From Acidimicrobiia bacterium (lineage in GTDB: Bacteria; Actinomycetota; Acidimicrobiia; Spongiisociales; ZC4RG35), in assembly GCA_965203555.1 (NCBI GenBank), contig CBDBCY010000004.1:192001-256000 (forward strand): a DNA stretch of 64,000 nucleotides, read 5' to 3'. The notes beneath the pieces are model-generated. The model worked only from the letters and a program-made list of their open reading frames with translations, was not told where the DNA came from and ran no database searches. Shown in pieces: positions 1-64,000 of this stretch. Both the position numbers and the translations under genes were made by a program. Positions within the stretch are counted from its first letter, which is position 1; each line of letters starts with the position of its first letter.

Positions 1-156
1 GGCGCCCAAGCCCTGTATCGGCGCTTCGGGATGGCGCCGGTGGGAGTGCGAAAGAAGTACTACGTCTCCGAGGACGCGCTGATCATGTGGGTTCACGATA
101 TTGACGGTCCCGACTTTCAGGCACGGCTGGACGAAATCGCGGCGGGTCTGCGATGA
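1..156 (+). CDS. rimI: Ribosomal-protein-alanine N-acetyltransferase, C-terminal part (runs off the window start)
   Basis: Frame 1 reads AQALYRRFGMAPVGVRKKYYVSEDALIMW, a typical RimI C-terminus; ATGA overlap with tsaD. Confidence 0.8.
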   Translation, partial: GAQALYRRFGMAPVGVRKKYYVSEDALIMWVHDIDGPDFQARLDEIAAGLR

Positions 157-1163
157 GCGGGCTGATCCTGGCGTTCGAGACCAGTTGCGACGAGACCGGG
201 GTGGCCGTGGTCGAGGGTAACCGGGCCCTTTCCAACGTGCTCTCCTCCCAGGTGGAGTTGCATGCCCGGTTCGGCGGGGTGGTTCCCGAAGTGGCGGCCC
301 GTTCCCATGTGGAGGCGATCCGCGGTCTGGCCCATCGAGCCCTGCTCGAAGCCGGGGTGCATCTGAACGAACTGGAGGCGGTGGCGGCCACCCAGGGACC
401 GGGTCTGGTGGGCGCGCTCCTGGTGGGTCATTCCTTCGCCAAAGCGTTGGCCTGGTCCCGTCGATTGCCCTTTCTTGGAATCGACCACATGGAGGGGCAT
501 CTCTTCTCGCCCCGTCTGGAGTTCCCCGACTACCGGCCGCCGGCGGTGGTGCTGCTGGCGTCCGGAGGGCACACCCAGTTGGTCCATATGCGAGGCTGGG
601 GCGACTATCAGGTGTTGGGGGAAACGATCGACGACGCCGCCGGAGAGGCATTCGACAAACTGGCCCGGGTGATGGGAATGGGATTTCCGGGGGGTCCGGC
701 CATTGATCGGGCTTCCGAACATGGGGATCCCAAAGCGATACGCTTTCCTCGCGCCATGCCGCACCGTCGTCACCACTTTTCCTTCTCGGGTTTGAAGACG
801 TCTGTGATCACCTACCTGGAAAAGGCGGCTCGCCAAGGTGCACTCCCTGATCGGGCAGATGTCGCCGCCTCCATCCAGGAGGCCATTGTGGATGTGCTGG
901 TCCGAAAGACGCTCAATGCGGTGGAGGACACCGGGGCAAGGGTGATCGGCGCCGGGGGCGGAGTGCTGGCCAACCGGCGCCTTCGGCATAAACTCACCGA
1001 AGCTGCTCACCAGAGAGGATTGGAGTTGTACCTGCCCTCTCCGAAACTGTGCGTCGACAATGGCGCGATGATTGGCGCGGCCGCAGTTTTTCGCATGGAG
1101 CGAGGGGAGATAACCTCTTGGGGAGCGGGCGTCGATCCCGGCCTGCGACTGGGGCCCGGGTAG
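153..1163 (+). CDS. tsaD: tRNA N6-threonylcarbamoyladenosine synthase TsaD
   Basis: FETSCDET, GGVVPEVAARSH, HMEGH, SGGHT, DDAAGEAFDK, DNGAMI motifs. Confidence 0.97.
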   Translation: MSGLILAFETSCDETGVAVVEGNRALSNVLSSQVELHARFGGVVPEVAARSHVEAIRGLAHRALLEAGVHLNELEAVAATQGPGLVGALLVGHSFAKALAWSRRLPFLGIDHMEGHLFSPRLEFPDYRPPAVVLLASGGHTQLVHMRGWGDYQVLGETIDDAAGEAFDKLARVMGMGFPGGPAIDRASEHGDPKAIRFPRAMPHRRHHFSFSGLKTSVITYLEKAARQGALPDRADVAASIQEAIVDVLVRKTLNAVEDTGARVIGAGGGVLANRRLRHKLTEAAHQRGLELYLPSPKLCVDNGAMIGAAAVFRMERGEITSWGAGVDPGLRLGPG

Positions 1164-1189
1164 GCGGCTCAGCCTCGTTCCCATCCTGA

Positions 1190-1216
1190 TTAGCACTCTC
1201 CATCCGAGAGTGCTAA
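1190..1216. promoter_or_regulatory. CIRCE element (HrcA operator)
   Basis: Perfect TTAGCACTC-N9-GAGTGCTAA upstream of groES. Confidence 0.97.
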
Positions 1217-1289
1217 CATAGACGGGTATCTGGGAAGGTCTCTCCTAGCAGATGGCTTTCCCGTTCAGTCCAGAAAGGAAGGAGCCACT

Positions 1290-1580
1290 ATGAGGCTGGT
1301 GCCTCTTGGTGATCGGGTGGTCGTGGAACCCGACGAGGATCAGGATATGAGAACCCCGTCAGGTCTGGTTATTCCCGATACAGCCAAGGAAAAGCCCCAA
1401 ATGGGGAAAGTAGTAGCGGTAGGTCCCGGTCGGCGGAATGACGACGGAGAGCGGACGCCGGTGGATGTGAGCGAGGGCGACAAAGTCCTCTATTCCAAGT
1501 ACGGCGGTACCGAGGTGAAGATCGATGGGATCGAATACCTGGTGCTCTCTGCCAACGATCTGCTGGCCGTGGTCAAGTAG
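1290..1580 (+). CDS. groES: Co-chaperonin GroES
   Basis: [31 protein letters not shown]; AGGAG RBS. Confidence 0.98.
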
Positions 1581-1596
1581 TTCAGGGAGGCAGTGA

Positions 1597-3237
<1,641 letters not shown>

Positions 3238-3266
3238 TCCAACCGACTGAAACCTCTACAACCGGA

Positions 3267-3299
3267 GAAGGGACCCTTGCCGCAGCGAGGGTCCCTTTC
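3267..3299 (+). terminator. Intrinsic terminator after groEL
   Basis: GAAGGGACCCTTGC...GCGAGGGTCCCTTTC stem-loop directly after the stop codon. Confidence 0.75.
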
Positions 3300-3403
3300 C
3301 TGTACTTCTGGGAGTTGGAGGGGAAACTCCACCGGTGGCCGATCAACTTACCGCAGCATTAAGATATGCAGACCAAGACTATTTCTGGTTGGAGGATACG
3401 TCT

Positions 3404-4045
3404 ATGAGTCACCGTTTAGTGGTGACCCTGTTGGCATTGGGCCTTTGGGGATGTCAGAATCCAGATACCGATGCAATGTCGGCATCATACAATTATCAGC
3501 CAGCTGTGAGAATCCAAGATACCGAGATTCTTATAGAGGACCAAGATACTGGCCCGGTTATAGAGAGGTTACATGCAGATGGGTTTGACGGGAGCACTAG
3601 TGACGGAATAACGCTTAGACCAAATAACAATAGGTATTACTTCATGACCTTTGTCTGCCGAAGAACAAAGGAAGGTACGCCGGAGTTTGGTTTAAGCTTT
3701 GAAGTGGGCCGGTCTTTTGAGTCTGATGAAGTGCAGGTAACAATCAGAATTGGTAATAATCAGCCTGTTACTGAAACATGGCAAATCAGAGGTGAGTCTA
3801 ACTGGTGGGCGAGTCCACCAAGAGATGCTGACGTTGTCAGGTGGGTAGGAAGAATTATCAAGGCAAATAATCGGAAGATCGAAGTGTGGATCAAGGAAGC
3901 CGGTGACACCGCCGATCTGAAAACGTATACATTTCGCTTCGAGAATCGTGGTCCGGAGTTCGAGGAAGTAGGCCGATTCATCAAATCGGAACATGGCTGC
4001 GGCCATCCGATACTGGTTCGGCAGATCAATGAAAGTCCTGAATAG
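3404..4045 (+). CDS. Hypothetical lipoprotein, lower GC than flanks
   Basis: GGAGGA RBS before ATG 3404; MSHRLVVTLLALGLWG-C signal peptide/lipobox; visibly AT-richer. Confidence 0.65.
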   Translation: MSHRLVVTLLALGLWGCQNPDTDAMSASYNYQPAVRIQDTEILIEDQDTGPVIERLHADGFDGSTSDGITLRPNNNRYYFMTFVCRRTKEGTPEFGLSFEVGRSFESDEVQVTIRIGNNQPVTETWQIRGESNWWASPPRDADVVRWVGRIIKANNRKIEVWIKEAGDTADLKTYTFRFENRGPEFEEVGRFIKSEHGCGHPILVRQINESPE

Positions 4046-4050
4046 GTGGT

Positions 4051-5097
4051 GTGCCGTTGATGGAGCGAATCCGGGAGAGAACCCCGGTCACCTTTGAAGT
4101 CTTTATGGACATGGCTCTTTACGGAACAGAGGGAGGTTACTTTCGAGCGGGGATGTTGCGATCGGTAAAATCAGGTGACTTTCTTACCAGTCCCGAGGTG
4201 AGTTCGCTGTTTGGACAGACTCTGGCGGAGTTTGTTGGCCGGGAAGCACGGCGGGGTTGTCTTTCCCGGCCTTTAGTGGTGGATGTGGGAGCAGGGTCGG
4301 GGTCCCTCCTGCGTCCCTTGGAGGAGGTCATGCGACCGAACGTGGATCCCTGGGCGGTGGAGGTTTCACCTCCAGCCCGCCAAGCTCTTGCGGAAGTAAT
4401 CGGTGAGCGGCGGGTAGTGACGGATCTGGAGGAGTTGCCAGAGAGGATCCATGGAGTGATCTTTGCCAACGAACTTCTGGACAATCTGCCCATGGCGCTG
4501 GCCCGTAAGACCTCAAGAGGCTGGCGGGAGCTTTGGGTGGGAGACCAAGGAGGAAGACTGGAGTGGTTTGAAGAACCCCTCCGCCCGGAAGTGGAGAAGT
4601 GGTTGAAGAGATTCGCCGGGCCTGTGCCGGAAGGAGGCATGGTCGAAGTGCAACTCAAGGCTTGCCAGTGGATCAGGGACGCCTTGGCTCGATTGGAATC
4701 CGGAGCATTGGTGGTGATCGACTATGGCGACACGGCAGAGGGGTTGGAGAATCGGCGAGCCGAGGGGACGCTGCGAACATATCGGGACCATCATCTCGGC
4801 CCGCATCCGCTGGCGGAGCCGGGCCAAACGGACATCACGGCCGATGTGAACTTCACCGCGGTGATGGAAGCGGCCCGGGAAGCGGGGGCCTCGGTGACCC
4901 TGCTTCGGCAGGATGAATTCTTGGAGGATCTGGGTCTGGGGGAGCGGATCGAGGAACTCCGCCGCCAGGAAGTCGAGCTTGCCCGATCAGGCGATGAACT
5001 GCGTCGTTTGCAGGTCCGGTCGCTTCGTACCGGCGCCCAGACACTTATGCACCCCCGCGGGCTGGGAGATTTCCGGGTACTGATAGCGCGCCGATAG
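4051..5097 (+). CDS. SAM-dependent methyltransferase, MidA/NDUFAF7 family
   Basis: FMDMALY, GDFLTSPEVS, DVGAGSG, ANELLDNLP, IDYG, DITADVNF. Confidence 0.9.
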   Translation: MPLMERIRERTPVTFEVFMDMALYGTEGGYFRAGMLRSVKSGDFLTSPEVSSLFGQTLAEFVGREARRGCLSRPLVVDVGAGSGSLLRPLEEVMRPNVDPWAVEVSPPARQALAEVIGERRVVTDLEELPERIHGVIFANELLDNLPMALARKTSRGWRELWVGDQGGRLEWFEEPLRPEVEKWLKRFAGPVPEGGMVEVQLKACQWIRDALARLESGALVVIDYGDTAEGLENRRAEGTLRTYRDHHLGPHPLAEPGQTDITADVNFTAVMEAAREAGASVTLLRQDEFLEDLGLGERIEELRRQEVELARSGDELRRLQVRSLRTGAQTLMHPRGLGDFRVLIARR

Positions 5098-5118
5098 CGT
5101 ATAAACTCCGGATCACTC

Positions 5119-5976
5119 ATGAACAACGTAAAGACCGTGGTGTTGCTGACGCTGCTCACGCTGCTCTTCTGGTGGCTGGGTGTCACCCTCTTTCCCAACG
5201 GAGGGTTCTGGATAGGACTGGCCTTGGCGGCGCTCATCAACCTGGGCGCCTATTTCTTCTCCTCCAAACTCGCCCTGATGGCGAGCCGCGCCCGCCCGGT
5301 GTCCGAGGAGGAACTTCCCCAGGTCTACGGCACGGTGCGCATGCTGACCGACTATTCCAACATGCCGATGCCCCGCATCTACCTGATCGACTCTCCCCAG
5401 CCCAACGCCTTCGCCACCGGGCGCAGTCCCAAGCACGGGGTGGTGGCGGTCACCACCGGGCTGCTGCGGATCATGGATCGGCGTGAATTGGAAGGGGTGC
5501 TGGCGCATGAGCTTTCCCATATCCGCAACCGGGACATCCTGATCTCCTCGGTGGCGGCGATGCTGGCGTCCGCCCTGGTCATGATGTCCCGGATGGCCTT
5601 CTGGTTCGGCGGAGGGCGCGACCGGAACAACCAGGTGGGAGCGATCATCGCCTTGGTGGCGATGATCCTGGCGCCCATTGCGGCCATCCTGATCAGAATG
5701 GCCATCTCCCGCTCCCGGGAGTACCAGGCGGACCGGACCGGCGCCGAGATCACCGGGCAGCCGCTGGCGCTGGCGTCGGCCCTGAGCAAGATCGGAATCG
5801 CCGCGGAGCGCATCCCCATGCGGGTCAACGACGCGTTCAGCCAGCTCTACATCGAAAATCCCCTCAAAAGCAACTTCCGTCGGGGAGGAGGGGGTGTCAT
5901 GAAGCTCATCTCCACCCATCCGCCTATCGAGGACCGGATCCGGCGCCTCGAAAAGATGGCCGACCCCTTCTCCTGA
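5119..5976 (+). CDS. htpX: Zinc metalloprotease HtpX (M48)
   Basis: QPNAFATG, HELSH, SRSREYQAD, STHPP motifs; TM segments. Confidence 0.93.
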   Translation: MNNVKTVVLLTLLTLLFWWLGVTLFPNGGFWIGLALAALINLGAYFFSSKLALMASRARPVSEEELPQVYGTVRMLTDYSNMPMPRIYLIDSPQPNAFATGRSPKHGVVAVTTGLLRIMDRRELEGVLAHELSHIRNRDILISSVAAMLASALVMMSRMAFWFGGGRDRNNQVGAIIALVAMILAPIAAILIRMAISRSREYQADRTGAEITGQPLALASALSKIGIAAERIPMRVNDAFSQLYIENPLKSNFRRGGGGVMKLISTHPPIEDRIRRLEKMADPFS

Positions 5977-6063
5977 GACCGGTGATCACCCCCTGGGGAG
6001 AATAGGAATGCGGATTCGGAGCGGGACGCGCTAAGATATCCCATTCGGGAAAGCCTTAACCAG

Positions 6064-6145
6064 GCCGGGATACCCAAGCGGCCAAAGGGAGCAGACTGTA
6101 AATCTGCCGGCGATGCCTTCGGAGGTTCAAATCCTTCTCCCGGCA
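6064..6145 (+). tRNA. tRNA-Tyr(GTA)
   Basis: Acceptor GCCGGGA/TCCCGGC, anticodon arm GCAGA-CTGTAAA-TCTGC, long variable arm, GGTTCAAATCC; CCA not encoded. Confidence 0.95.
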
Positions 6146-6169
6146 CCGGCTTTCCCGCAAAGACCAAGC

Positions 6170-6243
6170 GCCCCCTTAGCTCAGACGGCCAGAGCGCCTC
6201 CATGGTAAGGAGGAGGTCTCCGGTTCGAATCCGGAAGGGGGCT
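6170..6243 (+). tRNA. tRNA-Thr(GGT)
   Basis: GCCCCCT/AGGGGGC acceptor, CCTCC-ATGGTAA-GGAGG anticodon arm, GGTTCGAATCC. Confidence 0.95.
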
Positions 6244-6275
6244 CCCCCGTGCGGCCCGCGCCGACTACGGGTAAA

Positions 6276-6349
6276 GGCGGCGTAGCTCAGTTGGTAAGAG
6301 CGCTCGACTCATAATCGAGAGGTCGGCAGTTCAAGTCTGCCCGCCGCTA
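6276..6349 (+). tRNA. tRNA-Met(CAT), elongator type
   Basis: GGCGGCG/CGCCGCT acceptor, CTCGA-CTCATAA-TCGAG anticodon arm, paired first base. Confidence 0.92.
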
Positions 6350-6400
6350 CATGGAACCAAAGACAGCTATCGATAAATACAGAAATGGGGGTGTTTGGTT

Positions 6401-7591
6401 GTGGGTAAGGTGAGGTTTGAGCGGGTGAAGCCGCATTTGAATGTGGGTACTATGGGTCATATTGATCATGGGAAGACTACGTTGACTGCTGCGATTACTA
6501 GGGTGTTGTCTGAGCGGGTTGGTGGGGTGAATGTGGTGACTGGGTTTGATGATATTGATCGTGCTCCTGAGGAGCGTGAGCGGGGTATTACGATTCAGAT
6601 TGCGCATGTTGAGTATGAGACTGTTTTGCGTCATTATGCGCATGTGGATATGCCGGGGCATGCGGATTATATTAAGAATATGATTACGGGGGCGGCTCAG
6701 GTGGATGGGGCGGTGTTGGTGGTGTCGGCGGTTGATGGTCCGATGCCGCAGACTCGTGAGCATGTGTTGTTGGCGCGGCAGGTGGGTGTGCCGCGGATTG
6801 TGGTGTTTTTGAATAAGTGTGATTTGGTGGATGATGGTGAGTTGTTGGATTTGGTGGAGTTGGAGGTTCGGGATTTGTTGACGGAGTATGAGTTTCCGGG
6901 TGATGATGTTCCGGTGGTGAGGGGTTCGGCGTTGTTGGCGTTGGAGGGTGATGTGGTGGCTGGTGATGGGGTTATGGAGTTGATGGATGCGGTTGATGGG
7001 TATGTTGATGTGCCGGTTCGGGATGTGGATCGTCCGTTTTTGATGCCGATTGAGGATGTGTTTTCGATTACTGGTCGGGGTACGGTGGTGACTGGTCGGG
7101 TTGAGCAGGGTGTGTTGCGGGTTGGTGAGGCGGTTGAGGTGGTTGGTTTGCGTGATACGCGTGGGTCGGTGGCTACTGGTGTGGAGATGTTTAGGAAGTT
7201 GTTGGATGAGGGTCGGGCTGGTGATAATGTGGGGGTGTTGTTGCGGGGGGTGGGGAAGTCGGAGGTGGAGCGTGGTCAGGTGTTGGCTGCTCCTGGGTCG
7301 ATTTTGCCGCATGTGGGTTTTGAGGCGCAGGTGTATGTGTTGACGAAGGAGGAGGGGGGGAGGCATAATCCGTTTTTTTCGGGTTATCGTCCGCAGTTTT
7401 ATTTTCGGACTACGGATGTGACGGGTTCGGTGTTGTTGCCTGTTGGGGTGCAGATGGTGATGCCGGGTGATAATGTGGAGTTGTCGGTGGAGTTGATTGC
7501 TCCGATTGCGATGTCGGTGGGGTTGGATTTCGCGATTCGTGAGGGTGGTCGGACTGTGGGGGCGGGTCGGGTCACCAAGATCACCAAATAA
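6401..7591 (+). CDS. tuf: Elongation factor Tu (extreme G+T codon bias)
   Basis: [47 protein letters not shown]; follows the tRNA cluster; start taken as GTG 6401. Confidence 0.97.
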
Positions 7592-7656
7592 CCCCCCAAA
7601 CCCAAAGACTGACGCCAATAGCGCAAGAAGCCAGGACGTAAGAAAGAAAGCAACCG

Positions 7657-7848
7657 ATGCCAAGTGACAAGAGACCCCCGGTGAAACTTGCCTGCACCGA
7701 GTGCAAGCGGCGCAACTACGTGACCACCCGCGGCAGGGCGAACCAGCACGACAAGGCGCAGCGCCGCAACCTCGTGCGAGGCCGGTTGGTGCTTCGCAAG
7801 TACTGTCGGTGGTGCCGCATTCACACTTCCCACCGGGAAACGCGATAG
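7657..7848 (+). CDS. rpmG: 50S ribosomal protein L33 (Zn-binding type)
   Basis: [11 protein letters not shown]...[18 protein letters not shown]. Confidence 0.93.
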
Positions 7849-7889
7849 GCCAGGCCAAGGCGTCTGCTTCCAAGGGGGTGGCCGGCCAG

Positions 7890-8744
7890 ATGACTCTCGC
7901 CGATCTGGAGGGCATGGTTTTCGGGCCCGAGCCCCTGCGGGTTTCCAGGGACCGCGTCGCCGCCTACGTGGAGGTAACCGGCGACCAACCCGATCGATGG
8001 GGCGATGTCGCTCCGCCCGGCATGGCCGGCGCCGCGTTGTTTGCGGTAGCTCCCACGTTGCTTTCTCATCCGGCGGTTATGGCCGAGGGCGGTGCGGCGA
8101 TTCACGGGGAGCAGGTCTTCATATGGAAGGCCCCACTTCAGGCGGAGGCAACCTGGTCGGTGGTAGGTGAGGTCAAGCGGGTGCGACATCGTCGGGGCGT
8201 CTGGTTTGTGGACTTTTCCGCAGCCGTCGCCGACTCCCATGGCGGGACAATGGTGGAGGGCAGGTCTTCTTTCCTGATCGCCGGAGGTAGCCCGCCGGCT
8301 CGGAGCGGGACGGTGGATACCGAACCGCCTCCCCATCACCGTGCCGACAACCGACCGGCGTCCGGCGCCGACCTTCCCGAGGTGGGCTGTGAGACTCCCA
8401 CGCTCTCCAAATCGGCGAGTCGTGCGGATCTGATTCGCTACGCCGCGGTCACCAGGGATTGGAATCCGATCCACTGGGATCATCAGTCGGCGGTGGGAGC
8501 GGGGCTTCCGGGCGTGGTGGTGCACGGATTGGCCTGCGCAGCCTGGATGTGCCAGGGCGTCACCCGGTTGCTGGACGGAGAGGCGCCCATTGGTAGAGCC
8601 AAGTTCCGGTTTCGGCGGCCGCTACGCCCCGCGGTGTCCGCGCAGGTGGAGGGCAGGCGGACCGGTGAAGACCGGTTCGCAATGCGTTTGGTCTCGGAAG
8701 GACACGTTCTCATCACAGCCACGATGGAGACGGCGCTCCATTAG
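7890..8744 (+). CDS. Fused double hot-dog MaoC-family dehydratase (HadA-HadB like)
   Basis: N-half IHGEQVF; C-half YAAVTRDWNPIHWD...VVHG hydratase-2 motif; position after rpmG as for actinobacterial hadAB. Confidence 0.8.
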   Translation: MTLADLEGMVFGPEPLRVSRDRVAAYVEVTGDQPDRWGDVAPPGMAGAALFAVAPTLLSHPAVMAEGGAAIHGEQVFIWKAPLQAEATWSVVGEVKRVRHRRGVWFVDFSAAVADSHGGTMVEGRSSFLIAGGSPPARSGTVDTEPPPHHRADNRPASGADLPEVGCETPTLSKSASRADLIRYAAVTRDWNPIHWDHQSAVGAGLPGVVVHGLACAAWMCQGVTRLLDGEAPIGRAKFRFRRPLRPAVSAQVEGRRTGEDRFAMRLVSEGHVLITATMETALH

Positions 8745-8789
8745 TCGGGCGTCTTTGCCCAGAATCAAGCCCCGGTAGTCTGTAACCCC

Positions 8790-9359
8790 ATGAGCGCGCG
8801 TCCGGTCAAAAGGGATGACGAACACGAGTTGCTGGCCCGAGCCAGAGAGGGTGACAGGGAAGCCTTCTCGGTTCTGGCCCGGCGGCACCAGCACCAGGTG
8901 TTCACTTTGGCGATGCGTTTGGCGGGAGACCACGACTTGGCAGCAGACATATCCCAGGAAGCCTTGTTGAGAGCTTGGCGTGGGATTGGCTCGTTCAGAG
9001 GAGACGCTCGATTCTCCTCTTGGATCTACCGTATCACCGTAAACGTGGCTTGGACCCAACTGAGCCGCCGCAAGCGAACCCAGGAGTCACCGTTGGAGGT
9101 GGTGGAGAATGTGGCGGCGCCTCTCTCCAGCTTTGAGAACCCGGAATTGGCGTTGGAGTCGGCCAATCTGCGAGGAAGGCTGCGGCGGGCGTTACTCCGT
9201 CTTCCGCAGCGGTCCCGAGTGGTGGTGGTACTGTGCGACGTGTACGACTGGAGTCATGCCCAGATAGCTGAATCCCTGGGAATTTCAGTCTCCGCATCCA
9301 AGGTCCGTCTTCATCGCGCCCGCAAGCGTCTGCGTACGATATTGGAGAACTCGCCGTGA
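8790..9359 (+). CDS. ECF sigma-70 factor
   Basis: GDREAF, DISQEALLRAW, FSSWIYRITVN, IAESLGIS..SKVRLHRAR. Confidence 0.92.
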   Translation: MSARPVKRDDEHELLARAREGDREAFSVLARRHQHQVFTLAMRLAGDHDLAADISQEALLRAWRGIGSFRGDARFSSWIYRITVNVAWTQLSRRKRTQESPLEVVENVAAPLSSFENPELALESANLRGRLRRALLRLPQRSRVVVVLCDVYDWSHAQIAESLGISVSASKVRLHRARKRLRTILENSP

Positions 9360-9715
9360 GACTGGTGCAGTCCACTTTGTGCCGGGTCTCCCGGCCGCTG
9401 GTTCGCTTGGAAGCGGTTGATCAAAGAGACCGGAACCCCCTGGTGGCCCGCCATGCAGGGAACTGTCTTCGCTGTCAAGCGGAAAGGGCCATCGAGCATC
9501 GGATCCACCGGACGCTGGCCTCGATGGAGGACAGTTTGATCCTGGCGCCGGCCGGATTGATACCGGCGGTGATGGGCAATCTCGACACTTCTTTCGATTA
9601 CCCGGAGATTGAATCGGCAAGAGCCACCGAAAAGATGGCAATCGCCGCTGCGGTAGTGGGGGTGGCGTCAGTGGCGGCTTGGGCGTTGAGCAAGAAGGTA
9701 AGAAGCAGCGCATAG
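9356..9715 (+). CDS. Putative zinc-binding anti-sigma factor with C-terminal TM helix
   Basis: HAGNCLRC (HxxxCxxC); GTGA overlap with the sigma gene; hydrophobic C-terminus. Confidence 0.7.
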   Translation: MRLVQSTLCRVSRPLVRLEAVDQRDRNPLVARHAGNCLRCQAERAIEHRIHRTLASMEDSLILAPAGLIPAVMGNLDTSFDYPEIESARATEKMAIAAAVVGVASVAAWALSKKVRSSA

Positions 9716-9802
9716 CCGGTCGGATGAGAGGGAGGCTCGGTTAGTGGGTTTACTTCCTCTCAGACAGCAGGGTATACTTCTGCCGAGGCTGATAACCCCC
9801 TG

Positions 9803-9877
9803 AGGGGTGTAGCTCCAATTTGGCAGAGCGCCGGTCTCCAAAACCGGAGGTTGCGGGTTCGAGTCCCGCCACCCCTG
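9803..9877 (+). tRNA. tRNA-Trp(CCA)
   Basis: AGGGGTG/CACCCCT acceptor, CCGGT-CTCCAAA-ACCGG anticodon arm; precedes secE. Confidence 0.95.
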
Positions 9878-9916
9878 CTTAGCTGTTCCGATCCCAAGAC
9901 CCTAAACGACTAGAGC

Positions 9917-10255
9917 ATGAACCGACAGATGCGTCGACTCGTGGAACGCGAGGAACGACGGCAGAAGAAACAAGGCAAAAGCGCACGGCAGCGTCGGGTT
10001 GACCGCGCCGTGCCGACCCGAGGCAAGAAGCGGCCCGGGATGGAACGGCCGCCCTTTTTGGCCCGGATCGGCATCTTCCTCCGGGAAGTGCGGACCGAAC
10101 TATCTCGGGTTTCCTGGCCCACCCGCCGCCAGCTTTTCAATTTCACCGTGGTGACGGTGGTCACGTCGGTAGTGCTCACCCTGGTCATATTCGGGCTGGA
10201 TGTCGCTCTCAAGCAAATTGTCCTGTACCTGTTGGGAGGCATTCAAAGTGGCTGA
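9917..10255 (+). CDS. secE: Preprotein translocase subunit SecE
   Basis: FLREVRTELSRVSWPTR plus one TM helix; between tRNA-Trp and nusG. Confidence 0.92.
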   Translation: MNRQMRRLVEREERRQKKQGKSARQRRVDRAVPTRGKKRPGMERPPFLARIGIFLREVRTELSRVSWPTRRQLFNFTVVTVVTSVVLTLVIFGLDVALKQIVLYLLGGIQSG

Positions 10256-10859
10256 TCTGGCCATGTCGCTGACTCCCCTCGAGGAAGAGGAAGTTCAGGT
10301 CAGTCCCTACGATCTGCCCGGGGATTGGTACGTAATCCACGCCTATTCCGGTCATGAGGAGAAGGTGAAGGCCAATCTGGAGAAACGGGTGGAACACATG
10401 CGTTTCTCTGACCGGATCTTTGACGTGCACATTCCCCGTGAGGATGTGGTGGAGATCCGCAACCGGAAGAAGGTCACGGTCCCGAAGAAGGTCTTCCCCG
10501 GGTATTTGCTGGTGAGGATGTACCTGGACGATGATTCCTGGACGGCGGTGCGTGACACACCGGGAGTGACCGGATTCGTGGCTTCCAACATGGGCAAGCA
10601 GAATCGGCCTCCGCCGCTATCCCGTCGAGAAGTGGAACGTATGTTGGGCTTTCGGGAGACCAAGACCAAGTCCAAACCCCGGTTCAAGCCGGCCTGGGAG
10701 GTGGGTGAGACGGTCCGGGTTGTCTCCGGCCCGTTCAACGATTTCAGCGGGATTATCGAAGAGATCAATCTCGATCAATCCAAGGTGGTGGTGTTGGTGG
10801 AGATCTTCGGCCGGGACACCCCGGTTGAACTGGGATTTGCCGACATCCAAAAGAACTGA
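10248..10859 (+). CDS. nusG: Transcription factor NusG
   Basis: WYVIHAYSGHE, FPGYLLV, TPGVTGFV, KOW GPFNDFSG, IFGRDTPVEL; GGGAGG RBS before GTG 10248. Confidence 0.96.
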   Translation: MADLAMSLTPLEEEEVQVSPYDLPGDWYVIHAYSGHEEKVKANLEKRVEHMRFSDRIFDVHIPREDVVEIRNRKKVTVPKKVFPGYLLVRMYLDDDSWTAVRDTPGVTGFVASNMGKQNRPPPLSRREVERMLGFRETKTKSKPRFKPAWEVGETVRVVSGPFNDFSGIIEEINLDQSKVVVLVEIFGRDTPVELGFADIQKN

Positions 10860-10887
10860 GGCACTCTTTCATAGGAGTTGAGCGAAG

Positions 10888-11316
10888 ATGGCTATCAAAG
10901 AAGTAAGCGCACGGGTGAAGATGCAACTCTCGGCGGGAGAAGCGTCGCCCGCCGCGCCGGTGGGCACCTCCTTGGGCCCCCATGGCGTGAACCTCATGGA
11001 CTTCGTCCGGGCCTACAACGCGGCCACCCAGGATAAGAAGGGTTCGATCATCCCGGTGGAGATCACCATCTACAAGGACCGGAGTTTCACGTTCATCACC
11101 AAGACTCCTCCGGCGGCATCGCTGCTTCGCCAAGCCGCCCGGGTTGAGAAGGGTTCCGGCGAACCGCACATCACGAAGGTGGGAACCGTCACCTCCGATC
11201 AGGTGAAGGAGATCGCCAAGATCAAAATGCCGGACCTCAATGCCAACGATATAGAGGCCGCCATGCGGATAGTGGCCGGCACTGCACGGTCAATGGGTAT
11301 CGAGGTCGCCGGGTAA
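10888..11316 (+). CDS. rplK: 50S ribosomal protein L11
   Basis: [35 protein letters not shown]. Confidence 0.98.
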
Positions 11317-11336
11317 GGACCGAATAAGACAAACCA

Positions 11337-11375
11337 GTGGGAGGCTCGCCATGAGCAAGCCGCCTGGACCACGGA
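11337..11375 (+). promoter_or_regulatory. Putative L1-binding autoregulatory mRNA element before rplA
   Basis: GTGGGAGGC...GCC..GACCAC stem with internal loop directly before the rplA RBS. Confidence 0.45.
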
Positions 11376-11382
11376 GGTAAGA

Positions 11383-12099
11383 ATGGTAAAGAAGGGCAAG
11401 CGCTACAAGGATTCCTTGCGACGTTACGACCGCCGGTCGGCCTACTCGCCCACCGAGGCCTTGGATCTTGTGAAATTCATGGCTTCGGCACGGTTCGATG
11501 AGACCATAGAAGCCGCGTTTCGGCTCGGTGTCGACCCTCGCCGGGCAGATCAAATGCTCAGGGGAAACGTCTCCTATCCCCACGGCATCGGCAAGACCGT
11601 AAGGGTGGCCGTTTTCGCGCCCGCGGATCGACACGACGAAGCCCGCCGGGCCGGCGCCGACCGGGTCGGCGCGGATGATCTTATCCAAGAGATCGCCAAC
11701 GGTGGTTCGCTCGATTTCGATGTGGCCATCGCGGTACCGGCGATGATGCCCCGGGTGGGCAGACTGGGTCGCATCCTGGGCCCCCGGGGGCTGATGCCCA
11801 ATCCCAAGTCCGGCACGGTGAACAATGACCTCGCCACCACGGTCGCCGCATTCAAAGCCGGTCAGATCGAGTACCGGACCGATCGCTACGGGAACATCCA
11901 CTCCGTGATCGGCAAAGTCAGCTTCAGCACCAAGAAGCTGGCCGAAAACCTGTCGGCGTTGACCACCGAATTGAACCGGGCACGGCCGGCCGCCGCCAAG
12001 GGCAGGTACATGAGATCGTTGACGATCGCCTCGACTATGGGTCCGGGCGTCAAGATAGATGTGAACCGCCTGGATGAGTTGACGCCCCAATCGAGTTGA
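11383..12099 (+). CDS. rplA: 50S ribosomal protein L1
   Basis: FDETIE, LGVDPR, LGPRGLMPNPKSGTV, STMGPG. Confidence 0.98.
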   Translation: MVKKGKRYKDSLRRYDRRSAYSPTEALDLVKFMASARFDETIEAAFRLGVDPRRADQMLRGNVSYPHGIGKTVRVAVFAPADRHDEARRAGADRVGADDLIQEIANGGSLDFDVAIAVPAMMPRVGRLGRILGPRGLMPNPKSGTVNNDLATTVAAFKAGQIEYRTDRYGNIHSVIGKVSFSTKKLAENLSALTTELNRARPAAAKGRYMRSLTIASTMGPGVKIDVNRLDELTPQSS

Positions 12100-12192
12100 A
12101 GTCAATGTCTCGGCGGCGCCGGGATTCCGTTTTGCCATGACTCTGCGTTTTCTCTAGGATTTCATCGAAGACAACGCCAATCTCTGCACCTC

Positions 12193-12295
12193 GGCCCGAG
12201 ACCGCTGGTTGCCGAACAGCTCAAAGGAAGATTTCCGCCAGCGCAGGTCGGCATTTTGCCCCTGGTATCTCGGTTGAGGATGCCGGGGTTTTATT
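12193..12295 (+). ncRNA. Ribosomal protein L10 leader
   Basis: CCGAGACCGCTGG...CCAGCGCAGGTC core followed by a hairpin and U-tract upstream of rplJ. Confidence 0.7.
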
Positions 12296-12302
12296 TGGAG
12301 GA

Positions 12303-12845
12303 ATGAAAATGCCGATGAGCCGAGCCGAAAAGGTTGAGAGGGTCGCCGTCATACGGGACCAGCTATCAGATGTGGAAGCCGTCTATCTGACTGAATACCG
12401 TGGACTCACCGTGCAGGAGATGCAACAGATAAGACGGTCTCTCAATGAAAGCGACGCTCGGATGCGGGTGACGAAAATGTCATTGACCCTGAGGGCGACA
12501 GAGGATCTGGGCTATGACGATCTGTCGGAACAACTGCAGGGTCCCACTGCCCTGGTGCTCGCGGAAGGCGACCCTCTGGCCGCAGCTAAGACCGTCAGGG
12601 AGCAGAGTCGCCAGCATCGAAGATTGATACTGAAGGGGGGGATCATGGACGGAAGATTCGTGGGAACCGACCAGGTGAGCGAGTTCGCCCTGCTCGGGTC
12701 ACGCTCCCAACTGATGGGAAAGGTGGCCGGTGGGATTTCGGGGCCCATAAACAAGGCGGCAGGCTTGTTCGCTTCCTTCAACCGCTCCGCGGTCGGAGCG
12801 TTCACCCAACTGCTGGAACGCAAACAAGCCGCGGAATCAGCTTGA
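12303..12845 (+). CDS. rplJ: 50S ribosomal protein L10
   Basis: [23 protein letters not shown]; position before rplL. Confidence 0.93.
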
Positions 12846-12873
12846 GATTGCAGATCAAAGAAAGGAAAGAACA

Positions 12874-13257
12874 ATGGCCAAGATGAGCACGCAAGAACTG
12901 TTGAGTGTCTTTGAAGAGATGACCGTACTGGAACTGAAAGAGTTTCTGGACGCCTTCGAGAGCCACTTCGACGTAACCGCCGCCGCCCCGGTGGCGATGG
13001 CGGCTGTACCGGCGGCAGGGGCAGAGGAAGAAGAGGAAGCCGAGCAGACCGAATTCGACGTGGTGCTCACGGCCATCGGTCCCGCCAAGATCGCGGTCAT
13101 CAAGGAAGTCCGGGCCCTTACCAAGCTCGGCCTTCGCGAGTCCAAGGCCCTGGTGGACGCCTTCCCCAAGGCGATCCTCGAACAGGTCGACTCGGAGACC
13201 GCCGACGCAGCCAGGAAGCAACTGGAAGGCGCTGGCGCCTCGGCCGAGGTTCGCTGA
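12874..13257 (+). CDS. rplL: 50S ribosomal protein L7/L12
   Basis: [30 protein letters not shown]. Confidence 0.97.
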
Positions 13258-13314
13258 GCACACTTCGAGAGTCTGACCAACCCCCTTCGGTAGAGAGCCG
13301 ACGCGATCTGAATG

Positions 13315-13358
13315 GCCGGCCGGTCCCGATTAGGGGACCGACACCGGCAGATTTTTGT
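13315..13358 (+). terminator. Possible terminator between convergent rplL and the aminopeptidase gene
   Basis: CGGTCCC-GATTAG-GGGACCG hairpin followed by ATTTTT. Confidence 0.4.
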
Positions 13359-13440
13359 GATGGGTGCAGGCGGTTCTTCCATACAGCCAGCAGGTTTATC
13401 GCTTCCAAGCTGCCGTTTGTCATAGTCCGTTCGAAAAGAA

Positions 13441-15993
13441 TCAAGCTCCGAGGTAGGAGGCCAGTTTCGCGGTTTCTCGCTCTCTGAGCAGTATGTAGGC
13501 GCTGAGTCGTTCCAGGGCTTGGGCGGTGGCCTTTTCGGCGTGGGGCAGATCGGCCTCGGAGAGGTACGCCTTGACTTTCCCGGCGATCTGTGGGTGGGAC
13601 AGGTGATGGACGCTGTCGACCAGGTACCGGACCACCATCGGGGGGAGAGAGGTTACGATGTCCTCCCAGTTCTGCCGGGCCTTCTCCCAGGCATAGGCGC
13701 CGGTCTTCTTGCGTCGGAATAGCCACCCCACCACCCAGGCCGAATCCTGGTTGCGGATGGTTCCATCCACCACTGCCCGCACGGTGGCGTCAATACCGGG
13801 TTCGTTCTCGACAAAGGTCAGCGAGCGTAGGAATCGCAGCTTTTCCTGGGGGGCATCGGTGGCTTCGTACAGGGAGAACAGTCTCTGGTAGGTGGCGTGG
13901 TCGCTATGGGCAGCCACCGTATAAAGACTTGCCTGTGCTACCTCGGGGTCGACCGTCCGGGGATCGGACAACCACTGTTCGAACCTGTCCACGGAGCCGG
14001 CGACGTAGTCGGGATGGCAGGCCAGCCGTCCGGCGGCGCCCAGCATCAGGCCCCGAAGCTGGCGGGTCAGGTCACTGTCATTCGGATGGGGATCCCATCC
14101 CAGCCGTTCGAGAGTCGGCCCGATCAATTCCATCACCAGGCTCGAAAACCTTCCCTGATGATCTTTCCCTACCAGATGGTGATGCATGGTCCCCAAACCG
14201 CCCAAGACCGCCGACCAGATGACGAATTCCTTCTCGGTCCGATAGGTGGCGGCGACGTCCAGGTAGGCGGTGGCCGGCAACTCTCCGCTTTCCACCAGCG
14301 CCCAGGTGTCGTCGATCAAACAGAAGCGCTCCAGGTCGTCTAGGCCGTCCAGGTGTGTCAATATCCCGTTACGAAGTCGCTCCGGATAGAGCACCCGATA
14401 GAAACCGTGTCCACCGGCGTTGGCGGTGATCCAGGAAGGCGGGGAGTCGAGCGCCACATGGGTGCGCCGCTCGGAGACCAGGTGGTTAGTGTGAAAGGCT
14501 CCTTGAGTCGTCTCTCCCCGCAGTTGGATGGGTATCCGCCAACTGGTCGGATCATCGGAGGGAATTCTGAGATGACGTTTCTGGGTGATCGTCACGCCTT
14601 CCGAACCCTCCTTCACTTCCAGCAGGGGATAGCCGCCCTGCAGGATCCAGGTGTCCATGATCTCTCCCACGGGCTCTCCCGAGGCCTGGTTGAGACTCAC
14701 CCACAGATCGGCGGTGTCGGTGTTGCCGTAGGCATGGGCCCGCAGATAATTCCCCACTCCATTCCGGAAGGTATCCTCTCCCAGGTACTGCTCGATCATC
14801 CGCAGGATCGCCGAACCCTTCCCGTAGGTGAGGGCGTCGAACATCTCGTTGGCTTCGGACGGCGAGTTGACCTCGAACTCCACCGGCCGGGTGCTGGCCA
14901 GCGAATCCACCCCGTAAGCCCAGGGCCGCTCCAGGCCGGCGAAGGCGAGCCATCTCTTCCACTCGGGTCGCATGGCGTCGGCGGCCTTCATCTCCATGAA
15001 GGTGGCGAATGCCTCGTTCAGCCAGATTCCGTTCCACCATTTCATGGTGACCAGGTCGCCGAACCACATGTGGGCCAACTCGTGGGCGATCACGTCGAGG
15101 ATGCGGATCATCTCGTCGGTGGTGGCAGTGGCGGGGTCGGTGAGCAGGGCGGTCTCGCGATAGGTGATACAGCCCAGGTTCTCCATGGCGCCGAAGGCGA
15201 AGTCGGGTACGGCGAGATGGTCGATCTTGTCTCCGGGATAGGGGATGCCGTAGTAGGACCTGAAGTACCGAAGACAGAACACTGCGCATTCCAGGGCGTA
15301 GTCGGTCAGATGGAGCTTGCCTCTCGGCGCCACCACTCTCACGGCCACGCCGTCCACGTCAACCGGGTCGGTGGCTTCGAAGTCCCCGATCACGAACGCC
15401 ACCAGATAGGTGGACATCGGGATGGTGTCGGCATAGGTGATCGCAACAGTGTCCGCTCCGGCTTCGATCCGACTGATCTCGGGGCTGTTGGAGACTGCCA
15501 TGAGATGGTTGGGCGTCACCAGCGTTATGCCGAAAACCGCCTTGAAGTCGGGCTCATCCCAGCACGGAAATGCCCGCCGGGCATCGGTGGCCTCGAACTG
15601 GGTGGTGGCGATCACCTGCTGTTCGCCGTCCACATCTGTAAAGGTGGAGCGATAGAACCCGTGGAGTTGGTCGTTGAGGATGCCGGTGAACACCACCGTC
15701 AGAACAGCTGCTCCGACCGGGGCGCTTGCCTCCAACCTGATGGTGGCCCGCTCCAGTTCGGCCTGGTAGTCGATGGTTCCCTCCAGGCGGGTTCCGTCAG
15801 CAACTGTCAAGGTGGCCCGGCCTATCCGCAGCTCGACCGCGTTGAGGACGATCTCGGCTGTCGGCTCGTTCACATTCACTCGGATCTCGACTCGGCCCTG
15901 GAAGGTGAATTCCTCGAAATCAGGTTCGATCCGCAGGTCGTACCGGCTGGGAATTACCGACCGAGGCAGTCGGTGCGGATCGGCTTTGCTCAT
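13441..15993 (-). CDS. pepN: M1-family aminopeptidase with ERAP1-like C-terminal domain
   Basis: TQFEATDARRAFPCWDEP, GAMEN, HELAH-x18-E, YGKG. Confidence 0.92.
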   Translation of the reverse strand: MSKADPHRLPRSVIPSRYDLRIEPDFEEFTFQGRVEIRVNVNEPTAEIVLNAVELRIGRATLTVADGTRLEGTIDYQAELERATIRLEASAPVGAAVLTVVFTGILNDQLHGFYRSTFTDVDGEQQVIATTQFEATDARRAFPCWDEPDFKAVFGITLVTPNHLMAVSNSPEISRIEAGADTVAITYADTIPMSTYLVAFVIGDFEATDPVDVDGVAVRVVAPRGKLHLTDYALECAVFCLRYFRSYYGIPYPGDKIDHLAVPDFAFGAMENLGCITYRETALLTDPATATTDEMIRILDVIAHELAHMWFGDLVTMKWWNGIWLNEAFATFMEMKAADAMRPEWKRWLAFAGLERPWAYGVDSLASTRPVEFEVNSPSEANEMFDALTYGKGSAILRMIEQYLGEDTFRNGVGNYLRAHAYGNTDTADLWVSLNQASGEPVGEIMDTWILQGGYPLLEVKEGSEGVTITQKRHLRIPSDDPTSWRIPIQLRGETTQGAFHTNHLVSERRTHVALDSPPSWITANAGGHGFYRVLYPERLRNGILTHLDGLDDLERFCLIDDTWALVESGELPATAYLDVAATYRTEKEFVIWSAVLGGLGTMHHHLVGKDHQGRFSSLVMELIGPTLERLGWDPHPNDSDLTRQLRGLMLGAAGRLACHPDYVAGSVDRFEQWLSDPRTVDPEVAQASLYTVAAHSDHATYQRLFSLYEATDAPQEKLRFLRSLTFVENEPGIDATVRAVVDGTIRNQDSAWVVGWLFRRKKTGAYAWEKARQNWEDIVTSLPPMVVRYLVDSVHHLSHPQIAGKVKAYLSEADLPHAEKATAQALERLSAYILLRERETAKLASYLGA

Positions 15994-17432
15994 GGTGAAC
16001 GGGGATCCGGATTGGGGGAGGACCAGTCGGTGTGAAAAGCCTCGGTGACGGGCCGATCGGTCCTGCGGTAGGTGTGGGCACCAAAGTAGTCACGCTGGGC
16101 GGCCACCAGGTTGGCGGGGAGCCTTTTCGACCGGAATCCGTCATAGAAGGCCAGGGCGGCCGAGTAACCCGGAGCGGGAATACCCGCCAAGGCCGCCTTG
16201 GCCACCATCAGTCGCCATCCCTCGGAGGCTCCGGCAACAGCCTGGGTGAAGTGGTCATGCATGAGGAGGTTGAGAGGTGGCGGATCGCAGCGGTAAGCGG
16301 CGATCACCTCTTCCAGCAACCGGGCGCGGATGATGCATCCGTTCCTCCACACCTGGGCGATGCGGGCCAGATCGAAGTGCCATTCGAACTGGTGTGAAGC
16401 GGCGGCGAGCACCATGAAACCCTGGGCGTAGGAGACGATTTTGGAGGCGTACAGGGCGTCATGTATCCAGCCTGCCAACCGGGTCCGGTCTCCGCTCAGC
16501 AACGGTTCTCCCGGGGCGCCTCCGGGGCCTCCCAGCACTTGCGATGCTGCCGTCCGGTCCGATTTGAGAGCCGAAACGCCGCGGGCCATCACCGCCTCGG
16601 CCACCAGCGTCATGGGCTGCCCCAGGTCCAGCGCCACTTTGACGGTGTCGCGGCCGGTGCCCTTCTGGGAAGCCAGGTCCAGTATCTTTTCCAAGAGCGG
16701 CTGCCCGTCGTCGTCCCGGCGGGCCAGAATCTCGGTGGTGATATCCACCAGGTAGGAATCCAAGGGACCGCTTCTCCATTCCTCGAACAGTTCGCTCATC
16801 TCCCGGTGGCTCATCCCGGTGGACTTGAGGAGGTGGTAGGCCTCCGCCAGCAGTTGCATGTCTCCGTATTCGATGCCGTTGTGGACCATCTTCACGAAAT
16901 GCCCGGCACCCTCCGGTCCGAGAAGGTCGCAGCATGCAGTCCCGTCTTCCAATTTGGCGGAGATGGCGGTGAGCGGAACTTCCAACAGGCGCCATGCCTC
17001 CGGACTGCCGCCCACCATTATCGACGGACCGTGCCTGGCGCCCTCCTCGCCTCCTGATACTCCCACTCCCAGATAGTGAATACCGCGGGACTCCGTTTGG
17101 GTCTGCCGGCGGGCGGTGTCCCGGAAGAACGAGTTGCCGAGGTCGGCGATGACGTCGCCGGCAGACAACAGAGGCGAGAGACGCTCTATGAAAGAGTCCA
17201 CCGGCCATCCCGCCTTGACCAGCACAAGGATCCTGCGGGGGCGGTCCAGCATGGCAACCAGATCTTCCAGGCTGTCGGCGCCCTGCACGGGTTTGCCGGA
17301 AGCTGATTCGGCCAGGAAGCGATGGGTGGTGGCTGTCGTCCGGTTGTGTACCGCCACTCTGAAGCCGTTGTCCACCAGGTTGAGGACCAGATTCTGTCCC
17401 ATCACCGCCAGACCGATCAGTCCGATGTCCAT
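15990..17432 (-). CDS. gnd: NADP-dependent 6-phosphogluconate dehydrogenase
   Basis: GLAVMG, GVSGGEEGA, VKMVHNGIEYGDMQ, QKGTG, QRDYFGAHTY. Confidence 0.96.
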   Translation of the reverse strand: MDIGLIGLAVMGQNLVLNLVDNGFRVAVHNRTTATTHRFLAESASGKPVQGADSLEDLVAMLDRPRRILVLVKAGWPVDSFIERLSPLLSAGDVIADLGNSFFRDTARRQTQTESRGIHYLGVGVSGGEEGARHGPSIMVGGSPEAWRLLEVPLTAISAKLEDGTACCDLLGPEGAGHFVKMVHNGIEYGDMQLLAEAYHLLKSTGMSHREMSELFEEWRSGPLDSYLVDITTEILARRDDDGQPLLEKILDLASQKGTGRDTVKVALDLGQPMTLVAEAVMARGVSALKSDRTAASQVLGGPGGAPGEPLLSGDRTRLAGWIHDALYASKIVSYAQGFMVLAAASHQFEWHFDLARIAQVWRNGCIIRARLLEEVIAAYRCDPPPLNLLMHDHFTQAVAGASEGWRLMVAKAALAGIPAPGYSAALAFYDGFRSKRLPANLVAAQRDYFGAHTYRRTDRPVTEAFHTDWSSPNPDPRSP

Positions 17433-17545
17433 GGTTTTCTTTGCAGCCACCCAGGGCAAGGGTAATCAGTCCGACCGCCGGGAAGGCGCAAGAAACCCGG
17501 GAAGGGGGACCCGGGTGAGTCTGCGACCACGGTATCTTTCCGGGG

Positions 17546-19267
17546 ATGCGCTGGTCCGAACTGTTCATACCCACGCTGCGGAACGATCCCGCCCATGCCG
17601 AGGCGGCCAGCCACCGCCTCCTCCTGAGGGGAGGATTCATACGGCAACTGGCCGCCGGCCACTATTCCATGTTGCCTCTGGGGCAGCGGGTCCGCGCCAA
17701 GGTGGACCGGATCATCCGGGAGGAGATGGACGCCATCGGGGGCCAGCAGGTGCACCTGCCCGCTCTCCATCCCGCCGAGGTGTGGCGCCAGTCGGGACGG
17801 TGGGAGGCCATGGGGGAGGAGATGTTCCGCCTCGAGGACCGGAAGGGAGTGGATCAATGTCTGGGCATGACCCATGAGGAGGTGATCGCCCTGCTGGCGG
17901 GGGAGGTGTTCTCCTATCGGGATCTTCCCCAGGTCTGGTACCAGATCCAGACCAAGTTCCGCGACGAGCCCCGGCCCAAGTCGGGGGTGCTGCGGGTGCG
18001 GGAGTTCACCATGAAGGACTCCTATTCACTGGACGTGGACCAGGCGGGGCTGGACGTCGCCTTCGATCACCACCATCAGGCCTACACCGCCATCTTCCGC
18101 CGTTGCGGGCTCGAAGCTCTCGACGTGGCGGCCTCCTCGGGAGCGATGGGCGGGTCCGAGTCGGTCGAGTTCATGGTTGCCAGCCCGGCCGGGGAGGATT
18201 GGATCGTCACCTGCGACGGCTGTGACTACCGGGCAAACCTGGAGAGGGCGGTGTCTGTGACACCGGAGATCGACGACGGTCCCACCTGCGGGGAGACCCA
18301 GCCTCTGGCCACTCCCGGAATCCGCACCATCCGCGCTCTTGCCGACGCTCACCCCGATCAAGCCGGGGAGGACCGCCAGATCAAGACCCTCGTCTACATG
18401 GTGGACGGCCAGCTCACATTGGTGCTTCTCCGGGGAGATCACGAACTGATCGAGCAGAAGCTGGTGGACACCCTCGGGGTCGCCAATCTGCGCCCTGCCC
18501 ACCGGGACGAGATCCATGCCTCCCTGGGCGCCGATCCGGGGAGCCTGGGGGCCGTGGGCGTGAAGCACCTGCCGATAATCGCCGATCGCGCCCTGGAGGG
18601 CCGGCGCAACCTGGTGACCGGCGCTAACCGGGATGACTGGCATCTCGTCTCGGTGGACGTGACACGGGACATCGATGTGGGGCGGTGGGCCGACCTGCGG
18701 GGGATTTCCGCAGGCGAGAAGTGCCCGGAGTGCGGCGGGACGTTCGACGTGTGGCGGGGGATCGAGGTGGGGCACATCTTCAAGTTGGGCGACCGATACT
18801 CCAAGGCGATGGGCGCCATCATCCAGAACGAGCAGGGCGAGTCCACCCCCATCGTGATGGGCTCCTACGGGATAGGGGTGGAGAGGACCATGGCGGCCGT
18901 TGTGGAGTTCTCCCACGACCGGCGAGGGATCATCTGGCCGGCCTCGGTCGCTCCCTATCACGTCGTGATCACGGTGCTGCGCGCCGACGACCCCGACACT
19001 CTGGCGGTGGGAGAACGCATCTACGAGGAACTGACCGGAGCGGGGATTGAGGCCCTTCTGGACGACCGCCCTGAACGGCCGGGTGTAAAGTTCGCCGACG
19101 CCGAACTGATCGGCATCCCCTACCGGATCACCGTCGGCCCGCGAGGACTGGCCCAGGGCCTCGTGGAACTCACCACCCGCGCCGATCTGAATACCGTCGA
19201 CGCCCCCGCGGCCGAGGTCACCGGTAGCGTCGCCGACCTGGTTAGGGCCGCCCTGTCGTCCGCCTAG
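17546..19267 (+). CDS. proS: Proline--tRNA ligase (with INS editing domain)
   Basis: MTHEE, QTKFRDEPRP, REFTMKDSYS, IEVGHIFKLG, MGSYGIG. Confidence 0.97.
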   Translation: MRWSELFIPTLRNDPAHAEAASHRLLLRGGFIRQLAAGHYSMLPLGQRVRAKVDRIIREEMDAIGGQQVHLPALHPAEVWRQSGRWEAMGEEMFRLEDRKGVDQCLGMTHEEVIALLAGEVFSYRDLPQVWYQIQTKFRDEPRPKSGVLRVREFTMKDSYSLDVDQAGLDVAFDHHHQAYTAIFRRCGLEALDVAASSGAMGGSESVEFMVASPAGEDWIVTCDGCDYRANLERAVSVTPEIDDGPTCGETQPLATPGIRTIRALADAHPDQAGEDRQIKTLVYMVDGQLTLVLLRGDHELIEQKLVDTLGVANLRPAHRDEIHASLGADPGSLGAVGVKHLPIIADRALEGRRNLVTGANRDDWHLVSVDVTRDIDVGRWADLRGISAGEKCPECGGTFDVWRGIEVGHIFKLGDRYSKAMGAIIQNEQGESTPIVMGSYGIGVERTMAAVVEFSHDRRGIIWPASVAPYHVVITVLRADDPDTLAVGERIYEELTGAGIEALLDDRPERPGVKFADAELIGIPYRITVGPRGLAQGLVELTTRADLNTVDAPAAEVTGSVADLVRAALSSA

Positions 19268-19898
19268 ATACCTCCCCCCGGAGTCATGTCCACACAGTGT
19301 GATGGAGCTCCCCCAACGCGCTCTCCCCCTGTCGCACCGGAAGGTTACATCGGCCCGGTCACCCTGCTCTCCAAGACGGTGGGACAGAACGGCCAAGCAG
19401 TCCTTGGCTGCGGCTCCCGCAACTCGACTTTGGGTTCTAAGAACCCACCCTTCTAGATTGCTCCCCCTCGGTACCGACCCTGAATGTGCTGATGAACCCT
19501 GCCGTGCTTGTACTTCGTAGCGCATGGGGAGTTGCCACCGGTAGGGCCGATCCTACAGCGGATTGCCATAGGCCATCACGATGCGAGGGCTCGCCGTCCT
19601 AGTTGTGCAGGATGAGGAGATCCGGTAACAAGGATTAGTTGTTTGATGCGATTCGGCTGGGAAGTCGCTTTCAGTGGCACGTCCCGGCGGCTCGGTAATC
19701 GGAGCATGCGAAGAGGTCATACCTGAACCTGTGGATCGCCTGGCCAGGGACTTGGGGGTGGCGTTGTTGAGGATGGCTGGTTTCCTGTTTGTTCGTTGTA
19801 GGGGAGTTTGTACCGCTTCTGACCGGGAGATCACAAGAAATCAGGACAGGACGGGTTGAGATCATGGTCATATCACATGCCGGGGTGTTAACCTGACT

Positions 19899-19917
19899 GA
19901 GAATGATAATCATTCTA
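19899..19917. promoter_or_regulatory. Fur-family (Fur/Zur) box
   Basis: GAGAATGATAATCATTCTA: 16/19 match to GATAATGATAATCATTATC, core AGAATGAT-A-ATCATTCT perfectly inverted; 32 nt before ATG 19950. Confidence 0.7.
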
Positions 19918-19949
19918 AGTCTCCGCAATCACCTAGAAAGGGAGAAGGG

Positions 19950-20729
19950 ATGAAACGCCTGGCAGCGATAATCCTGCTGACCGTCCTAGCGGCACCAGCC
20001 ATCCCGGCAGGAGCCCAAGGCGCCCCGCCAACCAGCGACGGACCGGAGGGCATCAATCTCGTTTGGAAATGCATGCCCAACTGGTGGTGGGAAGCCCACC
20101 AAAAAGGCCGAGACCTCGACCCGAGCGGGGAGACCTGCGATTGGGTCTACGACATGACCCACGACGCCATGCACGATCACGAAGACGATGACCACGATGA
20201 CGGTCACGACGAGGGACCCCCCGGCATGACCGACCCCTACCAAGGAGGAGTCCACGAGGGAACCAGAATCGTTTGGACTTGCATGCCAGGCCTCGACGGA
20301 ACCGGCCAGGTCTGCGCGTGGATTTATGACACCGGTCACGGCCATAGCCACGGGGAAGAAGAGCATCACGACGACCACGACGAGCCGCACCGCCCGCAGG
20401 CGTTGGCGGCGTTCTCGGCATCCTGTCAGACCGTGGGAACCGATATCCAGTGTCAACTGTCGATAACACCGACCGAGGGAGACCTGCAGCCCATCCGGTA
20501 CCGGGTTGCGATCGTTGACGGGCAGACCAAAGCCAAGGTAGCCATATTGCACCTGTCGCCCACCGACCTGAACCCGACGGTAACCCTGTCGGATGCTGAC
20601 AACAGCAACCTGATTCTGAAGGCGCGAGCCGTGGGCGATTGCAAGCGAGAAACCAAGCGCGACGCCGGAGCCGAAACCTGTAGCCGGTTCAAGGGCCCAG
20701 TCAGCAAGGCAACCGTCCGGGTAGGGTAA
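19950..20729 (+). CDS. Secreted His/Asp-rich repeat protein of unknown function
   Basis: Signal peptide MKRLAAIILLTVLAAPAIPAGA; two WxCMP...CxWxYD modules each followed by a His/acidic tract; strong RBS. Confidence 0.75.
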   Translation: MKRLAAIILLTVLAAPAIPAGAQGAPPTSDGPEGINLVWKCMPNWWWEAHQKGRDLDPSGETCDWVYDMTHDAMHDHEDDDHDDGHDEGPPGMTDPYQGGVHEGTRIVWTCMPGLDGTGQVCAWIYDTGHGHSHGEEEHHDDHDEPHRPQALAAFSASCQTVGTDIQCQLSITPTEGDLQPIRYRVAIVDGQTKAKVAILHLSPTDLNPTVTLSDADNSNLILKARAVGDCKRETKRDAGAETCSRFKGPVSKATVRVG

Positions 20730-20964
20730 TCATCCCCTAGACTTACCTGCAGGCTCCAACCTTCGGTTCTCAGTCTAGGAGCTAGACGAGGTCGAGGGCG
20801 TCCCACTGGCGGTCGGCCAGGCCTTCTTCCATCGCTGGGGTGTGCAAACTGAGCCACTACCCGGCCGAGCAGGGCAGGTATGATATTAGTGTGATTCTTA
20901 GGCTGATGTTATGACTTGTTGTGATGTGTTGCTGGCGCCGCATTTGGGTTCGTTTTGAGGTGAT

Positions 20965-23365
20965 GTGTTGGAGTTGTCTGAGGGCTTGGTGACGGAGGGT
21001 GAAGCCGGTTTGCGGGAACGGCTTTATAGGTTGAGCCGGGCGAGTCTGCGTATTAATGAGAGTCTGGATTTTGATTCGGTGCTTCAGGGTGCTTTGGATT
21101 CGGCTTGTTCGTTGACTGGCGCCCGTTATGGGGTGATGGCTATGTTGGATGGCGGGGGGCGGGTGGGGGACTTTTTGTCGTCGGGATTGAGCGGTGAGCA
21201 GGCCGAACAGCTCTGGCAGACCCCCCAGAGGTGGGAAATATTCGAGCGTTTGGGCCGCGTGTCCGTACCTTTGCGTGTTCCTGACCTGGTGGGCCATGTG
21301 AGGTCTTTGGGGTTTGACGGGTTCCGTCTGCCCTTGGCGGGCGGGTCGGTGTGGCCGTTTTTGGCGTCGCCGATGTTCCATGGTACCGAGCGGGTAGGTA
21401 ATGTCTTTTTGGCCGGGCGGGTGGACGGGGCCGAGTTCAGCGGGGAGGACGAGCAGACTCTGGTGATGTTCGCTTCTCAGGCGGCGTTGGTGATTGCTAA
21501 CGCCCGGCGGCATCTTGAAGAGCGGCGGGCCCGGGCCGCCTTGGAGACGCTGATCGATACTTCTCCGGTGGGTGTGGTGGTGTTCGATGCCGTGTCCGGA
21601 GCGCCTAAGTCTTTCAATCGGGAAGCGCGGAGGATCGCGGACAGCCTGGCGGACTCCGATCAGTCTCCTGAGATGCTCTTGGACGTGATCACCTGCAGGC
21701 GGGCCGATGGGCGGGAGGTTTCCTTGCGGGAGTTTCCGTTGGCCGAGTTGCTGAGCGCGGGGGAGACGCTGCGGGCCGAGGAGATTGTCTTGGCGGTTCC
21801 CGACGGGCGCTGTGTCACGGTGCTGTTAAACGCGACGCCGATCTTCTCCGATGCGGGCGAGGTGGAGTCGGCGGTGGTGACGCTCCAGGACATGGCCGAC
21901 GTGGAGGAGTTGGAGCGCCTACGGGCCGAGTTTTTGGCCATGGTCAGCCACGAGTTGCGGGCGCCCTTGACCTCCATCAAGGGTTCCACTGCCACGGTGC
22001 TGGATTCGCCCGTGGACCTGGACCCGGCCGTGGTCCGCCAGTTTTTCCGTATCATTTCCGAGCAGGCCGATCACATGCACGGCCTGGTGTCCGATCTCCT
22101 GGACGTAGCTCGGATCGAGACGGGCACGCTGGCGGTCGGTCCCGAACCGGCGGAGGTGGCCATGCTGGTGGAGCGGGCGAGGCGTGCTTTCACGGGTGGT
22201 GGGGGCCGGAACGACCTGGCCATCGACATCGAGCCCGGTCTTCCGCTGGTGATGGCGGACCGGCGGCGAATCCTCCAGGTGCTGGTCAACCTGCTGACCA
22301 ACGCGGCCCGCCACTCCCCGCGGCCGTCGGTCATCACGATAACCGCCACCCGCGACGGGACACATGTGGCCGTCTCGGTAGTCGACGAGGGGCGGGGCAT
22401 CCCGGCCGAGAGCCTGCCCGGTTTGTTCCGGAAGTTCTCCGCGGCGAAGTCCGAGGAACCGGGCGGGGACACCGGGCTGGGCCTGGCGATCTGCAGAGGG
22501 ATAGTAGAGGCCCACGGGGGACGCATCTGGGCCGAGAGCGACGGCCCGGACCTCGGCGCCCGTTTCACCTTCACCCTGCCCACAGTGGAACCAACCAGCG
22601 GCGCAACAGCCGGTGCTCGCCCGCCGTCATCGAGGCGCTTGTCCCGCGGGCAGCAAGAGACGGGAGAAGGGGTGCGGGTACTGGCGGTGGACGACGACCC
22701 CAGAGACCTCCGGTACGTCCAGGACACCCTCATCCAGTCGGGATACGCTCCCACGGTAACCGGGGACCCCGAGGAAGCGCTCCGTCTCATGGAAGAGGAC
22801 CGGCCCCGGCTGGTGCTGCTGGACCTCATGCTCCCCGGGACAGACGGCATCAAGCTGATGGGAGAGATCCTGAACACCGCGGACGTGCCGGTCATCTTCC
22901 TCTCCGCCTACGGCAGGGACGACCTCATCGCCGAAGCTCTCAACAAAGGCGCCTCCGACTACGTCCTCAAGCCCTTCTCGCCAACAGAGCTGACAGCAAG
23001 AATCGGAGCGGCCCTCCGCCGCAGCGCCCGTCCCCGAGCCCCTGGAGCCATACCAACTGGGCGACCTGACCATCAACTACCCCGAACGCAGAGTGACCCT
23101 AGCCGACCGGCCCGTGCACCTCCTCCCAATGGAATACCGAATGCTCACCGCGCTCTCGACCAGCGCCGGACGGGTACTCACCTACAAACAACTGCTAAAC
23201 CGAGTGTGGGAGGACAAAGAAAGCCGCGACCTGCGACCCATGCGCACCATTGTCCGCAAACTCCGACAAAAACTAAACGACGACGCCCGCAACCCCACCT
23301 ACATCTTCACCGAACCCCGCGTCGGCTACCGAATGCCAAAAGGAGAGAAAAGAAAAACGCACTGA
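20965..23365 (+). CDS. Cytoplasmic hybrid regulator GAF-PAS-HisKA-HATPase-REC-winged helix (frameshift near 23028)
   Basis: SHELRAPLT, NLLTNAARH, DEGRGI, GTGLGL-like box, LLDLMLP/KPF receiver; OmpR-type C-domain (YIFTEPRVGY) continues in the +1 frame after one extra C at 23027-23029. Confidence 0.85.
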
Positions 23366-23389
23366 CCCAGTCAGATAACCCTGCGATGA

Positions 23390-23573
23390 GGTTCTGCTCA
23401 TATTTTGCGGACCGTGGCGGCGAACTTGTCCGCGACTGGGTGCGGGCACTATCCAACCACTCGTCTTCTGTGATCTCTCCACGCTTAGCAGCGCCGGCGA
23501 GAATCCGCCTCGTTGGCCCTGCCGCCGTTCACTCCTGTCTACATGCCTACCAGCATGCAAAGATGGTGTGACA
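23390..23573 (-). pseudogene. Internally deleted remnant of a DUF222/HNH element
   Basis: 23395-23515 aligns by eye with 33121-33240 (RILAGAAKRGEITEDEWLDSARTQS.DKFAATVRK vs RILAGANQRGTIVEDELLDGARSQSPDKFAVMVRK); 23542-23573 matches the promoter/ATG at 33561-33591. Confidence 0.75.
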
Positions 23574-23635
23574 CCCCAACCCCACACCCCAACCTGTGAA
23601 AAAGACGCTAGCCGGCCAAGCCTGCGGCAGACATG

Positions 23636-24436
23636 CTAAGCCGAGGAGTTCCGGCCCAGGCGCCTCTCGCCGGCGTAGACCACCATCTCCTCGCCCCGTA
23701 CGAACCCGGCCAGGGTGAGTCCCACCTCTTCGGCGAGATCGGCCGCCAGGGTGGAGGCGGCGGAAATCCCGGCCACCACGGGGATGCCGGCCACGGCCGC
23801 CTTCTGAGTTATCTCGAAAGAGATCCTGCCGGAGACCATCAGGATCAACTCGCCCAACGGCCATCTCCTCCGAGCCATGGCGCCCACCGCCTTGTCCACC
23901 GCGTTGTGGCGACCCACGTCCTCGGCGATGGCCAGCAACTCCCCGGCGGCATTGAACAAGCCGGCCGCGTGGGACCCTCCGGTGGCGGCGAAGGACTCTT
24001 GGGCGCTGCGCAAGCGATCGGGAAGGACGGTGATCGTCCTTCTGGTCAGTTCCGGTCCCGACGGGAGAGGGCGGGAACTGATCAGGACCGCATCGATGGA
24101 GGCTTTTCCGCACACCCCGCAGGATGAAGAGGTGTAAGTATTCCGCCGGAATTGCTCAGGATCGATGCTCACCCCCGGCGCCAACTCCAACTCGTACCGG
24201 TCGCCCGACCCGATGGACCGGACACCGGCCACCTCCGCGGGACGGTCGACTATCCCCTCGGTGATGGCAAACCCCAGCGCCAGATCCTCCTCCTGGCCGG
24301 GCGTCCTCATCATCACCGCGATGGGTACTCCCGCCAACCGGATCTCCATGGGGGATTCCTCCACCAACCGGTCCCTTACCCGATGGGTGAGGAGGGGGCC
24401 GACTTTCAACACCTGGCGTCCACTGAGGCGCGACAT
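23636..24436 (-). CDS. fdhD: Formate dehydrogenase accessory sulfurtransferase FdhD
   Basis: MMRTPG, SSSCGVCGK, TGGSHAA, EDVGRHNAVDK. Confidence 0.95.
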   Translation of the reverse strand: MSRLSGRQVLKVGPLLTHRVRDRLVEESPMEIRLAGVPIAVMMRTPGQEEDLALGFAITEGIVDRPAEVAGVRSIGSGDRYELELAPGVSIDPEQFRRNTYTSSSCGVCGKASIDAVLISSRPLPSGPELTRRTITVLPDRLRSAQESFAATGGSHAAGLFNAAGELLAIAEDVGRHNAVDKAVGAMARRRWPLGELILMVSGRISFEITQKAAVAGIPVVAGISAASTLAADLAEEVGLTLAGFVRGEEMVVYAGERRLGRNSSA

Positions 24437-24504
24437 GTAAGTCAACATTAGGAGGTCGGCCAAAAGGTTTCTTTATTTGTGCCTGTCATGCGACAATTAG
24501 AAAG

Positions 24505-25588
24505 ATGCGAGTAGACAATTTCGGCGCCGGCCCGTGCACCCTCCCCCTGTCCATTCTCGAAGAGGCCCGAGCGGAGTTCTTGGACTTTGCGGGCAGCGGG
24601 ATGTCCATCCTGGAACTCAGCCACCGTTCCGCCTTCTATGAGACCGTCCACGAGGAGGCGCTGTCCCTGGCGAGGGAGGTGTCGGGCGCGCCGGATGACT
24701 TCGAAGTGCTGGTGATCGCGGGCGGGGCCACCATGCAATTCGCCATGATCCCGGCCAATTTGCTGTCGGAGCGCGGCAGCAGGGGCGGCTATTTGAGGAC
24801 CGGCACCTGGGGTCGGTTGGCCCTGGCGGATGCCGGGCGATGGGGCGACGCCTACTGTGCCTGGGACGGGGAGCCCCACGGGTACCGGAGGATGCCCGAC
24901 GTTGACGAAATCCACGTCCAGCCAGATACCCGGTTCTTGCATGTGACCTCCAACGAGACCATAGGCGGGATAAGGATGCCGGAGATACCCGCCGTCGGCG
25001 TGCCTTTGGTGTGTGACGTCTCCTCGGACTTCATGGCCCGGCCCATCCCATGGGAACTCTGCGACCTGGTGTACGGGGGGGTGCAGAAGAACCTTGCCCC
25101 GGCCGGGATGGGGTTGGTGTTCGTACGGCACCGCGTCCTGGAGAGTCTGACCGGTTCGCTACCCCGGTTTTTCGACTATCGCTGGTATGCCGACAAGGGT
25201 TCGACGGGCAACACCCCGCCCGTTCTACCGATTTACATGATGGGCAAGATGCTCAAACTATTGCGCGATCTGGGTGGAGTGAAGGGGTTGGAAGAGCGCA
25301 CCGCCCAAAAGGCTCGCCTGATCTACGATGTCATCGACCGAAGCGACGGCTACTACCACAGCCCGGTGGATCCGAGGCACCGTTCTCACACCAACGTGGT
25401 GTTCCGACTGCCCACACCCGAGGCAGAGTTTGCAGTTTGTCGGCCAAGCCGCCGCGGCGGGCCTGGTGGGACTGAAGGGTCATAGATCGGTGGGTGGCTG
25501 TCGGGCCAGCCTGTACGCCGGTTTGGAGCTGCGCAGCGCCGCCAGGCTGGCTTCCTTCATGAGCGAATTTCGGGCAGACAACTCCTGA
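24505..25588 (+). CDS. serC: Phosphoserine aminotransferase (frameshift near 25430)
   Basis: NFGAGP, SILELSHRS, NETIGG, QKNLAPAG, NTPP; C-terminal GLKGHRSVGGCRASLY lies in the +1 frame after an extra T at 25429-25431. Confidence 0.9.
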
Positions 25589-25667
25589 ACCGAGGGAAAA
25601 CTTCACCGAAGACCTAGGTGCAAGACCGGGGCTAGACTTAGACCCGTCTAGGAGAGAGCGCGTCCGT

Positions 25668-26183
25668 ATGAGCAAAACCGACACGATGCCCAAGCTCACT
25701 GTGGCCGAAAGGCTGCGAGATCTACTTGGCCCGTACCTTGAGGCCGAGTGTTTGGAGCTGGACGACCTCCAATTGCTGGGAGGTGGAGGAGCTCGGGTAT
25801 TGCGGGTGGTGGTGGACGGCGAGGGCGGGGTTACCCTCGACCGTCTGGCCGAAACTTCCCGTCGGCTGTCGAGGTTGTTGGACGCAGACGCCCAGATGCA
25901 GGGTCCCTACCGGCTGGAAGTGACGTCCCCCGGTTTGGAACGGAGTCTCAGAACGGCCCGTCATTTCCAAAAGTCGGTTGATCGGGAGGTGGTGATGAAG
26001 GTCCGCACCGATGCGGGGGTGCGCAGCCTCCGGGGACAGTTGGCCTCCGCCGACCGTCACGGGTGTGAAATCTCGGCGGAGGGTGATCTCCAATGGTTTC
26101 CCTACGGTGACGTCCTTTCGGCCCGCACCGTCTTCCGATGGCAGGCCGCGCCCAAGCCCGGCAAAGGCAAGGTGAAGTCATGA
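25668..26183 (+). CDS. rimP: Ribosome maturation factor RimP
   Basis: LRVVVD, YRLEVTSPGLERSL; upstream of nusA. Confidence 0.93.
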   Translation: MSKTDTMPKLTVAERLRDLLGPYLEAECLELDDLQLLGGGGARVLRVVVDGEGGVTLDRLAETSRRLSRLLDADAQMQGPYRLEVTSPGLERSLRTARHFQKSVDREVVMKVRTDAGVRSLRGQLASADRHGCEISAEGDLQWFPYGDVLSARTVFRWQAAPKPGKGKVKS

Positions 26184-27283
26184 AGATCGATTATCAGGTC
26201 ATGGAGGCGCTGGAGCTATTGGAGAGAGAACGCGGGGTGCCGGTCGAGACGATCCTGGATGCCCTGGCCAACGCTCTGGTGTCCGCCTACAAGCGCACTT
26301 CGGGCAGAGCCGAGGAGGCGCGGGTAACCATCGATCCCGATGCCGGGGACATACGAGTCTTCGGTCAGATCCTGGATGAGGAAGGCGCCGTGGTCAGAGA
26401 GTGGGAGGACAAGTCCCAGGAGTTCGGCCGCATAGCCGCCCAAACCGCCAAGCAGGTGATAGCTCAACGGCTGCGGATCGCCAAGCGTGAACAGATCTAT
26501 GCCGCCTACGCCGGAAGGGAGGGCGATCTGGTCACCGGTATCGTGCAACAGGTCGACGGGCGGTATGTCATCTTCGATCTGGGTAACGCCGAGGCGCTCA
26601 TGCCGGCCTCCGAGCGCATTCCCCATCAGATGCTGGACCGGGGCAATCGGGCCAAGGCCCTCATACTGGAAGTCAAGAACGAGCCCAAGGGACCCCAGAT
26701 CATTCTCAGTCGTTCCCATCCTGATCTGGTGCGCCGACTGCTGGAATTGGAAGTGCCCGAACTGGTGGAAGGCGTGGTGGAGATAGTGGCGATCGCCCGC
26801 GAGCCCGGTCACCGGACCAAGATCGCGGTGGTCTCTCACGATCCCAACGTCGATCCCCGCGGCGCCTGCGTGGGCGCCAGAGGTTCCCGCGTTCAGCAGG
26901 TAGTCAAAGAACTGCGGAACGAGAAGGTGGATGTCGTCCAGTACCAGGAGGACGTGGCTGCTTTCATCGCCGACGCCTTGGGGCCGGCCCGGATTCGCGA
27001 GGTGAGGATCAACGAAGAGGAAAAGAGCGCCGAGGTTATCGTTTCCGAGCACCAGCTTTCCCTGGCGATCGGCAAGGAAGGCCAGAATGCCCGCCTGGCC
27101 GCCCGCCTGACCGGATACCGGATCGACATTCGTTCTGATGAACCGCCTCCCTCTCCGGGAGCGGGCGCCGGGGGACGCCCACCGATGTCCCGACCGGTTT
27201 CGGGAGGTCGACCGAGGACCGCTCCCAGGCCTGACGGTCGTTCCATGCCCAGGAGTCCAGGTTCGCAAGCTGCCTCTTCCTGA
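26180..27283 (+). CDS. nusA: Transcription factor NusA
   Basis: FGRIAAQTAKQV, SRSHP, AREPGHRTKIAV, LSLAIGKEGQNARLAARLTG. Confidence 0.97.
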   Translation: MKIDYQVMEALELLERERGVPVETILDALANALVSAYKRTSGRAEEARVTIDPDAGDIRVFGQILDEEGAVVREWEDKSQEFGRIAAQTAKQVIAQRLRIAKREQIYAAYAGREGDLVTGIVQQVDGRYVIFDLGNAEALMPASERIPHQMLDRGNRAKALILEVKNEPKGPQIILSRSHPDLVRRLLELEVPELVEGVVEIVAIAREPGHRTKIAVVSHDPNVDPRGACVGARGSRVQQVVKELRNEKVDVVQYQEDVAAFIADALGPARIREVRINEEEKSAEVIVSEHQLSLAIGKEGQNARLAARLTGYRIDIRSDEPPPSPGAGAGGRPPMSRPVSGGRPRTAPRPDGRSMPRSPGSQAASS

Positions 27284-27307
27284 CCGGGGTTTGGGTCTCG
27301 GTGCGCT

Positions 27308-29362
27308 ATGACTAGGGTCAGGATTTATCAGATTGCCCGTGATCTGGGTTTGACCACCCAGGAGGTGCTGAACCAGGCCACCGCCATTGGTTTGACGGTG
27401 AAGGCCGCTTCCTCCACCATTTCCAACGAGGAAGCCGAGTTGGTGCGCTTCGCCTTGGTGGGGGAGCAGAAGGAGGAAAGGAAGCCTAAGCCCGAGCCGG
27501 TCCGGAAGCCGCCTTCCGCCAAGCCTGTAGCCCACCGAGAGCCGGAACCGGCGCCGCCGGTTGTCGAGGAGGATCCGCCGTCGCAGTCTGAAGAGGATGA
27601 CCGGGTGGTTGAGGTTCCCGAGACGGCGTTGGTTCTCGAGTACGCCGAAGCGATCGGGGTTCCGGTAGGCGAGGTGGTGGCAAAGTTGATCGGCCTGGGA
27701 GAGATGGTGGGCGCCGGTCAGCGTATGCCACGGGAGACGATGGAGGATGTGGGGGAGAGTTTCGGAGTGCTGGTGGAGGTGATCAGGTCCGAGCCCGAGC
27801 GAGGCCCGGTGGTGAGGTTGCGGGATGTCCCCGACGACAATCCGAAGGACCTGGTGGAACGGCCTCCGATCGTCACCGTGATGGGCCACGTCGATCATGG
27901 GAAGACCACCCTGCTCGATGCTCTGCGCCGCACCGATGTGGTGTCGGGTGAGGCGGGTGGAATCACCCAGCACATCGGGGCCTACCAGGCCACGGTGGCG
28001 GGGAACCGGATCACTTTCATCGACACCCCTGGTCATGAGGCGTTCACGACCCTGCGGGCAAGAGGGGCGGAAATCACCGACATAGTGGTCCTGGTGATCG
28101 CGGCGGATGATGGAGTCATGCCCCAGACGGTCGAGGCGATCAGCCACGCCCGGGCCGCGGGGGTCGACATGCTGGTGGCCATCAACAAGATCGACCGCCT
28201 CGGGGCCGATCCGGTGGCGGTCAGGGCCAAGCTCACCGAGCAGAATGTCATCACCGAGGAACTGGGGGGCGATGTGCCCAGCGTGGAGATTTCCGCCACC
28301 AGGGGCGACGGTTTGGACGATCTGTTGGAGACCCTCGACCTGATGGCGCAGATCAAGGAACTGAAAGCCTCTCCCAAGCCGCTTGCCTCGGGGGTGGTGG
28401 TGGACTCGCGACTCGACCACGGCATGGGACCGGTGGCCACCGTAATCGTCCAGCGGGGCACTCTACGGCGGGGCAGCGCCCTGGTGGCCGGGGCGGTGTC
28501 GGGGCGGGTGAGAGCCATGTTCAACCATGCGGGGAAGAGAGTCAACGCCGCAGGTCCGTCGGCGCCGGTGCTGGTAATGGGTTGGAGCGAGGCGCCCGAG
28601 GCGGGAGAGGGATTCGAGGTGGTCAAGAACGAGCGCCTGGCGAGGCGCATGGCTTCGGATCAGGCCGACCTTGATCGGGAGACTCGGATCAGGGCGGAGA
28701 TGCCCACCGCACGGGACCGTTTCGTGCAGCACCTCGAGCAGTTGCAGTCCACCGAGGGTGAACTGCGGCTGATCGTCAAAGGCGACTTGCAGGGGTCGGT
28801 GGAGACCCTCCGCGAGGCGATCGGCAAGATCAAGCGAGAGAAGGGACGGATCTCCATCGTTCACTCGGCGGTGGGGGGGATCAACCTCAACGACGTCAAT
28901 CTCAGTGACGTCACGGGGGCCGTGATCGTGGGTTTCAATGTCCGGGCGGAGAGCAAAGCGGCCCGCGAGGCTCGACAGCGCGGGATAGAGATGCGCTCTT
29001 ACTCGGTGATCTACGAGTTGTTGGACGATGTCGAGCAGATGATGGTGGGCAAGCTCGCTCCTGAACGACACGAGGAGATTCTGGGAACGGCCGAGGTTCG
29101 GGCCCTTTTCCGGGTCCCCAGAGCCATGGCGGCGGGTTGTTTCGTGAAGGAGGGCCGGATCGTGCAGGGCGCCGACGTACGCCTGTACCGCGACGATGTG
29201 GTGATCTACACGGGTACCGTGGCTTCGCTGCGCAGGTTCAAGCAGGATGTGGATGAGGTGCCCTTCGGCCTTGAATGCGGAATAGTCCTGGAGCGTTACA
29301 ACGATGTGAAGGAAGGGGACCTGATCGAGGCTTTCACGGTTAGGGAGGTCATGCCCACCTGA
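27308..29362 (+). CDS. infB: Translation initiation factor IF-2
   Basis: MGHVDHGKTTLLD, GGITQHIGAY, DTPGHEAF, NKID. Confidence 0.98.
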   Translation: MTRVRIYQIARDLGLTTQEVLNQATAIGLTVKAASSTISNEEAELVRFALVGEQKEERKPKPEPVRKPPSAKPVAHREPEPAPPVVEEDPPSQSEEDDRVVEVPETALVLEYAEAIGVPVGEVVAKLIGLGEMVGAGQRMPRETMEDVGESFGVLVEVIRSEPERGPVVRLRDVPDDNPKDLVERPPIVTVMGHVDHGKTTLLDALRRTDVVSGEAGGITQHIGAYQATVAGNRITFIDTPGHEAFTTLRARGAEITDIVVLVIAADDGVMPQTVEAISHARAAGVDMLVAINKIDRLGADPVAVRAKLTEQNVITEELGGDVPSVEISATRGDGLDDLLETLDLMAQIKELKASPKPLASGVVVDSRLDHGMGPVATVIVQRGTLRRGSALVAGAVSGRVRAMFNHAGKRVNAAGPSAPVLVMGWSEAPEAGEGFEVVKNERLARRMASDQADLDRETRIRAEMPTARDRFVQHLEQLQSTEGELRLIVKGDLQGSVETLREAIGKIKREKGRISIVHSAVGGINLNDVNLSDVTGAVIVGFNVRAESKAAREARQRGIEMRSYSVIYELLDDVEQMMVGKLAPERHEEILGTAEVRALFRVPRAMAAGCFVKEGRIVQGADVRLYRDDVVIYTGTVASLRRFKQDVDEVPFGLECGIVLERYNDVKEGDLIEAFTVREVMPT

Positions 29363-29667
29363 TGGAGGCGGCGGCAATGCGCTTTGAATTATCGCTTCCC
29401 GCCACCCGGTCGCTGAAGGAGAAACGCTCGGTGCTGCGGCCGGTAGTGGAGGGTCTACGGAGGATGTCCTCCTATTCGGTGGCGGAGGTCGATCATCATG
29501 ATCTGTGGCGTCGCGCCGGATTGGGAGTGGCGGTGGTAGCCGTCAACCGCCGAGAGTTGGAGAAGATGATCCACAAGGTTGAGAGGTATCTTGACGCCAA
29601 GCACGAGGTGGATGTGATGCGGGTCTTGATTTCCTACCTGGATCATCCCGAACCAAGGGACCGATGA
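29362..29667 (+). CDS. DUF503 (YlxP-like) protein
   Basis: SLKEKRSVLR, SVAEVDHHDLWRRA; between infB and rbfA. Confidence 0.85.
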   Translation: MEAAAMRFELSLPATRSLKEKRSVLRPVVEGLRRMSSYSVAEVDHHDLWRRAGLGVAVVAVNRRELEKMIHKVERYLDAKHEVDVMRVLISYLDHPEPRDR

Positions 29668-29670
29668 CAG

Positions 29671-30036
29671 ATGCAAAGCGGCCGCTTTCCCCGCATGAGG
29701 CGGGTCAACTCGATCATCTGGGAGGTTTTGGCTGATGAAGTGCACCTTCTTTCGGATCCCCGGTTGGGTTCGGTGACGATCACCGGCGTGGACACTTCTC
29801 CGGACCTGCGGCGGGCGGTCGTGTTCTATTCGGTGGCGGACATGTCCCGCCTCGAGGAGGTCGGGGACGGCCTGAACTCTGCCGCCGGACGTCTGCAGGG
29901 GCGCCTGGCTTCCCAGGTGCGACTCAAGTACACGCCCCGACTCAACTTTCAGCCCGACCAGGGGGTGATCGGCGGGCAGAGAATCGAGAGCCTGCTCAGA
30001 AAATCCCCCAGGCTCGGTCTGGGAGGTGAGAGGTGA
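29671..30036 (+). CDS. rbfA: Ribosome-binding factor A
   Basis: DPRLGSVTITGV..SPDL, RLKYTPRLNF. Confidence 0.93.
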   Translation: MQSGRFPRMRRVNSIIWEVLADEVHLLSDPRLGSVTITGVDTSPDLRRAVVFYSVADMSRLEEVGDGLNSAAGRLQGRLASQVRLKYTPRLNFQPDQGVIGGQRIESLLRKSPRLGLGGER

Positions 30037-31013
30037 ATCGACCGGAGGACCTTGACGGGGCCATCCGGGGCGCGGCGCAGGTGATCCGGACTTCCGAATC
30101 GCTGGGAGCGGTCTGCCATGAACGTCCGGACGGGGACGCGCTGGGTTCCATGCTGGGTTTTGCTGTCTCGGCCCACCTGGCCGGCCGGGAGGTGGCTGTG
30201 GCGGTGCCTCCGCCGGGTGATTTGCCCAGCCGGTACCGGTTCCTTCCCACCGGTCCGCTTTCGTCGGGCCTGGACTCCCAGGATCCGCCGGAGACGCTGG
30301 TTGCCTTTGATTGCGCCGCCCTCGACCGGTTGGGGGAGTTGGCGCCGATGGCGGAGCAGGTGCGGAACCTGGTGGTGGTGGACCATCACATCTCCAATCC
30401 TGGGTTCGGAACGCTCAACCTGGTGGACCCCCGGGCGGCCGCCACTGTCGAGTTGGTCTATGAACTGCTCCTGGAGTTGGGTTGGCCCATCGACGCGGTG
30501 GCGGCCACGTGTCTTTTGACCGGGCTGGTAACAGACACGGGGAGGTTCCAGTATTCGAACACCACTCCTCGAACCCATCGGATCGCGGCCCGGCTACTGG
30601 AAGCGGGCGCCCGCTCGGAAGTGATCGGGCAGGCGGTTTACGAGGAGGAGCCGTTCGGATTGTTGTCCGTGGCTGCGGCGGTGTTGGGCCGCGCCCGCCT
30701 GGACGCCGAGAGGGGAGTGGTCTGGTCTGTTCTGTATCCGGGGGATCTGGAGGCTGCCTCTATCAACGGCGAGGACACCGAATTGTTGATCGATCTGGTT
30801 CGCCTGCCCCGTGAGGCCCATGTGGCGATGCTGGTCCGGGAGGCGCCCGATCACGGGGTGCGGGTCAGTATGCGTTCCCGGGGGAAGGTGGATGTCGGCG
30901 CCCTGGCCGCTTCCCTGGGCGGAGGGGGACATCGCAATGCCAGTGGCTTCCGGTTCGATGGCGATCCCGGCGGGGCGGTGGCGGCGGTCCTGGAGAGAAT
31001 CCCACTTGCCTGA
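30033..31013 (+). CDS. nrnA: DHH/DHHA1 oligoribonuclease / pAp phosphatase
   Basis: HERPDGDALGS, VDHH, TDTGRF, GGGGH. Confidence 0.9.
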   Translation: MNRPEDLDGAIRGAAQVIRTSESLGAVCHERPDGDALGSMLGFAVSAHLAGREVAVAVPPPGDLPSRYRFLPTGPLSSGLDSQDPPETLVAFDCAALDRLGELAPMAEQVRNLVVVDHHISNPGFGTLNLVDPRAAATVELVYELLLELGWPIDAVAATCLLTGLVTDTGRFQYSNTTPRTHRIAARLLEAGARSEVIGQAVYEEEPFGLLSVAAAVLGRARLDAERGVVWSVLYPGDLEAASINGEDTELLIDLVRLPREAHVAMLVREAPDHGVRVSMRSRGKVDVGALAASLGGGGHRNASGFRFDGDPGGAVAAVLERIPLA

Positions 31014-31890
31014 AGGCTTTCTGGTGATCGACAAGCCCTCGGGCGTCACCTCCCATGACATGGTGGCGGCGGTTCGCAAGGCCGTGGGGATCCGCCGGGT
31101 GGGCCACGCCGGGACGCTGGATCCCATGGCCACCGGCGCCCTGGTGGTGGCGGTGGGCAGAGTCACCAGACTGATCCGCTTCATCCAACCGCTTGCCAAG
31201 GAATATGTTGCACTGGCCCGGTTCGGGGTGGCGACCGACACCTTGGACGCCGACGGCCGGAAGACCTGGGCCGAAGAGATGCCGGTGCGGCGCAGCGAGG
31301 TGGAGTCGGCGCTTTCTTCCTTCGTGGGACAGATTGAGCAGGTACCTCCGATGGTGTCGGCGATCAAAGTGGAGGGGCGGCGTCTGTACGAGTTGGCGCG
31401 TCAGGGTGTGCAGGTGGAGAGGGCGGCCCGGAGAGTGACCGTCCATTCCCTGCAACTCACCAGCTTCAGACCGGGACCCCACCCCCTGGTGGGGTTGCGG
31501 GTGGTTTGCGGAAAGGGTGTCTATGTGCGCAGTCTGGCCGACGACATCGCCCGGACCCTGGGAGGGCGCGCCCACCTCACCGCCTTGCGACGGATCAGGG
31601 TGGGGAGCCTGGCAGTGGGGGAGGACCCGGCCGGCGGTCGGGGACCCGCAGACCTTGCGGAATGGAAGAGGTGGATCCTTTCACCTTCCGAGGGCCTGCG
31701 CGATCTGGCGGGCTGGACGGTCTCCGACCCGGCGCTGGAAATGGTCAAAAACGGAAGGCGCCTGCCCGCGCATCAACGGTCCGATCCGGACGAAGACCAG
31801 CCGGTCCGCGTTCTGGATGCTGAAGGCAGGTTATGGGCCGTCTATCGCCGCCGAGGGTCGCTAATGATTCCAGAAGTAGTTCTCAACTAG
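31006..31890 (+). CDS. truB: tRNA pseudouridine(55) synthase
   Basis: DKPSGVTSHD, VGHAGTLDPMATG, QVPPMVSAIK, GVYVRSL; TTG start at 31006 with GGAGA RBS. Confidence 0.95.
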   Translation: MPEGFLVIDKPSGVTSHDMVAAVRKAVGIRRVGHAGTLDPMATGALVVAVGRVTRLIRFIQPLAKEYVALARFGVATDTLDADGRKTWAEEMPVRRSEVESALSSFVGQIEQVPPMVSAIKVEGRRLYELARQGVQVERAARRVTVHSLQLTSFRPGPHPLVGLRVVCGKGVYVRSLADDIARTLGGRAHLTALRRIRVGSLAVGEDPAGGRGPADLAEWKRWILSPSEGLRDLAGWTVSDPALEMVKNGRRLPAHQRSDPDEDQPVRVLDAEGRLWAVYRRRGSLMIPEVVLN

Positions 31891-31892
31891 GG

Positions 31893-32312
31893 CCGGGCTT
31901 TCCCACTGATCGTGGAGGGTTGGTTGGTGGGTTTTGGTAGTTGATGGGGCTGGTCATGTCGAGGTGGAGTGGAGTCGGTGGTGGTTGCAGCAGGTGTGGA
32001 TCCAGTTGGCGATGTCCTGTCGGGCCTGGGTTCTGGTGACGTACCGGCGGTCGACGAGGCGTTCTGTCTGCAGGGGTGGAGAAAACGACTCGGCCGCGGG
32101 GCTGTCCAACGCTGAGCCTGCTCTTCCCATGGACTGGACGATCCCCAGCCGGGTGCAGGCCTTGACGAAGGCGTGGCGGTGTGTTGTCTGCCGCGGTCGG
32201 TGTGGAAGATCACTTTCCGTACGGTGCCGCCGCGGGTGCCCACGGCCATGTTGATAGCGGCCTGGGCCAACTCGGCGGTGGGATAGTTGTCGCTTGGATC
32301 GAATCCCAGCAT
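31893..32312 (-). mobile_element. IS3-family transposase (OrfB) C-terminal remnant, frameshifted
   Basis: VIFHTDRG then shifted QSMGRAGSALDSPAAESF...NHHRLHS integrase-core motifs. Confidence 0.8.
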
Positions 32313-32339
32313 GCACCGGATACGGGGGAACTCTAAACT

Positions 32340-33563
32340 CTATTGTCTTTGTTTTATGGGCTGTCGGCGTTTGCGGGTGGGTGGGCGGCGGTAGCGGTTG
32401 GGGGTACGGCGGGGTGGGTTCCAGTCGGTGGTTGGTGGGCGGCGGAGGGTGTACGTTCCGGTGGGAGTTCTGTGTACTGTCCAATCCTGGTCGTGTACTT
32501 TGTGGTGGCATCTGCTGCACAGAAGACACATGTTGTCCAGGTTGGTGGGGCCCCGATCTTGCCAGTGGACGATGTGGTGGGCCTGGCACCAGGAGGCTTT
32601 GGCGCCGCAACCGATGCAGTGTTTGTCGCGGGCGACGAGGGCGGCCCGTTGGGAACCGCTGGCTGTCCGTCGGGCTCGTCCCAAATCCAGCGGCACCGAC
32701 GAACCTGAGAATATGGCGGGGAGTATCTGAGCGTCGCAGGCCAACTGGCGCAGGGTACGGGCAGGCAGGGGGGTTCCGTTCTCGAGGCGAGGGTTGCCCA
32801 ACTGTTTGCTGATCGTGTCGTAGTCGGCGATCAACAACAGCCTCACGCCCTGGGAACCGCCATCTTCTCCTTCCCGAGTGAGGAGCTTGGCTATGGCGTC
32901 GGCCATCCGCTGACCCGCAGTAGCCCGATCGGTGGGGTCTTCTTGGTGCCATAGTTGTTTCATCATGTGAGACACCGCCGTCTCGACCCGGGCACCGGTG
33001 ACCGGGTCGAAACGCCCATACAACACGGTCATCCCGTCGTCTTGGCCGGTGGTGATCTTCGCGAACCGCCGGGACCGCTGATGCTCCAACCTCGACACAC
33101 CATCATCCTCTGAACGCTTCTGTTCGTGTTTGCGTACCATGACCGCGAACTTGTCAGGAGACTGGGAACGGGCACCGTCCAACAACTCGTCCTCGACGAT
33201 GGTTCCCCTCTGGTTAGCGCCCGCCAAAATACGCACGTTGTCAGCAGAGATCTCTCCCTTTTGGAAACCCTCCCTCGTTTTGGGCAGTTCCTCCAACCCC
33301 CGGGCGGTCTCCACCTCAGACCGGGCCTTCCGACGGCCCAACAGCCCGTCCTCCCGCAAAATCGTCTCCACCTGCTCTGTTCCCTGGCGGCGGCGCAACT
33401 CCGACACCGCCTGGGCGCGGACCGCCGCCACCTGGTTCTGGACGCGGATGGTGGACTGTATACGCTGTTTCAGCTCTTCAACCGACGCCTCAACGACCGG
33501 GATGGTGGGTGACAGGAGCTTGGCCAGGTTGACGGACCGCCGACTGTCGACTGCTTGTTTCAT
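32340..33563 (-). CDS. DUF222 + HNH endonuclease (13E12-repeat-like element protein)
   Basis: RQLACDA, LDLGR..R, RDKHC..C, CQAHHIVHWQDRGPTNLDNMCLLCSRCHHKVH; likely leaderless ATG 33563. Confidence 0.88.
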   Translation of the reverse strand: MKQAVDSRRSVNLAKLLSPTIPVVEASVEELKQRIQSTIRVQNQVAAVRAQAVSELRRRQGTEQVETILREDGLLGRRKARSEVETARGLEELPKTREGFQKGEISADNVRILAGANQRGTIVEDELLDGARSQSPDKFAVMVRKHEQKRSEDDGVSRLEHQRSRRFAKITTGQDDGMTVLYGRFDPVTGARVETAVSHMMKQLWHQEDPTDRATAGQRMADAIAKLLTREGEDGGSQGVRLLLIADYDTISKQLGNPRLENGTPLPARTLRQLACDAQILPAIFSGSSVPLDLGRARRTASGSQRAALVARDKHCIGCGAKASWCQAHHIVHWQDRGPTNLDNMCLLCSRCHHKVHDQDWTVHRTPTGTYTLRRPPTTDWNPPRRTPNRYRRPPTRKRRQPIKQRQ

Positions 33564-33569
33564 GCTTAC

Positions 33570-33591
33570 AGTATGCACAGGGGGTGTGACA
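33570..33591 (-). promoter_or_regulatory. PafBC/RecA-NDp-like promoter of the HNH gene
   Basis: Minus strand TGTCAC-N10-CATACT-N6-ATG; spacing equals TGTCGG-N10-TANNNT; same layout retained at 23552-23573. Confidence 0.5.
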
Positions 33592-33713
33592 AAACATCAC
33601 CAAGTTGTGAAAACAAACACTAAAACTTTCGCAACGTCCAACTCCGCCCTCACCCGCGGCGCCTCCACAATGTGAACACGCCTTAGAGGTCTCCCCGGGG
33701 AGCGCCCACGACC

Positions 33714-33729
33714 ATTCCACATGTGGAAT
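33714..33729. repeat. Perfect 16-bp palindrome ATTCCACATGTGGAAT
   Basis: Self-complementary sequence near the upstream edge of the HNH element. Confidence 0.8.
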
Positions 33730-33757
33730 TGTGTTTTGTCAGGCCGAGGAAGGAGGC

Positions 33758-33796
33758 CGGGTAGTCAGAGTGGCCTGGTGGATTTCTGACTACCCG
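33758..33796 (-). terminator. Stem-loop downstream of the uracil permease gene
   Basis: 12-bp stem CGGGTAGTCAGA/TCTGACTACCCG. Confidence 0.5.
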
Positions 33797-33834
33797 AACA
33801 GGATGAAAAGATTCTTCGCTCGGATATTTCCTAT

Positions 33835-35028
33835 TTAGGAGTCGTCGCTGGGAAGCACCAGGTTGAGCACCACTCCCACCACTGCGGCAAGAGCCAGGCC
33901 GGAGATGGCCACTCCGCCGATCTGGAGGTTCTCAAGCCCCGAGGTTCCCAGTCCCAGGACCAGAATCACCGCTACCACGATCATGTTGCGACTCTTGGAC
34001 ATCTGCACTTGGCTTTCCACCAGGGTACGAAGGCCCACTGCGGCGATCATGCCGAACAACACGATGGAGAGTCCTCCCAGCACGGAGAGGGGTATGGATT
34101 GCAAAACGGCCGCCACTTTGGGGATGATTCCCAAAATGATGGCCACTACGGCCCCGATGCGCAGGACGGCGGGGTCATAGACCCGGGTTACCGCCAGGAC
34201 CCCGGTGTTCTCCGAGTAGGTGGTGTTGGCGGGGCCGCCGACCAGACCGGCGACGAAGGTGGCTGCTCCGTCACCCAGAAGGGTCCTGTCCAGGCCCGGC
34301 TCCTTGAAGAAGTCCTTGCCCACTACTCGACCGTTGGTGATTATGTCTCCGACGTGTTCGATCATCGTGACGAGTGCCACCGGTGCGATCAGGGCGATAG
34401 CGCCCCACTCGAAGGTGGCGACGGTGAACTCCGGCAGGCCGATCCAAGCTGCATCGGCCACCGGGTCGAAGTCGACCTCGCCGGCGATGGCGCCAATCAC
34501 GTACCCGACGACCGCGCCGGTGAGGATCGGCAGCATCTTCCACAGACCTTTGAGGAAGATGGCTGCCGCGACCGTTACCAGCAGGGTGAGAATGGCCAAC
34601 CACCAGTTTGCATTGGACATGTCGATGGCCACGGGCGCCAGGGTGATCCCGATGATCACGATTATGGGTCCGGCCACCACCGGGGGAACCAATCTCTTGA
34701 TCTTGTCCGATCCTATGAACCGGACAATCACTGAGACGATCCCGTACACCACACCGGCGGCGGCGATGCCCCCGACGGTGGCTGACATGGAGAATCCCTC
34801 CGTGTTGAGGCTGGCGACGATCGGTGGGATGAAGGCGAATGACGATCCCAGGAATACGGGGACCATCATCCTGGTGAGCAGATGGAAGATCAAAGTACCT
34901 ACACCAGCGGCCAGCAGCGCTACCGAGGCGTCCAATCCGGTCAGAAGGGGCACCAGCACGGTGGCGCCGAACATGGCAATGGTGTGCTGAACCCCCAAGA
35001 CAACTTTGCGTTGCGTGTTGAGTTCCAT
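33835..35028 (-). CDS. uraA: Uracil permease, NCS2 family
   Basis: QHTIAMFGATVLVP, FLGSSFAFI, EHVGD, GPANTTYSEN (UraA signature); GAGGAGGA RBS. Confidence 0.9.
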   Translation of the reverse strand: MELNTQRKVVLGVQHTIAMFGATVLVPLLTGLDASVALLAAGVGTLIFHLLTRMMVPVFLGSSFAFIPPIVASLNTEGFSMSATVGGIAAAGVVYGIVSVIVRFIGSDKIKRLVPPVVAGPIIVIIGITLAPVAIDMSNANWWLAILTLLVTVAAAIFLKGLWKMLPILTGAVVGYVIGAIAGEVDFDPVADAAWIGLPEFTVATFEWGAIALIAPVALVTMIEHVGDIITNGRVVGKDFFKEPGLDRTLLGDGAATFVAGLVGGPANTTYSENTGVLAVTRVYDPAVLRIGAVVAIILGIIPKVAAVLQSIPLSVLGGLSIVLFGMIAAVGLRTLVESQVQMSKSRNMIVVAVILVLGLGTSGLENLQIGGVAISGLALAAVVGVVLNLVLPSDDS

Positions 35029-35174
35029 TGTTTCCTCCTCTCTGGGGAACCGTACGTACATATCCCCCGGCTCCCTCAACGCTCTAGGCAGGGGAAGCCA
35101 GAGCAACGGAAAATCCCCTAATGGCATGCCTGCTTCCTGTGGCATGCTGGTCTCCTATGGTAGGCTGTGATGCG

Positions 35175-36416
35175 ATGAGGTCACGGCATATCCGCCTAAC
35201 TTCTCACATGGACAGTCACGGGCCTCAACCACTGTCCATTCGCTGGGGAGAGGCCACTGCCGCCGCCAGGGGACCCGTCATCGCAACGCTGAGCAATCTT
35301 GCACATCGCAATGTGGTGGGAACTCACAGCGGTGCCTACGCGATATATCGAGCGGTTTCCATCGCGCAGGGAAAACTGGACCGTGATTACCGGGCGGATC
35401 TCACCAACACTGCGCCCACCCGCCGCATCGGACCGCACCCCGCCTGGACCGAGCCTGGCAGGATCGTCTCCCTGGATCCGTGGGGTGCGATGACCGCCGA
35501 GTGCTTTGCGGATCTGCTGGCGGACGGCTACGACATCCGCCCCACCATCGCCGTCACCTCGGCTCACATTTTCATTCCCGAATTGAAGGACGCTATCGAG
35601 AAGGGACGGATCGTCCCCGACGGAGTCCTGTGTCTGCCGGACGGCTCCTGCCGGGTCACCAAGGCGGCCATCGAACCGGTCTGGCATCTTCCCGGCCTGG
35701 CGGACAGGTTTGATGTTGCCGAGCGGGATCTCCGCAGGATTCTTTTCGAAGAGACCGCGGGCATGTTCCCGGAGTTGGTCACCCGGTCGGACCTGGAAGT
35801 GTTCCTTCCGCCCATCGGAGGACAGACCATCTACATCTTCGGCGATCCGCGCAGCCTGGCCGACCCCGACCAGACGCTGGTGGGCAGAGTCCATGACGAG
35901 TGCAACGGTTCGGACGTGTTCGGGTCGGATATCTGCACTTGCCGACCCTATCTGGTGCACGGAATCGAAGTTTGTATCCAGACCGCTTCCCAGGGAGGAG
36001 CGGGGTTCATCGTCTACAACCGCAAGGAAGGCCGGGCGCTGGGAGAGGTCACCAAATTCCTGGTCTACAACGCTCGGAAGCGGCAGGAAGGCGGGGATCG
36101 CGCCGATGCCTATTTCACGCGGACCGAATGTGTGGCGGGGGTGCAGGATGCCCGCCACCAGTTGCTGATGCCCGACTCCCTGCACTGGCTGGGCATCACC
36201 AGGATCGACAAGTTCGTGTCCATGTCCGACGACAAGTACGGGGCCATCACCGGCTCGGGGATAGAAATCGGGGAGCGGGTCTCCATCCCTGCGGAACTGG
36301 TGCCCGCCGATGCCTGGGTGGAACTGGACGCCAAGGTGGCGGCCGGCTATTTCAGCGAAGAGGACCCTCCCGACCGGATGGAACTGGCCAAAGCCAAGGG
36401 ACGCTCACTGCATTGA
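35175..36416 (+). CDS. GTP cyclohydrolase II-like protein, URC1 type
   Basis: N-terminal HIRLTSH...RNVVGTHSGAY extension; RVHDECNGSDVFGSDICTCRPYL, RKEGRALG. Confidence 0.88.
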   Translation: MRSRHIRLTSHMDSHGPQPLSIRWGEATAAARGPVIATLSNLAHRNVVGTHSGAYAIYRAVSIAQGKLDRDYRADLTNTAPTRRIGPHPAWTEPGRIVSLDPWGAMTAECFADLLADGYDIRPTIAVTSAHIFIPELKDAIEKGRIVPDGVLCLPDGSCRVTKAAIEPVWHLPGLADRFDVAERDLRRILFEETAGMFPELVTRSDLEVFLPPIGGQTIYIFGDPRSLADPDQTLVGRVHDECNGSDVFGSDICTCRPYLVHGIEVCIQTASQGGAGFIVYNRKEGRALGEVTKFLVYNARKRQEGGDRADAYFTRTECVAGVQDARHQLLMPDSLHWLGITRIDKFVSMSDDKYGAITGSGIEIGERVSIPAELVPADAWVELDAKVAAGYFSEEDPPDRMELAKAKGRSLH

Positions 36417-37579
36417 CCGTCCCGGATTTGGCCCGCCTCCGCCATCCTGACACTATCAGAAGCCAAGCCGAACGGATTCTTGCGCTCGCTGACCGACAGA
36501 AGTTGCAACGGTGGCGGATCGACCTGGAAAGGCTCCCGAATCTGGGCCGCCTGGTCGGTGAAGTGACCCGAAACCGGTACCCGGACCTGAAGGTGCCGCT
36601 CCACGGCCGCCGTCTCCACTTCAGAGTGGGGGACGTCGATCTGTGGCACAGACGCCCCCGCCCCGTCGACCGGGATGAAGCCGGCAGGTCCGACGTGGAA
36701 CTCATCGTGGTCTCGGTGCTGCTCGACGGGGGCAGCGGGGCCCGGTGGCGATACGCCGATTCGCAGATCCCGCAGGAGTTGAGGCGTTCGGAGGGACTGG
36801 CCGCAGCCAGCTTCCGGGCCTGGAAGAGGGGGGTGTTCTCCGATAGCGGTCTTCCGCGCGCCGATTCACGCGCGCTTTCCAACCTCGCCGACGGTGATCT
36901 GGCCGCCGCCTTTCAGGTAACACGGGACAACCCGTTGGTGGGGGTGGAGGGAAGGGCCGGACTGCTGAGAGCCTTGGGTGAAGTTTCGTCCGGTTGGCCC
37001 GGGCAGCGGGTGGGCGGTCTCTACGATCTGCTGGTTGACCGGTCCTCGGCCGGTGACCGCCTCTCGGCGGTGGCCCTGTTGAGGACTCTCTTGGAGCATC
37101 TGTCGCCTCTCTGGCCCGATACCACGGTGGCGCATGGCGAATTCCTGGGCGACGTCTGGCCCTATGCCTCCCTGGGACTGGTGCCTTTTCACAAGCTCAA
37201 CCAGTGGCTGGCCTATTCGCTGGTGGAACCGCTCGGCGCGGCCGGAGTCACGGTCACCGACGTGGACCGATTGACGCCCCTGGCGGAATACCGGAACGGG
37301 GGGCTGCTCATCGACGGCGGTGTCCTGACCCCCGTGGCGCCGCGATGGCAGACCGTCCGCCATCCGGTTTCCTCTCCACTGGTGGTGGAGTGGCGCGCGC
37401 TGACCGTGGCCCTGATCGACCGTCTGGCCGAGATGGTGCGGGAAGAACTGGGTGTGAGCCTCACCATGGCCCAGATTCTGGAAGGTGGAACCTGGGCGGC
37501 CGGAAGGAAGCTGGCCGCGGCGGGCCGCCCGGACCGCCGCCCGCCGGTCAGGGTGATCAGCAACGGGACTATCTTCTGA
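36413..37579 (+). CDS. URC4/urg3-family (DUF1688) protein
   Basis: VSVLLDGGSG, RSEGLA, NPLVGVEGR, VPFHKLNQWLAYSL, EYRNGGL, VEWRALTV, ILEGGTW, ISNGTIF; TTGA overlap with the upstream gene. Confidence 0.85.
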   Translation: MTVPDLARLRHPDTIRSQAERILALADRQKLQRWRIDLERLPNLGRLVGEVTRNRYPDLKVPLHGRRLHFRVGDVDLWHRRPRPVDRDEAGRSDVELIVVSVLLDGGSGARWRYADSQIPQELRRSEGLAAASFRAWKRGVFSDSGLPRADSRALSNLADGDLAAAFQVTRDNPLVGVEGRAGLLRALGEVSSGWPGQRVGGLYDLLVDRSSAGDRLSAVALLRTLLEHLSPLWPDTTVAHGEFLGDVWPYASLGLVPFHKLNQWLAYSLVEPLGAAGVTVTDVDRLTPLAEYRNGGLLIDGGVLTPVAPRWQTVRHPVSSPLVVEWRALTVALIDRLAEMVREELGVSLTMAQILEGGTWAAGRKLAAAGRPDRRPPVRVISNGTIF

Positions 37580-37581
37580 CC

Positions 37582-38229
37582 ATGGCATCCCGGGCGTCCA
37601 ATTCCCAGGTCCACCTGATCGATCATCCCCTGGTCCAGCACAAGCTGACCCTGATGAGAAAGCGCGAGACCAGTTCCAGCGCCTTCCGCCGGTTGGCTTC
37701 GGAGATCTCGGGTCTTCTGGCCTACGAGGTGACTCGTCACCAGCCGTTGAAGCCCACCCGGATCAACACTCCCCTCAAAGCCATGACCGCTCCGCTCCTG
37801 GACGGGAAAAAGCTGGTGGTGATCTCCATCCTGCGGGCCGGCATCGCCATCGCCGACGGGATCGTGGACGCCATCCCCTCGGCGCGGATAGGGCATATCG
37901 GCCTGTACCGGGACCGGAGAACCGAGATGACGGTGGAGTACTACTTCAAGGCGCCTCGGAACATGTCGGATCGCACCGCCCTGGTGGTGGATCCCATGGT
38001 GGCCACCGGGCACTCGGCGGAGGCTGCTATCGCCCGAGTCAAGGGCACCAGCCCCAAGGAACTGGTGTTTATCTGCCTGATCGCTGCGCCGGAGGGAGTG
38101 GAGTACCTGCACAAGTATCACCCCGATGTGCCGATCTACTGCGCGGCGGTGGACGAAGGACTGGATCCCTCCGGTTACATTGTGCCCGGTTTCGGCGATG
38201 CGGGCGACCGGATCTTCGGCACCAAATAG
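37582..38229 (+). CDS. upp: Uracil phosphoribosyltransferase
   Basis: HPLVQHKLT, ILRAG, VDPMVATG, YIVPGFGDAGDRIFGTK. Confidence 0.97.
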   Translation: MASRASNSQVHLIDHPLVQHKLTLMRKRETSSSAFRRLASEISGLLAYEVTRHQPLKPTRINTPLKAMTAPLLDGKKLVVISILRAGIAIADGIVDAIPSARIGHIGLYRDRRTEMTVEYYFKAPRNMSDRTALVVDPMVATGHSAEAAIARVKGTSPKELVFICLIAAPEGVEYLHKYHPDVPIYCAAVDEGLDPSGYIVPGFGDAGDRIFGTK

Positions 38230-38295
38230 GGGAGTGGCGCCGCGGCGGGGAGGAACTTGAACCCGCACGGGGTCGGCGGAGGGGACCTTCGCCTT

Positions 38296-38778
38296 CTAGT
38301 CGGCCTTGTTGACCAGGTGAGTGGCGGCGTTGTCGAAGTGGGCGAACATGTCGTCCCGAATCTGGGCGGGCAGCGGACGGCCGGTGCCGTCGGCCAGGAC
38401 GGCGCGGTCGAGCGAGGCTGTCATGTGGGTCATCCACGCCTCCCGTTCGGCCCGACCGATGGTGAAGGGCAGGTGGCGCATCCGCAGACGCGGGTGGCCC
38501 CGGGTTTGGCTGTAGCGCGGCGGGCCGCCCCAGTACTGGGCCAGGAAGCCCGACAGGCGAGCCCGGGAGGGCCGCAGGTCCTTGGGGTACATGGGCCGCA
38601 GAAGGGGATCGTTCTCCACCGCGTCGTAGAAGCGGTTGACGAGATCATCGAAGAAGCGCTGTCCTCCCACCGCCTCGTACACGGTCAGAGGAGCGTCCAT
38701 CGCCTCTCGCAGAGACCCTCGCAGAGTCACCCCCGCCGGACGACCATCGTCGCTGTTCGTGTTGTCCGGTTGGCTCAC
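38296..38778 (-). CDS. Group II truncated hemoglobin (GlbO-like); start uncertain (38778 or 38700)
   Basis: YEAVGG, LVNRFY, FLAQYWGGP..YS..RGHPRLRMRH. Confidence 0.88.
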   Translation of the reverse strand: MSQPDNTNSDDGRPAGVTLRGSLREAMDAPLTVYEAVGGQRFFDDLVNRFYDAVENDPLLRPMYPKDLRPSRARLSGFLAQYWGGPPRYSQTRGHPRLRMRHLPFTIGRAEREAWMTHMTASLDRAVLADGTGRPLPAQIRDDMFAHFDNAATHLVNKAD

Positions 38779-38929
38779 GACCCCCCAGCCTGTTGACCTT
38801 GAGTGTATTGACCAGATCTTAGGCATCGACTCCGACACCGTGAAGAATCAGGGCTAGAGTGGGGTGGAGACCAAACAGGACGTAGCCCGCGCCACCCTGT
38901 GGTTCGGGGTGGAGAAGGCAGGTGCGACC

Positions 38930-39844
38930 GTGTCGACAGCCATAGAGACCACGGGTCTCACCAAGTACTACGGGGACACGGCGGGAATCGTCGATCTGGA
39001 CTTGGCGGTGGAGGTGGGTGAGGTGTTCGGTTTCATCGGTCCGAACGGGGCGGGCAAGACCACCACCATCCGCCTACTGCTGAATTTCCTTCGGCCTTCA
39101 GCAGGTTCGGGGTCCATCTTCGGTATGGACATTTGCGACGACTCGCTGGAGATTCGCAGCCGGGTCGGGTACCTGCCCGGCGACCTGGCGCTATACCCGT
39201 CCATGACCGGCAGGGAGTTTCTGCTTTATTTCAGCAGGTTGAGAGGTATCGACACGGCCGCCGCCACCAACAGGTTGGCGGAGCGTTTCGACCTGGACCT
39301 GGACCGGCGTATCAAGGAGTACTCGAAGGGCAACCGTCAAAAAGTCGGGGTGGTCAACGCCTTCATGCACGAGCCGGAACTGTTGATCCTCGACGAGCCC
39401 ACCGGTGGTCTCGACCCCCTGATGCAGCAGGAGTTCGCGGAGTTGCTGGCCGAGGTCCGAGGGGAGGGACGGACGGTGTTTCTGTCCTCCCACTACCTCC
39501 CGGAGGTGGAGCGGGTGGCGGACCGGGTGGGGATAGTCCGCCGGGGCCGCCTCATCGACGTGGACACCCTTTCGGGGTTCAGGTCGAAGGTCCAGTCCAA
39601 CCTGTCCATCAAGTTCGGCGCACCCGTCGACCCCGACCCGTTCGCCGCCATCGAAGGCGTGACCGTCATCGATCTTCTCGACGGCGGCACCCTCCTGCGG
39701 CTCAGCATCGCCGGATCCCAGAAGGCGGTGATCGCGGCGGCCGCTGCCGGCGACGTGATAACCGTCACCTCCGAGGAAGCGGACCTCGACGAAGTGTTCC
39801 TCTCCTACTACGGGTCCGCCACCCAGCCGGGCCCGGCCGGCTGA
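38930..39844 (+). CDS. ABC exporter ATP-binding protein
   Basis: GPNGAGKTT, YSKGNRQK, LILDEPT, LSSH. Confidence 0.93.
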   Translation: MSTAIETTGLTKYYGDTAGIVDLDLAVEVGEVFGFIGPNGAGKTTTIRLLLNFLRPSAGSGSIFGMDICDDSLEIRSRVGYLPGDLALYPSMTGREFLLYFSRLRGIDTAAATNRLAERFDLDLDRRIKEYSKGNRQKVGVVNAFMHEPELLILDEPTGGLDPLMQQEFAELLAEVRGEGRTVFLSSHYLPEVERVADRVGIVRRGRLIDVDTLSGFRSKVQSNLSIKFGAPVDPDPFAAIEGVTVIDLLDGGTLLRLSIAGSQKAVIAAAAAGDVITVTSEEADLDEVFLSYYGSATQPGPAG

Positions 39845-39848
39845 CCGC

Positions 39849-41525
39849 ATGACTTCCGCCATCCTCGGCAAGACCCTGCGTGACCGGCGGCGGGCGGTCA
39901 TGGGGTACGGCCTGGGCATCGCGGCGCTCGCCGTGTGGTTGGGGTTGCTGTTTCCGTTGATGCGGGAGTCCGACGACTTCATCGCCTTCATGGACAATCT
40001 CCCCTCGGGGATGCTGTCGGCATTCGGGATAGACTCCGCCACCTTTCTCTCCGCGGCCGGCTTTCTCACCGCCTACCTCTACTCCCTGTTCGCGCCGCTC
40101 TTCATTCTTTTCTTCGTCATCAGCGCGGCCGGCGCCGAGATCATGGGCGAGGAACGGGACGGTCTGATGGATATGTTGCTTTCCCTGCCGGTGTCCCGGA
40201 CCCGGGTCTTCCTGGAGAAAGCGGCGGGCGTGGGACTGGCGGCCCTGGCGCTGGTGGCTGTCCTGACCGCGGCTCTCCTGGTTGTGAACCCCATCTTCGA
40301 TTTGGCCCTGTCGATGACCGGTGTGCTGGCCGCCGGTCTCTCCCTCTGGTTGCTGGGGATCTTGTTCGGGTCGGTGACGCTGGTGGCGGGTACATTCACC
40401 GGGCGCGGAGTGGTGGCAGGCGGAGCGGGAGGTTCCCTGGCGTTCCTGGCCTGGTTCATCACCGGTTTCTCCGACCTGTACCCTCCTCTGCAGAGCATCA
40501 ATGGTGTCAGTCCGTTCACCTGGTACCAGGAACCCAATCCGCTCGTGGTGGGAGTGGGCGCCGGGCACCTGTGGCTTGCGCTAGCCGCTGCAGCGCTCCT
40601 CACGGTTGCCGGTTTCCTGTTCCACCGTCGTGACATCGCCACCGAGCGCCCTCTGGTTCCCAGGATCAGGGCCACCCGCCGTTCCCGTGCCCGGAAGCGG
40701 CGAATCCGGGCGGCATGGTTGCTGACCGACTCGTTACGCAAGACCATCTGGGACCGTCGCCGCTCCGTGTGGGGTTGGGGCGGGGGTCTCGGACTCCTGA
40801 CGCTGGTGATGTTCTCCGCCTGGCCTGCCCTGGCGGCAGATGCCGAGGCGCTGGCGGGTCTCATAACCTCGCTGCCGCGAGAGGTTTTCGCCATGTTCGG
40901 CATGAGCAACCCGGAGGCGATAGTCACCGCAGCCGGGTTCATCTCCTCCCGCACCTACCAGGCCATCGGTCCGATCTTGATCGTCATGTTCGTGGTCAGG
41001 GGAGTCTCGATGGCCATGGTCAAAGAGGAGAGCGCCGGTGTTCTCGACCTGGTGCTGGCGGTCCCCACCTCGCCCGGAACGGTGGTTGCCAACAAGGCAC
41101 TGGGAGTGGTGTTCTCGACCGGCCTGGTGGTGGCGATCCTTACCGTTGCAGCGCTGGTGGGAGACTCCGCATGGGAGACGGAACTGGGCGTTGGAAGGAT
41201 ACTTGCCGCCGGAGCGGGTCTGGGCCTTCTCGGTCTGTTCTTCGGCGGGTTGACGATGGTGATGTGGGCGATACGGGGGTCGTCTTTCCCCGCCGTTCGA
41301 GTCACCGCTGTGGTGGCGATGGCCACTTTCCTGCTGAACGGTCTGGGTTCCCTCACCGACGCCCTGGAACCCGCCCGGATGATCTCTCCCTTCTACTGGT
41401 ACTTCGGAGACACCCCGCCACTCGCCAAGGGCTTCGAGCCGACGTACTTTCTGCTCCTCGCCGGCGCCCTCGTCATGGGGTGGGTGGCCATCAACCGGAT
41501 CCCGCGAAGAGACATTGCCGCCTGA
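39849..41525 (+). CDS. ABC-2 permease with two tandem permease halves
   Basis: Repeated KT(L/I)xDRRR...EExxG..D..L..P...SPF(T/Y)WY pattern; many TM helices. Confidence 0.85.
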   Translation: MTSAILGKTLRDRRRAVMGYGLGIAALAVWLGLLFPLMRESDDFIAFMDNLPSGMLSAFGIDSATFLSAAGFLTAYLYSLFAPLFILFFVISAAGAEIMGEERDGLMDMLLSLPVSRTRVFLEKAAGVGLAALALVAVLTAALLVVNPIFDLALSMTGVLAAGLSLWLLGILFGSVTLVAGTFTGRGVVAGGAGGSLAFLAWFITGFSDLYPPLQSINGVSPFTWYQEPNPLVVGVGAGHLWLALAAAALLTVAGFLFHRRDIATERPLVPRIRATRRSRARKRRIRAAWLLTDSLRKTIWDRRRSVWGWGGGLGLLTLVMFSAWPALAADAEALAGLITSLPREVFAMFGMSNPEAIVTAAGFISSRTYQAIGPILIVMFVVRGVSMAMVKEESAGVLDLVLAVPTSPGTVVANKALGVVFSTGLVVAILTVAALVGDSAWETELGVGRILAAGAGLGLLGLFFGGLTMVMWAIRGSSFPAVRVTAVVAMATFLLNGLGSLTDALEPARMISPFYWYFGDTPPLAKGFEPTYFLLLAGALVMGWVAINRIPRRDIAA

Positions 41526-41594
41526 CCCGGGTTATCCACCATTGCTGATGCCGCGCCCGGTGTCTCCCGGCCTGATCACAAAATCGCGGCCGTC

Positions 41595-41733
41595 ACGGTA
41601 GGCGTGGCGCGGTGCACTGTTGACCGTCTTATGCGTGATATGGGGGGATCTTAAGGAGAGGCCAGGGACAATAACGGTGTATATCCACTGTCGCTGATAA
41701 CACCGCCCACCGGTCTGCCGACTTGGTCGACCT
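41595..41733 (+). mobile_element. IS3-family (IS6110/IS51-like) OrfB fragment
   Basis: GVARCTVDRLMRDMG...TVADNTAHRSADLVD, frameshifted. Confidence 0.7.
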
Positions 41734-41768
41734 CCATCCCCAAGATAGCCGATCCCGCCTTGCGTTCT

Positions 41769-42131
41769 TCAGTTCAGGTAACGGGCATGAAATACATAGC
41801 AGCAGGGAATGTGCAGATTGTATTCATGGCATTTCTCCCTCCACTCATATCTCAAGTTCTGCCGCACAGCGACTTCAAGCCACCCCTTTCTGGTTTCTCC
41901 AACTGCCAGAGTGGCGGTTGTACCGAAAATAGCATCAGTCTCTGGATCAGGGTCGTTCTCCGTGTACACGAATAGCGTTGGAGGATCCTGATCCAGCATC
42001 TCCATGATCTCGGCCCTCTTGACTCCGTGCCTTGATGACGAGCGGGCAAAGAGGACAATGGCTTGCTCTATGCCTGGCCAGAAGAGTCCGCCGTGATGTT
42101 CTAAGGGATACGGATGCGCCCAACAGGGCAT
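41769..42131 (-). CDS. Hypothetical protein Y1 (possibly BrnT/RelE-like toxin)
   Basis: FARSSSRHGV..AEI, WLEVAV, YVFHAR pattern; paralogue at 43790. Confidence 0.5.
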   Translation of the reverse strand: MPCWAHPYPLEHHGGLFWPGIEQAIVLFARSSSRHGVKRAEIMEMLDQDPPTLFVYTENDPDPETDAIFGTTATLAVGETRKGWLEVAVRQNLRYEWREKCHEYNLHIPCCYVFHARYLN

Positions 42132-42147
42132 GCCTGACCGCCGATTG

Positions 42148-42459
42148 CTATGGGCACTTGGAGGGTGTCTCCTCCAAGAGGGGGATGGAATCAGGAAGAA
42201 GGCTCTGATCCCAATAGGGCAGTCGTGCTTTCAGAAACAGGCGATAGGGTTCAAGGGAATGTTCCCGCCTGTGGTGGGGGATTCCGCATTTGTCCACTAT
42301 CTCGTCGGGCGTGGCCACGAGCAAATCAATTCGGACAAGATTTCCTGTGATCCTGTGCGGTATCGTTACCTCGCCGCTGGGTGGGTTTTTCGCCACCACG
42401 TTTTCGTAGTGGTCCCAATCGGCAGGATGATGCTGATCGAGGAACTCCTGCTCCTCCAT
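42148..42459 (-). CDS. Hypothetical protein X1
   Basis: GGAGG RBS before ATG 42459; aligns with 43437-43775. Confidence 0.55.
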   Translation of the reverse strand: MEEQEFLDQHHPADWDHYENVVAKNPPSGEVTIPHRITGNLVRIDLLVATPDEIVDKCGIPHHRREHSLEPYRLFLKARLPYWDQSLLPDSIPLLEETPSKCP

Positions 42460-42954
42460 GAGAGCTTCCTCCAGTCCTGCCTGAGGGTGAGTGGTCGCTA
42501 CCTTGCCGTCCCGCCTCAAAACCATGTGGCGCATGCTAATGGGGTGCGGGGCCGCTTGGCAGGCGTATCGCCGACGCCGCTTCCCACGAGAGCCGCAGCG
42601 TCGGCGACGGCGCGTTCGCTGATGCGACTCGCGACCGGATCAAGCGGGGGGCCAACAGCGAACACGTCTGGTCCACTGAGGACTGGCCGAGCGGCTCAAG
42701 CCCGTCGACGACGACACCCGGTCGGCGGAGGCGACCTTCAAGCTGGCGTTGCACTTCGAGGCGGTACTTCGCCGCGGCACAGCACCTGGCGCCTGACAAC
42801 TGGAACTACCTGCGCCAGGGCTGGTCTCATCGGGGGCCGCTTCATGCCGGCCTGAATCCTGAGGCGGACCAACTACCAGCAAGCACACCGACAAAAGTTT
42901 CTAGGTCCCCACCGGTTTGCCCGGCGAGAACCACCGCCGGTTCATCGCTCCGGA

Positions 42955-43155
42955 GTGACTGTGGATCCCTGCCGTCCGGCGGGTCAAGCAACTGCTCCGC
43001 CGCTCGGGAGGCATGACACGACCAGGTTCGTGGAGATTGACGACCATCTCTACCTTGTACTGTTCGTGGCAGAACCCGGCGGCACCCGATTGCTCAAAAC
43101 TATTATTCCCAGCCGCAAGGCGATGAGACACTACCAGAGGGGACGGTCACAATGA
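42955..43155 (+). pseudogene. BrnT-like toxin, C-terminal fragment
   Basis: IDDHLYLVLFV...LLKTIIPSRKA; ATGA overlap with the antitoxin gene; N-terminus appears missing. Confidence 0.65.
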
Positions 43156-43343
43156 ACTACAAACTGAGTGCCGAGGAGCGGGAGATTCTCGAACGCTTTG
43201 AGCATGGCGAGTTGCGCTCGGCCGCCGCCCCACATGAAATGGAGATGGCACACGAGGCGGCGCGTAATGCCCTCAACGAAATCGACAAGCAGCACATAGC
43301 TTTTCGGTATGACTCCTCACCGAGCGGTGCCGGCTCGGCGTAG
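43152..43343 (+). pseudogene. Cognate antitoxin (BrnA/CopG-like), C-terminally truncated
   Basis: KLSAEEREILERFEHGEL...AARN; the DNA-binding segment appears degenerate. Confidence 0.55.
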
Positions 43344-43436
43344 AACACGGGGCGACAGCACCCTGGGCTGTTGGAAAGCGCTTCAGGGGTGGTGCCATTC
43401 TGGAGCGTATGAGGGATCCGGTCAATTAGGATTTGC

Positions 43437-43775
43437 TTGGTGAGGGAGCCGGCACTAGCAGCATTTTCTGAATTGAGTGCTGACGAGCAGGCGTGTTTGG
43501 AGGAAGACGCGAAACTTGACAGGGAGGCTGCCCGCTACATCACCGAGAACGGACCGTTCGCTCCAGGGGACACCACGTTCGCGATTGGTCATTACTCGGA
43601 AGATAGGTTGGTGTGGTTCGACATTCTCTCTGTCACTTTGGACGACATCATGAGGGAATGTGCCTTTCCTGAGGATCAGAGGCCAAAACGAAGACTGCTT
43701 GGCAGCAGTTTCGTGAAACACTTCCTTCGTTTCCACAATGCGCCAGGAGGGACCCTTCCTCTGTTGCAGGAGTAG
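43437..43775 (+). CDS. Hypothetical protein X2 (paralogue of X1)
   Basis: IGHYSEDRLVWFDILSVTLDDIMRECAFP aligns with X1. Confidence 0.55.
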   Translation: MVREPALAAFSELSADEQACLEEDAKLDREAARYITENGPFAPGDTTFAIGHYSEDRLVWFDILSVTLDDIMRECAFPEDQRPKRRLLGSSFVKHFLRFHNAPGGTLPLLQE

Positions 43776-43789
43776 AGGGAGAGGCCAAT

Positions 43790-43912
43790 ATGCCTCCCTT
43801 CCTGTATTGGCCAGGCCGTCCTTGGCGCGTCGTCTATGCAGATTCCGCCTTCGAACGCGGCGTGTCTCAAGAACCTTGGAAGCGGACGGAAATCCTTGTG
43901 TTATTCGACTAT
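43790..43912 (+). pseudogene. Y2, truncated paralogue of Y1
   Basis: GGAGAGG RBS; LYWPG..VVYADSAFERGV....KRTEILVLFD vs LFWPG..VLFARSSSRHGVKRAEIMEMLD; runs into the end of the convergent MBL gene. Confidence 0.45.
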
Positions 43913-44857
43913 TTCCCGGGCCTGTCCGGCCGACACGCCGTAAAGCGATCCTTCGTCAGCCTGGTGGATGGCTCCAGGGTAGATGTCGGCCATGGCGGCC
44001 AGTTCATGCTCCTCGATTCCCGCTCCGATGTTCGGACCCCTGTGGGTGAGTATCAGGGATCCGGCCTCTGCTTGGGCGGACATTCTCGCCGCGCCCAGGG
44101 TGCCGGTCTGTCCGGGCGACTCACCGCTCTCAACCATTGAACGCTCCTCGTCCCAGCACATCGACACCAGTACGTCGGTCCCTCGGGCCAGTTCGACCAC
44201 CTCGTCACAGGGTTCGGTGTCGCCGGTGTACACCACCGAACTGGAGCCCACCTCGATCCGATAGGCGTTGGAGTCGAGAAAGGGTTGCACATGGCGGGCC
44301 AACCCGGTAGTGAATTGGATGTCACCGATCATGAATCCGTATCCGGGATGGATGTCCCGGACCTGGGGATCCGGCGGGAGACGGGGGAGATCGCCTCCCC
44401 GGTTGAGGTACACGGCCTGGCTGACCGGCGCCCGCATTCGGGCATGCAGATCGGGCCAGAAGGCGCCGGCTTCGGCGGCGAACAGTCTGTCGACGAAGCC
44501 CACGGTCGGGGGCGGGCCGTACACCAGTAGGTCGTCAATGAGACCGGCGCCCTGGTCCCAGCGGCTCAGGAAGAAGGCGGGAAACCCTGCATTGTGGTCG
44601 AAGTGGTGATGGGAGAAGACAACCGCATCCACTTCGGTCGGCCCGACCCCCGCCTTGACCAGAGACCGGGCAGCACCGGGACCGGCGTCCACCAGCACCG
44701 TGGTGGTGACGCTTCTTATCAGGATGGCGGTTCCCCACTTGCCAGGAGTGGGGGTCGGCGTCCCGGCCAGCAACACTGTGACCGTAATCTCGGATGCCAC
44801 CTCCTCCAACCGTGCCGTGCCGTCGCCCTGCGTAGCCGATTGTTGTGCGTCAGACAT
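43901..44857 (-). CDS. MBL-fold metallohydrolase (RNase Z/arylsulfatase-like)
   Basis: LVDAGPG, FSHHHFDH, VYTGDT, LILTH. Confidence 0.85.
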   Translation of the reverse strand: MSDAQQSATQGDGTARLEEVASEITVTVLLAGTPTPTPGKWGTAILIRSVTTTVLVDAGPGAARSLVKAGVGPTEVDAVVFSHHHFDHNAGFPAFFLSRWDQGAGLIDDLLVYGPPPTVGFVDRLFAAEAGAFWPDLHARMRAPVSQAVYLNRGGDLPRLPPDPQVRDIHPGYGFMIGDIQFTTGLARHVQPFLDSNAYRIEVGSSSVVYTGDTEPCDEVVELARGTDVLVSMCWDEERSMVESGESPGQTGTLGAARMSAQAEAGSLILTHRGPNIGAGIEEHELAAMADIYPGAIHQADEGSLYGVSAGQAREIVE

Positions 44858-44869
44858 TTCCCCAACGCT

Positions 44870-44897
44870 ACTTAACAACCCTCACTTAACAACCCTC
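44870..44897. repeat. Perfect 14-bp tandem repeat ACTTAACAACCCTC x2
   Basis: Copies at 44870-44883 and 44884-44897, just upstream of the MBL gene. Confidence 0.85.
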
Positions 44898-45026
44898 CCC
44901 ATCAGATGTCCACAGATTCCGGGGGGAAGAGCCCTATCTCGCAACTCCGAAGGGCTTCCGGCACCCGTTCCCAGCAACAGGAGCGGCGGTGTTCGATGAC
45001 TGCACCTCGGGTATGTGGGTGACCGT

Positions 45027-46181
45027 TCAGGCCGCGTCATATATGAAGTACTCTGCGGGCAGTTCTATGATTGTTTGCCGCTCTCCCGATTGCGTGTCGA
45101 TGGACATGATGACCTCGTCTTGGCCCATCACCCCGGTGGCAACTATTAGGAGGTTGTCCACCATGCCTAGCGGTGTTACGGATTCGCCTTCCTCGTTGTC
45201 GTGCAGCCATCGCAGGGTGTGGTTTGAAAGGTCGGCCATATAGACCGCTTTCCCGATTGTGTACGGAGGGTTCGCCGGATCGGGTGCGTTGTAGACGAGC
45301 AACAGTTGATCCGTATAACGTCCCGGGGCGTTCCCTATCGCCACCGGGATGGGGGGCAGAACACTCAGTGTCCAGCGGCCCGACTCGAACGCAGTAAACC
45401 GGTCGGTTTGCCCGGTGGTCACGTCATAGAGGACCAGATGTCTACCGTCATCACTGAGGCAAGCAATGTTGTGTTCGTGCACAGACACCAAATGTAGGTT
45501 TCCGTTGTCTATGTCGTCTGGGCACGTCGCTACTTCATTGATGGCGATGGCGCCGGTGCTTGTCAGCACCAGATCATCCCGGCCGTCATCGTCAATCACA
45601 ATAAGGTCGTTGTCCAACGACCTGCGCGCGTAATAGGAGCCATTCAGGTCGAAACTGGCCACTACGGTCCCTTCTTTGGTGATCAGGTCTACTAGCGTGG
45701 CGACACCGGTCCGCTTCAACACCCATATGTTCCCTCCGGACTGATCCTCCAGGGCATCGACACCATTACCCACAATGTCACCTCGATCAGTGTCGGCTCC
45801 GACGGAGCGGCGCAGGCGAATGGTCGAAGGTGCGGCGGAAAAGTCCCCTCCAGGCACCACGTACAGGACTTGCTCACCGGACGGATGAACCAACACATCG
45901 CCCGACCTGGTGAACGCTGCCACATCAACCGAACTGACCGGCAGGCCACGATGCTCCAGCCGGGACAGTCTCATCACACCCTCTGCCAAGTCAACCACCG
46001 CAACTCCACCCTGATGATTCAGAGCCAGCACCCGGAAATCCACCGGATCACCTTCCCACTCAAGGTCCACGACACGGGAATGAAAGAACCCGATCTGCCA
46101 CCCAATCAACAACCCAACCGCGACGATAGGCAGCAGAATCCACCAGCGCCGGCGCCACGCTCTCGCTTTATTTTGCGTCAT
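45027..46181 (-). CDS. Membrane-anchored exported protein, paralogue A (beta-rich)
   Basis: N-terminal RRRWW+TM anchor; shares FRVLA.N, VAAFTR.GDVL, HLV.YDV.TGQ, AVY.ADLS, YFIYDA with the neighbouring gene. Confidence 0.7.
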   Translation of the reverse strand: MTQNKARAWRRRWWILLPIVAVGLLIGWQIGFFHSRVVDLEWEGDPVDFRVLALNHQGGVAVVDLAEGVMRLSRLEHRGLPVSSVDVAAFTRSGDVLVHPSGEQVLYVVPGGDFSAAPSTIRLRRSVGADTDRGDIVGNGVDALEDQSGGNIWVLKRTGVATLVDLITKEGTVVASFDLNGSYYARRSLDNDLIVIDDDGRDDLVLTSTGAIAINEVATCPDDIDNGNLHLVSVHEHNIACLSDDGRHLVLYDVTTGQTDRFTAFESGRWTLSVLPPIPVAIGNAPGRYTDQLLLVYNAPDPANPPYTIGKAVYMADLSNHTLRWLHDNEEGESVTPLGMVDNLLIVATGVMGQDEVIMSIDTQSGERQTIIELPAEYFIYDAA

Positions 46182-47553
46182 AGATGAAGTAGCCCTCGGG
46201 CAGATCGACAACGGTCTGCCATTCTCCGCTTTCGATGTCTATCACGACTATCGTTGACCGACCCTCGTTTCCTGCCTTAGCTATCAGCAGACCCTCTACG
46301 ATGCCCAAAGGTGCAAGGTAACCAGGCCGTTGGTGCTCGTAAACCAGCCGCACGGTGTGTTCTGACAGATCGGCTACATACACCGCTTTGGTGAATACAT
46401 ATGGCGCGGTCGACGCGTCGGGCACCTGCAACTTGAGCAGCAAATGATCATTGTGAACTCCGGTAGTGTTCAACGCGGGTATCTCAGGCAAATAAGTCGA
46501 TACCCACTTTCCCGACTCGAAAGCTGATATCGCGTCTAGCTGGCCCGTCATTACGTCATAGAACACCAGATGTCGACCGTCGGTGCAGGCGGTTTTTGTG
46601 CCATACACCGCCCTAAGGTTCAGACGGCCGTACTCGGTGGAATGGTCCCTGCAAGAGAATACCTCTGCAATTGCCCCTTTCGGGCTAACACTCAGCATAG
46701 ACCGCTCACCTTCGATGGTGGCCACCACCACGAGGTGGTCCTCTAACAATCCCCCCTCCATGTAATAGGAGCCTTCCAGCGTCACCGTCTCCATGACGGT
46801 GACATTGTCAGCGGTGACCAGGTCAACCAGGGTTGTTTCCCTCCAGGTCCTTTGCAAGAACCAAACCTTTTCTCCCGACTGATCTCCCAGGACCTGAGTA
46901 GAGCCGTATACATAACGCACTTCGTTCTCTCTTGATGGGCGGAGCACAGTTGGCGACGCAGAGAAATCCCCATCAGGCACAACGTACACCTGCGGTTCCC
47001 CGGAGGGGCTTAGGAGAACATCGCCTCGTCTGGTAAAGGCCGCCACGTCCAAAGCACCGACCGGAACGTAGCTATCCCCCAGCGGTTGCACGATGCGATG
47101 ATGCCCTCGCGGGTACACTCTCATCACTCTGTCGGCCAGATCCACAACAGCGTATCCCCTTTCCGGATGGTTCACTGCTAGGACTCGGAAAGCAATCGGC
47201 GCGCCGTCCCAATCGAGTGATGTTTCGACTGGAGGGAGTATTGGATCGACGGGGTCTTCTGGGGCTGTGGGCCGATCCGGGGCATCAACCCGAGTCTTTT
47301 GGGTTGCGGCCTGGTCCCTCGTTCCCTTCGTTGTGGTGGTTCCAGGTACCTGATCCTGATTAGTAGACCGATCGGTAGTAGAGGTTGCTGCGGCGGTCGT
47401 GGTTGATCTCGAACCGACCTGGGGGACTGTTGCAGTAGCTCCGGTGGTCTCCGGAGTTGCCGACCGGTCGGAGCCAGAAACAACCAACAGTCCAACCATC
47501 CATGCCGCGGCCGCCACCGCTATGGTGACCACGAGCAGCCAACGCCGTGGCAT
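46168..47553 (-). CDS. Membrane-anchored exported protein, paralogue B, with Thr-rich linker
   Basis: GAGGAG RBS; TM anchor, T/S/P linker, same domain ending YFIYDAK. Confidence 0.75.
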   Translation of the reverse strand: MPRRWLLVVTIAVAAAAWMVGLLVVSGSDRSATPETTGATATVPQVGSRSTTTAAATSTTDRSTNQDQVPGTTTTKGTRDQAATQKTRVDAPDRPTAPEDPVDPILPPVETSLDWDGAPIAFRVLAVNHPERGYAVVDLADRVMRVYPRGHHRIVQPLGDSYVPVGALDVAAFTRRGDVLLSPSGEPQVYVVPDGDFSASPTVLRPSRENEVRYVYGSTQVLGDQSGEKVWFLQRTWRETTLVDLVTADNVTVMETVTLEGSYYMEGGLLEDHLVVVATIEGERSMLSVSPKGAIAEVFSCRDHSTEYGRLNLRAVYGTKTACTDGRHLVFYDVMTGQLDAISAFESGKWVSTYLPEIPALNTTGVHNDHLLLKLQVPDASTAPYVFTKAVYVADLSEHTVRLVYEHQRPGYLAPLGIVEGLLIAKAGNEGRSTIVVIDIESGEWQTVVDLPEGYFIYDAK

Positions 47554-47618
47554 CCTATCTCCTCACAATTCCAGGATCCATGCGAAGGGGCACGACGAAG
47601 CGCCACAGGACCGTTTGC

Positions 47619-47815
47619 TTATTTCGCGTCATAGATGAAGTAGCCCTCGGGTAGATCGACAACGGTCTGCCATTCTCCGGATGCGATGTCTATCACTACT
47701 ATCGACTTCTCGCCCTCGACTCTCCCGCTGGCTATCAGCAGGCCGTCCACCATGCCCAACGGCGTAATGAATCGGGCCCGTTGGTGATCGTTCTCGTAAA
47801 CCGGTCGCACCGTAC
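47619..47815 (-). pseudogene. 3' remnant of a third paralogue (C)
   Basis: TVRPVYE...PLGMVDGLLIA...GEWQTVVDLPEGYFIYDAK; last ~60 nt nearly identical to 46168-46229. Confidence 0.75.
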
Positions 47816-48099
47816 TCAACCGCAACTCCCCACAATCCCTCGGGGCTGGTATCCGTCGCCTCGGTCCCAGCTTTCCTGGGGCCCCAGCCTTCATCGAAGT
47901 CACATATATTACTCAGCCGCCGCACGATTTCTACACTAAGGAAAGTTCACTCCGAGCTCCGTCGCAGAGTTCTGGACCCCACCAGAGGGGGTAGTCATCA
48001 TGGACCACGACATGAGAGCCGAGGAGCGGAACACTCTCGAACGCGTTGAGAAGTGACGAGTCGCGCTCGGCTTCCGCCGCCAGAGTGCCGCTTCACCTG

Positions 48100-48816
48100 T
48101 CAATCTCCACCGAACCGAGCTCTGTAGGTGGCGGCCATCCGATCGATAAACTCCTGCCATCGAAGGCCGCTGCCAGCGGCAGGAAGCTCTGCATCGATTT
48201 CTCCCGACTCTCGATCAAACACCACGACTGCGATGCCTTCAAGCAAGTGGGAAGCATCGCCCTCGGTTTGTCTTCCACCAGCACGCGTGAACCGCCCGAT
48301 GGCCCTTTCGATCAGGTGGGTTGTCGGCTTCCAGAGGTCATCATGCCCCGACCGCGCCCGCTCCGTCGTCGGTAACGTGAGGATCCCCCCGACAACTGCG
48401 AATGGGAACTTGAGATGAACGTTAACGGCGAAAATACGGATGTCTCCGAAGCGGTTCCAGACCGCACGTCCCACAGCCAAATGGACAGGCTTAATCTCTA
48501 CCGCCAACTTCAACCCGTCTGTCTCGGTGATCTCCGAGACATCGGCTTTCGCGCTGCGCAGACCCCCGCCGACTGTACGCTCGCCAGCAAAGGCCCCTTC
48601 TAAGCCGAGCCCGGTTGCCTTGAGGCTGGCGAGCGTCGCATTAGAGAGTCCCTTGGAGAGCCGGATCTGTGCCGACTTTCCCCTCTTAGAGTCGATCTGC
48701 GACGCTCCTGTGATGTACTGGGCGGCGGCAGCGCAGTAGTCCTCAATTGTCGGGACGGCCAACTCCCCAAAGCGGTCGACCAGAGAGAGATCGGTAGAGT
48801 CTGGCGGGCGAGCCAC
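48100..48816 (-). CDS. Putative type II restriction endonuclease (PD-(D/E)xK)
   Basis: KADVSE...AVEIK motif; starts 2 nt after the MTase stop. Confidence 0.6.
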   Translation of the reverse strand: MARPPDSTDLSLVDRFGELAVPTIEDYCAAAAQYITGASQIDSKRGKSAQIRLSKGLSNATLASLKATGLGLEGAFAGERTVGGGLRSAKADVSEITETDGLKLAVEIKPVHLAVGRAVWNRFGDIRIFAVNVHLKFPFAVVGGILTLPTTERARSGHDDLWKPTTHLIERAIGRFTRAGGRQTEGDASHLLEGIAVVVFDRESGEIDAELPAAGSGLRWQEFIDRMAATYRARFGGD

Positions 48817-48818
48817 AG

Positions 48819-49832
48819 CTAGGCCGTGCGATCCAAGGCCAGATAACCCTGCGGGCTGAGGGCGTCCCGCACTCTGTTGACGGAGTGCTCGAAGTAGACC
48901 GGATCGACTTCACAGCCGACACTGTTCCGACCCCAGGCCGCGGCGGCGGCGGCAGTCGTGCCGGTGCCGAGGAACGGGTCGTAGACCGTGTCTCCGACAA
49001 ACGAGAACATGCGGACCAGACGCTCGGCCAAACTGAGGGGGAAAGGCGCGGGGTGATCCCTTGTCGAGGCGCCGTTGATTCGCCAAATCTGCTGGAACCA
49101 CTCCGCATGGTCCTCGGCTGGAAGAAGTGACAAGAGCCTGGTGGCCAACTCGGGCTTGCGGTATCCGCCAGGCTTTCGCTGAAGCAGGATGTACTCGATG
49201 TCGTTCTTGACGACCCCGTTGGGCTCGTAGGGCTTTCCGTAAAATCCGCCACCGCCCATCTCGTATTTGGCATTGGCGATCTTGTGCCAGATGATCGGCG
49301 CGAGGTTGTCGAATCCGATCAGGCGGCACCGCTCTTGGATGCTGGCATGCAGCGGGAACACAAGATGCCGTCCGAACGTCCTGCGTGACACGTTGACGTC
49401 CCCCACCACGACCACCATCCGTCCACCGGGTACGAGAGCACGATAGACGCGGCGCCACACCTCGTCCAGTTCGTCCAAGAACTCTTCATAGTCTTCGATC
49501 CGGCCGAGTTGGCCGTCTTGATCGTTGTATTTCTTCAGGGTCCAGTAAGGAGGCGAGGTGACCACCAGTGCGACACTGTGCGACGCAAGCTCCAGGCGTC
49601 GGCTGTCACCAAGGTGGAACAGGTGGGTGCTCGGGAGGCTCTGGACAGCCCGGGTGATCGCCGCGCACGCCTCCGGTTCTTTCGCAATCGCTGGGACCGC
49701 CCGCTGGGGCTCAGCAGTTACACGGTCGAGAAGCGGCGGGGGCGCGGCAGCCACAACCGCTGACAGGTGGGTCGGCATTCCCAACCGGATCCGCTGCCCG
49801 GTCGGGCCCTCCGGTCGGCCGTTAACGCTCAT
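48819..49832 (-). CDS. Beta-class amino DNA methyltransferase (likely N4-cytosine)
   Basis: VTSPPY (motif IV) precedes HPAPFP and DPFLGTGTT (motif I); start uncertain. Confidence 0.9.
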   Translation of the reverse strand: MSVNGRPEGPTGQRIRLGMPTHLSAVVAAAPPPLLDRVTAEPQRAVPAIAKEPEACAAITRAVQSLPSTHLFHLGDSRRLELASHSVALVVTSPPYWTLKKYNDQDGQLGRIEDYEEFLDELDEVWRRVYRALVPGGRMVVVVGDVNVSRRTFGRHLVFPLHASIQERCRLIGFDNLAPIIWHKIANAKYEMGGGGFYGKPYEPNGVVKNDIEYILLQRKPGGYRKPELATRLLSLLPAEDHAEWFQQIWRINGASTRDHPAPFPLSLAERLVRMFSFVGDTVYDPFLGTGTTAAAAAAWGRNSVGCEVDPVYFEHSVNRVRDALSPQGYLALDRTA

Positions 49833-50945
49833 GAGAAACTCGACTGTGATTTCTTTCGCGTACCGCGGACGGTCGCGACAACTCGATGAGTCCGATCGGC
49901 CAAGATCTGCTCAAAATCCGGCAAACGACATGCATGTAATTATAGGACCTGGCCCGTGAATCTCGGCCACGGGAGGACTTCGGTAAGCCCGGAACATCCG
50001 TCCATCGAGGAGTCAGCGCCAACCAACTCCTCTTGGGGCCGGAGTCACAAGCCCGGACACCCCAGCCGATTGCGTTGGCCGTTGTCGGGCACCCATCAGA
50101 AACGCCTGCCCGTGTCCAAAGCCGGCGCCGAGGCGCCGGTGTGCGATTCTCAGGCGCAATGCATTCCATCGGCGGCCAGGAAGCAGGGCCAGACCTCCAG
50201 GGATCCCCGAAGGGAAATGGGGACGAGAGACTGCCGCGGCCTCGATGAGATCGCGTACCGCGTACCACCTCGCGACGGCCACCGCTTCGGCAGTCGGTCC
50301 GCTGGGCACAGACTCGGGGTTCGGCCCTCCGGTTGGCTTTACGGACGCAAACGCTCGACTCTGCCTTGGTGAACCGGTAGGGACATTCTGGCATCATCTT
50401 TCCTTTCGCTGAGACGCAGTCTTGCTGTGAGCTTCAATCACATGACTACACACATGGTTGTCCTGGGGGTGGGACAGTGCCCCAGGCACGGTTTAGCGAC
50501 CAGCACTACGAACACCAGTCACCGAGGGTTCAAATCGAGACTTTAAACCGCTCCTTGAGCATCTATTGCGTCGAGCGCGGTGGAGATTCCTCGCGCTCAT
50601 CGTGAAACAGCCATAGCGGAGCGGTGCCCAAGCCAGGTGAGGTGAGTCTGCGCCGGCTTCGCTACGCGAGTGTGAATAGCTGGACTACGCGGATGTTGGT
50701 GTCGGCACGTGAGGAGTGGACATTCTCTAACGCTAGGAACATGGTGAGTTGCGTTCGGCGGCCGCCGCCCCACTTGAAAGGAAGTGGCACATCACGCGGC
50801 GCGTAATACTTCTCCCTTTGGCGGAGCAGTAGCCTCACGATCTTGATGGTTTCGGATTCTTGTAGGAACACAGGTGTACCCCTCTGCTTGATGTCTCACT
50901 TACAATGTCGCCGCCACGACACTTCGGTTAACGTTTGGAACATGT

Positions 50946-53774
50946 ATGAACTCTCGTGAGCCGGTCTCTGTGGAGAGTTCTGGGTTGTACCGTTTCTTCA
51001 CAAGGGGACATGTTCGCGTCTCTCTAGTTGATGGACGACTTCGCCTGGAGAGGCAGGCGGGACGTGGGGCGGAGGAGTTAGGCGTCCGAGCGATCCACGA
51101 CATAACGGTTCGTCGTTCCTTGTTCCGAACGCGGTTGACAATCCACAGGTCAGATAACACCCGGTGCTCGATAGGTGGACTTGACCAGCAGGCCGCTGCC
51201 GGATTCCGCGTTGCTGTCCTGGAGACCGCCGGGCGGTATGCCTCCGAACTGGGTCCGCGTCTGGAGAAACTCGGAAGGTACCTGGACTTGGTCTGGGCTG
51301 GCGGCACCTATTTCAGGCATTCGGAGTCCCGCAAGTTTCATGAGGATCTGGTGTCGGCGGTCCACCAATCCGGCGGGCTGGTGCGGAACCGCCTCGGGCG
51401 GGGAGCGAGAGCTGCGTTTGTTCGGCTTGCCCCGCTCGAGTCCGCCCAGCGGTTCGAAGCGGAGCGGGCAAAGGCGAACAGGCATTTCATTGAGGTGACC
51501 ATCCCCTGGGTGAAAGAGGTATCCCGTTCGGTTCTCTCTCATCCGCTCACAGACGAGCAAGCAGAGGCGATCGCCACCGGCGAGGATGTAACCCTCGTGT
51601 TAGCTGGTGCGGGAACAGGCAAGACCGCGACCATCGTGGGCAAGGTCGCCCATCTGGTTCGTAACGAGGGGGTAGATCCGGATCAGGTCTTGGTGCTGGC
51701 CTACAACCGCAGGGCCGCCGAGGAAATCCGTGAACGTCTTCCCTGGGACCTCTCTGGGGCGCAGGTTTCAACTTTCCACGCCTTCGGCCGAAGCATCATC
51801 GCCAAGTCCGGGCGAGCCCCTTCGGTATCGAAACTTGCCGGAGACCGACGTGCTTTCACCAGGGAGATTGAGACCATTCTCCAAGAGATCTTGACCGATC
51901 CCGGGCAGCCGGCTGATGTGACCAACTTCCTTCTTTACCACCATCGGCCCTATCGTTCGGCCTTCGACTTCAAGACGGTCGCCGTATACGAGGAGTGGGT
52001 GCGCACGGTCGAGTTGCGAACGTTGAACGGCGAGTTGGTCAAGAGCTTCGAGGAACTCGTCATTGCCAACTTTCTGGCCGAGCATGGCATCCGGTATGAG
52101 TACGAACATGATTACCCGGTTGACACAGCAACCGGGTCGCACCGGCAGTACCAGCCTGACTTCTATCTCCCGGACCACCGTATCTACATAGAGCATTTCG
52201 CTCTCAACGAACAGATGAGGCCCCCGGGTCACTGGAAGGGTTACGCGGAAGGCGTCATTTGGAAGAGGAGTATCCACCAACAATATGGGACCACACTGGT
52301 GGAGACGTACAGCTGGCAGTACCGCAAGGGTGTGCTGCTGAATGGCCTACGGGGAGAACTCGAAGATAGAGGCGTCAGGCTGCACCCTATCCCGCGCCAG
52401 AGGCTACTCGGGGAACTGGTCAGACAGCTGGTTTCGTGGCTCTCTCAACTACTGTCCACATTCCTGAACCACGTCAAGACCAGCGGTCTGACATCGGACC
52501 AATTGCGGAAGCGTGCCCGTCAACGCCAAGATCATCTACGCTGCCGAAGCTTCCTGGGCCTCTTCGACGTGGTAAGTGAACGCTACGAGCGGCTGCTTGC
52601 AGATGAGCAGGCCGTGGATTTCCACGACCTAATCAATCGCGCGGTGATCCAGCTGCGACAAGGATTAGAAACCCCCGGGTTCCGCCATGTCTTGGTCGAC
52701 GAGTTCCAGGACATCTCCAGAGGCCGGATGGCGCTCCTCCAGGCACTCGCACAGTTCAATGTGGCATGGTTCCTCGTCGGTGACGACTGGCAATCCATCT
52801 ACCGCTTCGCCGGTAGCGATGTGGGTCTCGTGCGTAACTGCCGCACCTACCTCGGTCACACCAAGGAACAGACCCTAAGCCAGACCTTCCGATTCGGGCA
52901 CCGTATCCTCGGCCCGTCGACCGCGTTTGTGCAGCGCAACCCGGAACAGACGCAAAGGCCACTGCGTTCAAGCAGGCGCGGAGGCGACATTGGGATCAGC
53001 GTCGTAGTCGAGGCAGACTCTTCCCGCGGGGTCCAACGCGCCCTTGAGCACATCGAGACGCTCGGAGGAGGTGAACGCCGGACAGTGCTTGTCCTCGGCC
53101 GTTATGGCTTCAGCCGGGAGGTCCTCCCGCCGCTCCGACCATACCGGTCTCTGAAGGTGCGGTTCAGTACTGTGCACAGCGCAAAAGGGGAAGAGGCCGA
53201 CTACGTGGTGGTGGTGGACCTGAAGGATGACCGGATGGGATTCCCGTGCCGTCTCGAGGACGACCCGTTGCTGGACTTGGTGCTGCCCCCTCTGCACGGA
53301 GAGGCATTCCCGTTCGCCGAGGAGCGGCGTCTCTTCTATGTAGCCATGACGCGGGCGCGTTTCGGAACCTATCTGATCACGGATCCTGTACGACCGTCGA
53401 CGTTCGTCACGGAGTTGCTCCGCGAGTCCGAAGACCTATCACAACTCGGGCATCTCGCCCCGAATTGTGCACGTTGCCGCAGCGGCCGTCTGATCCCGTC
53501 CCAAACCGGTAGGAACCTGCGCTGCGCGAACCATCCAACCTGCGACTACCTGGCGCCCCGGTGCAACAGTTGCAACACCGGCTACTCGTTGGTTATGGGG
53601 AAGTCTGGAAGGCCCAAATGCAGCAATACGTCCTGCGGTCACCGTCCGAGGGCCTGCCCACAGTGCAGGATTGGCGTATTGGTGGAGAAGAAGGGCAGAT
53701 ACGGACGCTTCCGAGGATGCTCCAGATACTGGGCCGAACCGTCCTGCAAGCACACGGAGAAAATCGCTGGCTGA
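50946..53774 (+). CDS. helD: DNA helicase IV (UvrD family) with C-terminal zinc ribbons
   Basis: LAGAGTGKT, LAYN, TFHAFG, YQPDFYL..IYIEHF insert, LVDEFQD, VGDDWQSIYRF, STVHSAKG, EERRLFYVAMTRAR; Cys-rich C-terminus. Confidence 0.85.
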   Translation: MNSREPVSVESSGLYRFFTRGHVRVSLVDGRLRLERQAGRGAEELGVRAIHDITVRRSLFRTRLTIHRSDNTRCSIGGLDQQAAAGFRVAVLETAGRYASELGPRLEKLGRYLDLVWAGGTYFRHSESRKFHEDLVSAVHQSGGLVRNRLGRGARAAFVRLAPLESAQRFEAERAKANRHFIEVTIPWVKEVSRSVLSHPLTDEQAEAIATGEDVTLVLAGAGTGKTATIVGKVAHLVRNEGVDPDQVLVLAYNRRAAEEIRERLPWDLSGAQVSTFHAFGRSIIAKSGRAPSVSKLAGDRRAFTREIETILQEILTDPGQPADVTNFLLYHHRPYRSAFDFKTVAVYEEWVRTVELRTLNGELVKSFEELVIANFLAEHGIRYEYEHDYPVDTATGSHRQYQPDFYLPDHRIYIEHFALNEQMRPPGHWKGYAEGVIWKRSIHQQYGTTLVETYSWQYRKGVLLNGLRGELEDRGVRLHPIPRQRLLGELVRQLVSWLSQLLSTFLNHVKTSGLTSDQLRKRARQRQDHLRCRSFLGLFDVVSERYERLLADEQAVDFHDLINRAVIQLRQGLETPGFRHVLVDEFQDISRGRMALLQALAQFNVAWFLVGDDWQSIYRFAGSDVGLVRNCRTYLGHTKEQTLSQTFRFGHRILGPSTAFVQRNPEQTQRPLRSSRRGGDIGISVVVEADSSRGVQRALEHIETLGGGERRTVLVLGRYGFSREVLPPLRPYRSLKVRFSTVHSAKGEEADYVVVVDLKDDRMGFPCRLEDDPLLDLVLPPLHGEAFPFAEERRLFYVAMTRARFGTYLITDPVRPSTFVTELLRESEDLSQLGHLAPNCARCRSGRLIPSQTGRNLRCANHPTCDYLAPRCNSCNTGYSLVMGKSGRPKCSNTSCGHRPRACPQCRIGVLVEKKGRYGRFRGCSRYWAEPSCKHTEKIAG

Positions 53775-53899
53775 TGCACCCGTCTGTTACCGCGGATAAC
53801 CCCACCCGCAGGGGCAGGTCAAACCAGTACGAGTGGGGTGTGGGTCAAAGGAGCGCACCGGACCCAAAGTGGAGCCTCACCCGGCAGCTGTCCGGGGAT

Positions 53900-54157
53900 C
53901 TCCAGGACTGATCACTACCACCAGAAAGTGAACCGTCTCGGGCGTACGATCGCTCGTTGGGCCACCCAGATCACGAACACTCTGGCACCACTCCGCCGTG
54001 ACCAACGGACTCACAGAGGGTCTGAACAACCTGATCAAGCGAGCAGCGTTCGGGTTTCGGAGCTTCACCAACTACAGAATCCGAGCATTCCTATACGCCG
54101 GAAATCCCAACTGGAAACTCCTTGCCACCATCACTCCCCGTTGAAATCCGAAGAGCC
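53900..54157 (+). mobile_element. ISL3-family transposase 3' remnant with right inverted repeat
   Basis: TNGLTEGLNNLIKR.AFGFRSFTNYRIR; end sequence AAATCCGAAGAGCC (GGCTCTTC-type IR). Confidence 0.82.
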
Positions 54158-54248
54158 TGTTAACGAAGGGCCTGCCACCACCTAAGATCCCTTCCAGGCA
54201 ACTCCGCTCCCACCATTCCCTTGATTGAGAATGATCTCGCGAAGTCGA

Positions 54249-56057
54249 CTAATTTGGTTCTGTGATAAGCAACTCTTCTATTGCATTGTAGAAGGTGCGC
54301 TGCCGCTCCAGAGTGAAGTCTTCAAAGTCACTTATCCCGAACGGTGTACGGAGCAAAATCTCTAAAGCCGTCTCGGTGATAAAGTGCGACGCAAGGGTCG
54401 CGCGAACCGTTTCTTCGCCGTTGTTCTGGATGAGTTCCGGCAAGTATTCGTTTGGCAGTCGATCGCCGATGACGTGCCGGTTTGTGTTGGCGGTCAAAGG
54501 TGTGCGATTAAGAATCGAGTCAATCTTGACACCGAGCCCTTCTGTCCTTCCCCACCTCTGAGGCACGATGTGGTGGTCATCAAGCACTCCATGTTGGGGG
54601 ACAGCTCCAGTAATCCAATCCTTGGCTCCTCTTATAACGAGAAGATTGAAAAGCCCGTTATAGATAGATGTCCCTCGTCTTGTCTCTCGATGAAGCTCCA
54701 GTTCGCGGAAATCTCGCGTAAACTCAGAAATCAGGGCCGGTTCCGCCTCGTCACTTTCGAACCACTGACAAAGATCTCCGTAATCACGGGCTGCTGTGGA
54801 TTCAACTGCGCCTGAGTAGCGACGTGTGAAAACACTTGCCCAATACCAAAGTCTGATCTTTTTTTGTGCGTCAAGGTGACGATAAGGATCATTCTGGGAC
54901 GCTGCAGTCTGCAAAGCAGAAAAGGCAGGGACAATAGAGACATACGGAAGGTATCTTGAAAGAGTTGCTCCGAATTCCTGTGGATGCTGAAGCAACTTCA
55001 GACTACTCTCAATTGACTCCACTGCGGTATCCCAAAGCTGACTGAATTCATCAACATCACTTACCAGGATGATAGTTTTAAGAGTGCCGTCGGGCTCGCG
55101 CACCTTCTTCTTATGCCCTGGTAGTAAATAGTAAAGGTAATGCGGGGAGCAGTATTGTTGTCGAAGTATCGACATAACTTGTAGCACGTACACATTCATG
55201 CGTCCTGTCTCAACAAAATCAAGACGCTCCTTAGCGGCTCGCCACATATGCTTAAGTTGGAGACCTTTTGGTTTGAGCATGGCGTTCATTAAATCAAATA
55301 CATCCAGCCTAACACCTTTACTGTTGACTTGAGTAAAAATGTCGCATACCTTCGAAAGCTCTAGATCTTGGTCAAGCTCAATGTATGATACTTGATATTG
55401 TTGCTGAAGGTCGTGGAGGTAGATCCCGAATTGTTTGGCATCTTTGGCTCGTAGCTGTGCACGAGTTGCTAGATCTAGATCGCCACTTGCGTTCGCATCT
55501 TTGGCCTCTTTAGACCAATACGCCTCGTATTCCTGTACCCAGTTGGGCAAATCCCAGCCCTCTGCTCCGAAAATCCAGAGAGGAAATATGTGTTCTCTAA
55601 ACTGTTGTTGGCGATCCTTCATGAGCCTTGCAGTACCTCGCGTCCAGCCGTACGAGAAGGCTTCATCATAGTCCTCACTCATAAACCGGTCCACATGAAC
55701 ATAGTAGTAATAGCGATTGCGCCGATTAGGCAGATGTAGGTCTGGGGCAACGAAGGTATAGTAGATAGCAGTGAGGCGTTGCTGGCCGTCAAGGACAATG
55801 TGACGCGGATCTTCACTGTTGCTGGAGAATCCATAAACTGGTTCACATGCTAAAGCTCCAAAAGTCTCAGTCTTTCCCTTCCAGAGCAAGAGGCTGCCAA
55901 TAAAGTAGTCAAGGAAAATGGAACGCATGAGGTCGCGTATATCCCAGGGTTGCCATTCGAACTCCCTTTGAAAGTCCGGGATAACAAAGCTGCCTTCTCG
56001 AAGCTTCTTTATGAGGGGACCAAGACTAATGTGATTAGGTTTTTGTGCGTCTTTCAT
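54249..56057 (-). CDS. DUF262 + HNH (GmrSD-like) protein, lower GC
   Basis: IPDFQREFEW, LDGQQRLT, IFTQVNSKG, C-terminal DDHHIVP...N...N. Confidence 0.85.
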   Translation of the reverse strand: MKDAQKPNHISLGPLIKKLREGSFVIPDFQREFEWQPWDIRDLMRSIFLDYFIGSLLLWKGKTETFGALACEPVYGFSSNSEDPRHIVLDGQQRLTAIYYTFVAPDLHLPNRRNRYYYYVHVDRFMSEDYDEAFSYGWTRGTARLMKDRQQQFREHIFPLWIFGAEGWDLPNWVQEYEAYWSKEAKDANASGDLDLATRAQLRAKDAKQFGIYLHDLQQQYQVSYIELDQDLELSKVCDIFTQVNSKGVRLDVFDLMNAMLKPKGLQLKHMWRAAKERLDFVETGRMNVYVLQVMSILRQQYCSPHYLYYLLPGHKKKVREPDGTLKTIILVSDVDEFSQLWDTAVESIESSLKLLQHPQEFGATLSRYLPYVSIVPAFSALQTAASQNDPYRHLDAQKKIRLWYWASVFTRRYSGAVESTAARDYGDLCQWFESDEAEPALISEFTRDFRELELHRETRRGTSIYNGLFNLLVIRGAKDWITGAVPQHGVLDDHHIVPQRWGRTEGLGVKIDSILNRTPLTANTNRHVIGDRLPNEYLPELIQNNGEETVRATLASHFITETALEILLRTPFGISDFEDFTLERQRTFYNAIEELLITEPN

Positions 56058-56208
56058 ATGATGTCCTTGGCGATTTAGTATTGCGCCCCTCTCTTAATGT
56101 GGGGCGTAGCGGAGTATACGTAGAGAGTGGCGCTGTGCTAGATACGATCGTGACGCTGCCAGGAGCCCCAAATATAGCAGCGTTTCGGGATGCTCGAACC
56201 GACTGAAC

Positions 56209-57387
56209 TCACCACCCGTTCTGTGGAGACGGGACTTGGAAGTCGGAGCCGAGCGTCCGCCATATCATCGGGACGCCGGGGCGGTAGGCGAGGTGATGGC
56301 GGGTTGGGGCGTTGAGGATGGTGAGGTGGGCTGGGCCTTCGGGGGCTAGGCGACCGACGTCGGTTCGGCGTAAGGCGGCGGCGGCGCCGGTGGTTGCTGC
56401 TGCTATGGCTTCGTCGATGGTCATGTTCATATCGCGGACAGCCAGGGCGATGCAGAAGGAGATGGAGGTGGTGTAGCTCGAGCCGGGGTTGCAGTTGGAG
56501 GCGATGGCCACTTGGACTCCGGCGTCGATGGCGCGGCGGGCGTTGGGGTAGGGCTGGCGGGTGGAGAAGTCGGCGGCGGGGAGGAAGGTGGCTACGGTGT
56601 CGCTGGCGGCGAGCATCTCGATGTCTTGGTCGGAAAGGTAGGTGCAATGGTCTACGGAGGCACAGCCCATCTCCACGCCGAGGCGGACCCCGGGTCCGTA
56701 GTGGAGTTGGTTGGCGTGGAGGCGTAAACCCAAGCCTGCCCGCCTTCCGGCTTCGAGGACCGCTCTCGATTGATCGACGTCAAAGGCGCCGGTCTCGCAG
56801 AACACATCGATCCAGCGCACATGGGGGCGGACCGCATCGAGCATGGGCCCGCAGACCAACTCGGTGTAGTCGTCGGCGCGTCCCTGGTACTCGCTCGGTA
56901 CGACATGGGCGCCCAGGAAGGTGGTCTCGGTGGTCACTTCGGCTGCCAGGGAGGTGGTCAGGGCTTCGGATTCGACCGACAGTCCATAGCCCGACTTGAT
57001 CTCCACGGTTGTGGTGCCCGCCCGGTGTGCCTCGATGAGCCGCCGATCTAGTGCCGATCTCAGGGCCTTCCGGCTGGCGGCGCGGGTGGCTTCGGTGGTG
57101 ACCCGGATCCCTCCTCCGTCGTAGGGTTCGCCGGCCATGCGACGGGTGAACTCCTCGGCGCGGTCACCGGCGAAGACCAGGTGGGTGTGGGAGTCGACGA
57201 ATCCGGGTAGCACACACCGACCCCCGACGTCGAGACGTTCATCGGCCAACGCGCCGGTCGGGCAGATGGCGATTACCTGGTCGTCGTCGATCACTACGGA
57301 GGCGTTCTTGACGATCCCGAGCGCTCCCTCTCCCAGGGCGGGGATGTTGGTGATCAACTCGCCGATGTTGTCGACCACCAGGGTCAT
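56209..57387 (-). CDS. hutI: Imidazolonepropionase
   Basis: DSHTHLVFAGDRAEEF, EIKSGYGL, DVFCE, LHANQL, CNPGSS; ATGA overlap with hutF. Confidence 0.95.
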   Translation of the reverse strand: MTLVVDNIGELITNIPALGEGALGIVKNASVVIDDDQVIAICPTGALADERLDVGGRCVLPGFVDSHTHLVFAGDRAEEFTRRMAGEPYDGGGIRVTTEATRAASRKALRSALDRRLIEAHRAGTTTVEIKSGYGLSVESEALTTSLAAEVTTETTFLGAHVVPSEYQGRADDYTELVCGPMLDAVRPHVRWIDVFCETGAFDVDQSRAVLEAGRRAGLGLRLHANQLHYGPGVRLGVEMGCASVDHCTYLSDQDIEMLAASDTVATFLPAADFSTRQPYPNARRAIDAGVQVAIASNCNPGSSYTTSISFCIALAVRDMNMTIDEAIAAATTGAAAALRRTDVGRLAPEGPAHLTILNAPTRHHLAYRPGVPMIWRTLGSDFQVPSPQNGW

Positions 57388-58748
57388 GAGGTCATCAACT
57401 TGGGGATGATGGAGTCGAGTTCGGAGGCAACATTGATCGAGACGTGGGTCCCGTCGACCACGACCGGCGCTCCCCCCACCACCAGGTGACGGACATCGGC
57501 GCTCGATGCGGCGAAGATCGCCGAAGCGAGTGCATTGGCGGCGTCGGCGCCGGCGAGGCGCACCGAGTCGAGACCCAGAGTGGCGAAGTCGGCCAGGGAA
57601 CCCGGCGTGAGAGCGCCTCCCTCGGTCCATCCCAGCGACAGGTAGCCGTTTCGGGTGGCCATGTCGGCCAGGGCTTCGAGCGAGTGCACCCCCCGCTCGA
57701 GTTTGGTGACACGCTGGCCCATCTCGACTGCCCGGGTCTCCTCGAAGAGATCGACGATGGCATGGGAGTCCGAACCCACGCAGAGGCGGGCGCCGGCGGC
57801 CGCCAGTGCCTCGCTCGGGCCGATGCCGTCGGCCAGATCGCGTTCGGTTGTCGGGCAGAGACAGACGTTCGCTCCGGCCTCGCCGACCAGGGAGATGTCT
57901 TCTTCCGAGACATGCGTGGCGTGGACCAGCGTTGTCTGGGGACCCAGACCGCCCGCATCGGCCATCACCCCGATCGGGGTTCGCCCATGAACCTCGAGGC
58001 ACCCCCGGTTCTCGGCGGGCTGCTCGGAGATGTGGACGTGGAGCGGCGCGCGGTTTTCGGCAGCCCAACGCGCCGCGGTCCTGATAGACGTAGGGTCCAC
58101 GGCGCGCACCGAGTGGACAGCCGCGCTCACCGAGGTGTTCGAGCCCGAGATGGCGGTGGCCAGGTCGTCCACCCGGTCCGCCCATGCCTCGGCGGAGCCG
58201 TCGGAGAAGCGGGCTTGTTCCTCTGACAGGGGTGCGTACCCGGATGCCGTCCCGGGAGCAAAGCCACCGTGGAGGTAGAGGGTGTCGAGGAGGGTGAGGC
58301 GGATGCCGGCGTCGGTGGCCGCTGCCGCCAGTGAGGCTCCCATGGCGTTGGGGTCGTCGTAGGCGCCCCCGCCGGGACGGTGGTGGACGTAGTGGAATTC
58401 GCCCACCACGCCGATTCCGGCCATGGCCATCTCGGCGAAGACCGCCCGGGCAAGTCGGTAGTAGTTGTCGGGATCGAGGCCGGAAGAAACCCGGTACATG
58501 AGGTCCCGCCAGGTCCAGAACGTGCTCCGCTCGCCCTGGGTTCGGCTCCGGAGTGCCCGGTGGAAAGCATGGCTGTGCGCGTTGGCCAGCGCCGGAATCG
58601 TCAGTCCTCGCAGCTGTGTGGCGCCCGGGGGAGGAGCGCTGTGCCCGGAGGTCACCGCGCAGATGCCACCCTGATCGACTTCGATCACCACTCCCGGTGC
58701 AGCTTCCGGACCACCCAGCCAGGCCAGTTCGCACCAGTAGACGGTCAC
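57384..58748 (-). CDS. hutF: Formiminoglutamate deiminase
   Basis: NAHSHAFHRAL, FWTWRDLMY, GEFHYVHH, HSVRAV, HISEQ, CPTTERDLADG, GSDSH. Confidence 0.93.
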   Translation of the reverse strand: MTVYWCELAWLGGPEAAPGVVIEVDQGGICAVTSGHSAPPPGATQLRGLTIPALANAHSHAFHRALRSRTQGERSTFWTWRDLMYRVSSGLDPDNYYRLARAVFAEMAMAGIGVVGEFHYVHHRPGGGAYDDPNAMGASLAAAATDAGIRLTLLDTLYLHGGFAPGTASGYAPLSEEQARFSDGSAEAWADRVDDLATAISGSNTSVSAAVHSVRAVDPTSIRTAARWAAENRAPLHVHISEQPAENRGCLEVHGRTPIGVMADAGGLGPQTTLVHATHVSEEDISLVGEAGANVCLCPTTERDLADGIGPSEALAAAGARLCVGSDSHAIVDLFEETRAVEMGQRVTKLERGVHSLEALADMATRNGYLSLGWTEGGALTPGSLADFATLGLDSVRLAGADAANALASAIFAASSADVRHLVVGGAPVVVDGTHVSINVASELDSIIPKLMTS

Positions 58749-59314
58749 GATCCGACCTCTCGGACGAAGCGGGTGATGCGCTCGACGAAGGCGTCCTGGT
58801 GGTGGGTCCTGAACTGCTCCCAGGTCGCGAGCGTCCTGGGGTCGATCCGATCGACCACCAGGATGCCGTTGAGGTGGTCACACTCGTGCTGCCAGGTGCC
58901 GGCGGTGAGTCCCCGCACCACCCGTTGGTGGTCGACGCCCTCGCGATCGGTGTATCGGACCGCAAGGTTGACCGAGCGGACCAGTTCGCCTCTCAACGGC
59001 ACCGACAGGCATCCCTCGTTGATGACCACCTTCTCGTCGTCCATGACTTCGAGTTCCGGATTGATGGCCACCGTCAGGGGCACGGGGGGCTTGTAGGGGT
59101 AGCGAGGGTTGTCCTTCACCTCGATGGTGAGGACCCGGTCGGTCTCTCCTATCTGGTTGGCGGCTATGCCCGCCCCGTTGGCGTGGCGCATGGTGTCGAT
59201 GAGATCGTCGATGAGGCACTGGATTCGCGGGCTGGAGATGTCCGAACGCGGCACCGGCGTGGTCCTGGTCCGCAAGGTGGGATGGCCGATGGGGAGAATG
59301 GGGCGGACGGTCAT
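58745..59314 (-). CDS. def: Peptide deformylase-family protein inside the hut operon
   Basis: GAGIAANQ, EGCLSV, QHECDH motifs; GTGA overlap with the hutF start. Confidence 0.9.
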   Translation of the reverse strand: MTVRPILPIGHPTLRTRTTPVPRSDISSPRIQCLIDDLIDTMRHANGAGIAANQIGETDRVLTIEVKDNPRYPYKPPVPLTVAINPELEVMDDEKVVINEGCLSVPLRGELVRSVNLAVRYTDREGVDHQRVVRGLTAGTWQHECDHLNGILVVDRIDPRTLATWEQFRTHHQDAFVERITRFVREVGS

Positions 59315-59447
59315 GGGGGTGGCCTGTGGCCGACGGCCGGCAACGTCCGGCAGGTGGGATGGCGGTGGGGGAGGGGCGACCGGAGAACAGCCGATCCGTG
59401 AACTTCGAGCGGGAGGCGCGGCCCGCCGGGCAGGCGGCTGGCGGCCA

Positions 59448-61139
59448 CTATCGCCGGGTCTTCTCCGCCATGGGTACGTGCACTCCCCGGTCGGCGGCGA
59501 CCCGGACGGCCTCGTCGTAGCCGGCGTCGACGTGGCGCATCACCCCGGTGGCCGGGTCGTTCAGAAGGACCCGCTCCAGCTTGGCGGCCGCCAGGTCGGT
59601 GCCGTCGGCGAGGCACACCTGGCCGGCGTGGATCGACCGGCCGATGCCGACGCCGCCGCCGTGGTGGATGCTCACCCAGGTGGCGCCCGAAGACGCATTG
59701 ACCAGGGCGTTGAGCAGTGGCCAGTCGGCGATGGCGTCGCTGCCGTCCGCCATGTCCTCGGTCTCCCGGTAGGGCGAAGCAACCGAGCCGGAGTCGAGAT
59801 GGTCGCGGCCGATGACGATGGGAGCGGAGATCTCCCCGGATCTGACCATCTCGTTGAAGCGAAGCCCCAGGCGATGGCGCTCGCCGTAACCGACCCAGCA
59901 GATCCGGGCCGGGAGACCCTGGAAGGCGACCCGTTCGCCGGCCAGGTTAATCCAGCGGGCAAGAGCCTCGTTCTCGGGGAACTCCTCGAGCACGGCCCGA
60001 TCGGTGGCGGCGATGTCCGCCGGGTCGCCGGACAGGGCCACCCAGCGAAAAGGCCCCTTGCCCTCGCAGAACAGCGGACGGATGTAGGCGGGTAGGAACC
60101 CGGGATAGTCGAAGGCGCGGTCGTATCCTCCCAGTGCGGCCTCGGCCCGGAGGCTGTTGCCGTAGTCGAACACCTCGGCGCCGGCGTCGAGGAACCCGAC
60201 CATAGCCTCCACATGGGTGGCCATGGCGTGGCGGGCCCGATCGATGTACTCGTCGGGCTTCTTGTCACGTATGTCATCGGCTTCCTCGAGGGAGAGATCG
60301 AGGGGGATATAGGTGAGCGGATCGTGCGCCGAGGTCTGATCGGTGACGATGTCGGCCGAGACCCCGTCGGCCAGGAGGCGCGGCAGCAGGTCGGCGGCGT
60401 TGCCGACCAGTCCCACCGAGAGGGCCCTCCGGGCGGAGACCGCTTCCCGGCAGCGACGGAGTGCGTCGTCGTAGTCGTCGGCCACCACGTCCAGGAACCG
60501 GGTCTCGACGCGGCGAGCCGCCCGGTGGGGGTCGACCTCGATGCAGAGTGCCACGCCGTCGTTCATGGTGATGGCCAGCGGTTGGGCGCCTCCCATGCCG
60601 CCCAGTCCGGCGGTGACGGTGAGGGTGCCTGCCAGAGACCCGTCGAAGCGCTTCCGGGCGATGGCGGCGAAACACTCGTATGTCCCCTGCAGGATGCCCT
60701 GGGTGCCGATGTATATCCACGAGCCGGCGGTCATCTGCCCGTACATGGTGAGACCGAGGTGCTCGAGGCGGCGGAACTCGTCCCAGGTGCCCCAGTCGGG
60801 GACCAGGTTGGAGTTGGCGATCAGGACCCTGGGCGCCCACTCATGGGTCCGGAGGACGCCGACCGGCTTGCCGGACTGCACCAGCATGGTCTCGTCGTCT
60901 TCGAGGGTGGTGAGTGTCCGGATCATGGCGTGGTAGGCGTCCCATGACCTGGCCGCCCGACCGGTCCCCCCGTAGACCACCAGGTCCGCGGGTCGCTCGG
61001 CGACCTCGGGATCGAGGTTGTTCTGGAGCATCCGGAAGGCGGCCTCCTGCGGCCACCCGCGGCAGGTCAACGACGTGCCCCTCGGGGAGCGGACGCCACC
61101 CGGCGGTGCGCCGGAACTGTGTTGGGCTATGGCGGTCAT
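59448..61139 (-). CDS. hutU: Urocanate hydratase
   Basis: [45 protein letters not shown]. Confidence 0.98.
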
Positions 61140-61239
61140 GGTGGCTTACCACATCAGCACGGTGGGTCGTTTACAGGTCCGGGCTGCTGGTTGCCATTAT
61201 ACCGATCGTGCATCTATCCTGTCATTTACTAGCAATACT

Positions 61240-61254
61240 TTTCATGCAGTGAAA
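61240..61254. promoter_or_regulatory. Candidate IclR-type operator TTTCA-N5-TGAAA
   Basis: Palindrome in the divergent hutU/regulator spacer, overlapping the probable regulator start. Confidence 0.45.
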
Positions 61255-62001
61255 TCACCGAACCTCAGAACAGATCGCACGGCTTCCGAGGGAACGCCAT
61301 CCAATGGCGAGTCCCCAGCGCCCCTCCACAAATCACGTTCGGCGGAGCGGGTGCTCGCCCTACTGGACACCGTCATCACCAACGGAGCGGTCACCCTTAC
61401 GGACGCGGCTGCCGAAGCCGACATGCCAACCAGCACCGCCCTGCGGCATCTGCGGCTTCTGACCAACCGGGGCTATCTCGTTCGGGACGACCGGGGTTGG
61501 TACTCGGTCGGACCCGCCTTCGTGCGTATCGCGCTGCTCTCTTTCCAATCGGGTCCCTACGCACAACTCATGACAGCGGCCCAGCCCGGCCTCGAGCGGT
61601 TGGTCGAGGTCACCGAAGAGTCTGCATATCTGGCCGTGCGAGATGGAGGCGAGGCGGTCTACATTGCCACGGTCGAGAGCCGGCGGGCCATCCGCCACGT
61701 CGGCTGGGTAGGCAAGTCGGTGCCGCTGCAGGGGACCGCGGTGGGTGAGGCTCTGCTAAGCGAAGCGCCGTCGCCCGGTGCTCGGTGCAAGGCGGTGCTC
61801 AACACCGGCGCCATCGAGCCCGATGTCACCGCCGTGGTGGCGCCCATCCACGGGTCGGCTGGCGTGATGGGGGCATTCTCGGTGCTGGGTCCGGCCGAGC
61901 GGATCGTCGGGGAGCGCTTGGAGATTGCAACGGAAGCGGTGGTGAACGTCGCTATGGCTACGTCGAATTCCCTCTGCAGGGCCGAGGCAGTACGGCCATG
62001 A
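61249..62001 (+). CDS. IclR-family transcriptional regulator of hut genes
   Basis: SAERVLALL, HTH (PTSTALRHLRLL..GYL), TEESAYL, TAVGEALL; ATGA overlap with hutH; start uncertain. Confidence 0.87.
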   Translation: MKSPNLRTDRTASEGTPSNGESPAPLHKSRSAERVLALLDTVITNGAVTLTDAAAEADMPTSTALRHLRLLTNRGYLVRDDRGWYSVGPAFVRIALLSFQSGPYAQLMTAAQPGLERLVEVTEESAYLAVRDGGEAVYIATVESRRAIRHVGWVGKSVPLQGTAVGEALLSEAPSPGARCKAVLNTGAIEPDVTAVVAPIHGSAGVMGAFSVLGPAERIVGERLEIATEAVVNVAMATSNSLCRAEAVRP

Positions 62002-63524
62002 GCGTGGTACTCGAAGGTCCCGGCGTAACCATCGCCGATGTTGTTGCGGTTGCGCGCCGTGGTGAGCGGGTTCATCTCAGCGATGCAGCCTTAGAGCGGA
62101 TGGCGGTTAGTCGCCGGATCGTCGAACGCCTGGCGGAGGGCGATCCCGTATACGGCGTCTCGACCGGATTCGGCGCCCTGGCTACCACGACGATTCCCCC
62201 CGATCGGCGGGAGACCCTCCAGCGTGCAATGATCCGCTCCCACGCAGCAGGGATGGGATCGGCTGTGGAGACGGAAATGGTTCGGGCCATGATGTTCCTG
62301 CGGGCGCGGACCCTGGCGCTGGGAGCTTCAGGCGCCCGACCGCTGGTCGCAGAGACGCTGGTGCGGATGATCAACGCCGGTGTTGTTCCCGTGGTCCCCG
62401 AGCACGGCTCTCTCGGCGCCAGCGGCGACCTGGCGCCTCTCGCCCATGTTGCCATGGTTCTGATCGGTGAGGGCGAGGTCCTTGCCGACGCAGGGGTATG
62501 CGAAGGCGGGGCGGCGATGGCTCGGGCGGGCGTCGAGCCGGTGGAACTGGTGGAGAAGGAGGGCCTGGCGCTCATCAACGGGACCGACGGCATCCTGGGC
62601 ATGCTCTGTCTGGCGGTCCATGACGCCTCTCATCTTCTCACCGTCGCCGACATCGTGGCGGCTCTCAGCGTCGAGGGTCTCCTCTGCACCGACCGGGCAT
62701 ACGCCGCCGACCTGCAGGCGCTCCGCCCGCATCCGGGCCAGGCGTTGAGCGCCGCCAATCTCCGCCGGATGCTTCGGGGATCGCCGATCGTGGCCAGCCA
62801 CCGAACCGACGATGTTCGAGTGCAGGACGCCTACTCGATACGGTGCACACCCCAGGTTCACGGCGCGGCGCGTGACACCCTGGGGTTCGTGACGAATGTG
62901 GCGAAACGGGAGTTGGCGTCGGCCATCGACAATCCGATGGTGCTTTCCGACGGCCGAATCGAGTCGTGCGGCAACTTTCACGGAGCGCCGGTGGCGATGG
63001 CGGCCGATTACCTGGCGATCGCCATGGCCGAGGTCGGGGCCATCGCCGAGCGTCGTGTGGACCGGTTACTCGACTACAACCGCTCCCAAGGTCTGCCTCC
63101 CTTCCTGGCCGCCGACCCCGGTGTCGACAGCGGCTTGATGATCGCCCAGTACACCGCGGCTGCGATGTGCGCCGAGAACCGCCGTCTGGCCGCTCCCGCA
63201 GTGGTCGATTCGTATCCCACCTCGGCCATGCAGGAGGACCATGTCTCGATGGGATGGAGCGCGGCCCGCAAACTTCGCCGGGTGATCGACAACCTCCGTC
63301 GCATCCTGGCCATCGAGTGGGTCACCGCCGCCCGGGCCGTGGAACTGCGCGCTCCCCTGATGCCGAGTGACGGCACCGCAGCGGCCGTGGACTTGTTACG
63401 GACGCGGGTTCGGGGGCATGGTCCCGACCGGCCCCTGGCGCCCGAGTTGTCGGCGGCCGAGCAACTGCTCGGAGAGGAGTCGCTGGTGAGGGCGGTCGAG
63501 ATGGTGACGGGCCCCCTCGACTGA
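61998..63524 (+). CDS. hutH: Histidine ammonia-lyase
   Basis: VYGVSTGFG, GSLGASGDLAPLAH (MIO-forming ASG), KEGLALINGT, VQDAYSIRC, GNFHG, QEDHVSMG. Confidence 0.98.
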   Translation: MSVVLEGPGVTIADVVAVARRGERVHLSDAALERMAVSRRIVERLAEGDPVYGVSTGFGALATTTIPPDRRETLQRAMIRSHAAGMGSAVETEMVRAMMFLRARTLALGASGARPLVAETLVRMINAGVVPVVPEHGSLGASGDLAPLAHVAMVLIGEGEVLADAGVCEGGAAMARAGVEPVELVEKEGLALINGTDGILGMLCLAVHDASHLLTVADIVAALSVEGLLCTDRAYAADLQALRPHPGQALSAANLRRMLRGSPIVASHRTDDVRVQDAYSIRCTPQVHGAARDTLGFVTNVAKRELASAIDNPMVLSDGRIESCGNFHGAPVAMAADYLAIAMAEVGAIAERRVDRLLDYNRSQGLPPFLAADPGVDSGLMIAQYTAAAMCAENRRLAAPAVVDSYPTSAMQEDHVSMGWSAARKLRRVIDNLRRILAIEWVTAARAVELRAPLMPSDGTAAAVDLLRTRVRGHGPDRPLAPELSAAEQLLGEESLVRAVEMVTGPLD

Positions 63525-63544
63525 GTTCAGTGGTTGACGGCGTT

Positions 63545-64000
63545 CTATACCTCTGCGGCCAGGATGTCCGCCAACCGGTCGGCGCCGATGCTCCCGCCGC
63601 TCAGAATGCAGGCAACGGGACCGTCACGGTCCTCTGCGAGGGCGGCTGCTACAGACATGGCGCCGGACCCTTCGACCACCAGCTTGTTCCCCAATGCCAG
63701 GTGAGCGATGGCGGTGCGAACGTCGGCTTCCGAGACCAGGACCACCCTGTCGACCACGGAACTGACCAGCGGGTACATCTCGTCGACCACCACCGGCACC
63801 ATGGTGCCGTCACAAATGGTCTCACCCGTTTCGACCCATCTCGGTTGACCGGCATCCAGGGCTGCATGCAGGGAAGGACACGCCCTGCTCTGCACTCCGA
63901 TGATCTCCGTGGCCGGTCGGAGTTCCTTGATCACACTGCCTATGCCGGACACCAATCCGCCGCCGCCCACCGGTATGTAGATCGCTCTCACCTCGGGGAG
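63545..64000 (-). CDS. PLP-dependent threonine/serine dehydratase family, C-terminal part (runs off the window end)
   Basis: PVGGGGLVSG, TICDG, KLVVEGSGA, ILSGG. Confidence 0.85.
   Translation of the reverse strand, partial: LPEVRAIYIPVGGGGLVSGIGSVIKELRPATEIIGVQSRACPSLHAALDAGQPRWVETGETICDGTMVPVVVDEMYPLVSSVVDRVVLVSEADVRTAIAHLALGNKLVVEGSGAMSVAAALAEDRDGPVACILSGGSIGADRLADILAAEV

Follow-up and report, generated by a model that had tools for sequence, protein, structure and literature searches.

The elongation factor Tu gene (tuf) described here carries almost no A or C at its third codon positions: counted from the GTG at position 6401, 390 of its 396 codons end in G or T, and within the keto-rich domain this holds for 389 of the first 390. 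The gene is located in a stretch of 64,000 nucleotides (the window; G000:C4:192001-256000) from an Acidimicrobiia genome of 3.4 Mb in four contigs, and the public runs containing this stretch bear mostly sponge and coral metagenome labels. To our knowledge, a natural essential gene with such a codon complement is among the most extreme gene-specific biases known. We document below the bias itself, its limits along the locus, the substitutions behind it, how long it has lasted and its co-occurrence with near-identical tuf pairs and the repair enzyme NucS. The best reading of the data, to which we assign a probability of about 0.6, is a strand-asymmetric, NucS-linked biased gene conversion between the two tuf copies of the genome.

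Extent and limits of the keto bias in tuf

Three plus-strand tRNA genes called by ARAGORN, tRNA-Tyr(GTA) at 6064-6147, tRNA-Thr(GGT) at 6170-6245 and tRNA-Met(CAT) at 6276-6350, lie 5' of the window tuf in a tufB-like context, and their composition appeared ordinary in a 30-nt keto profile. The gene itself, 396 codons plus stop, was delimited at 6401..7591 (+) by Pfam and by alignment with relatives. A preliminary description of this DNA had recognised an EF-Tu gene with an intact frame, which is borne out by the three Pfam domains of EF-Tu, found in order and at full length in the 396-residue product (PF00009, 204.6 bits; PF03144, 64.8 bits; PF03143, 120.6 bits); NKCD, common to the class consensus, is legible in the translation. 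Judging from the alignment with relatives, translation most likely starts at the GTG at 6401 and not at the TTG at 6395, which was the choice of the ORF caller. A Shine-Dalgarno-like GGGGG run (6387..6391, +) is situated 9 nt 5' of this GTG. When the 5' ends of about 40 loci were aligned, ordinary relatives showed GGAGG-type sites at that place, hence even the A of the Shine-Dalgarno site has been swapped for G.

According to the 30-nt keto profile and codon counts, the G+T-rich domain extends over 6387..7570 (+). Its only codon ending otherwise is codon 377 (TTC). The counts given in the preliminary description are exact, with 48 of 60 nucleotides being G or T and four being C in both 6841-6900 and 6961-7020, and 46 of 60 being A or C in 7571-7630, and the abrupt switch that it placed at about 7571 is confirmed: by codon counts, the stretch 7571..7591 (+), with the final six sense codons and the stop, is of the ordinary C- and A-ending kind, codons 391, 392, 394, 395 and 396 reading GTC, ACC, ATC, ACC and AAA. 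Only 0.18% of the 60-nt windows of the genome are as A+C-rich as 7571-7630. Within tuf, leucine is encoded by TTG in 34 of 34 cases, compared with a TTG share of 17% genome-wide; T ends 67 of the 68 two-fold NNY codons and G ends 47 of the 48 two-fold NNR codons. Third positions are composed of A 0.003, C 0.013, G 0.578 and T 0.407, T having risen from about 0.05 to 0.41, and the G+C content of the gene (0.54) is below that of the genome (0.62).

This composition is a property of tuf and not of its surroundings. The combined share of G and T at third positions (G3+T3) reaches 0.98 in tuf as against a mean of 0.494 (sd 0.061) over the 2949 longest ORFs, and the runner-up gene attains only 0.79, so that the genome-wide third-position skew proposed as a check singles out tuf. 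The groEL and rplL genes of the window, whose codon usage had been described as ordinary, indeed show values of 0.42 and 0.44. Ribosomal protein genes remain at about 0.5, and fusA, which sits 12 nt 5' of a second tuf in the str operon, at 0.50. Translational codon bias was considered as a cause and discarded, given that the NNY boxes take T and the ribosomal protein genes stay at about 0.5. The tRNA pool was likewise rejected, the tRNA set being ordinary: 47 genes, each anticodon represented once, a single GNN tRNA per NNY box and one extra tRNA-His(ATG). This second tRNA-His is an ARAGORN call at G000:C4:628250-628327 (-), beside the usual one with anticodon GTG; a tRNA-His with A34 would be unusual, and we regard it as a candidate tRNA only.

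The second tuf copy, in the order fusA-tuf-rpsJ, is letter-identical to the window copy, the match beginning 14 nt before the TTG at 6395 and ending 4 nt past the stop. Position by position, the identity block (6381..7595, +; partner G000:C4:162243-163457) contains 0 differences and its flanks are unrelated, while a self-blast of the block against the genome gave 99.8% with a single gap at the edge. This block is the stretch homogenised by gene conversion. The keto bias begins about 6 nt inside it and ends about 20 nt before the stop. These limits inside the identity block, with the bias ending where conversion weakens, support the conversion reading.

The possibility that the sequence is an artefact or a foreign gene, through misassembly, a chimera or a donor-derived tuf, has nothing in its favour beyond the oddity itself, and we consider its probability negligible. 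Contigs from two independent DNA runs (X3 and X4) cover most of 6381-7595 with 0 differences and short gaps (in X3, 7339-7380), and they break exactly at the borders of the identity block, beginning at 6381 and ending at 7595. RNA-library contigs (X14) match parts of tuf, also with 0 differences, and a fourth run, again RNA, contains a relative. All four runs were compared as contigs, which carry neither depth nor transcript ends, and a gap at 7617-7919 in the RNA contigs was given no weight. Assembly error is thus excluded as the source of the tuf sequence, and the doubt about read support raised in the preliminary description falls away. The distant donor that it had envisaged is not indicated either: the EF-Tu protein clusters with members of its own order (78-82% identity), and the bias is particular to this gene. 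Furthermore, both tuf loci occupy their expected conserved contexts, and the bias recurs in other genomes of the genus and, in graded form, in related families.

Two features at the 3' side of the locus deserve mention. An A+C-rich spacer (7592..7656, + strand, by composition) separates tuf from rpmG, which encodes ribosomal protein L33 (7657..7848, +; PF00471) and has an ordinary composition. In the 40 nt past the tuf stop of 23 genus loci, A+C averaged 0.73 (range 0.62-0.90) against a genome mean of 0.51 (sd 0.10); it is composition and not sequence that is common to both loci across the genus, and no terminator-like site was found in the spacer in a search for an intrinsic terminator 3' of tuf. 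The conversion model does not account for this spacer. The idea that the A+C-rich tail pairs specifically with the start of the message was tried and rejected: the predicted duplexes reach -20 to -38 kcal/mol, but of 57 mRNA windows the one at the 5' end came only 7th to 51st over 21 loci, which indicates that the tail pairs generically with the G+U-rich body. In addition, the ORF listing contains a stop-free antisense frame of 522 codons (6347..7915, -). Like other shadow ORFs that arise from codon bias, this frame results from the recoding, which leaves a template strand rich in A and C, and is no gene; the antisense frame is likewise open in the biased tuf genes of other genomes.

Distribution of the bias with copy state and NucS

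Within the genus, the 22 further tuf copies of 11 other genomes show G3+T3 values of 0.97-0.99, and the copies of each genome differ at 0-6 positions. Between species of the genus, tuf diverges by 4.6% at the amino-acid level and by 10.3% at synonymous third positions, and in the 3' part of fusA from the same genomes 34.5% of synonymous third positions differ. The fusA divergence implies that the keto rule has held through a long period of separation. Thirteen of the 19 differences between copies of the same genome fall at nt 1176-1196, and conversion is therefore weakest there.

We searched 121 Acidimicrobiia, found tuf in 88 of them at E 1e-120 or better, and fetched 91 tuf genes from 65 genomes, setting their orientation by tblastn. 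All 21 genomes with a tuf pair at least 98% identical are biased, with G3+T3 between 0.64 and 0.93, whereas the five with diverged pairs (84.7-89.9% identical) lie at 0.40-0.51 and the 11 with one copy in an assembly of at most 10 contigs at 0.39-0.52. These copy-state contrasts were found inside families f1, f18 and f19. Another 28 genomes, with one tuf found in an assembly of more than 10 contigs, were excluded from the counts, their copy number being uncertain; 11 of them reach a G3+T3 of at least 0.61, and when five were searched again with DNA, tuf fragments appeared at contig ends in three (G086, G135 and G059) and none in two (G106 and G093). Among order-level relatives, G019, G022, G026 and G030 reach 0.86, 0.95, 0.87 and 0.90.

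Two observations count against conversion. Among the order-level relatives G024 is the weakest: its copies differ at 7 positions, and its value is only 0.57. In a further 25 two-copy lineages the bias spares the last 12-14 codons, with values there mostly of 0.04-0.48 against a body mean of 0.83, and yet these codons are mostly still identical between the copies.

Outside the class, 251 Actinomycetota were searched and 34 two-copy and 12 single-copy genomes were fetched. Many identical pairs turned out to be ordinary, which at first spoke against conversion as the only factor; the addition of NucS would resolve this. A NucS match (PF01939) is present in 82 of the 251 genomes. Outside Acidimicrobiia, six of the seven genomes combining a near-identical pair with NucS are biased (0.79, 0.72, 0.72, 0.69, 0.68 and 0.68), in contrast to one of the 23 with a near-identical pair and no NucS match, the other 22 being ordinary (0.36-0.51), with pairs 98.8-100% identical; this contrast is suggestive, but it comes from related lineages and has an exception on either side. 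Less identical pairs in NucS-bearing genomes gave intermediate values, namely 0.66/0.63 in G366 (92.7% identity) and 0.58/0.56 in G236 (96.6%). Where NucS occurs with a single tuf copy the composition is ordinary: five such genomes from outside the class gave 0.42-0.48, and four Acidimicrobiia gave 0.39-0.46. All 21 biased and all five diverged pairs of Acidimicrobiia belong to NucS-bearing genomes. The link between the bias and a second tuf copy, tentatively raised in the preliminary description, is consequently strengthened both by the identical str-operon copy and by the way in which the bias tracks near-identical pairs across Actinomycetota.

Of the two exceptions, G205 has NucS and a 99.3% identical pair and nevertheless a value of 0.42; its six genus-mates have one tuf each, and its pair may be a young duplication, which we take as an assumption. 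The other, G154, shows no NucS match, has MutS, and carries a near-identical pair at 0.65. In the genome under study, NucS was found at C4:1017027-1017377 (PF01939, 119.4 bits), and no match to MutS_V (PF00488) was detected in this 95% complete assembly. MutS_V occurs in just 31 of the 251 Actinomycetota, mostly in family f51; MutS as a complement of NucS was rejected, as many NucS-less genomes show no MutS either. Overall, the bias is seen almost only where a near-identical tuf pair coincides with NucS, in lineages (Acidimicrobiia and families f47 and f79) that represent few independent origins.

This distribution bears on a possible selection at the level of the message, by which a G+U-rich mRNA poor in A and C would be favoured for an abundant protein, for instance because it folds less strongly, resists ribonucleases that depend on C or A, escapes Rho loading or costs less in nucleotides, with conversion only spreading the changes. 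EF-Tu and substrate-binding proteins are typically very abundant, the bias affects the coding strand in all five biased genes, tuf is present in RNA-library contigs, and its mRNA folds with a predicted -24.3 kcal/mol per 100 nt, the mean for the genome being -34.4 (sd 3.7). However, at least 1 of the 100 sampled genes folds more weakly still, and an unstructured mRNA was discarded as the purpose of the recoding, its folding being weaker but not extreme. EF-Tu should be just as abundant in the 11 reliably single-copy and five diverged-pair Acidimicrobiia, which show no bias, nor do 22 of the 23 near-identical pairs without a NucS match. The unbiased groEL, rplL, fusA and ribosomal protein genes, the exemption of the last 6-14 codons, the unique N-terminal parts of the doubled binding-protein genes discussed below, which are also unbiased, and the ordinary tRNA set all argue in the same direction, and we consider selection on the message unlikely.

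A reversed causality, in which G+T-rich DNA is favoured in RecA pairing and such tuf genes convert more and stay identical, appears highly improbable. RecA does prefer GT-rich DNA for pairing, and the bias is associated with near-identical pairs. Nevertheless, the 22 unbiased pairs with 98.8-100% identity indicate that identity needs no G+T richness, RecA is universal and the bias tracks NucS, and the origin of the G+T richness would itself be left without an account.

Substitution spectrum and proposed mechanism

To polarise substitutions, we used the sites with agreement in at least 80% of 11 ordinary Acidimicrobiia tuf genes. At third positions we counted 77 C>T, 23 C>G, 4 G>T and 1 G>A changes. 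At first and second positions there were 25 C>T (19+6), 15 A>G (8+7), 11 A>T (6+5) and 1 C>G (1+0) changes, with only single G>C, G>A and T>C changes in reverse, which amounts to 52 amino-to-keto changes against 3 in the opposite direction; without an unpublished outgroup the totals were 59 against 3 and 112 against 1. Transversions are directional too, with C>G 24 against G>C 1 and A>T 11 against T>A 0, and A>C and C>A occur about equally often (5 and 4). Among the synonymous third-position differences in 55 pairs of 11 genus copies, G<->T exchanges account for 1952 of 2141 in tuf as against 795 of 8124 in fusA. The polarised counts thus point to four driven classes (C>T, A>G, C>G and A>T) and two neutral ones (G<->T and A<->C). 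In the protein, 21 consensus residues are replaced, for the most part by Val, Arg or Leu (four K>R; two each of I>V, T>V and E>V), and the drift toward Val, Gly and Arg noticed earlier is reflected in the 52 against 3 changes. Together with the exclusive use of TTG for leucine, these protein changes indicate that the pressure acts at the nucleotide level.

The preliminary description had attributed the bias to strand-specific C>T and A>G mutation. In such a scenario the transcribed non-template strand would be exposed, its C and A would be damaged to yield C>T, A>G and some transversions via abasic sites, and conversion would merely keep the copies alike. The two classes named are indeed the largest (C>T 19+6+77; A>G 8+7) and the keto-rich strand is the non-template one. 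Enrichment of G+T in DNA exposed as single strand is found in vertebrate mitochondrial heavy strands, which resemble tuf in having one strand enriched in G and T; the mitochondrial case is ascribed to deamination during single-stranded exposure, involves transitions only, extends over the whole genome and is far less complete. That part of the claim which concerns the direction of C>T and A>G stands, but C>G (24, against 1 in reverse) and A>T (11, against 0) are directional as well, and mutation pressure as the cause is only partly supported, the bias being missing in lineages with a single tuf and in fusA, only 12 nt upstream, although fusA and tuf of the str operon are normally co-transcribed. 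Transcription also covers the 5' leader, the last six codons and the 3' spacer, none of which is keto-rich, and there would be no obvious reason for a dependence on NucS. A strand-specific mutational origin is accordingly improbable, and transcription-associated strand asymmetry in general was rejected on the values of fusA (0.50), groEL (0.42) and rplL (0.44) and on the C>G and A>T counts.

NucS-linked conversion would produce the four driven and two neutral classes in the following way. Gene conversion would keep the two tuf copies identical, and would do so with a direction. A strand from one copy would pair with the other, and each differing site would give either a keto-keto mismatch (G-T, G-G or T-T) or an amino-amino one (A-C, C-C or A-A). 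If NucS/EndoMS removes the incoming base at keto-keto mismatches only, and if the transferred strand is mostly of lagging-strand polarity, as in mycobacterial oligonucleotide recombination, then amino bases (A or C) that arrive opposite a resident amino base would survive and establish G or T on the leading strand, and keto bases (G or T) that arrive opposite a resident keto base would be erased, with the loss of A/C alleles from the leading strand. Over time, each A or C whose loss protein selection tolerates would be replaced on the leading, coding strand. If discrimination were nearly complete, a mutation from keto to amino arising in one copy would never take over the pair, which would explain the 389 of 390 codons. 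For the exempt 3' codons we can only speculate, under a further assumption, that the 5' end of the incoming strand might be removed.

The split into driven and neutral classes matches the substrate split of NucS. As stated in the available text of PMC8228993, NucS prefers G-T, G-G and T-T, cuts A-C weakly or not at all, and has a pocket that binds G or T better than A or C. In Mycobacterium smegmatis, according to the accessible parts of PMC11551744, oligonucleotides giving C-C, A-A, G-A, C-A, A-C and A-G mismatches are kept as mutations, while G-T and G-G mismatches lead to rejection over a patch of 5-6 bp. The likeness to oligonucleotide rejection thus comprises the removal of keto-keto mismatches with retention of amino-amino and mixed purine-purine ones, a short-patch and hence site-by-site action, and an incoming strand that pairs with the lagging-strand template; the match in specificity rests on the mismatch classes in the available portions of both articles, T-C excepted (PMC8228993, PMC11551744). 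In the genome under study, dnaA and the GC-skew minimum are located at 1.995 Mb, and the maximum is found at 0.411 Mb. Both tuf copies accordingly have the leading strand as their coding strand, with the sign that the model requires; each biased gene is, however, co-oriented with replication and plausibly highly expressed, which confounds replication, transcription and selection on the mRNA. We infer the involvement of NucS and the identity of the transferred strand from comparative data.

The proposed process shares traits with several known systems. GC-biased gene conversion is known in eukaryotes and has reportedly been proposed for bacteria, by Lassalle et al. in 2015. As in that process, a bias in heteroduplex repair would mimic selection and shift composition, slightly harmful protein changes included. 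Unlike GC-biased conversion, the axis here is keto versus amino and strand-specific, T3 being 0.41, C3 0.01 and the G+C of tuf below that of the genome, and the proposed agent is NucS instead of MutS-type or base-excision repair. GC-biased conversion itself was rejected as an explanation, the shift in G+C on both strands that characterises it being absent from tuf.

Concerted evolution of tufA and tufB by gene conversion has been described for 29 orders in 6 phyla, including Actinobacteria, in the available text of PMC6053082. The pair studied here agrees with it in its two contexts (the str operon and tRNA-tuf), in being identical within a genome and diverged between species, and in the confinement of identity to the coding block. 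It differs in the almost complete loss of A and C from the free sites of one strand and in the directional change of the protein, no compositional consequence being reported in the accessible part of that article (PMC6053082). As far as their available text goes, the NucS articles deal with replication errors and synthetic oligonucleotides and describe no long-term effect on paralogue composition (PMC8228993, PMC11551744). The nearest precedent is a 2026 preprint on M. tuberculosis, the accessible text of which reports an enrichment of T>C in paralogous regions, ascribes it to reduced NucS action and suggests that repair asymmetries could reshape the composition of such regions (PMC13061034). 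In the literature searched, of which some sources were available in part, there was no description of a keto-recoded tuf or of NucS-biased conversion.

Doubled binding-protein genes and other repeats

Six lipoprotein substrate-binding genes of the same genome are doubled in tandem and in frame. Five of them are on contig C4 (G000:C4), at 2036360-2038603 (+), 1196610-1198787 (-), 2313922-2315982 (+), 2276660-2278771 (-) and 757862-760447 (-), and the sixth is at G000:C1:24784-26835 (-). Each doubling comprises the whole mature domain, of about 0.9-1 kb, with repeats that are 100, 98.6, 96, 100, 90 and 89% identical. Three of the six show a keto bias (0.73-0.76) confined to the repeated parts, their unique N-terminal parts being unbiased; in these three the repeats are 96-100% identical and the genes are co-oriented with replication, and they speak for the conversion reading. 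One doubled gene on the lagging strand, with 100% identical repeats, is unbiased (0.46), which counts against the conversion reading. A keto skew of all intragenomic repeats was tried and rejected, as most of 108 repeat regions lie near 0.50, including IS copies and a 17-kb repeat.

We give even odds to the broader proposition that NucS repair constitutes an undescribed, strand-specific and keto-directed conversion force on any converting paralogues in NucS-bearing Actinomycetota, and perhaps in archaea that carry NucS, which would rewrite 99% of free sites in an essential gene and move the protein toward Val, Gly, Arg and Leu against purifying selection. If this were true, the substrate preference of a repair enzyme would act like very strong selection on duplicated genes, in which codon usage and even amino-acid replacements could not be read as adaptation. 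EF-Tu, a standard phylogenetic marker, would carry convergent non-adaptive changes in these lineages. The strand choice and mismatch specificity of NucS in vivo, studied so far with oligonucleotides, would have a natural, genome-encoded read-out that could be mined across thousands of genomes, and a new kind of biased gene conversion would be at hand.

Several minor observations were made in the course of the analysis. Copies of a transposase-like gene (N-terminus MLGVERFDREL...), among them those at G000:C4:2688414-2689001, 1178915-1179793 and 1155282-1156334 (all +), have a keto-biased coding strand (0.65-0.79) and a TTG share of leucine codons of 0.58-0.71, in either replichore. In the window, positions 20701-21700 and 31801-32600 (G000:C4:212701-213700 and 223801-224600) display a plus-strand keto excess of 0.31-0.38 in 600-nt windows, and the second of these stretches overlaps a multi-copy repeat at C4:224005-225644. 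A genus genome contains an extra tuf (L132; G001:C36:1-2693), 82% identical to that of the window and cut at the contig end, which may represent contamination or a foreign copy. Finally, the second tuf of G368 (C1:2864014-2865090), a member of the MutS-bearing family f51, contains two in-frame stops, one TGA and one TAA, and is probably a pseudogene.

Follow-up and report, generated by a model that had tools for sequence, protein, structure and literature searches.

Repeated and mobile genes of a sponge-associated actinobacterium carry a keto-to-amino gradient at silent sites

In a sponge-associated actinobacterium (Acidimicrobiia bacterium, metagenome-derived assembly GCA_965203555.1), repeated and mobile genes carry a silent-site gradient in which every strand is G+T-rich at its start and A+C-rich at its finish. 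The bias at silent sites keeps within the homology unit, with an amplitude that does not change with unit length between 0.6 and 5 kb, and it is strongest where gene conversion keeps copies identical. No published description of such a gradient was found, and a general keto-to-amino rule for recombining DNA is new here. The pattern appears best read as strand-asymmetric biased gene conversion, plausibly through the enzyme NucS, which would see only G/T, G/G and T/T mismatches.

When the third-position keto indicator is regressed on position in the 2063 genes with 200 codons or more (own gene calls), third-codon G+T falls from 5' to 3' in 122 genes (t<-3) and rises in six (t>+3). The asymmetry persists under a stronger cut (46 genes with t<-5 versus one with the opposite trend), and two genes have a reversed gradient with t=+5.6 and +4.2. 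The skew is not lost at fourfold sites; on these alone 85 genes fall with t<-3 and four rise with t>+3, with about 2.8 per tail expected by chance. The other 1937 genes are flat (+0.02 to -0.01). Nor are gradients equally frequent in single-copy genes: t<-3 is found in 69 of 202 repeat genes versus 53 of 1861 unique genes (odds ratio 17.7), which bears out the enrichment in multicopy or mobile DNA expected in the initial annotation. Since an element's identical copies cannot be counted as independent, a family-level count stands beside the gene-level one; ten out of forty-five protein families with at least three members have a median t<=-3 and none has one at >=+3, and among 1626 singletons 54 have a falling gradient versus five rising. 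The gradient does not mark multicopy DNA per se, because 53 unique genes, including R-M, SNF2, SLH and Fic genes, also carry it and the kinases that do so are just ~67% identical. Most carrier genes have open frames and full domain sets, an exception being a frameshifted kinase described below. HNH and transposase gradients are also found in genomes G002, G013, G016 and G020, and kinase gradients in five other genomes.

The window analysed here (64,000 nucleotides of contig CBDBCY010000004.1) contains 37 long genes, of which the four named in the initial annotation, tuf (t=-4.2), the hybrid kinase (-8.4), the DUF222-HNH gene (-6.0) and 'paralogue A' (-4.8), are the sole ones with t<-3. A recount reproduces its four 60-base counts exactly: on the top strand, 48/60 G+T at 20941-21000 and 43/60 A+C at 23281-23340 (left and right ends of the kinase), and 49/60 G+T at 32341-32400 and 41/60 A+C at 33601-33660 (left and right ends of the HNH gene). 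Under a null set by the keto fraction of the whole window (0.519), the binomial tails are 6e-6 for at least 48/60, 1.5e-6 for at least 49/60, 1.9e-4 for at most 17/60 and 1.2e-3 for at most 19/60, in a window of overdispersed composition where 371 of 63,941 60-base windows hold at least 48 G+T, most of them within tuf.

The hybrid sensor kinase-regulator gene (20900..23365, + strand) matches the Pfam series GAF-PAS-HisKA-HATPase-REC and an OmpR-type winged helix, the latter in a shifted frame; tblastn with a paralogue places the frameshift between 23028 and 23036, where the match passes from frame 2 to frame 3. Its gradient spans the entire unit (t4=-5.9), with a third-position keto skew per 100 codons of +0.56, +0.50, +0.36, +0.20, +0.08, -0.24 and -0.36, and the top-strand skew goes from +0.54 at 20900 to -0.36 at 23200, with background beyond. 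The three kinases are mutually ~67% identical in DNA, and among twenty kinases of the same family and genus nine have the gradient and eleven have none. The DUF222-HNH repeat unit (32341..33687, - strand; Pfam DUF222 and HNH) is one of 26 genome copies, with limits of 32341 to 33643-33687 set from 28 blastn hits. Its third-position keto skew in its own direction is +0.16, +0.18, -0.06, -0.58 and -0.69, so that the top strand is keto-rich on the left and amino-rich on the right, and t<-3 holds for 23 of the 26 family members. Just left of it lies a putative 3'-end remnant of an IS3-type transposase (31900..32330, - strand), identified by a weak match to rve_3 that misses the Pfam cut-off (E=5.6e-4, 20 bits versus 26.5) and including a low-copy repeat at 32002-32317; its coding strand is A+C-rich and its top strand therefore G+T-rich (67/81 at 31910-31990). 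Paralogue A, a 362-codon gene (45026..46164, - strand) delimited by blastn and the skew profile, shows the same gradient, with 184/271 A+C at its right end (45880-46150) and one copy, 83.6% identical, just past the window end.

Along all these carriers the axis is keto/amino (G,T versus A,C), neither GC/AT nor purine/pyrimidine. Five-bin fourfold profiles are monotonic with position in the HNH, IS, kinase and unique classes, and the end-to-end changes d(G-C)/d(T-A) are 0.50/0.16 for IS, 0.44/0.20 for HNH, 0.52/0.34 for kinases and 0.35/0.14 for unique genes. The purine fraction in IS moves from 0.59 to 0.42 along the unit at fourfold sites. GC4 dips by 0.05-0.14 only, standing at 0.65-0.79 along carriers versus 0.77-0.79 elsewhere, and AT content is hardly raised; in the kinases, GC4 runs 0.69, 0.79, 0.79, 0.75, 0.65, with T4 at 0.27 at the 5' end and A4 at 0.22 at the 3' end. 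The initial annotation had attributed the skew to C>T and A>G deamination. Since transitions alter the G-C skew as much as the T-A skew and leave purine content unchanged, these two changes alone are insufficient for a pattern in which G-for-C exchange dominates. Nor is the gradient built up by young private substitutions (counted in families with median t<=-2), whose amino>keto:keto>amino ratios by quarter are 121:119, 183:148, 225:151 and 168:126.

The extreme case is tuf, of which the window holds the second of two repeat units (6381..7605, + strand; EF-Tu domains), the other copy following fusA outside it. G or T occupies 97% of its third positions (A3 0.003, C3 0.013) and all Leu codons are TTG; the gene turns A+C-rich in its final ~8 codons and 3' flank. 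The two copies, which stand in the classical str-operon and tRNA-tuf contexts, are 100% identical in their coding parts and differ solely by a 2-base indel after the stop, and the EF-Tu protein is 94-98% identical between species of the genus. Directly upstream on the same strand, fusA has a keto3 of 0.00 versus 0.97 in tuf, with its final ~44 codons, outside the repeat, mildly keto-rich (+0.36), and ribosomal protein genes near tuf have keto3 ~0. In eleven other species of the genus tuf keto3 is 0.95-0.98, and in eleven the A+C-rich tract after tuf is kept in kind. In a survey of Acidimicrobiia covering 40 of 79 listed tuf places, fourteen genomes with two equal-scoring copies have a median keto3 of 0.575 (at least 0.29 in thirteen), versus -0.21 to -0.03 in three genomes with two diverged copies and -0.09, -0.22 and -0.13 for single-copy tuf in assemblies of at most four contigs. 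The tuf twins of G013, G016 and G020 are 99.9-100% identical, with keto3 of 0.72-0.89.

Genes with internal duplications show where the gradient begins and ends. Three doubled binding-protein genes have fourfold skews of -0.15, +0.18 and +0.07 in their unique 5' parts versus +0.58, +0.51 and +0.62 in their repeat units, and within one reading frame the skew falls at the end of unit 1 and begins anew at unit 2. These units are 99.6-100% identical within the genome, the protein being 93-97% identical between genomes, and the doubled gene is also skewed in ten other genomes; single-unit orthologues of a doubled gene in G002 (a one-contig genome) and G009 retain full skew. Similarly, an IS21 element runs from +0.3 to -0.3 across istA and istB, returning to background at both ends, and in unique gradient genes the skew is limited to the reading frame (flanks ~0). 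Relative slopes by length class from 200 to 2000 codons are -0.74, -0.81, -0.62, -0.77 and -0.58. Because polarity follows the repeat or homology unit and not the transcript, the recombination- or mobility-coupled origin first put forward in the initial annotation stands as the best reading.

Its companion statements, that neither gene direction nor replichore explains the polarity, need revision. The former does not follow, as a keto-to-amino gradient is its own reverse complement and therefore looks identical on the top strand whichever way the gene points; the kinase and HNH genes both show it in their own 5'-to-3' direction. As for the latter, the point at which the skew crosses zero in fixed repeats such as tuf and the doubled binding-protein genes is displaced by the replichore. 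The mean is ~+0.6 in tandem units that are co-oriented with the fork, and head-on units start at +0.5 and drop to -0.8, so that head-on doubled genes have the opposite mean coding-strand sign, which follows the fork and not the gene. Unique genes have keto3 of +0.051 when co-oriented versus -0.081 when head-on, the leading strand being G+T-richer, and the chromosome-wide skew switches at ~1.98 Mb and ~0.40 Mb. This leading-strand G+T excess explains the offset but leaves the sawtooth unaccounted for; replication-associated strand skew, which has a constant sign per replichore, was rejected because the sign flips inside single genes and repeat units.

We tentatively suggest, with rather less than even confidence, that homologous recombination has left the sawtooth behind as a scar, acting between copies that differ in sequence and share a homology stretch with definite bounds. 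Partner copies would be repeats within the genome or alleles from other cells, invaded by 3'-ended single strands. Left of the initiating lesion the heteroduplex would pair recipient top with donor bottom, and right of it donor top with recipient bottom. Heteroduplexes with NucS-cut mismatches (G/T, G/G, T/T) would be aborted, and A/C, C/C and A/A mismatches would survive and segregate at the next replication. With keto-keto pairings aborted and amino-amino ones surviving, conversion would be one-way on each side of the lesion, on the top strand amino-to-keto only to the left and keto-to-amino only to the right. Lesions spread evenly over the unit would yield a net drive proportional to (1 - 2y/L), linear, zero at the centre and alike on both strands. 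Were one fork direction to supply most invading ends, the crossing would shift to the fork-distal end, as in tuf and the doubled binding-protein genes, and frequent conversion could saturate the drive to a step, giving the G/T-only (NNK-type) codons of tuf.

This heteroduplex model leans, by analogy, on enzyme specificities from other actinobacteria. According to the accessible text of the reports, EndoMS/NucS cuts G/T, G/G and T/T only (PMC6159521), M. smegmatis NucS repairs these mismatches from single-strand oligos in vivo (PMC11551767), and NucS reduces homeologous recombination 3- to 10-fold, leaving homologous recombination unaffected (PMC5290159). That substrate set is the exact axis of the skew here, and the gene for this enzyme that counters homeologous recombination was found in the genome (95% complete), in which no MutS was found. 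The accessible text of the three papers mentions no compositional consequence for repeats; the link between NucS and repeat composition is one that we infer. Several observations count against the model. M. smegmatis NucS repair is reportedly independent of homologous recombination (accessible text of PMC11551767). The three kinases and 53 unique gradient genes have no partner in the genome, so that exchange with alleles in other cells would have to be assumed for them. Full skew in the single-unit orthologues, the keto-rich end of fusA and the two reversed genes likewise speak against it, as do IS21 elements of MutS-bearing bacteria, in which a weak gradient runs in the same direction (6/7 negative, t down to -4.4), and of NucS-bearing actinomycetes, two of five of which are without a gradient (Streptomyces -1.7, Rhodococcus +2.4). 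All fourteen twin-tuf genomes have NucS and thus lend the link no comparative support, and no clean NucS-less genome with homogenised tuf twins was found among the Acidimicrobiia genomes searched; G018 is without a NucS match but 85% complete, with NucS in two of six searched genomes of its genus and tuf keto3 of 0.06-0.62 within that genus.

The mechanism first proposed, in which recombination or transposition intermediates expose the 5'-proximal half of each strand and deamination (C>U, A>hypoxanthine) makes it keto-rich, is unlikely but deserves real weight. The exposed DNA would be retained 3' tails beside breaks inside the unit, or displaced strands, and for such breaks the observed polarity is predicted. 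It is also in line with raised T and lowered GC4 at both ends of the kinases, the lack of a detected endonuclease V gene in the genome, the ordinary same-sign replication skew of unique genes, and the keto-rich end of fusA, as resection leakage would yield. However, transitions can neither shift purine content nor push d(G-C) above d(T-A), and both are observed; tails should reach unique flanks, yet the skew is flat in the unique 5' parts of doubled genes and on either side of unique gradient genes. The genome has three UDG-family genes, the saturation of tuf would need rate ratios of 30-190 to 1 (from base frequencies), young private changes fail to recreate the gradient, and a fixed resection length would not give equal amplitude at 0.6 and 5 kb. 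A repeat-sensing mutator (a deaminase or alike) that defends the genome by attacking duplicated or foreign DNA, comparable to fungal repeat-induced point mutation, would suit the enrichment in IS elements, HNH repeats and genes of defence or accessory function, the extreme recoding of a duplicated housekeeping gene and a gradient strength that differs by lineage across Acidimicrobiia. We consider it improbable, given targets that apart from the window kinase mostly have open, domain-complete frames, an AT content that hardly rises, changes beyond transitions, the weak form in IS21 of unrelated phyla, and same-genus kinases with (9) and without (11) the gradient.

Replication geometry of the element itself, with forks or strand displacement from both ends making the 5' half of each strand the lagging-strand template after entry by replicative transposition or gap repair at insertion, would produce the correct polarity and put the crossing at the centre. 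IS elements make up many of the carriers, and chromosomal replication direction clearly modulates fixed repeats. This is nevertheless very improbable: because transposition is far rarer than chromosome replication, any trace it leaves should be tiny relative to replichore skew; the geometry is inapplicable to tuf, intragenic tandem units, kinases and R-M genes; and the gradient is, largely, equal in cut-and-paste elements, copy-out elements and non-mobile genes. We give equally little weight to selection on RNA or DNA, whereby G/U-only wobble positions keep abundant mRNA unstructured or C-rich, G-poor 3' ends load Rho. Cells typically contain large amounts of EF-Tu and solute-binding proteins, and the A+C-rich 3' tract of tuf, retained in kind in eleven species of the genus, may resemble a Rho utilisation site. 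Transposases and HNH genes do not encode abundant proteins, and the keto3 of ~0 in adjoining fusA and ribosomal protein genes, the unbiased unique 5' part and other boundaries within one mRNA, the opposite mean sign of head-on doubled genes and the coexistence in one genus of kinase paralogues with and without the gradient all speak against selection. Transcription asymmetry, by which the non-template strand is bared in bubbles or R-loops to a degree that declines along the gene, with antisense transcription from the 3' end, is scarcely credible even though the kinase and HNH gradients run in gene direction and the skew of unique gradient genes keeps to the reading frame; the gradient starts over at unit 2 within one frame and is missing in the 5' unique part (on which transcription-associated mutational asymmetry was rejected), the mean sign of doubled genes follows the fork, fusA and tuf adjoin on one strand yet differ by 0.97, and 1937 other genes are flat. 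Assemblers err at repeats and this assembly is metagenome-derived, but we put next to no faith in an artefact of sequencing, assembly or gene calling: independent assemblies agree on tuf in eleven other species of the genus and in other families, on the doubled gene in ten other genomes and on HNH, transposase and kinase gradients in further genomes, and one procedure gives tails of 122 versus 6.

Concerted evolution of tufA and tufB by gene conversion is known from the Salmonella/E. coli model, which shares with the present case two tuf copies identical within a genome and diverged between species. Here both tuf and the doubled binding-protein units are near-identical within the genome and diverged between species, but unlike in that model the converted block is nearly without silent-site A and C; we know of no such A/C loss in enterobacterial tuf genes. 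GC-biased gene conversion is a fixation bias from heteroduplex repair that acts on silent sites, is strongest under frequent recombination and can override codon preference. The process proposed here would likewise be a heteroduplex-born fixation bias on silent sites, but it is strand-specific, lies on the keto/amino axis and changes sign inside the unit, with GC4 at 0.72-0.79; G+C gain regardless of strand was rejected because GC4 is not raised and G and C move oppositely. Fungal repeat-induced point mutation resembles our case in targeting duplicated DNA and in a recoded duplicated gene, and differs from it in that frames here are mostly open, AT gain is little, changes go beyond C>T and there is polarity in the unit. 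Acting on high-identity duplicates only, it was rejected on account of the 53 unique genes and ~67%-identical kinases with gradients, and as C>T on both strands with AT gain and decay, on account of GC4 (0.65-0.79) and the open frames. Lobry (1996), Reyes (1998) and Faith and Pollock (2003) reportedly described replication strand skew and, in vertebrate mitochondrial DNA, gradients that follow single-strand time. In such skews the strand that stays single-stranded for longer has an excess of keto bases, and the gradients at fourfold sites are roughly linear. A position-dependent fourfold gradient and a replichore offset are present here too, but on the scale of genes and repeat units, with a sign flip inside the unit and changes beyond transitions; a mitochondrial-type deamination gradient (C>T, A>G only) was rejected since purine content shifts and d(G-C) exceeds d(T-A). 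In tuf the amplitude reaches 0.97, far exceeding the replichore offset (about +/-0.07).

Pfam assignment gives the gene contents of the region as proS, an unknown gene, a hybrid kinase (GAF-PAS-HisKA-HATPase-REC), fdhD, an aminotransferase, rimP, nusA, infB, DUF503, rbfA, a DHH phosphoesterase, truB, a weakly matching IS3-type remnant, a DUF222-HNH gene and a xanthine/uracil permease. The window has 62% G+C and a keto (G+T) fraction of 0.519 and belongs to an assembly, G000, of 3.42 Mb in four contigs, where it occupies C4:192001-256000; the closest public relatives that carry a name are metagenome-assembled genomes of Acidimicrobiia, and the sequencing runs that contain this stretch are labelled sponge metagenomes. 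As called, infB (window 27308-29362) has only 671-684 codons, and its true start may be further upstream.

The initial annotation described elements that are keto-rich at the left end and amino-rich (A+C) at the right end. Its six base counts were all reproduced exactly, and the four genes it named are exactly those that stand out in the window by per-gene regression. The extreme 60-base windows it quoted have binomial tails of 1.5e-6 to 1.2e-3, in a composition that is overdispersed (at least 48/60 keto in 371 of 63,941 windows, mostly within tuf). Its argument that the polarity holds whichever way the gene points has no power of exclusion: a gradient from keto at the 5' end to amino at the 3' end is its own reverse complement, so that independence of orientation is automatic and rules nothing out.

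The gradient is found at silent sites. In the kinase, the third-position keto skew per 100 codons runs +0.56, +0.50, +0.36, +0.20, +0.08, -0.24 and -0.36, and from 5' to 3' T3 falls from 0.27 to 0.05 and G3 from 0.51 to 0.27 while C3 rises from 0.16 to 0.51 and A3 from 0.06 to 0.17. Along its own reading direction, the HNH gene gives +0.16, +0.18, -0.06, -0.58 and -0.69. Third-position variation is much smaller in proS, infB and the permease, with no steep monotonic drop.

For the whole genome, 2744 genes were called with a purpose-made codon-usage caller (83% coding), and in the 2063 genes with 200 codons or more a third-position keto indicator was regressed on codon position; negative values of the slope statistic t denote a keto-rich 5' end and an amino-rich 3' end. 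We find t<-3 in 122 of the 2063 genes versus t>+3 in six, and t<-5 in 46 versus one in the opposite direction. At fourfold-degenerate sites, where the initial annotation allowed that the trend might vanish, it persists (85 versus 4 genes past |t|=3, with about 2.8 expected per tail); the remaining 1937 genes are flat. The proposed enrichment in multicopy DNA is borne out as well: of the 202 genes with more than half their length in DNA-level repeats (self-blastn matches of 300 bp or longer), 69 have t<-3, versus 53 of 1861 unique genes (odds ratio 17.7), and t>+3 occurs in none of the 202 repeat genes and in six of the 1861 unique genes. Because identical copies of one element are not independent, the counts were repeated at the family level, where the median t is -3 or lower in 10 of the 45 families with at least three members and t is -3 or lower in 54 of 1626 singletons.

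The carriers (t<-3) include 23 of 26 DUF222-HNH genes, transposases of the IS21, IS110, IS630, ISL3, IS4-like and IS5/IS1182 types, three hybrid kinases, SLH surface proteins, type I restriction hsdM and hsdR, SNF2/PLD helicases and one Fic protein. Two genes are significantly reversed, from amino to keto: G000:C4:1006524-1008188 (t=+5.6), which has no Pfam match, and C4:2761742-2764429 (t=+4.2), a DUF1156 methyltransferase-like gene within a defence island. We further note that contig C3 (20.7 kb) is an inverted copy of C4:2095529-2116363, 92.6-97.8% identical, whose genes are without gradient and which probably represents a strain variant or haplotig, not a true repeat.

The gradient is a property of a unit, not of a transcript. 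In the IS21 element (2.29 kb, eight copies), the skew passes from about +0.3 to -0.3 over istA and istB together, and the background is restored at the element ends. In about nine lipoprotein genes a solute-binding unit of about 300 residues is tandemly doubled in frame, the two units being 86-100% identical and the domain confirmed by Pfam in the three scanned: G000:C4:757862-760402, 1073213-1075414, 1196610-1198787, 1533647-1535896, 1710576-1712591, 2036360-2038603, 2276660-2278771 and 2313949-2315982, and G000:C1:24784-26835. In three of these doubled genes the fourfold skew of the unique 5' part is -0.15, +0.18 and +0.07, versus +0.58, +0.51 and +0.62 in the units themselves; this skew drops at the end of unit 1 and begins afresh at unit 2. 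For one doubled gene, other genomes of the genus have a single unit. Amplitude is independent of length, the relative slope being -0.74 to -0.58 across 200 to 2000 codons. In IS and HNH genes the skew runs about 100 bases past the reading frame and is then gone, and unique carriers have no skew in their flanks.

Replication direction sets an offset of the gradient. On C4 the cumulative GC skew puts the replication origin at around 1.98 Mb and the terminus at around 0.40 Mb. Among doubled genes, those that run with the fork have a mean of about +0.6 per unit, and those head-on to it start at +0.2 to +0.5 and end at -0.3 to -0.8; plotted along fork travel, both orientations are alike and cross zero close to the distal end. 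In unique genes the ordinary replication offset alone is seen (+0.051 versus -0.081), and that of HNH copies is no larger. As to the bases exchanged, the end-to-end change in G-C skew exceeds that in T-A skew by a factor of about 1.5 in the kinases and of two to three in the other three classes; purine content shifts along carriers, and GC4 dips by only 0.05-0.14. The pattern is thus not one of transitions alone.

The extreme case is tuf. G000 has only two EF-Tu genes, one at window 6401-7591 and the other after fusA; the repeat unit spans 6381-7605, and the copies differ by a single 2-base indel past the stop. The base fractions at third positions are A 0.003, C 0.014, G 0.58 and T 0.40, all leucine codons are TTG, and over roughly the final eight codons and into the flank the bias turns to A+C. 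Expression level was rejected as the cause, since the third-position keto skew (keto3) of fusA and of about 40 genes in the ribosomal region next to tuf is -0.12 to +0.30. In 11 other species of the genus tuf keto3 is 0.95-0.98, and in three other families of the order it is 0.72-0.89 with twin copies 99.9-100% identical.

A class-wide survey covered 70 other genomes and G000, with 40 of 79 listed tuf places retrieved; twin status was judged from equal scores, and identity was measured for G000, G013, G016, G018, G020 and G092. The 14 genomes with two equal-scoring copies have a median keto3 of 0.575 (at least 0.29 in 13 of 14). Keto3 is -0.21 to -0.03 in three genomes with two diverged copies, -0.09, -0.22 and -0.13 in three with a single copy in an assembly of at most four contigs, and -0.14 to 0.01 in seven without a NucS hit, all single-copy. 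Five more apparently single tuf genes with keto3 of 0.23-0.76 come from assemblies of 50-130 contigs, in which twin collapse is possible. Arranged by copy state, the survey shows that keto saturation of tuf tracks ongoing homogenisation of the copies. Genome G092 suggests that the enrichment may decay once the copies have diverged. A third tuf in the Acidimicrobiia genome G013 (C1:16-1227), C-rich with keto3 of -0.43 and 71% protein identity, lies on a 1.2-kb contig and looks like contamination from another organism. Downstream of tuf (window 7566-7700, and the flank of the other copy) lies a C-/A-rich, G-poor tract, found likewise in 11 other species, which we take to resemble a Rho loading site.

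The gradient extends to other genomes of the class, where fragments and contig-end loci were excluded from the counts. In G002, 7 of 10 HNH copies have t of -3 or lower, and HNH-like genes in G020 have t of -7.0, -7.0 and +0.2; rve transposases give -8.6 in G013, -10.1 and -5.0 in G020, and -6.7 and -1.1 in G016. Neither HNH nor rve genes were found in G018. The kinase family is patchy (10 of 17 genomes of the genus, 50-61% protein identity). Excluding one partial copy, nine of its 20 copies have t of -6.7 or lower and the other 11 are flat (t from -2.3 to +0.8) and include four of near-identical length (793 codons), one from each of four genomes. As copies are both steep and flat, the gradient does not belong to the protein family as such and appears to accompany patchy, accessory copies. 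Among themselves, the three kinase copies of G000 share only about 67% DNA identity and thus are not recombining repeats at present. The window kinase has a frame break at 23028-23036, with paralogue residues 14-681 in frame 2 and 684-783 (an OmpR-type winged helix) in frame 3, and is either a frameshifted gene or an assembly error. Among public assembled contigs at 80% likeness to window 16500-36000, the kinase and HNH parts recruit those of numerous other organisms, with summed depth reaching 6560, and none of the contigs listed spans the kinase; one public run has 61 differences over 17990-21778 versus 12 over 23894-32161.

Negative controls were sought on plasmids. ISL3 transposases gave only three distant matches. 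For IS21, istA and istB together have t of -1.7, +2.4, -5.1, -3.8 and -6.8 in actinomycetes and -3.4, -3.2, -1.0, -4.4, -2.5, +0.5 and -1.1 in other phyla; the G000 element itself has -9.8. This control is not clean, with a weaker trend of the same sign in Proteobacteria and some actinomycetes (L172-L184), and a weak form of the gradient may therefore be general, at least for the IS21 family.

A mechanism for the gradient has to be bounded by homology, independent of unit length, strongest under concerted evolution, aligned with the keto/amino axis, and antisymmetric apart from a fork-determined offset. The initial annotation invoked deamination of exposed single-stranded ends. This predicts the same polarity and may contribute, as suggested by the GC4 dips at the kinase ends, the mildly keto-rich end of fusA and the absence of a match to endonuclease V. 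As the sole cause, however, it is at odds with the predominance of G-for-C exchange, the flat unique flanks, the independence of unit length and the saturation of tuf. Private-substitution spectra give a weak indication against young changes building the gradient; they are noisy, uncorrected for base content and drawn from families with median t of -2 or lower, and 900 of the 1609 events come from the HNH family.

We tentatively propose, as a possible though rather doubtful explanation, a strand-specific keto drive in actinobacteria that rely on NucS/EndoMS, in which blindness to A/C, C/C and A/A mismatches makes heteroduplex conversion one-way and, in any DNA recombining with a diverged partner, gradually rewrites silent and, in part, amino-acid sites. 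NucS is present in G000, and MutS was not detected there. In other actinobacteria, NucS is reported to cut only G/T, G/G and T/T mismatches (PMC6159521), to repair these in vivo when single strands are annealed (PMC11551767), and to suppress homeologous but not homologous recombination (PMC5290159). Under canonical recombination with invading 3' ends, the heteroduplex to the left of the initiating lesion would pair the recipient top strand with the donor bottom strand, and to the right the reverse. If keto-keto heteroduplexes were aborted and amino-amino ones survived, conversion would run one way, driving the top strand to keto on the left and to amino on the right. Averaging over lesion positions would yield a linear antisymmetric gradient, a surplus of ends from one fork direction would shift its zero crossing, and with frequent conversion the bias would saturate into a step of the kind seen in tuf and in doubled genes.

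We infer the heteroduplex and NucS steps of this keto drive, and the sequence holds no trace of heteroduplex processing. The proposal leaves unaccounted for the weak gradient in MutS-bearing hosts, the two reversed genes, the skew retained by single-unit orthologues of a doubled gene, and the kinase, restriction-modification, SNF2, SLH and Fic carriers that have no partner copy. G018 (tuf keto3 0.10-0.13, twins 99.5% identical, no NucS hit) was considered as a natural experiment in NucS loss and set aside, because NucS is found in two of six genomes searched in its genus, these are incomplete (72-93%) and their tuf keto3 ranges widely (0.06-0.62).

In the literature searched on skew, gene conversion, codon usage, tuf and transposases, with coverage outside subscription journals, no such gradient or G/T-only tuf is described. 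The pattern is related to known kinds of compositional asymmetry and to biased conversion; new here are the genome-wide rule, its scaling, the fork-dependent offset, the spread through the order, the class-wide link to homogenised twins and the NucS hypothesis. Should the sawtooth be a scar of recombination, it would offer a sequence-only readout of genes recombining with non-identical partners, in which the side of entry and the fork direction may also be readable. A keto drive, if real, would produce G/T-only (NNK-type) codons in duplicated housekeeping genes, mark mobile and exchanged genes with a polarity scar that can be read, and connect a signature in base composition with the restricted set of mismatches recognised by NucS. 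Strand-specific biased gene conversion would then join the known forces on codon usage, strong enough to beat translational selection in the cell's most expressed gene.

Methods based on codon usage will misclassify gradient genes as foreign, and tuf as a phylogenetic marker is subject to convergent silent-site and amino-acid changes in keto-rich lineages. Gene finders face stop-free antisense frames opposite keto-rich genes; the antisense strand of keto-rich tuf, for example, has one such frame (as at loci L207, L216 and L218) that is likely to mislead them.

Follow-up and report, generated by a model that had tools for sequence, protein, structure and literature searches.

The HutF route of histidine degradation requires an N-formylglutamate deformylase, and the question raised by this locus is which protein supplies this activity in an Acidimicrobiia bacterium whose hut operon contains a gene of the peptide deformylase (PDF) family directly before hutF. 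In the window (the whole stretch of 64,000 nucleotides that was analysed), the minus strand reads hutU-PDF-hutF-hutI and an IclR-hutH pair lies divergently on the plus strand, as the first-pass annotation had proposed, with every gene identity upheld by family-model scores above cut-off. The operon begins with hutU (59448..61139, 563 aa), which codes for a urocanate hydratase with three urocanase Pfam domains (TIGR01228, 895.7 bits for a cut-off of 375), continues with the hut-linked PDF (58745..59314, 189 aa; PF01327, 135.6 bits, cut-off 22.8) and with hutF, formimidoylglutamate deiminase (57384..58748, 454 aa; NF006681, 580.3 versus 362, and TIGR02022, 454.7 versus 413), and closes with hutI, imidazolonepropionase (56209..57387, 392 aa; TIGR01224, 347.1 bits, cut-off 298), all on the minus strand. 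On the plus strand, an IclR-family regulator (about 61249..62001, start codon uncertain, identified by PF09339 and PF01614), divergent from hutU, is followed by hutH, histidine ammonia-lyase (61998..63524, 508 aa; TIGR01225, 656.4 bits, cut-off 539). The PDF stop codon and the GTG start of hutF overlap by the 4 nt GTGA (58745-58748), an overlap already claimed and seen directly in the sequence, and ATGA overlaps join both the hutF stop to the hutI ATG and the IclR stop to the hutH ATG. Consensus matching alone additionally places a promoter-like site 5' of hutU (61196..61225, minus strand; ATGACA, 18 nt, TATAAT; 11/12) and a terminator-like hairpin 3' of hutI (55923..55938, minus strand); from hutU to the following gene, that strand has no other such hairpin.

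No other known candidate for the step was found in this genome, which is 95.23% complete: neither the FGase-type HutG (PF05013) nor an arginase-fold enzyme (PF00491) has a match anywhere in it, and none of its 8 M20 genes, all of them outside the window, is of the hydantoinase type (the best TIGR01879 score in the genome search is only 23.4 bits, for a cut-off of 204). The first-pass annotation had described the cluster as lacking hutG, an arginase-fold formiminoglutamase and an M20 amidohydrolase, which proves correct, and a canonical hutG elsewhere in the genome was looked for with the same PF05013 result. A separate housekeeping def, also looked for, does exist (G000:C4:96878-97318, 168 aa). 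It is flanked by a priA-like gene and fmt, and the usual def-fmt association is thus seen for this copy and not for the hut-linked one, which stands between hutU and hutF.

The hut-linked protein is clearly a member of the PDF family. Its only Pfam match is PF01327, profile searches gave no M20 match and no PF05013 membership, and it passes the NCBI peptide-deformylase cut-offs narrowly (TIGR00079, 105.4 versus 103.95; NF001159, 131.5 versus 125); because it does pass them, some residual or dual PDF activity may persist. The AlphaFold2 model (pLDDT 96.3, pTM 0.92) retrieved PDFs at all of ranks 1-50, the Foldseek matches listed, with chain B of the Leptospira interrogans PDF at the top (1sv2_B; TM 0.87/0.95, rmsd 1.0 A, 38% identity, E 4.3e-21); in a sequence comparison with solved structures, the same enzyme (1sv2) again scores best (117.8 bits). 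As had been claimed, all three PDF motifs are preserved (all coordinates on the minus strand): GAGIAANQ (motif 1, residues 47-54, 59153..59176), EGCLS (motif 2, residues 100-104, 59003..59017), with the metal ligand Cys102, and QHECDH (motif 3, residues 142-147, 58874..58891), with the ligands His143 and His147 and the catalytic Glu144. Motifs 2 and 3 are invariant in 102/102 hut-linked copies.

The pocket that accommodates methionine in ordinary PDFs is rebuilt. Alignment to E. coli Def (def of NC_000913) bears out the two differences noticed at first pass, GAG for GIG and AGTWQHE for AICIQHE: Ala48 occupies the position of Ile44, and Gly139-Thr140 (58895..58900, minus strand) that of Ile128-Cys129, where housekeeping copies have Arg-Val/Leu/Met. 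PMC3101196 assigns Ile42 (equal to E. coli Ile44) and Ile130 of AtPDF1B to the hydrophobic S1' pocket. The hydrophobic residues of a methionine S1' pocket (Ile44 and Ile128 in E. coli) are therefore missing at the aligned positions of the hut-linked protein; position 139 is, for its part, Arg in the housekeeping PDFs of the class, and so is not hydrophobic in every true PDF.

We compared 102 hut-linked copies (48-90% overall identity) with 24 other PDFs from the same genomes. The catalytic, metal-binding and oxyanion residues are invariant in all 102, and so is each of R71, Y72, Y74, K75, P76, R108, G109, T140, T164 and W165; position 48 is Ala in 93/102 and Ser in 9/102, and position 139 is Gly in 96/102 (Ala, Cys or Ser in the remainder). 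The enlarged CD-loop (NPRYPYKP, residues 69-76, 59087..59110, minus strand) is missing from all 24 other PDFs, 23 of which have Arg at position 139. The basic loop reported earlier is thus present, but it is not novel as a whole, since N-x-R-Y-P is common to Leptospira-type PDFs. Ala48 and Arg108-Gly109 are also found in ordinary members of that type, which have RYP(D/E)xP in place of RYPYKP, and within the loop only Tyr74-Lys75 is specific to the hut-linked group. As judged from these residues, the rebuilt pocket shows that methionine-peptide specificity has probably been lost and does not reveal what has replaced it.

The linkage to hut genes is conserved well beyond this genome. Among the 80 most similar loci of species-representative genomes, hutU lies upstream of the PDF in 80/80, hutF downstream in 79/80 (the exception ends 54 nt past the PDF) and hutI next in 75/80, and an IclR regulator stands beside hutH in most related loci; this conservation around hutU and hutF excludes chance placement. 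In a set of 201 Acidimicrobiia genomes, 22 have both hutF and a PDF with the signature, 5 hutF only (G082, G033, G142, G186 and G047), 1 the PDF only and 173 neither, so that the anticipated co-occurrence of RYPYKP-bearing PDFs with hutF is observed; in those 22 of 27 hutF-bearing genomes the PDF lies within 3 kb of hutF on the same strand. A protein search (E <= 1e-35) recovered the hut-linked PDF in 23/201 genomes, i.e., the 22 plus G094, and hut genes adjoin it in all 23. In G094 the order is hutH-hutU-PDF-hutI and a canonical hutF was not found; it may be unassembled, because the locus stops 76 nt past its last gene. A second PDF is present in 22/22 sampled carriers; of the five hutF genomes that lack the hut-linked copy, four have a single PDF. 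Five gene orders occur (hutU-PDF-hutF-hutI, hutU-hutF-PDF-hutI, hutU-hutF-hutI-PDF-hutH, hutH-hutF-hutI-hutU-PDF and hutF-PDF alone), the last in three loci (L133, L134 and L141) with no further hut gene within about 7 kb. The expected co-occurrence with hutG absence holds for the genome under study but not as a rule of the group, since FGase-family homologues occur in 5/22 carriers (G055, 154.6 bits; G114, 84.7; G028, 82.8; G106, 68.5; G095, 33.4), none of them near hut genes; the one in G055 has a flavin amine oxidase as its neighbour. Among hutF relatives sampled from metagenomes, 77/80 loci have no PDF nearby, and the hut-linked PDF is a minority solution among them.

The association extends to gene fusions, whose members carry the same residue signature. 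PDF-HutF (P0153, with 51 members, P0165 and P0170), HutF-PDF (P0157 and P0158), HutU-PDF (P0124, P0135 and others) and PDF-HutF-HutI (P0145) proteins were all found, and on metagenome DNA a 668-aa PDF-HutF reading frame is uninterrupted. Some fusion members are labelled Aureococcus, Stephanoeca or Paraphysomonas, so PDF-HutF fusions also occur in protist-labelled sequences. PDF+Fmt fusions belong to the other, housekeeping type of PDF (33-39% identity), and in some relatives a PhyH-type dioxygenase domain is attached (P0121). Such repeated fusion, to HutF and to HutU alike, hints at a complex for the last pathway steps, in which N-formylglutamate is passed on directly.

In Actinomycetota outside Acidimicrobiia, the slot beside hutF can be filled by the PDF or by an M20 hydrolase (TIGR01879 "hydantase" type, COG0624), never by both. 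Among 55 hutF-bearing Actinomycetota from outside the class, examined within 3 kb around hutF, 38 have the M20 protein, 3 a hut PDF (all with the signature), none both and 14 neither; of the five hutF Acidimicrobiia without a hut PDF, only G047 has the M20 gene in this slot, directly before hutF. The M20 protein, whose fold is unrelated to that of PDF, was once predicted to be an alternative N-formylglutamate deformylase. Table 3 of PMC3223725 reports that this predicted activity was not detected for the hut-linked M20 protein of Streptomyces avermitilis; going by that table, the same kind of inference has already failed once, in vitro, for N-formylglutamate deformylation.

Our tree places every sequence with the signature in a single clade of 43 rows (SH-aLRT 93); the housekeeping (99) and Fmt-fused (100) clades lie outside it, and the hut-linked clade is nested among Leptospira-type PDFs. 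The Leptospira interrogans enzyme (1sv2, 1y6h, 1szz; EC 3.5.1.88) shares the fold, the three motifs, the metal ligands and the catalytic Glu, as well as a long CD-loop opening N-x-R-Y-P and the Arg-Gly after motif 2. It differs in having Ile-Val (Ile-Cys in E. coli) where the hut-linked PDF has Gly139-Thr140, Val/Ile in place of Ala48, and Gly-Thr in the loop instead of Tyr74-Lys75. Unlike ordinary PDFs, the hut-linked protein has a C-terminal helix with conserved Thr164-Trp165, is always accompanied by hut genes and, in this genome, does not lie beside fmt; it is proposed to act on a free N-formyl amino acid rather than on a peptide. With the HutG of the Pseudomonas-type five-step pathway (FGase, PF05013, EC 3.5.1.68) it has neither sequence nor fold relationship, but it would share the reaction and the place after HutF and, like HutG co-transcribed with hutF, it is encoded with hutF in the hut cluster. 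The formiminoglutamase of Bacillus and Klebsiella (also named HutG; EC 3.5.3.8, arginase fold, PF00491) likewise ends the hut pathway at glutamate, but by a one-step route that dispenses with HutF and with a different fold; here, PF00491 is absent and hutF is present.

Based on these comparisons, we consider it probable that the hut-linked PDF is an N-formylglutamate deformylase replacing HutG. The earlier proposal of a PDF paralogue repurposed as a non-orthologous replacement is thereby supported on comparative grounds, namely by the linkage, the fusions and the alternation with M20, and our literature search found no paper on a PDF relative in this role. In the proposed mechanism, a PDF-fold metallohydrolase that has left protein maturation would act as the fifth enzyme of the HutF-type histidine pathway: HutH, HutU and HutI would yield N-formimino-L-glutamate, HutF would deaminate it to N-formyl-L-glutamate, and the PDF would release formate and L-glutamate by hydrolysing the formyl amide (the HutG reaction, EC 3.5.1.68). 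The chemistry would be that of any PDF, with Cys102, His143 and His147 holding the metal, Glu144 activating the water, and Gln54 together with the amide of Leu103 stabilising the oxyanion. The difference would lie in how the residue behind the formyl group is accommodated: the S1' pocket is deprived of two key side chains (Ile replaced by Ala48, and Ile-Cys by Gly139-Thr140), the enlarged, mobile CD-loop bears the invariant Tyr74-Lys75, and Arg108 is invariant. From this arrangement we infer that Thr140, Lys75, Tyr74 and Arg108 form a binding site for the two carboxylates of a free amino acid in place of one for a peptide chain, which supposes that Lys75 and Tyr74 reach the pocket.

Other readings of the same data have to be weighed. 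One is that the enzyme deformylates free N-formyl amino acids or some other small N-formyl compound (e.g., N-formylmethionine, N-formylaspartate or a formylated by-product), with a range broader than or unlike N-formylglutamate and the hut linkage as only part of its role; this would suit a pocket that tells of the lost specificity and not of the new one, the three genomes with the gene beside hutF alone, the missing canonical hutF of G094 and the relatives joined to the PhyH-type domain. We nevertheless regard it as unlikely, in view of the fusion to HutF in both orders, of the hut genes beside the PDF in every carrier of the class sample and of the HutF product, which is N-formylglutamate in the account of the established pathway given in PMC9002059. 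That the protein is a second peptide deformylase of the ordinary kind (Def2), working on nascent proteins and placed in the operon by historical accident or regulatory convenience, is very improbable: the intact motifs, the passed NCBI cut-offs, the active PDF as closest fold (1sv2) and the fact that every source naming these proteins uses "peptide deformylase" all agree with it, but the linkage has persisted across five gene orders and three kinds of fusion, including those to HutF in protist-labelled sequences, the clade is separate from the def-fmt copies, the S1' residues are replaced and the gene occurs almost only with hut genes (23/201 genomes, all hut-linked).

Action on N-formimino-L-glutamate or on a HutF-bound intermediate, as a formiminoglutamase-like or accessory activity and not as a hydrolase of free N-formylglutamate, would also fit the fusion and translational coupling with HutF, which suit a two-activity complex, and the presence of the PDF in G094; we give it little credence, because the PDF active site, with all its parts invariant, is made to place the carbonyl of a formyl group at the metal, and hutF, kept adjacent in 22/23 carriers, would be superfluous were the formimino group taken off by the PDF (in G094, as seen above, the locus may simply end before its hutF). 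A non-catalytic partner, scaffolding or stabilising HutF or HutU, would account for the fusions to both proteins and is the hardest to believe, because metal ligands, catalytic Glu and oxyanion residues that stay invariant in 102/102 copies, while overall identity is 48-90%, are what one typically sees in active enzymes. Returning to the deformylase replacing HutG, we favour, with somewhat less assurance, its wider form: that the hut-linked PDFs are a distinct family (Ala/Ser48, R-Y-P-Y-K-P loop, Arg108-Gly109, Gly139-Thr140, Thr164-Trp165) with a single origin from Leptospira-type PDFs, and that they serve as the true N-formylglutamate deformylase in most Acidimicrobiia that degrade histidine, in scattered Actinomycetota of other classes and in several lineages of protists, whose versions are fused to HutF.

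If this is true, the missing N-formylglutamate deformylase step would be filled in genomes without an enzyme of known kind, by a clean case of non-orthologous displacement: an essential enzyme of protein maturation would have been duplicated and then retuned to a derivative of a free amino acid. This would be the first enzyme of the peptide deformylase fold shown in small-molecule catabolism. The annotation would be corrected as well, since the label "peptide deformylase" inflates def counts and makes hut pathways seem incomplete in metabolic reconstructions of marine and sponge-associated Acidimicrobiia. The hut-linked PDF also reopens the question of the role of the M20 protein in the same Streptomyces slot, and for enzymologists it is a natural experiment in which to see how specificity is set by the PDF S1' pocket.

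Four genes, namely hutU (59448-61139), a 189-residue gene of the peptide deformylase (PDF) family (58745-59314), hutF (57384-58748) and hutI (56209-57387), lie on the minus strand at the right end of the window, with an IclR-family regulator (approximately 61249-62001) and hutH (61998-63524) running in the opposite direction. All five hut assignments, those of hutU, hutF and hutI among them, are above the NCBIfam curated cut-offs, and the PDF is recognized by PF01327 (135.6 bits) and, narrowly, by TIGR00079 (105.4 bits against a cut-off of 103.95). The PDF stop overlaps the hutF start by four bases (GTGA), and further four-base overlaps (ATGA in both cases) are found between hutF and hutI and between the regulator and hutH. 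Consensus matching predicts a promoter-like site (11/12) before hutU and, after hutI, the sole terminator-like hairpin of that strand. Among public sequencing runs, a search for the operon listed no RNA sample that contains it. Directly downstream of hutI, a 602-residue gene (54249-56057, minus strand) encodes a GmrSD restriction-endonuclease domain at its N terminus (PF03235, 111.5 bits); it has the look of an acquired defence gene, given that the surrounding stretch has 47-51% G+C versus about 67% in the hut genes. This low-G+C stretch is adjoined by a gene (50946-53774, plus strand) for a 942-residue UvrD/REP-type helicase that carries a topoisomerase-type zinc ribbon at the C terminus (PF00580, PF13361, PF01396).

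In the HutF route, the N-formyl-L-glutamate made by HutF is normally deformylated by HutG, and the first-pass annotation had proposed the PDF of this operon (hereafter the hut PDF) as a replacement for that enzyme. The assembly of the genome (3.42 Mb in 4 contigs, 95.23% complete) contains two PDF genes, the second of which (168 residues) has a priA-like gene on one side and fmt on the other, as is usual for a housekeeping copy. Within this assembly, 95.23% complete, there are no matches to the HutG family (FGase, PF05013) or to the arginase fold (PF00491), and the model of the hydantoinase-type M20 hydrolases (TIGR01879) scores no higher than 23.4 bits (cut-off 204). Eight M20 genes are present, every one outside the window, and we rejected their products as candidates for the deformylation step: according to NCBIfam they are ArgE/DapE-type, amidohydrolase (TIGR01891), dipeptidase-like or carboxypeptidase-like proteins, none of the eight is of the hydantoinase/allantoate-amidohydrolase type, and none is encoded near hut genes. 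Having no detected FGase, arginase-fold or hydantoinase-type M20 protein, this genome is therefore left without a known enzyme for the last step of the HutF route.

The linkage of the hut PDF to the pathway was mapped among its 399 relatives in species-representative genomes, using gene orders taken from tblastn for the best 80 of the 399 (65-90% identity). At these 80 loci, hutU is always upstream on the same strand (80/80), hutF is downstream in 79 (the sole miss, L078, stops 54 nt past the PDF) and hutI comes next in 75, the five misses being contig ends. The records are named Acidimicrobiia bacterium, many of them from sponge or marine samples; one locus among the 80, L081, is labelled Verrucomicrobiales although its hut genes share 66-74% identity with those of the Acidimicrobiia, the label probably stemming from misbinning in the source record. 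One subgroup of relatives (L020:2772-4998, also L022-L024, L026-L028, L044, L053 and L139) has an insert of about 2.2 kb between hutU and the PDF, encoding an MttB-family methyltransferase (PF06253, 638.6 bits) and a 259-residue frame without a Pfam match.

A second linkage test was performed on a sample of 201 Acidimicrobiia genomes (the one under study included), with a threshold of at least 265 bits for a hutF-type match. Such a match is present in 27 genomes, in 22 of which a PDF is encoded within 3 kb of hutF on the same strand. Searching with the hut PDF protein itself (E <= 1e-35, at least 49% identity) returned 23 carriers out of 201, namely those 22 and G094, in which the order is hutH-hutU-PDF-hutI, the contig stops 76 nt past the final gene, and no canonical hutF was found in the assembly (96% complete). 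The sample is hence divided into 22 genomes with hutF and PDF, five with hutF only, one with the PDF only (still hut-linked) and 173 with neither, for which no P value is given since the genomes are related. Five gene orders, likewise taken from tblastn, occur in the carriers (hutU-PDF-hutF-hutI, hutU-hutF-PDF-hutI, hutU-hutF-hutI-PDF-hutH, hutH-hutF-hutI-hutU-PDF and hutF-PDF alone). A second PDF is present in all 22 hutF-bearing carriers, and four of the five non-carriers have a single PDF. FGase homologues were found in 5/22 carriers, all unlinked to hut, the strongest of them (in G055) adjoining a flavin amine oxidase.

The hutF-bearing genomes without a hut PDF are G082, G033, G142, G186 and G047, and neither a PDF nor an M20 gene is present at the hutF locus in 4 of the 27. 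The hutF-like genes of G033 and G142 lie outside hut clusters and may not be histidine genes. In G186, hutU-hutF is followed, at a locus lacking both PDF and M20, by a 209-residue protein (L094:7264-7893); its match to MDMPI_C (MDMPI/DinB-like) is weak (E 3e-4, below the cut-off) and we did not retain it as an additional analogue; it may be a further filler of the slot beside hutF or unrelated. The hutF of G082 (contig C4, 195519-196775) has an internal TAA, and that of G038 (L133:6521-7691), a genome which keeps the PDF, is split over two frames, these two genes being possible pseudogenes or assembly errors. One Acidimicrobiia family has, inside the hut cluster, a divergent second HutI-like amidohydrolase (L230:11309-12685 in G094, and the hutI-like genes of L099, L101, L136, L138 and L140), which is 33-39% identical to the HutI of the window and scores 240 bits for TIGR01224, below the cut-off.

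In order to describe the residues, 102 hut-linked copies (48-90% identical to that of the window, whose numbering is used) were set against 24 further PDFs encoded in these genomes, with E. coli Def aligned. Gly49, Gln54, Glu100, Gly101, Cys102, Leu103, Ser104, His143, Glu144 and His147 are invariant in the hut-linked copies, mostly the same in the other PDFs, and the same in E. coli. The loop residues Arg71, Tyr72, Tyr74, Lys75 and Pro76 are also invariant in the hut-linked copies, whereas E. coli Def has no such loop and the other PDFs mostly lack it (Tyr72 aligns with a gap in 24/24; Tyr74, Lys75 and Pro76 with gaps in 23). Arg108-Gly109 and Thr164-Trp165, both invariant, are replaced in the other PDFs mostly by Tyr/Phe then Trp/Val/Phe and by Ala then Leu, respectively (Arg-Ala and Ile-Arg in E. 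coli). At position 139, Gly (96/102, the rest being Ala, Cys or Ser) contrasts with Arg in 23/24 (E. coli Ile128); the invariant Thr140 with Val, Leu or Met in 22/24 (Cys129); and Ala (93) or Ser (9) at position 48 with Val, Leu or Ile in 22/24 (Ile44). The passages of PMC3101196 that deal with the pocket and the loop describe a hydrophobic S1' pocket for formyl-methionine shaped by Ile42 (equivalent to E. coli Ile44, the second residue of motif 1), Phe58 and Ile130, and an enlarged and mobile CD-loop in the Leptospira enzyme. The hut PDF gave a confident AlphaFold2 model (pLDDT 96.3, pTM 0.92), whose best structural match, the Leptospira interrogans PDF (1sv2_B; TM 0.87/0.95, rmsd 1.0 Å, 38% identity), is also its top sequence match among solved structures. 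However, N-x-R-Y-P and Arg-Gly are already present in the Leptospira protein and in many ordinary PDFs, some of which have Ala48 too; judged from the alignment, the features truly specific to the hut-linked PDFs are Tyr74-Lys75, Gly139-Thr140 and Thr164-Trp165.

Outside the class, hutF (E <= 1e-70) was found in 62 of 301 sampled Actinomycetota genomes, of which 56 are non-Acidimicrobiia and 55 of these were examined (G312, marked as unpublished, was left out). Within 3 kb of hutF there is a TIGR01879-type M20 hydrolase in 38/55, a PDF in 3/55 (G328, G444 and G401, from three different families), both in none and neither in 14. The slot beside hutF is therefore taken by one of two unrelated hydrolases. 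All three PDFs have the full signature (Ala/Ser48, the R-Y-P-Y-K-P loop, Arg108-Gly109, Gly139-Thr140 and Thr164-Trp165), and in two of the three genomes no TIGR01879-type gene (E <= 1e-30) was found anywhere. Within the Acidimicrobiia, G047, without a hut PDF, has an M20 gene directly before hutF. FGase homologues occur in 10/55 of the non-Acidimicrobiia genomes, in none of them near hutF.

Searching among longer proteins, together with domain scans, yielded four kinds of fusion, which also share the signature: PDF-HutF (clusters P0153, with 51 member sequences; P0165, with 8 members on 6 contigs; P0170, on 8 contigs; and others), HutF-PDF (P0157, P0158), HutU-PDF (P0123, P0124, P0127, P0132, P0135, P0138) and a single PDF-HutF-HutI (P0145). 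Many of the fusions are known from one metagenome prediction each, which could be an artefact of gene calling. However, one PDF-HutF frame runs uninterrupted for 668 codons on a metagenome contig of 91 kb, and at all three metagenome loci holding both parts these are in frame with each other. The eukaryotes Aureococcus anophagefferens, Stephanoeca diplocostata and Paraphysomonas are named in the members or labels of fusion clusters. A metagenome scan of hutF relatives found no nearby PDF at 77 of 80 loci, which marks the limits of the linkage pattern. In P0121, P0125, P0126 and P0130, all single metagenome predictions and possible gene-calling artefacts, a PhyH-type dioxygenase domain (PF05721) is joined to a hut-type PDF.

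IQ-TREE, run on 73 full-length rows, groups all signature-bearing sequences in a single clade of 43 rows (SH-aLRT 93, under the starred level of 95), comprising 15 hut-linked proteins, 12 database representatives, 11 HutF fusions, 3 HutU fusions and 2 near-signature rows. This clade is nested among Leptospira-type PDFs, and outside it are the clades of housekeeping (99) and Fmt-fused (100) PDFs; the PDF+Fmt fusions, at no more than 33-39% identity, cluster with the housekeeping PDFs. FastTree set the majority of the PDF-HutF fusion domains next to the housekeeping clade, at a node with 0.0 support, and we give this placement no weight; IQ-TREE puts them with the hut-linked clade. Three positions co-vary, being Arg134/Leu136/Asn99 in the operon-encoded group and Glu134/His136/Ile99 in most HutF fusions. 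Position 136 corresponds to E. coli Leu125 (Leu126 as the alignment numbers it), which we take to be an S1' residue, and we speculate that the two residue sets may be alternative means of giving the pocket a positive or polar group.

The hut PDF has kept the PDF catalytic apparatus, its methionine platform is dismantled, and its gene is located within, or fused to, the pathway which makes N-formylglutamate. In the mechanism we propose, N-formyl-L-glutamate would bind so that the metal holds its formyl oxygen, the water would be activated by Glu144, and the intermediate would be stabilized by Gln54 and the Leu103 amide, with formate and glutamate leaving as products. The widened pocket with Thr140 would be the gamma-carboxylate site, and the alpha-carboxylate, in place of the peptide chain, could be held by the CD-loop residues Lys75 and Tyr74 together with Arg108.

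A precedent for this kind of prediction is listed in PMC3223725 (Table 3, case 20), where context of a like sort had led to a COG0624 (M20) protein being put forward as an alternative N-formylglutamate deformylase; the entry reports that deformylase activity was not detected for the Streptomyces avermitilis protein. At this step, then, there is one earlier case in which either the context was misleading or the assay did not succeed. In the naming sources, the hut-type PDFs are all called peptide deformylase and some fusions formimidoylglutamate deiminase, and a full-text literature search, to which most subscription journals were closed, returned no paper connecting PDFs with N-formylglutamate or with hut operons. 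As far as sequences and their genomic context can tell, the hut PDF as a known fold and a known reaction, newly combined, is a well supported reading.
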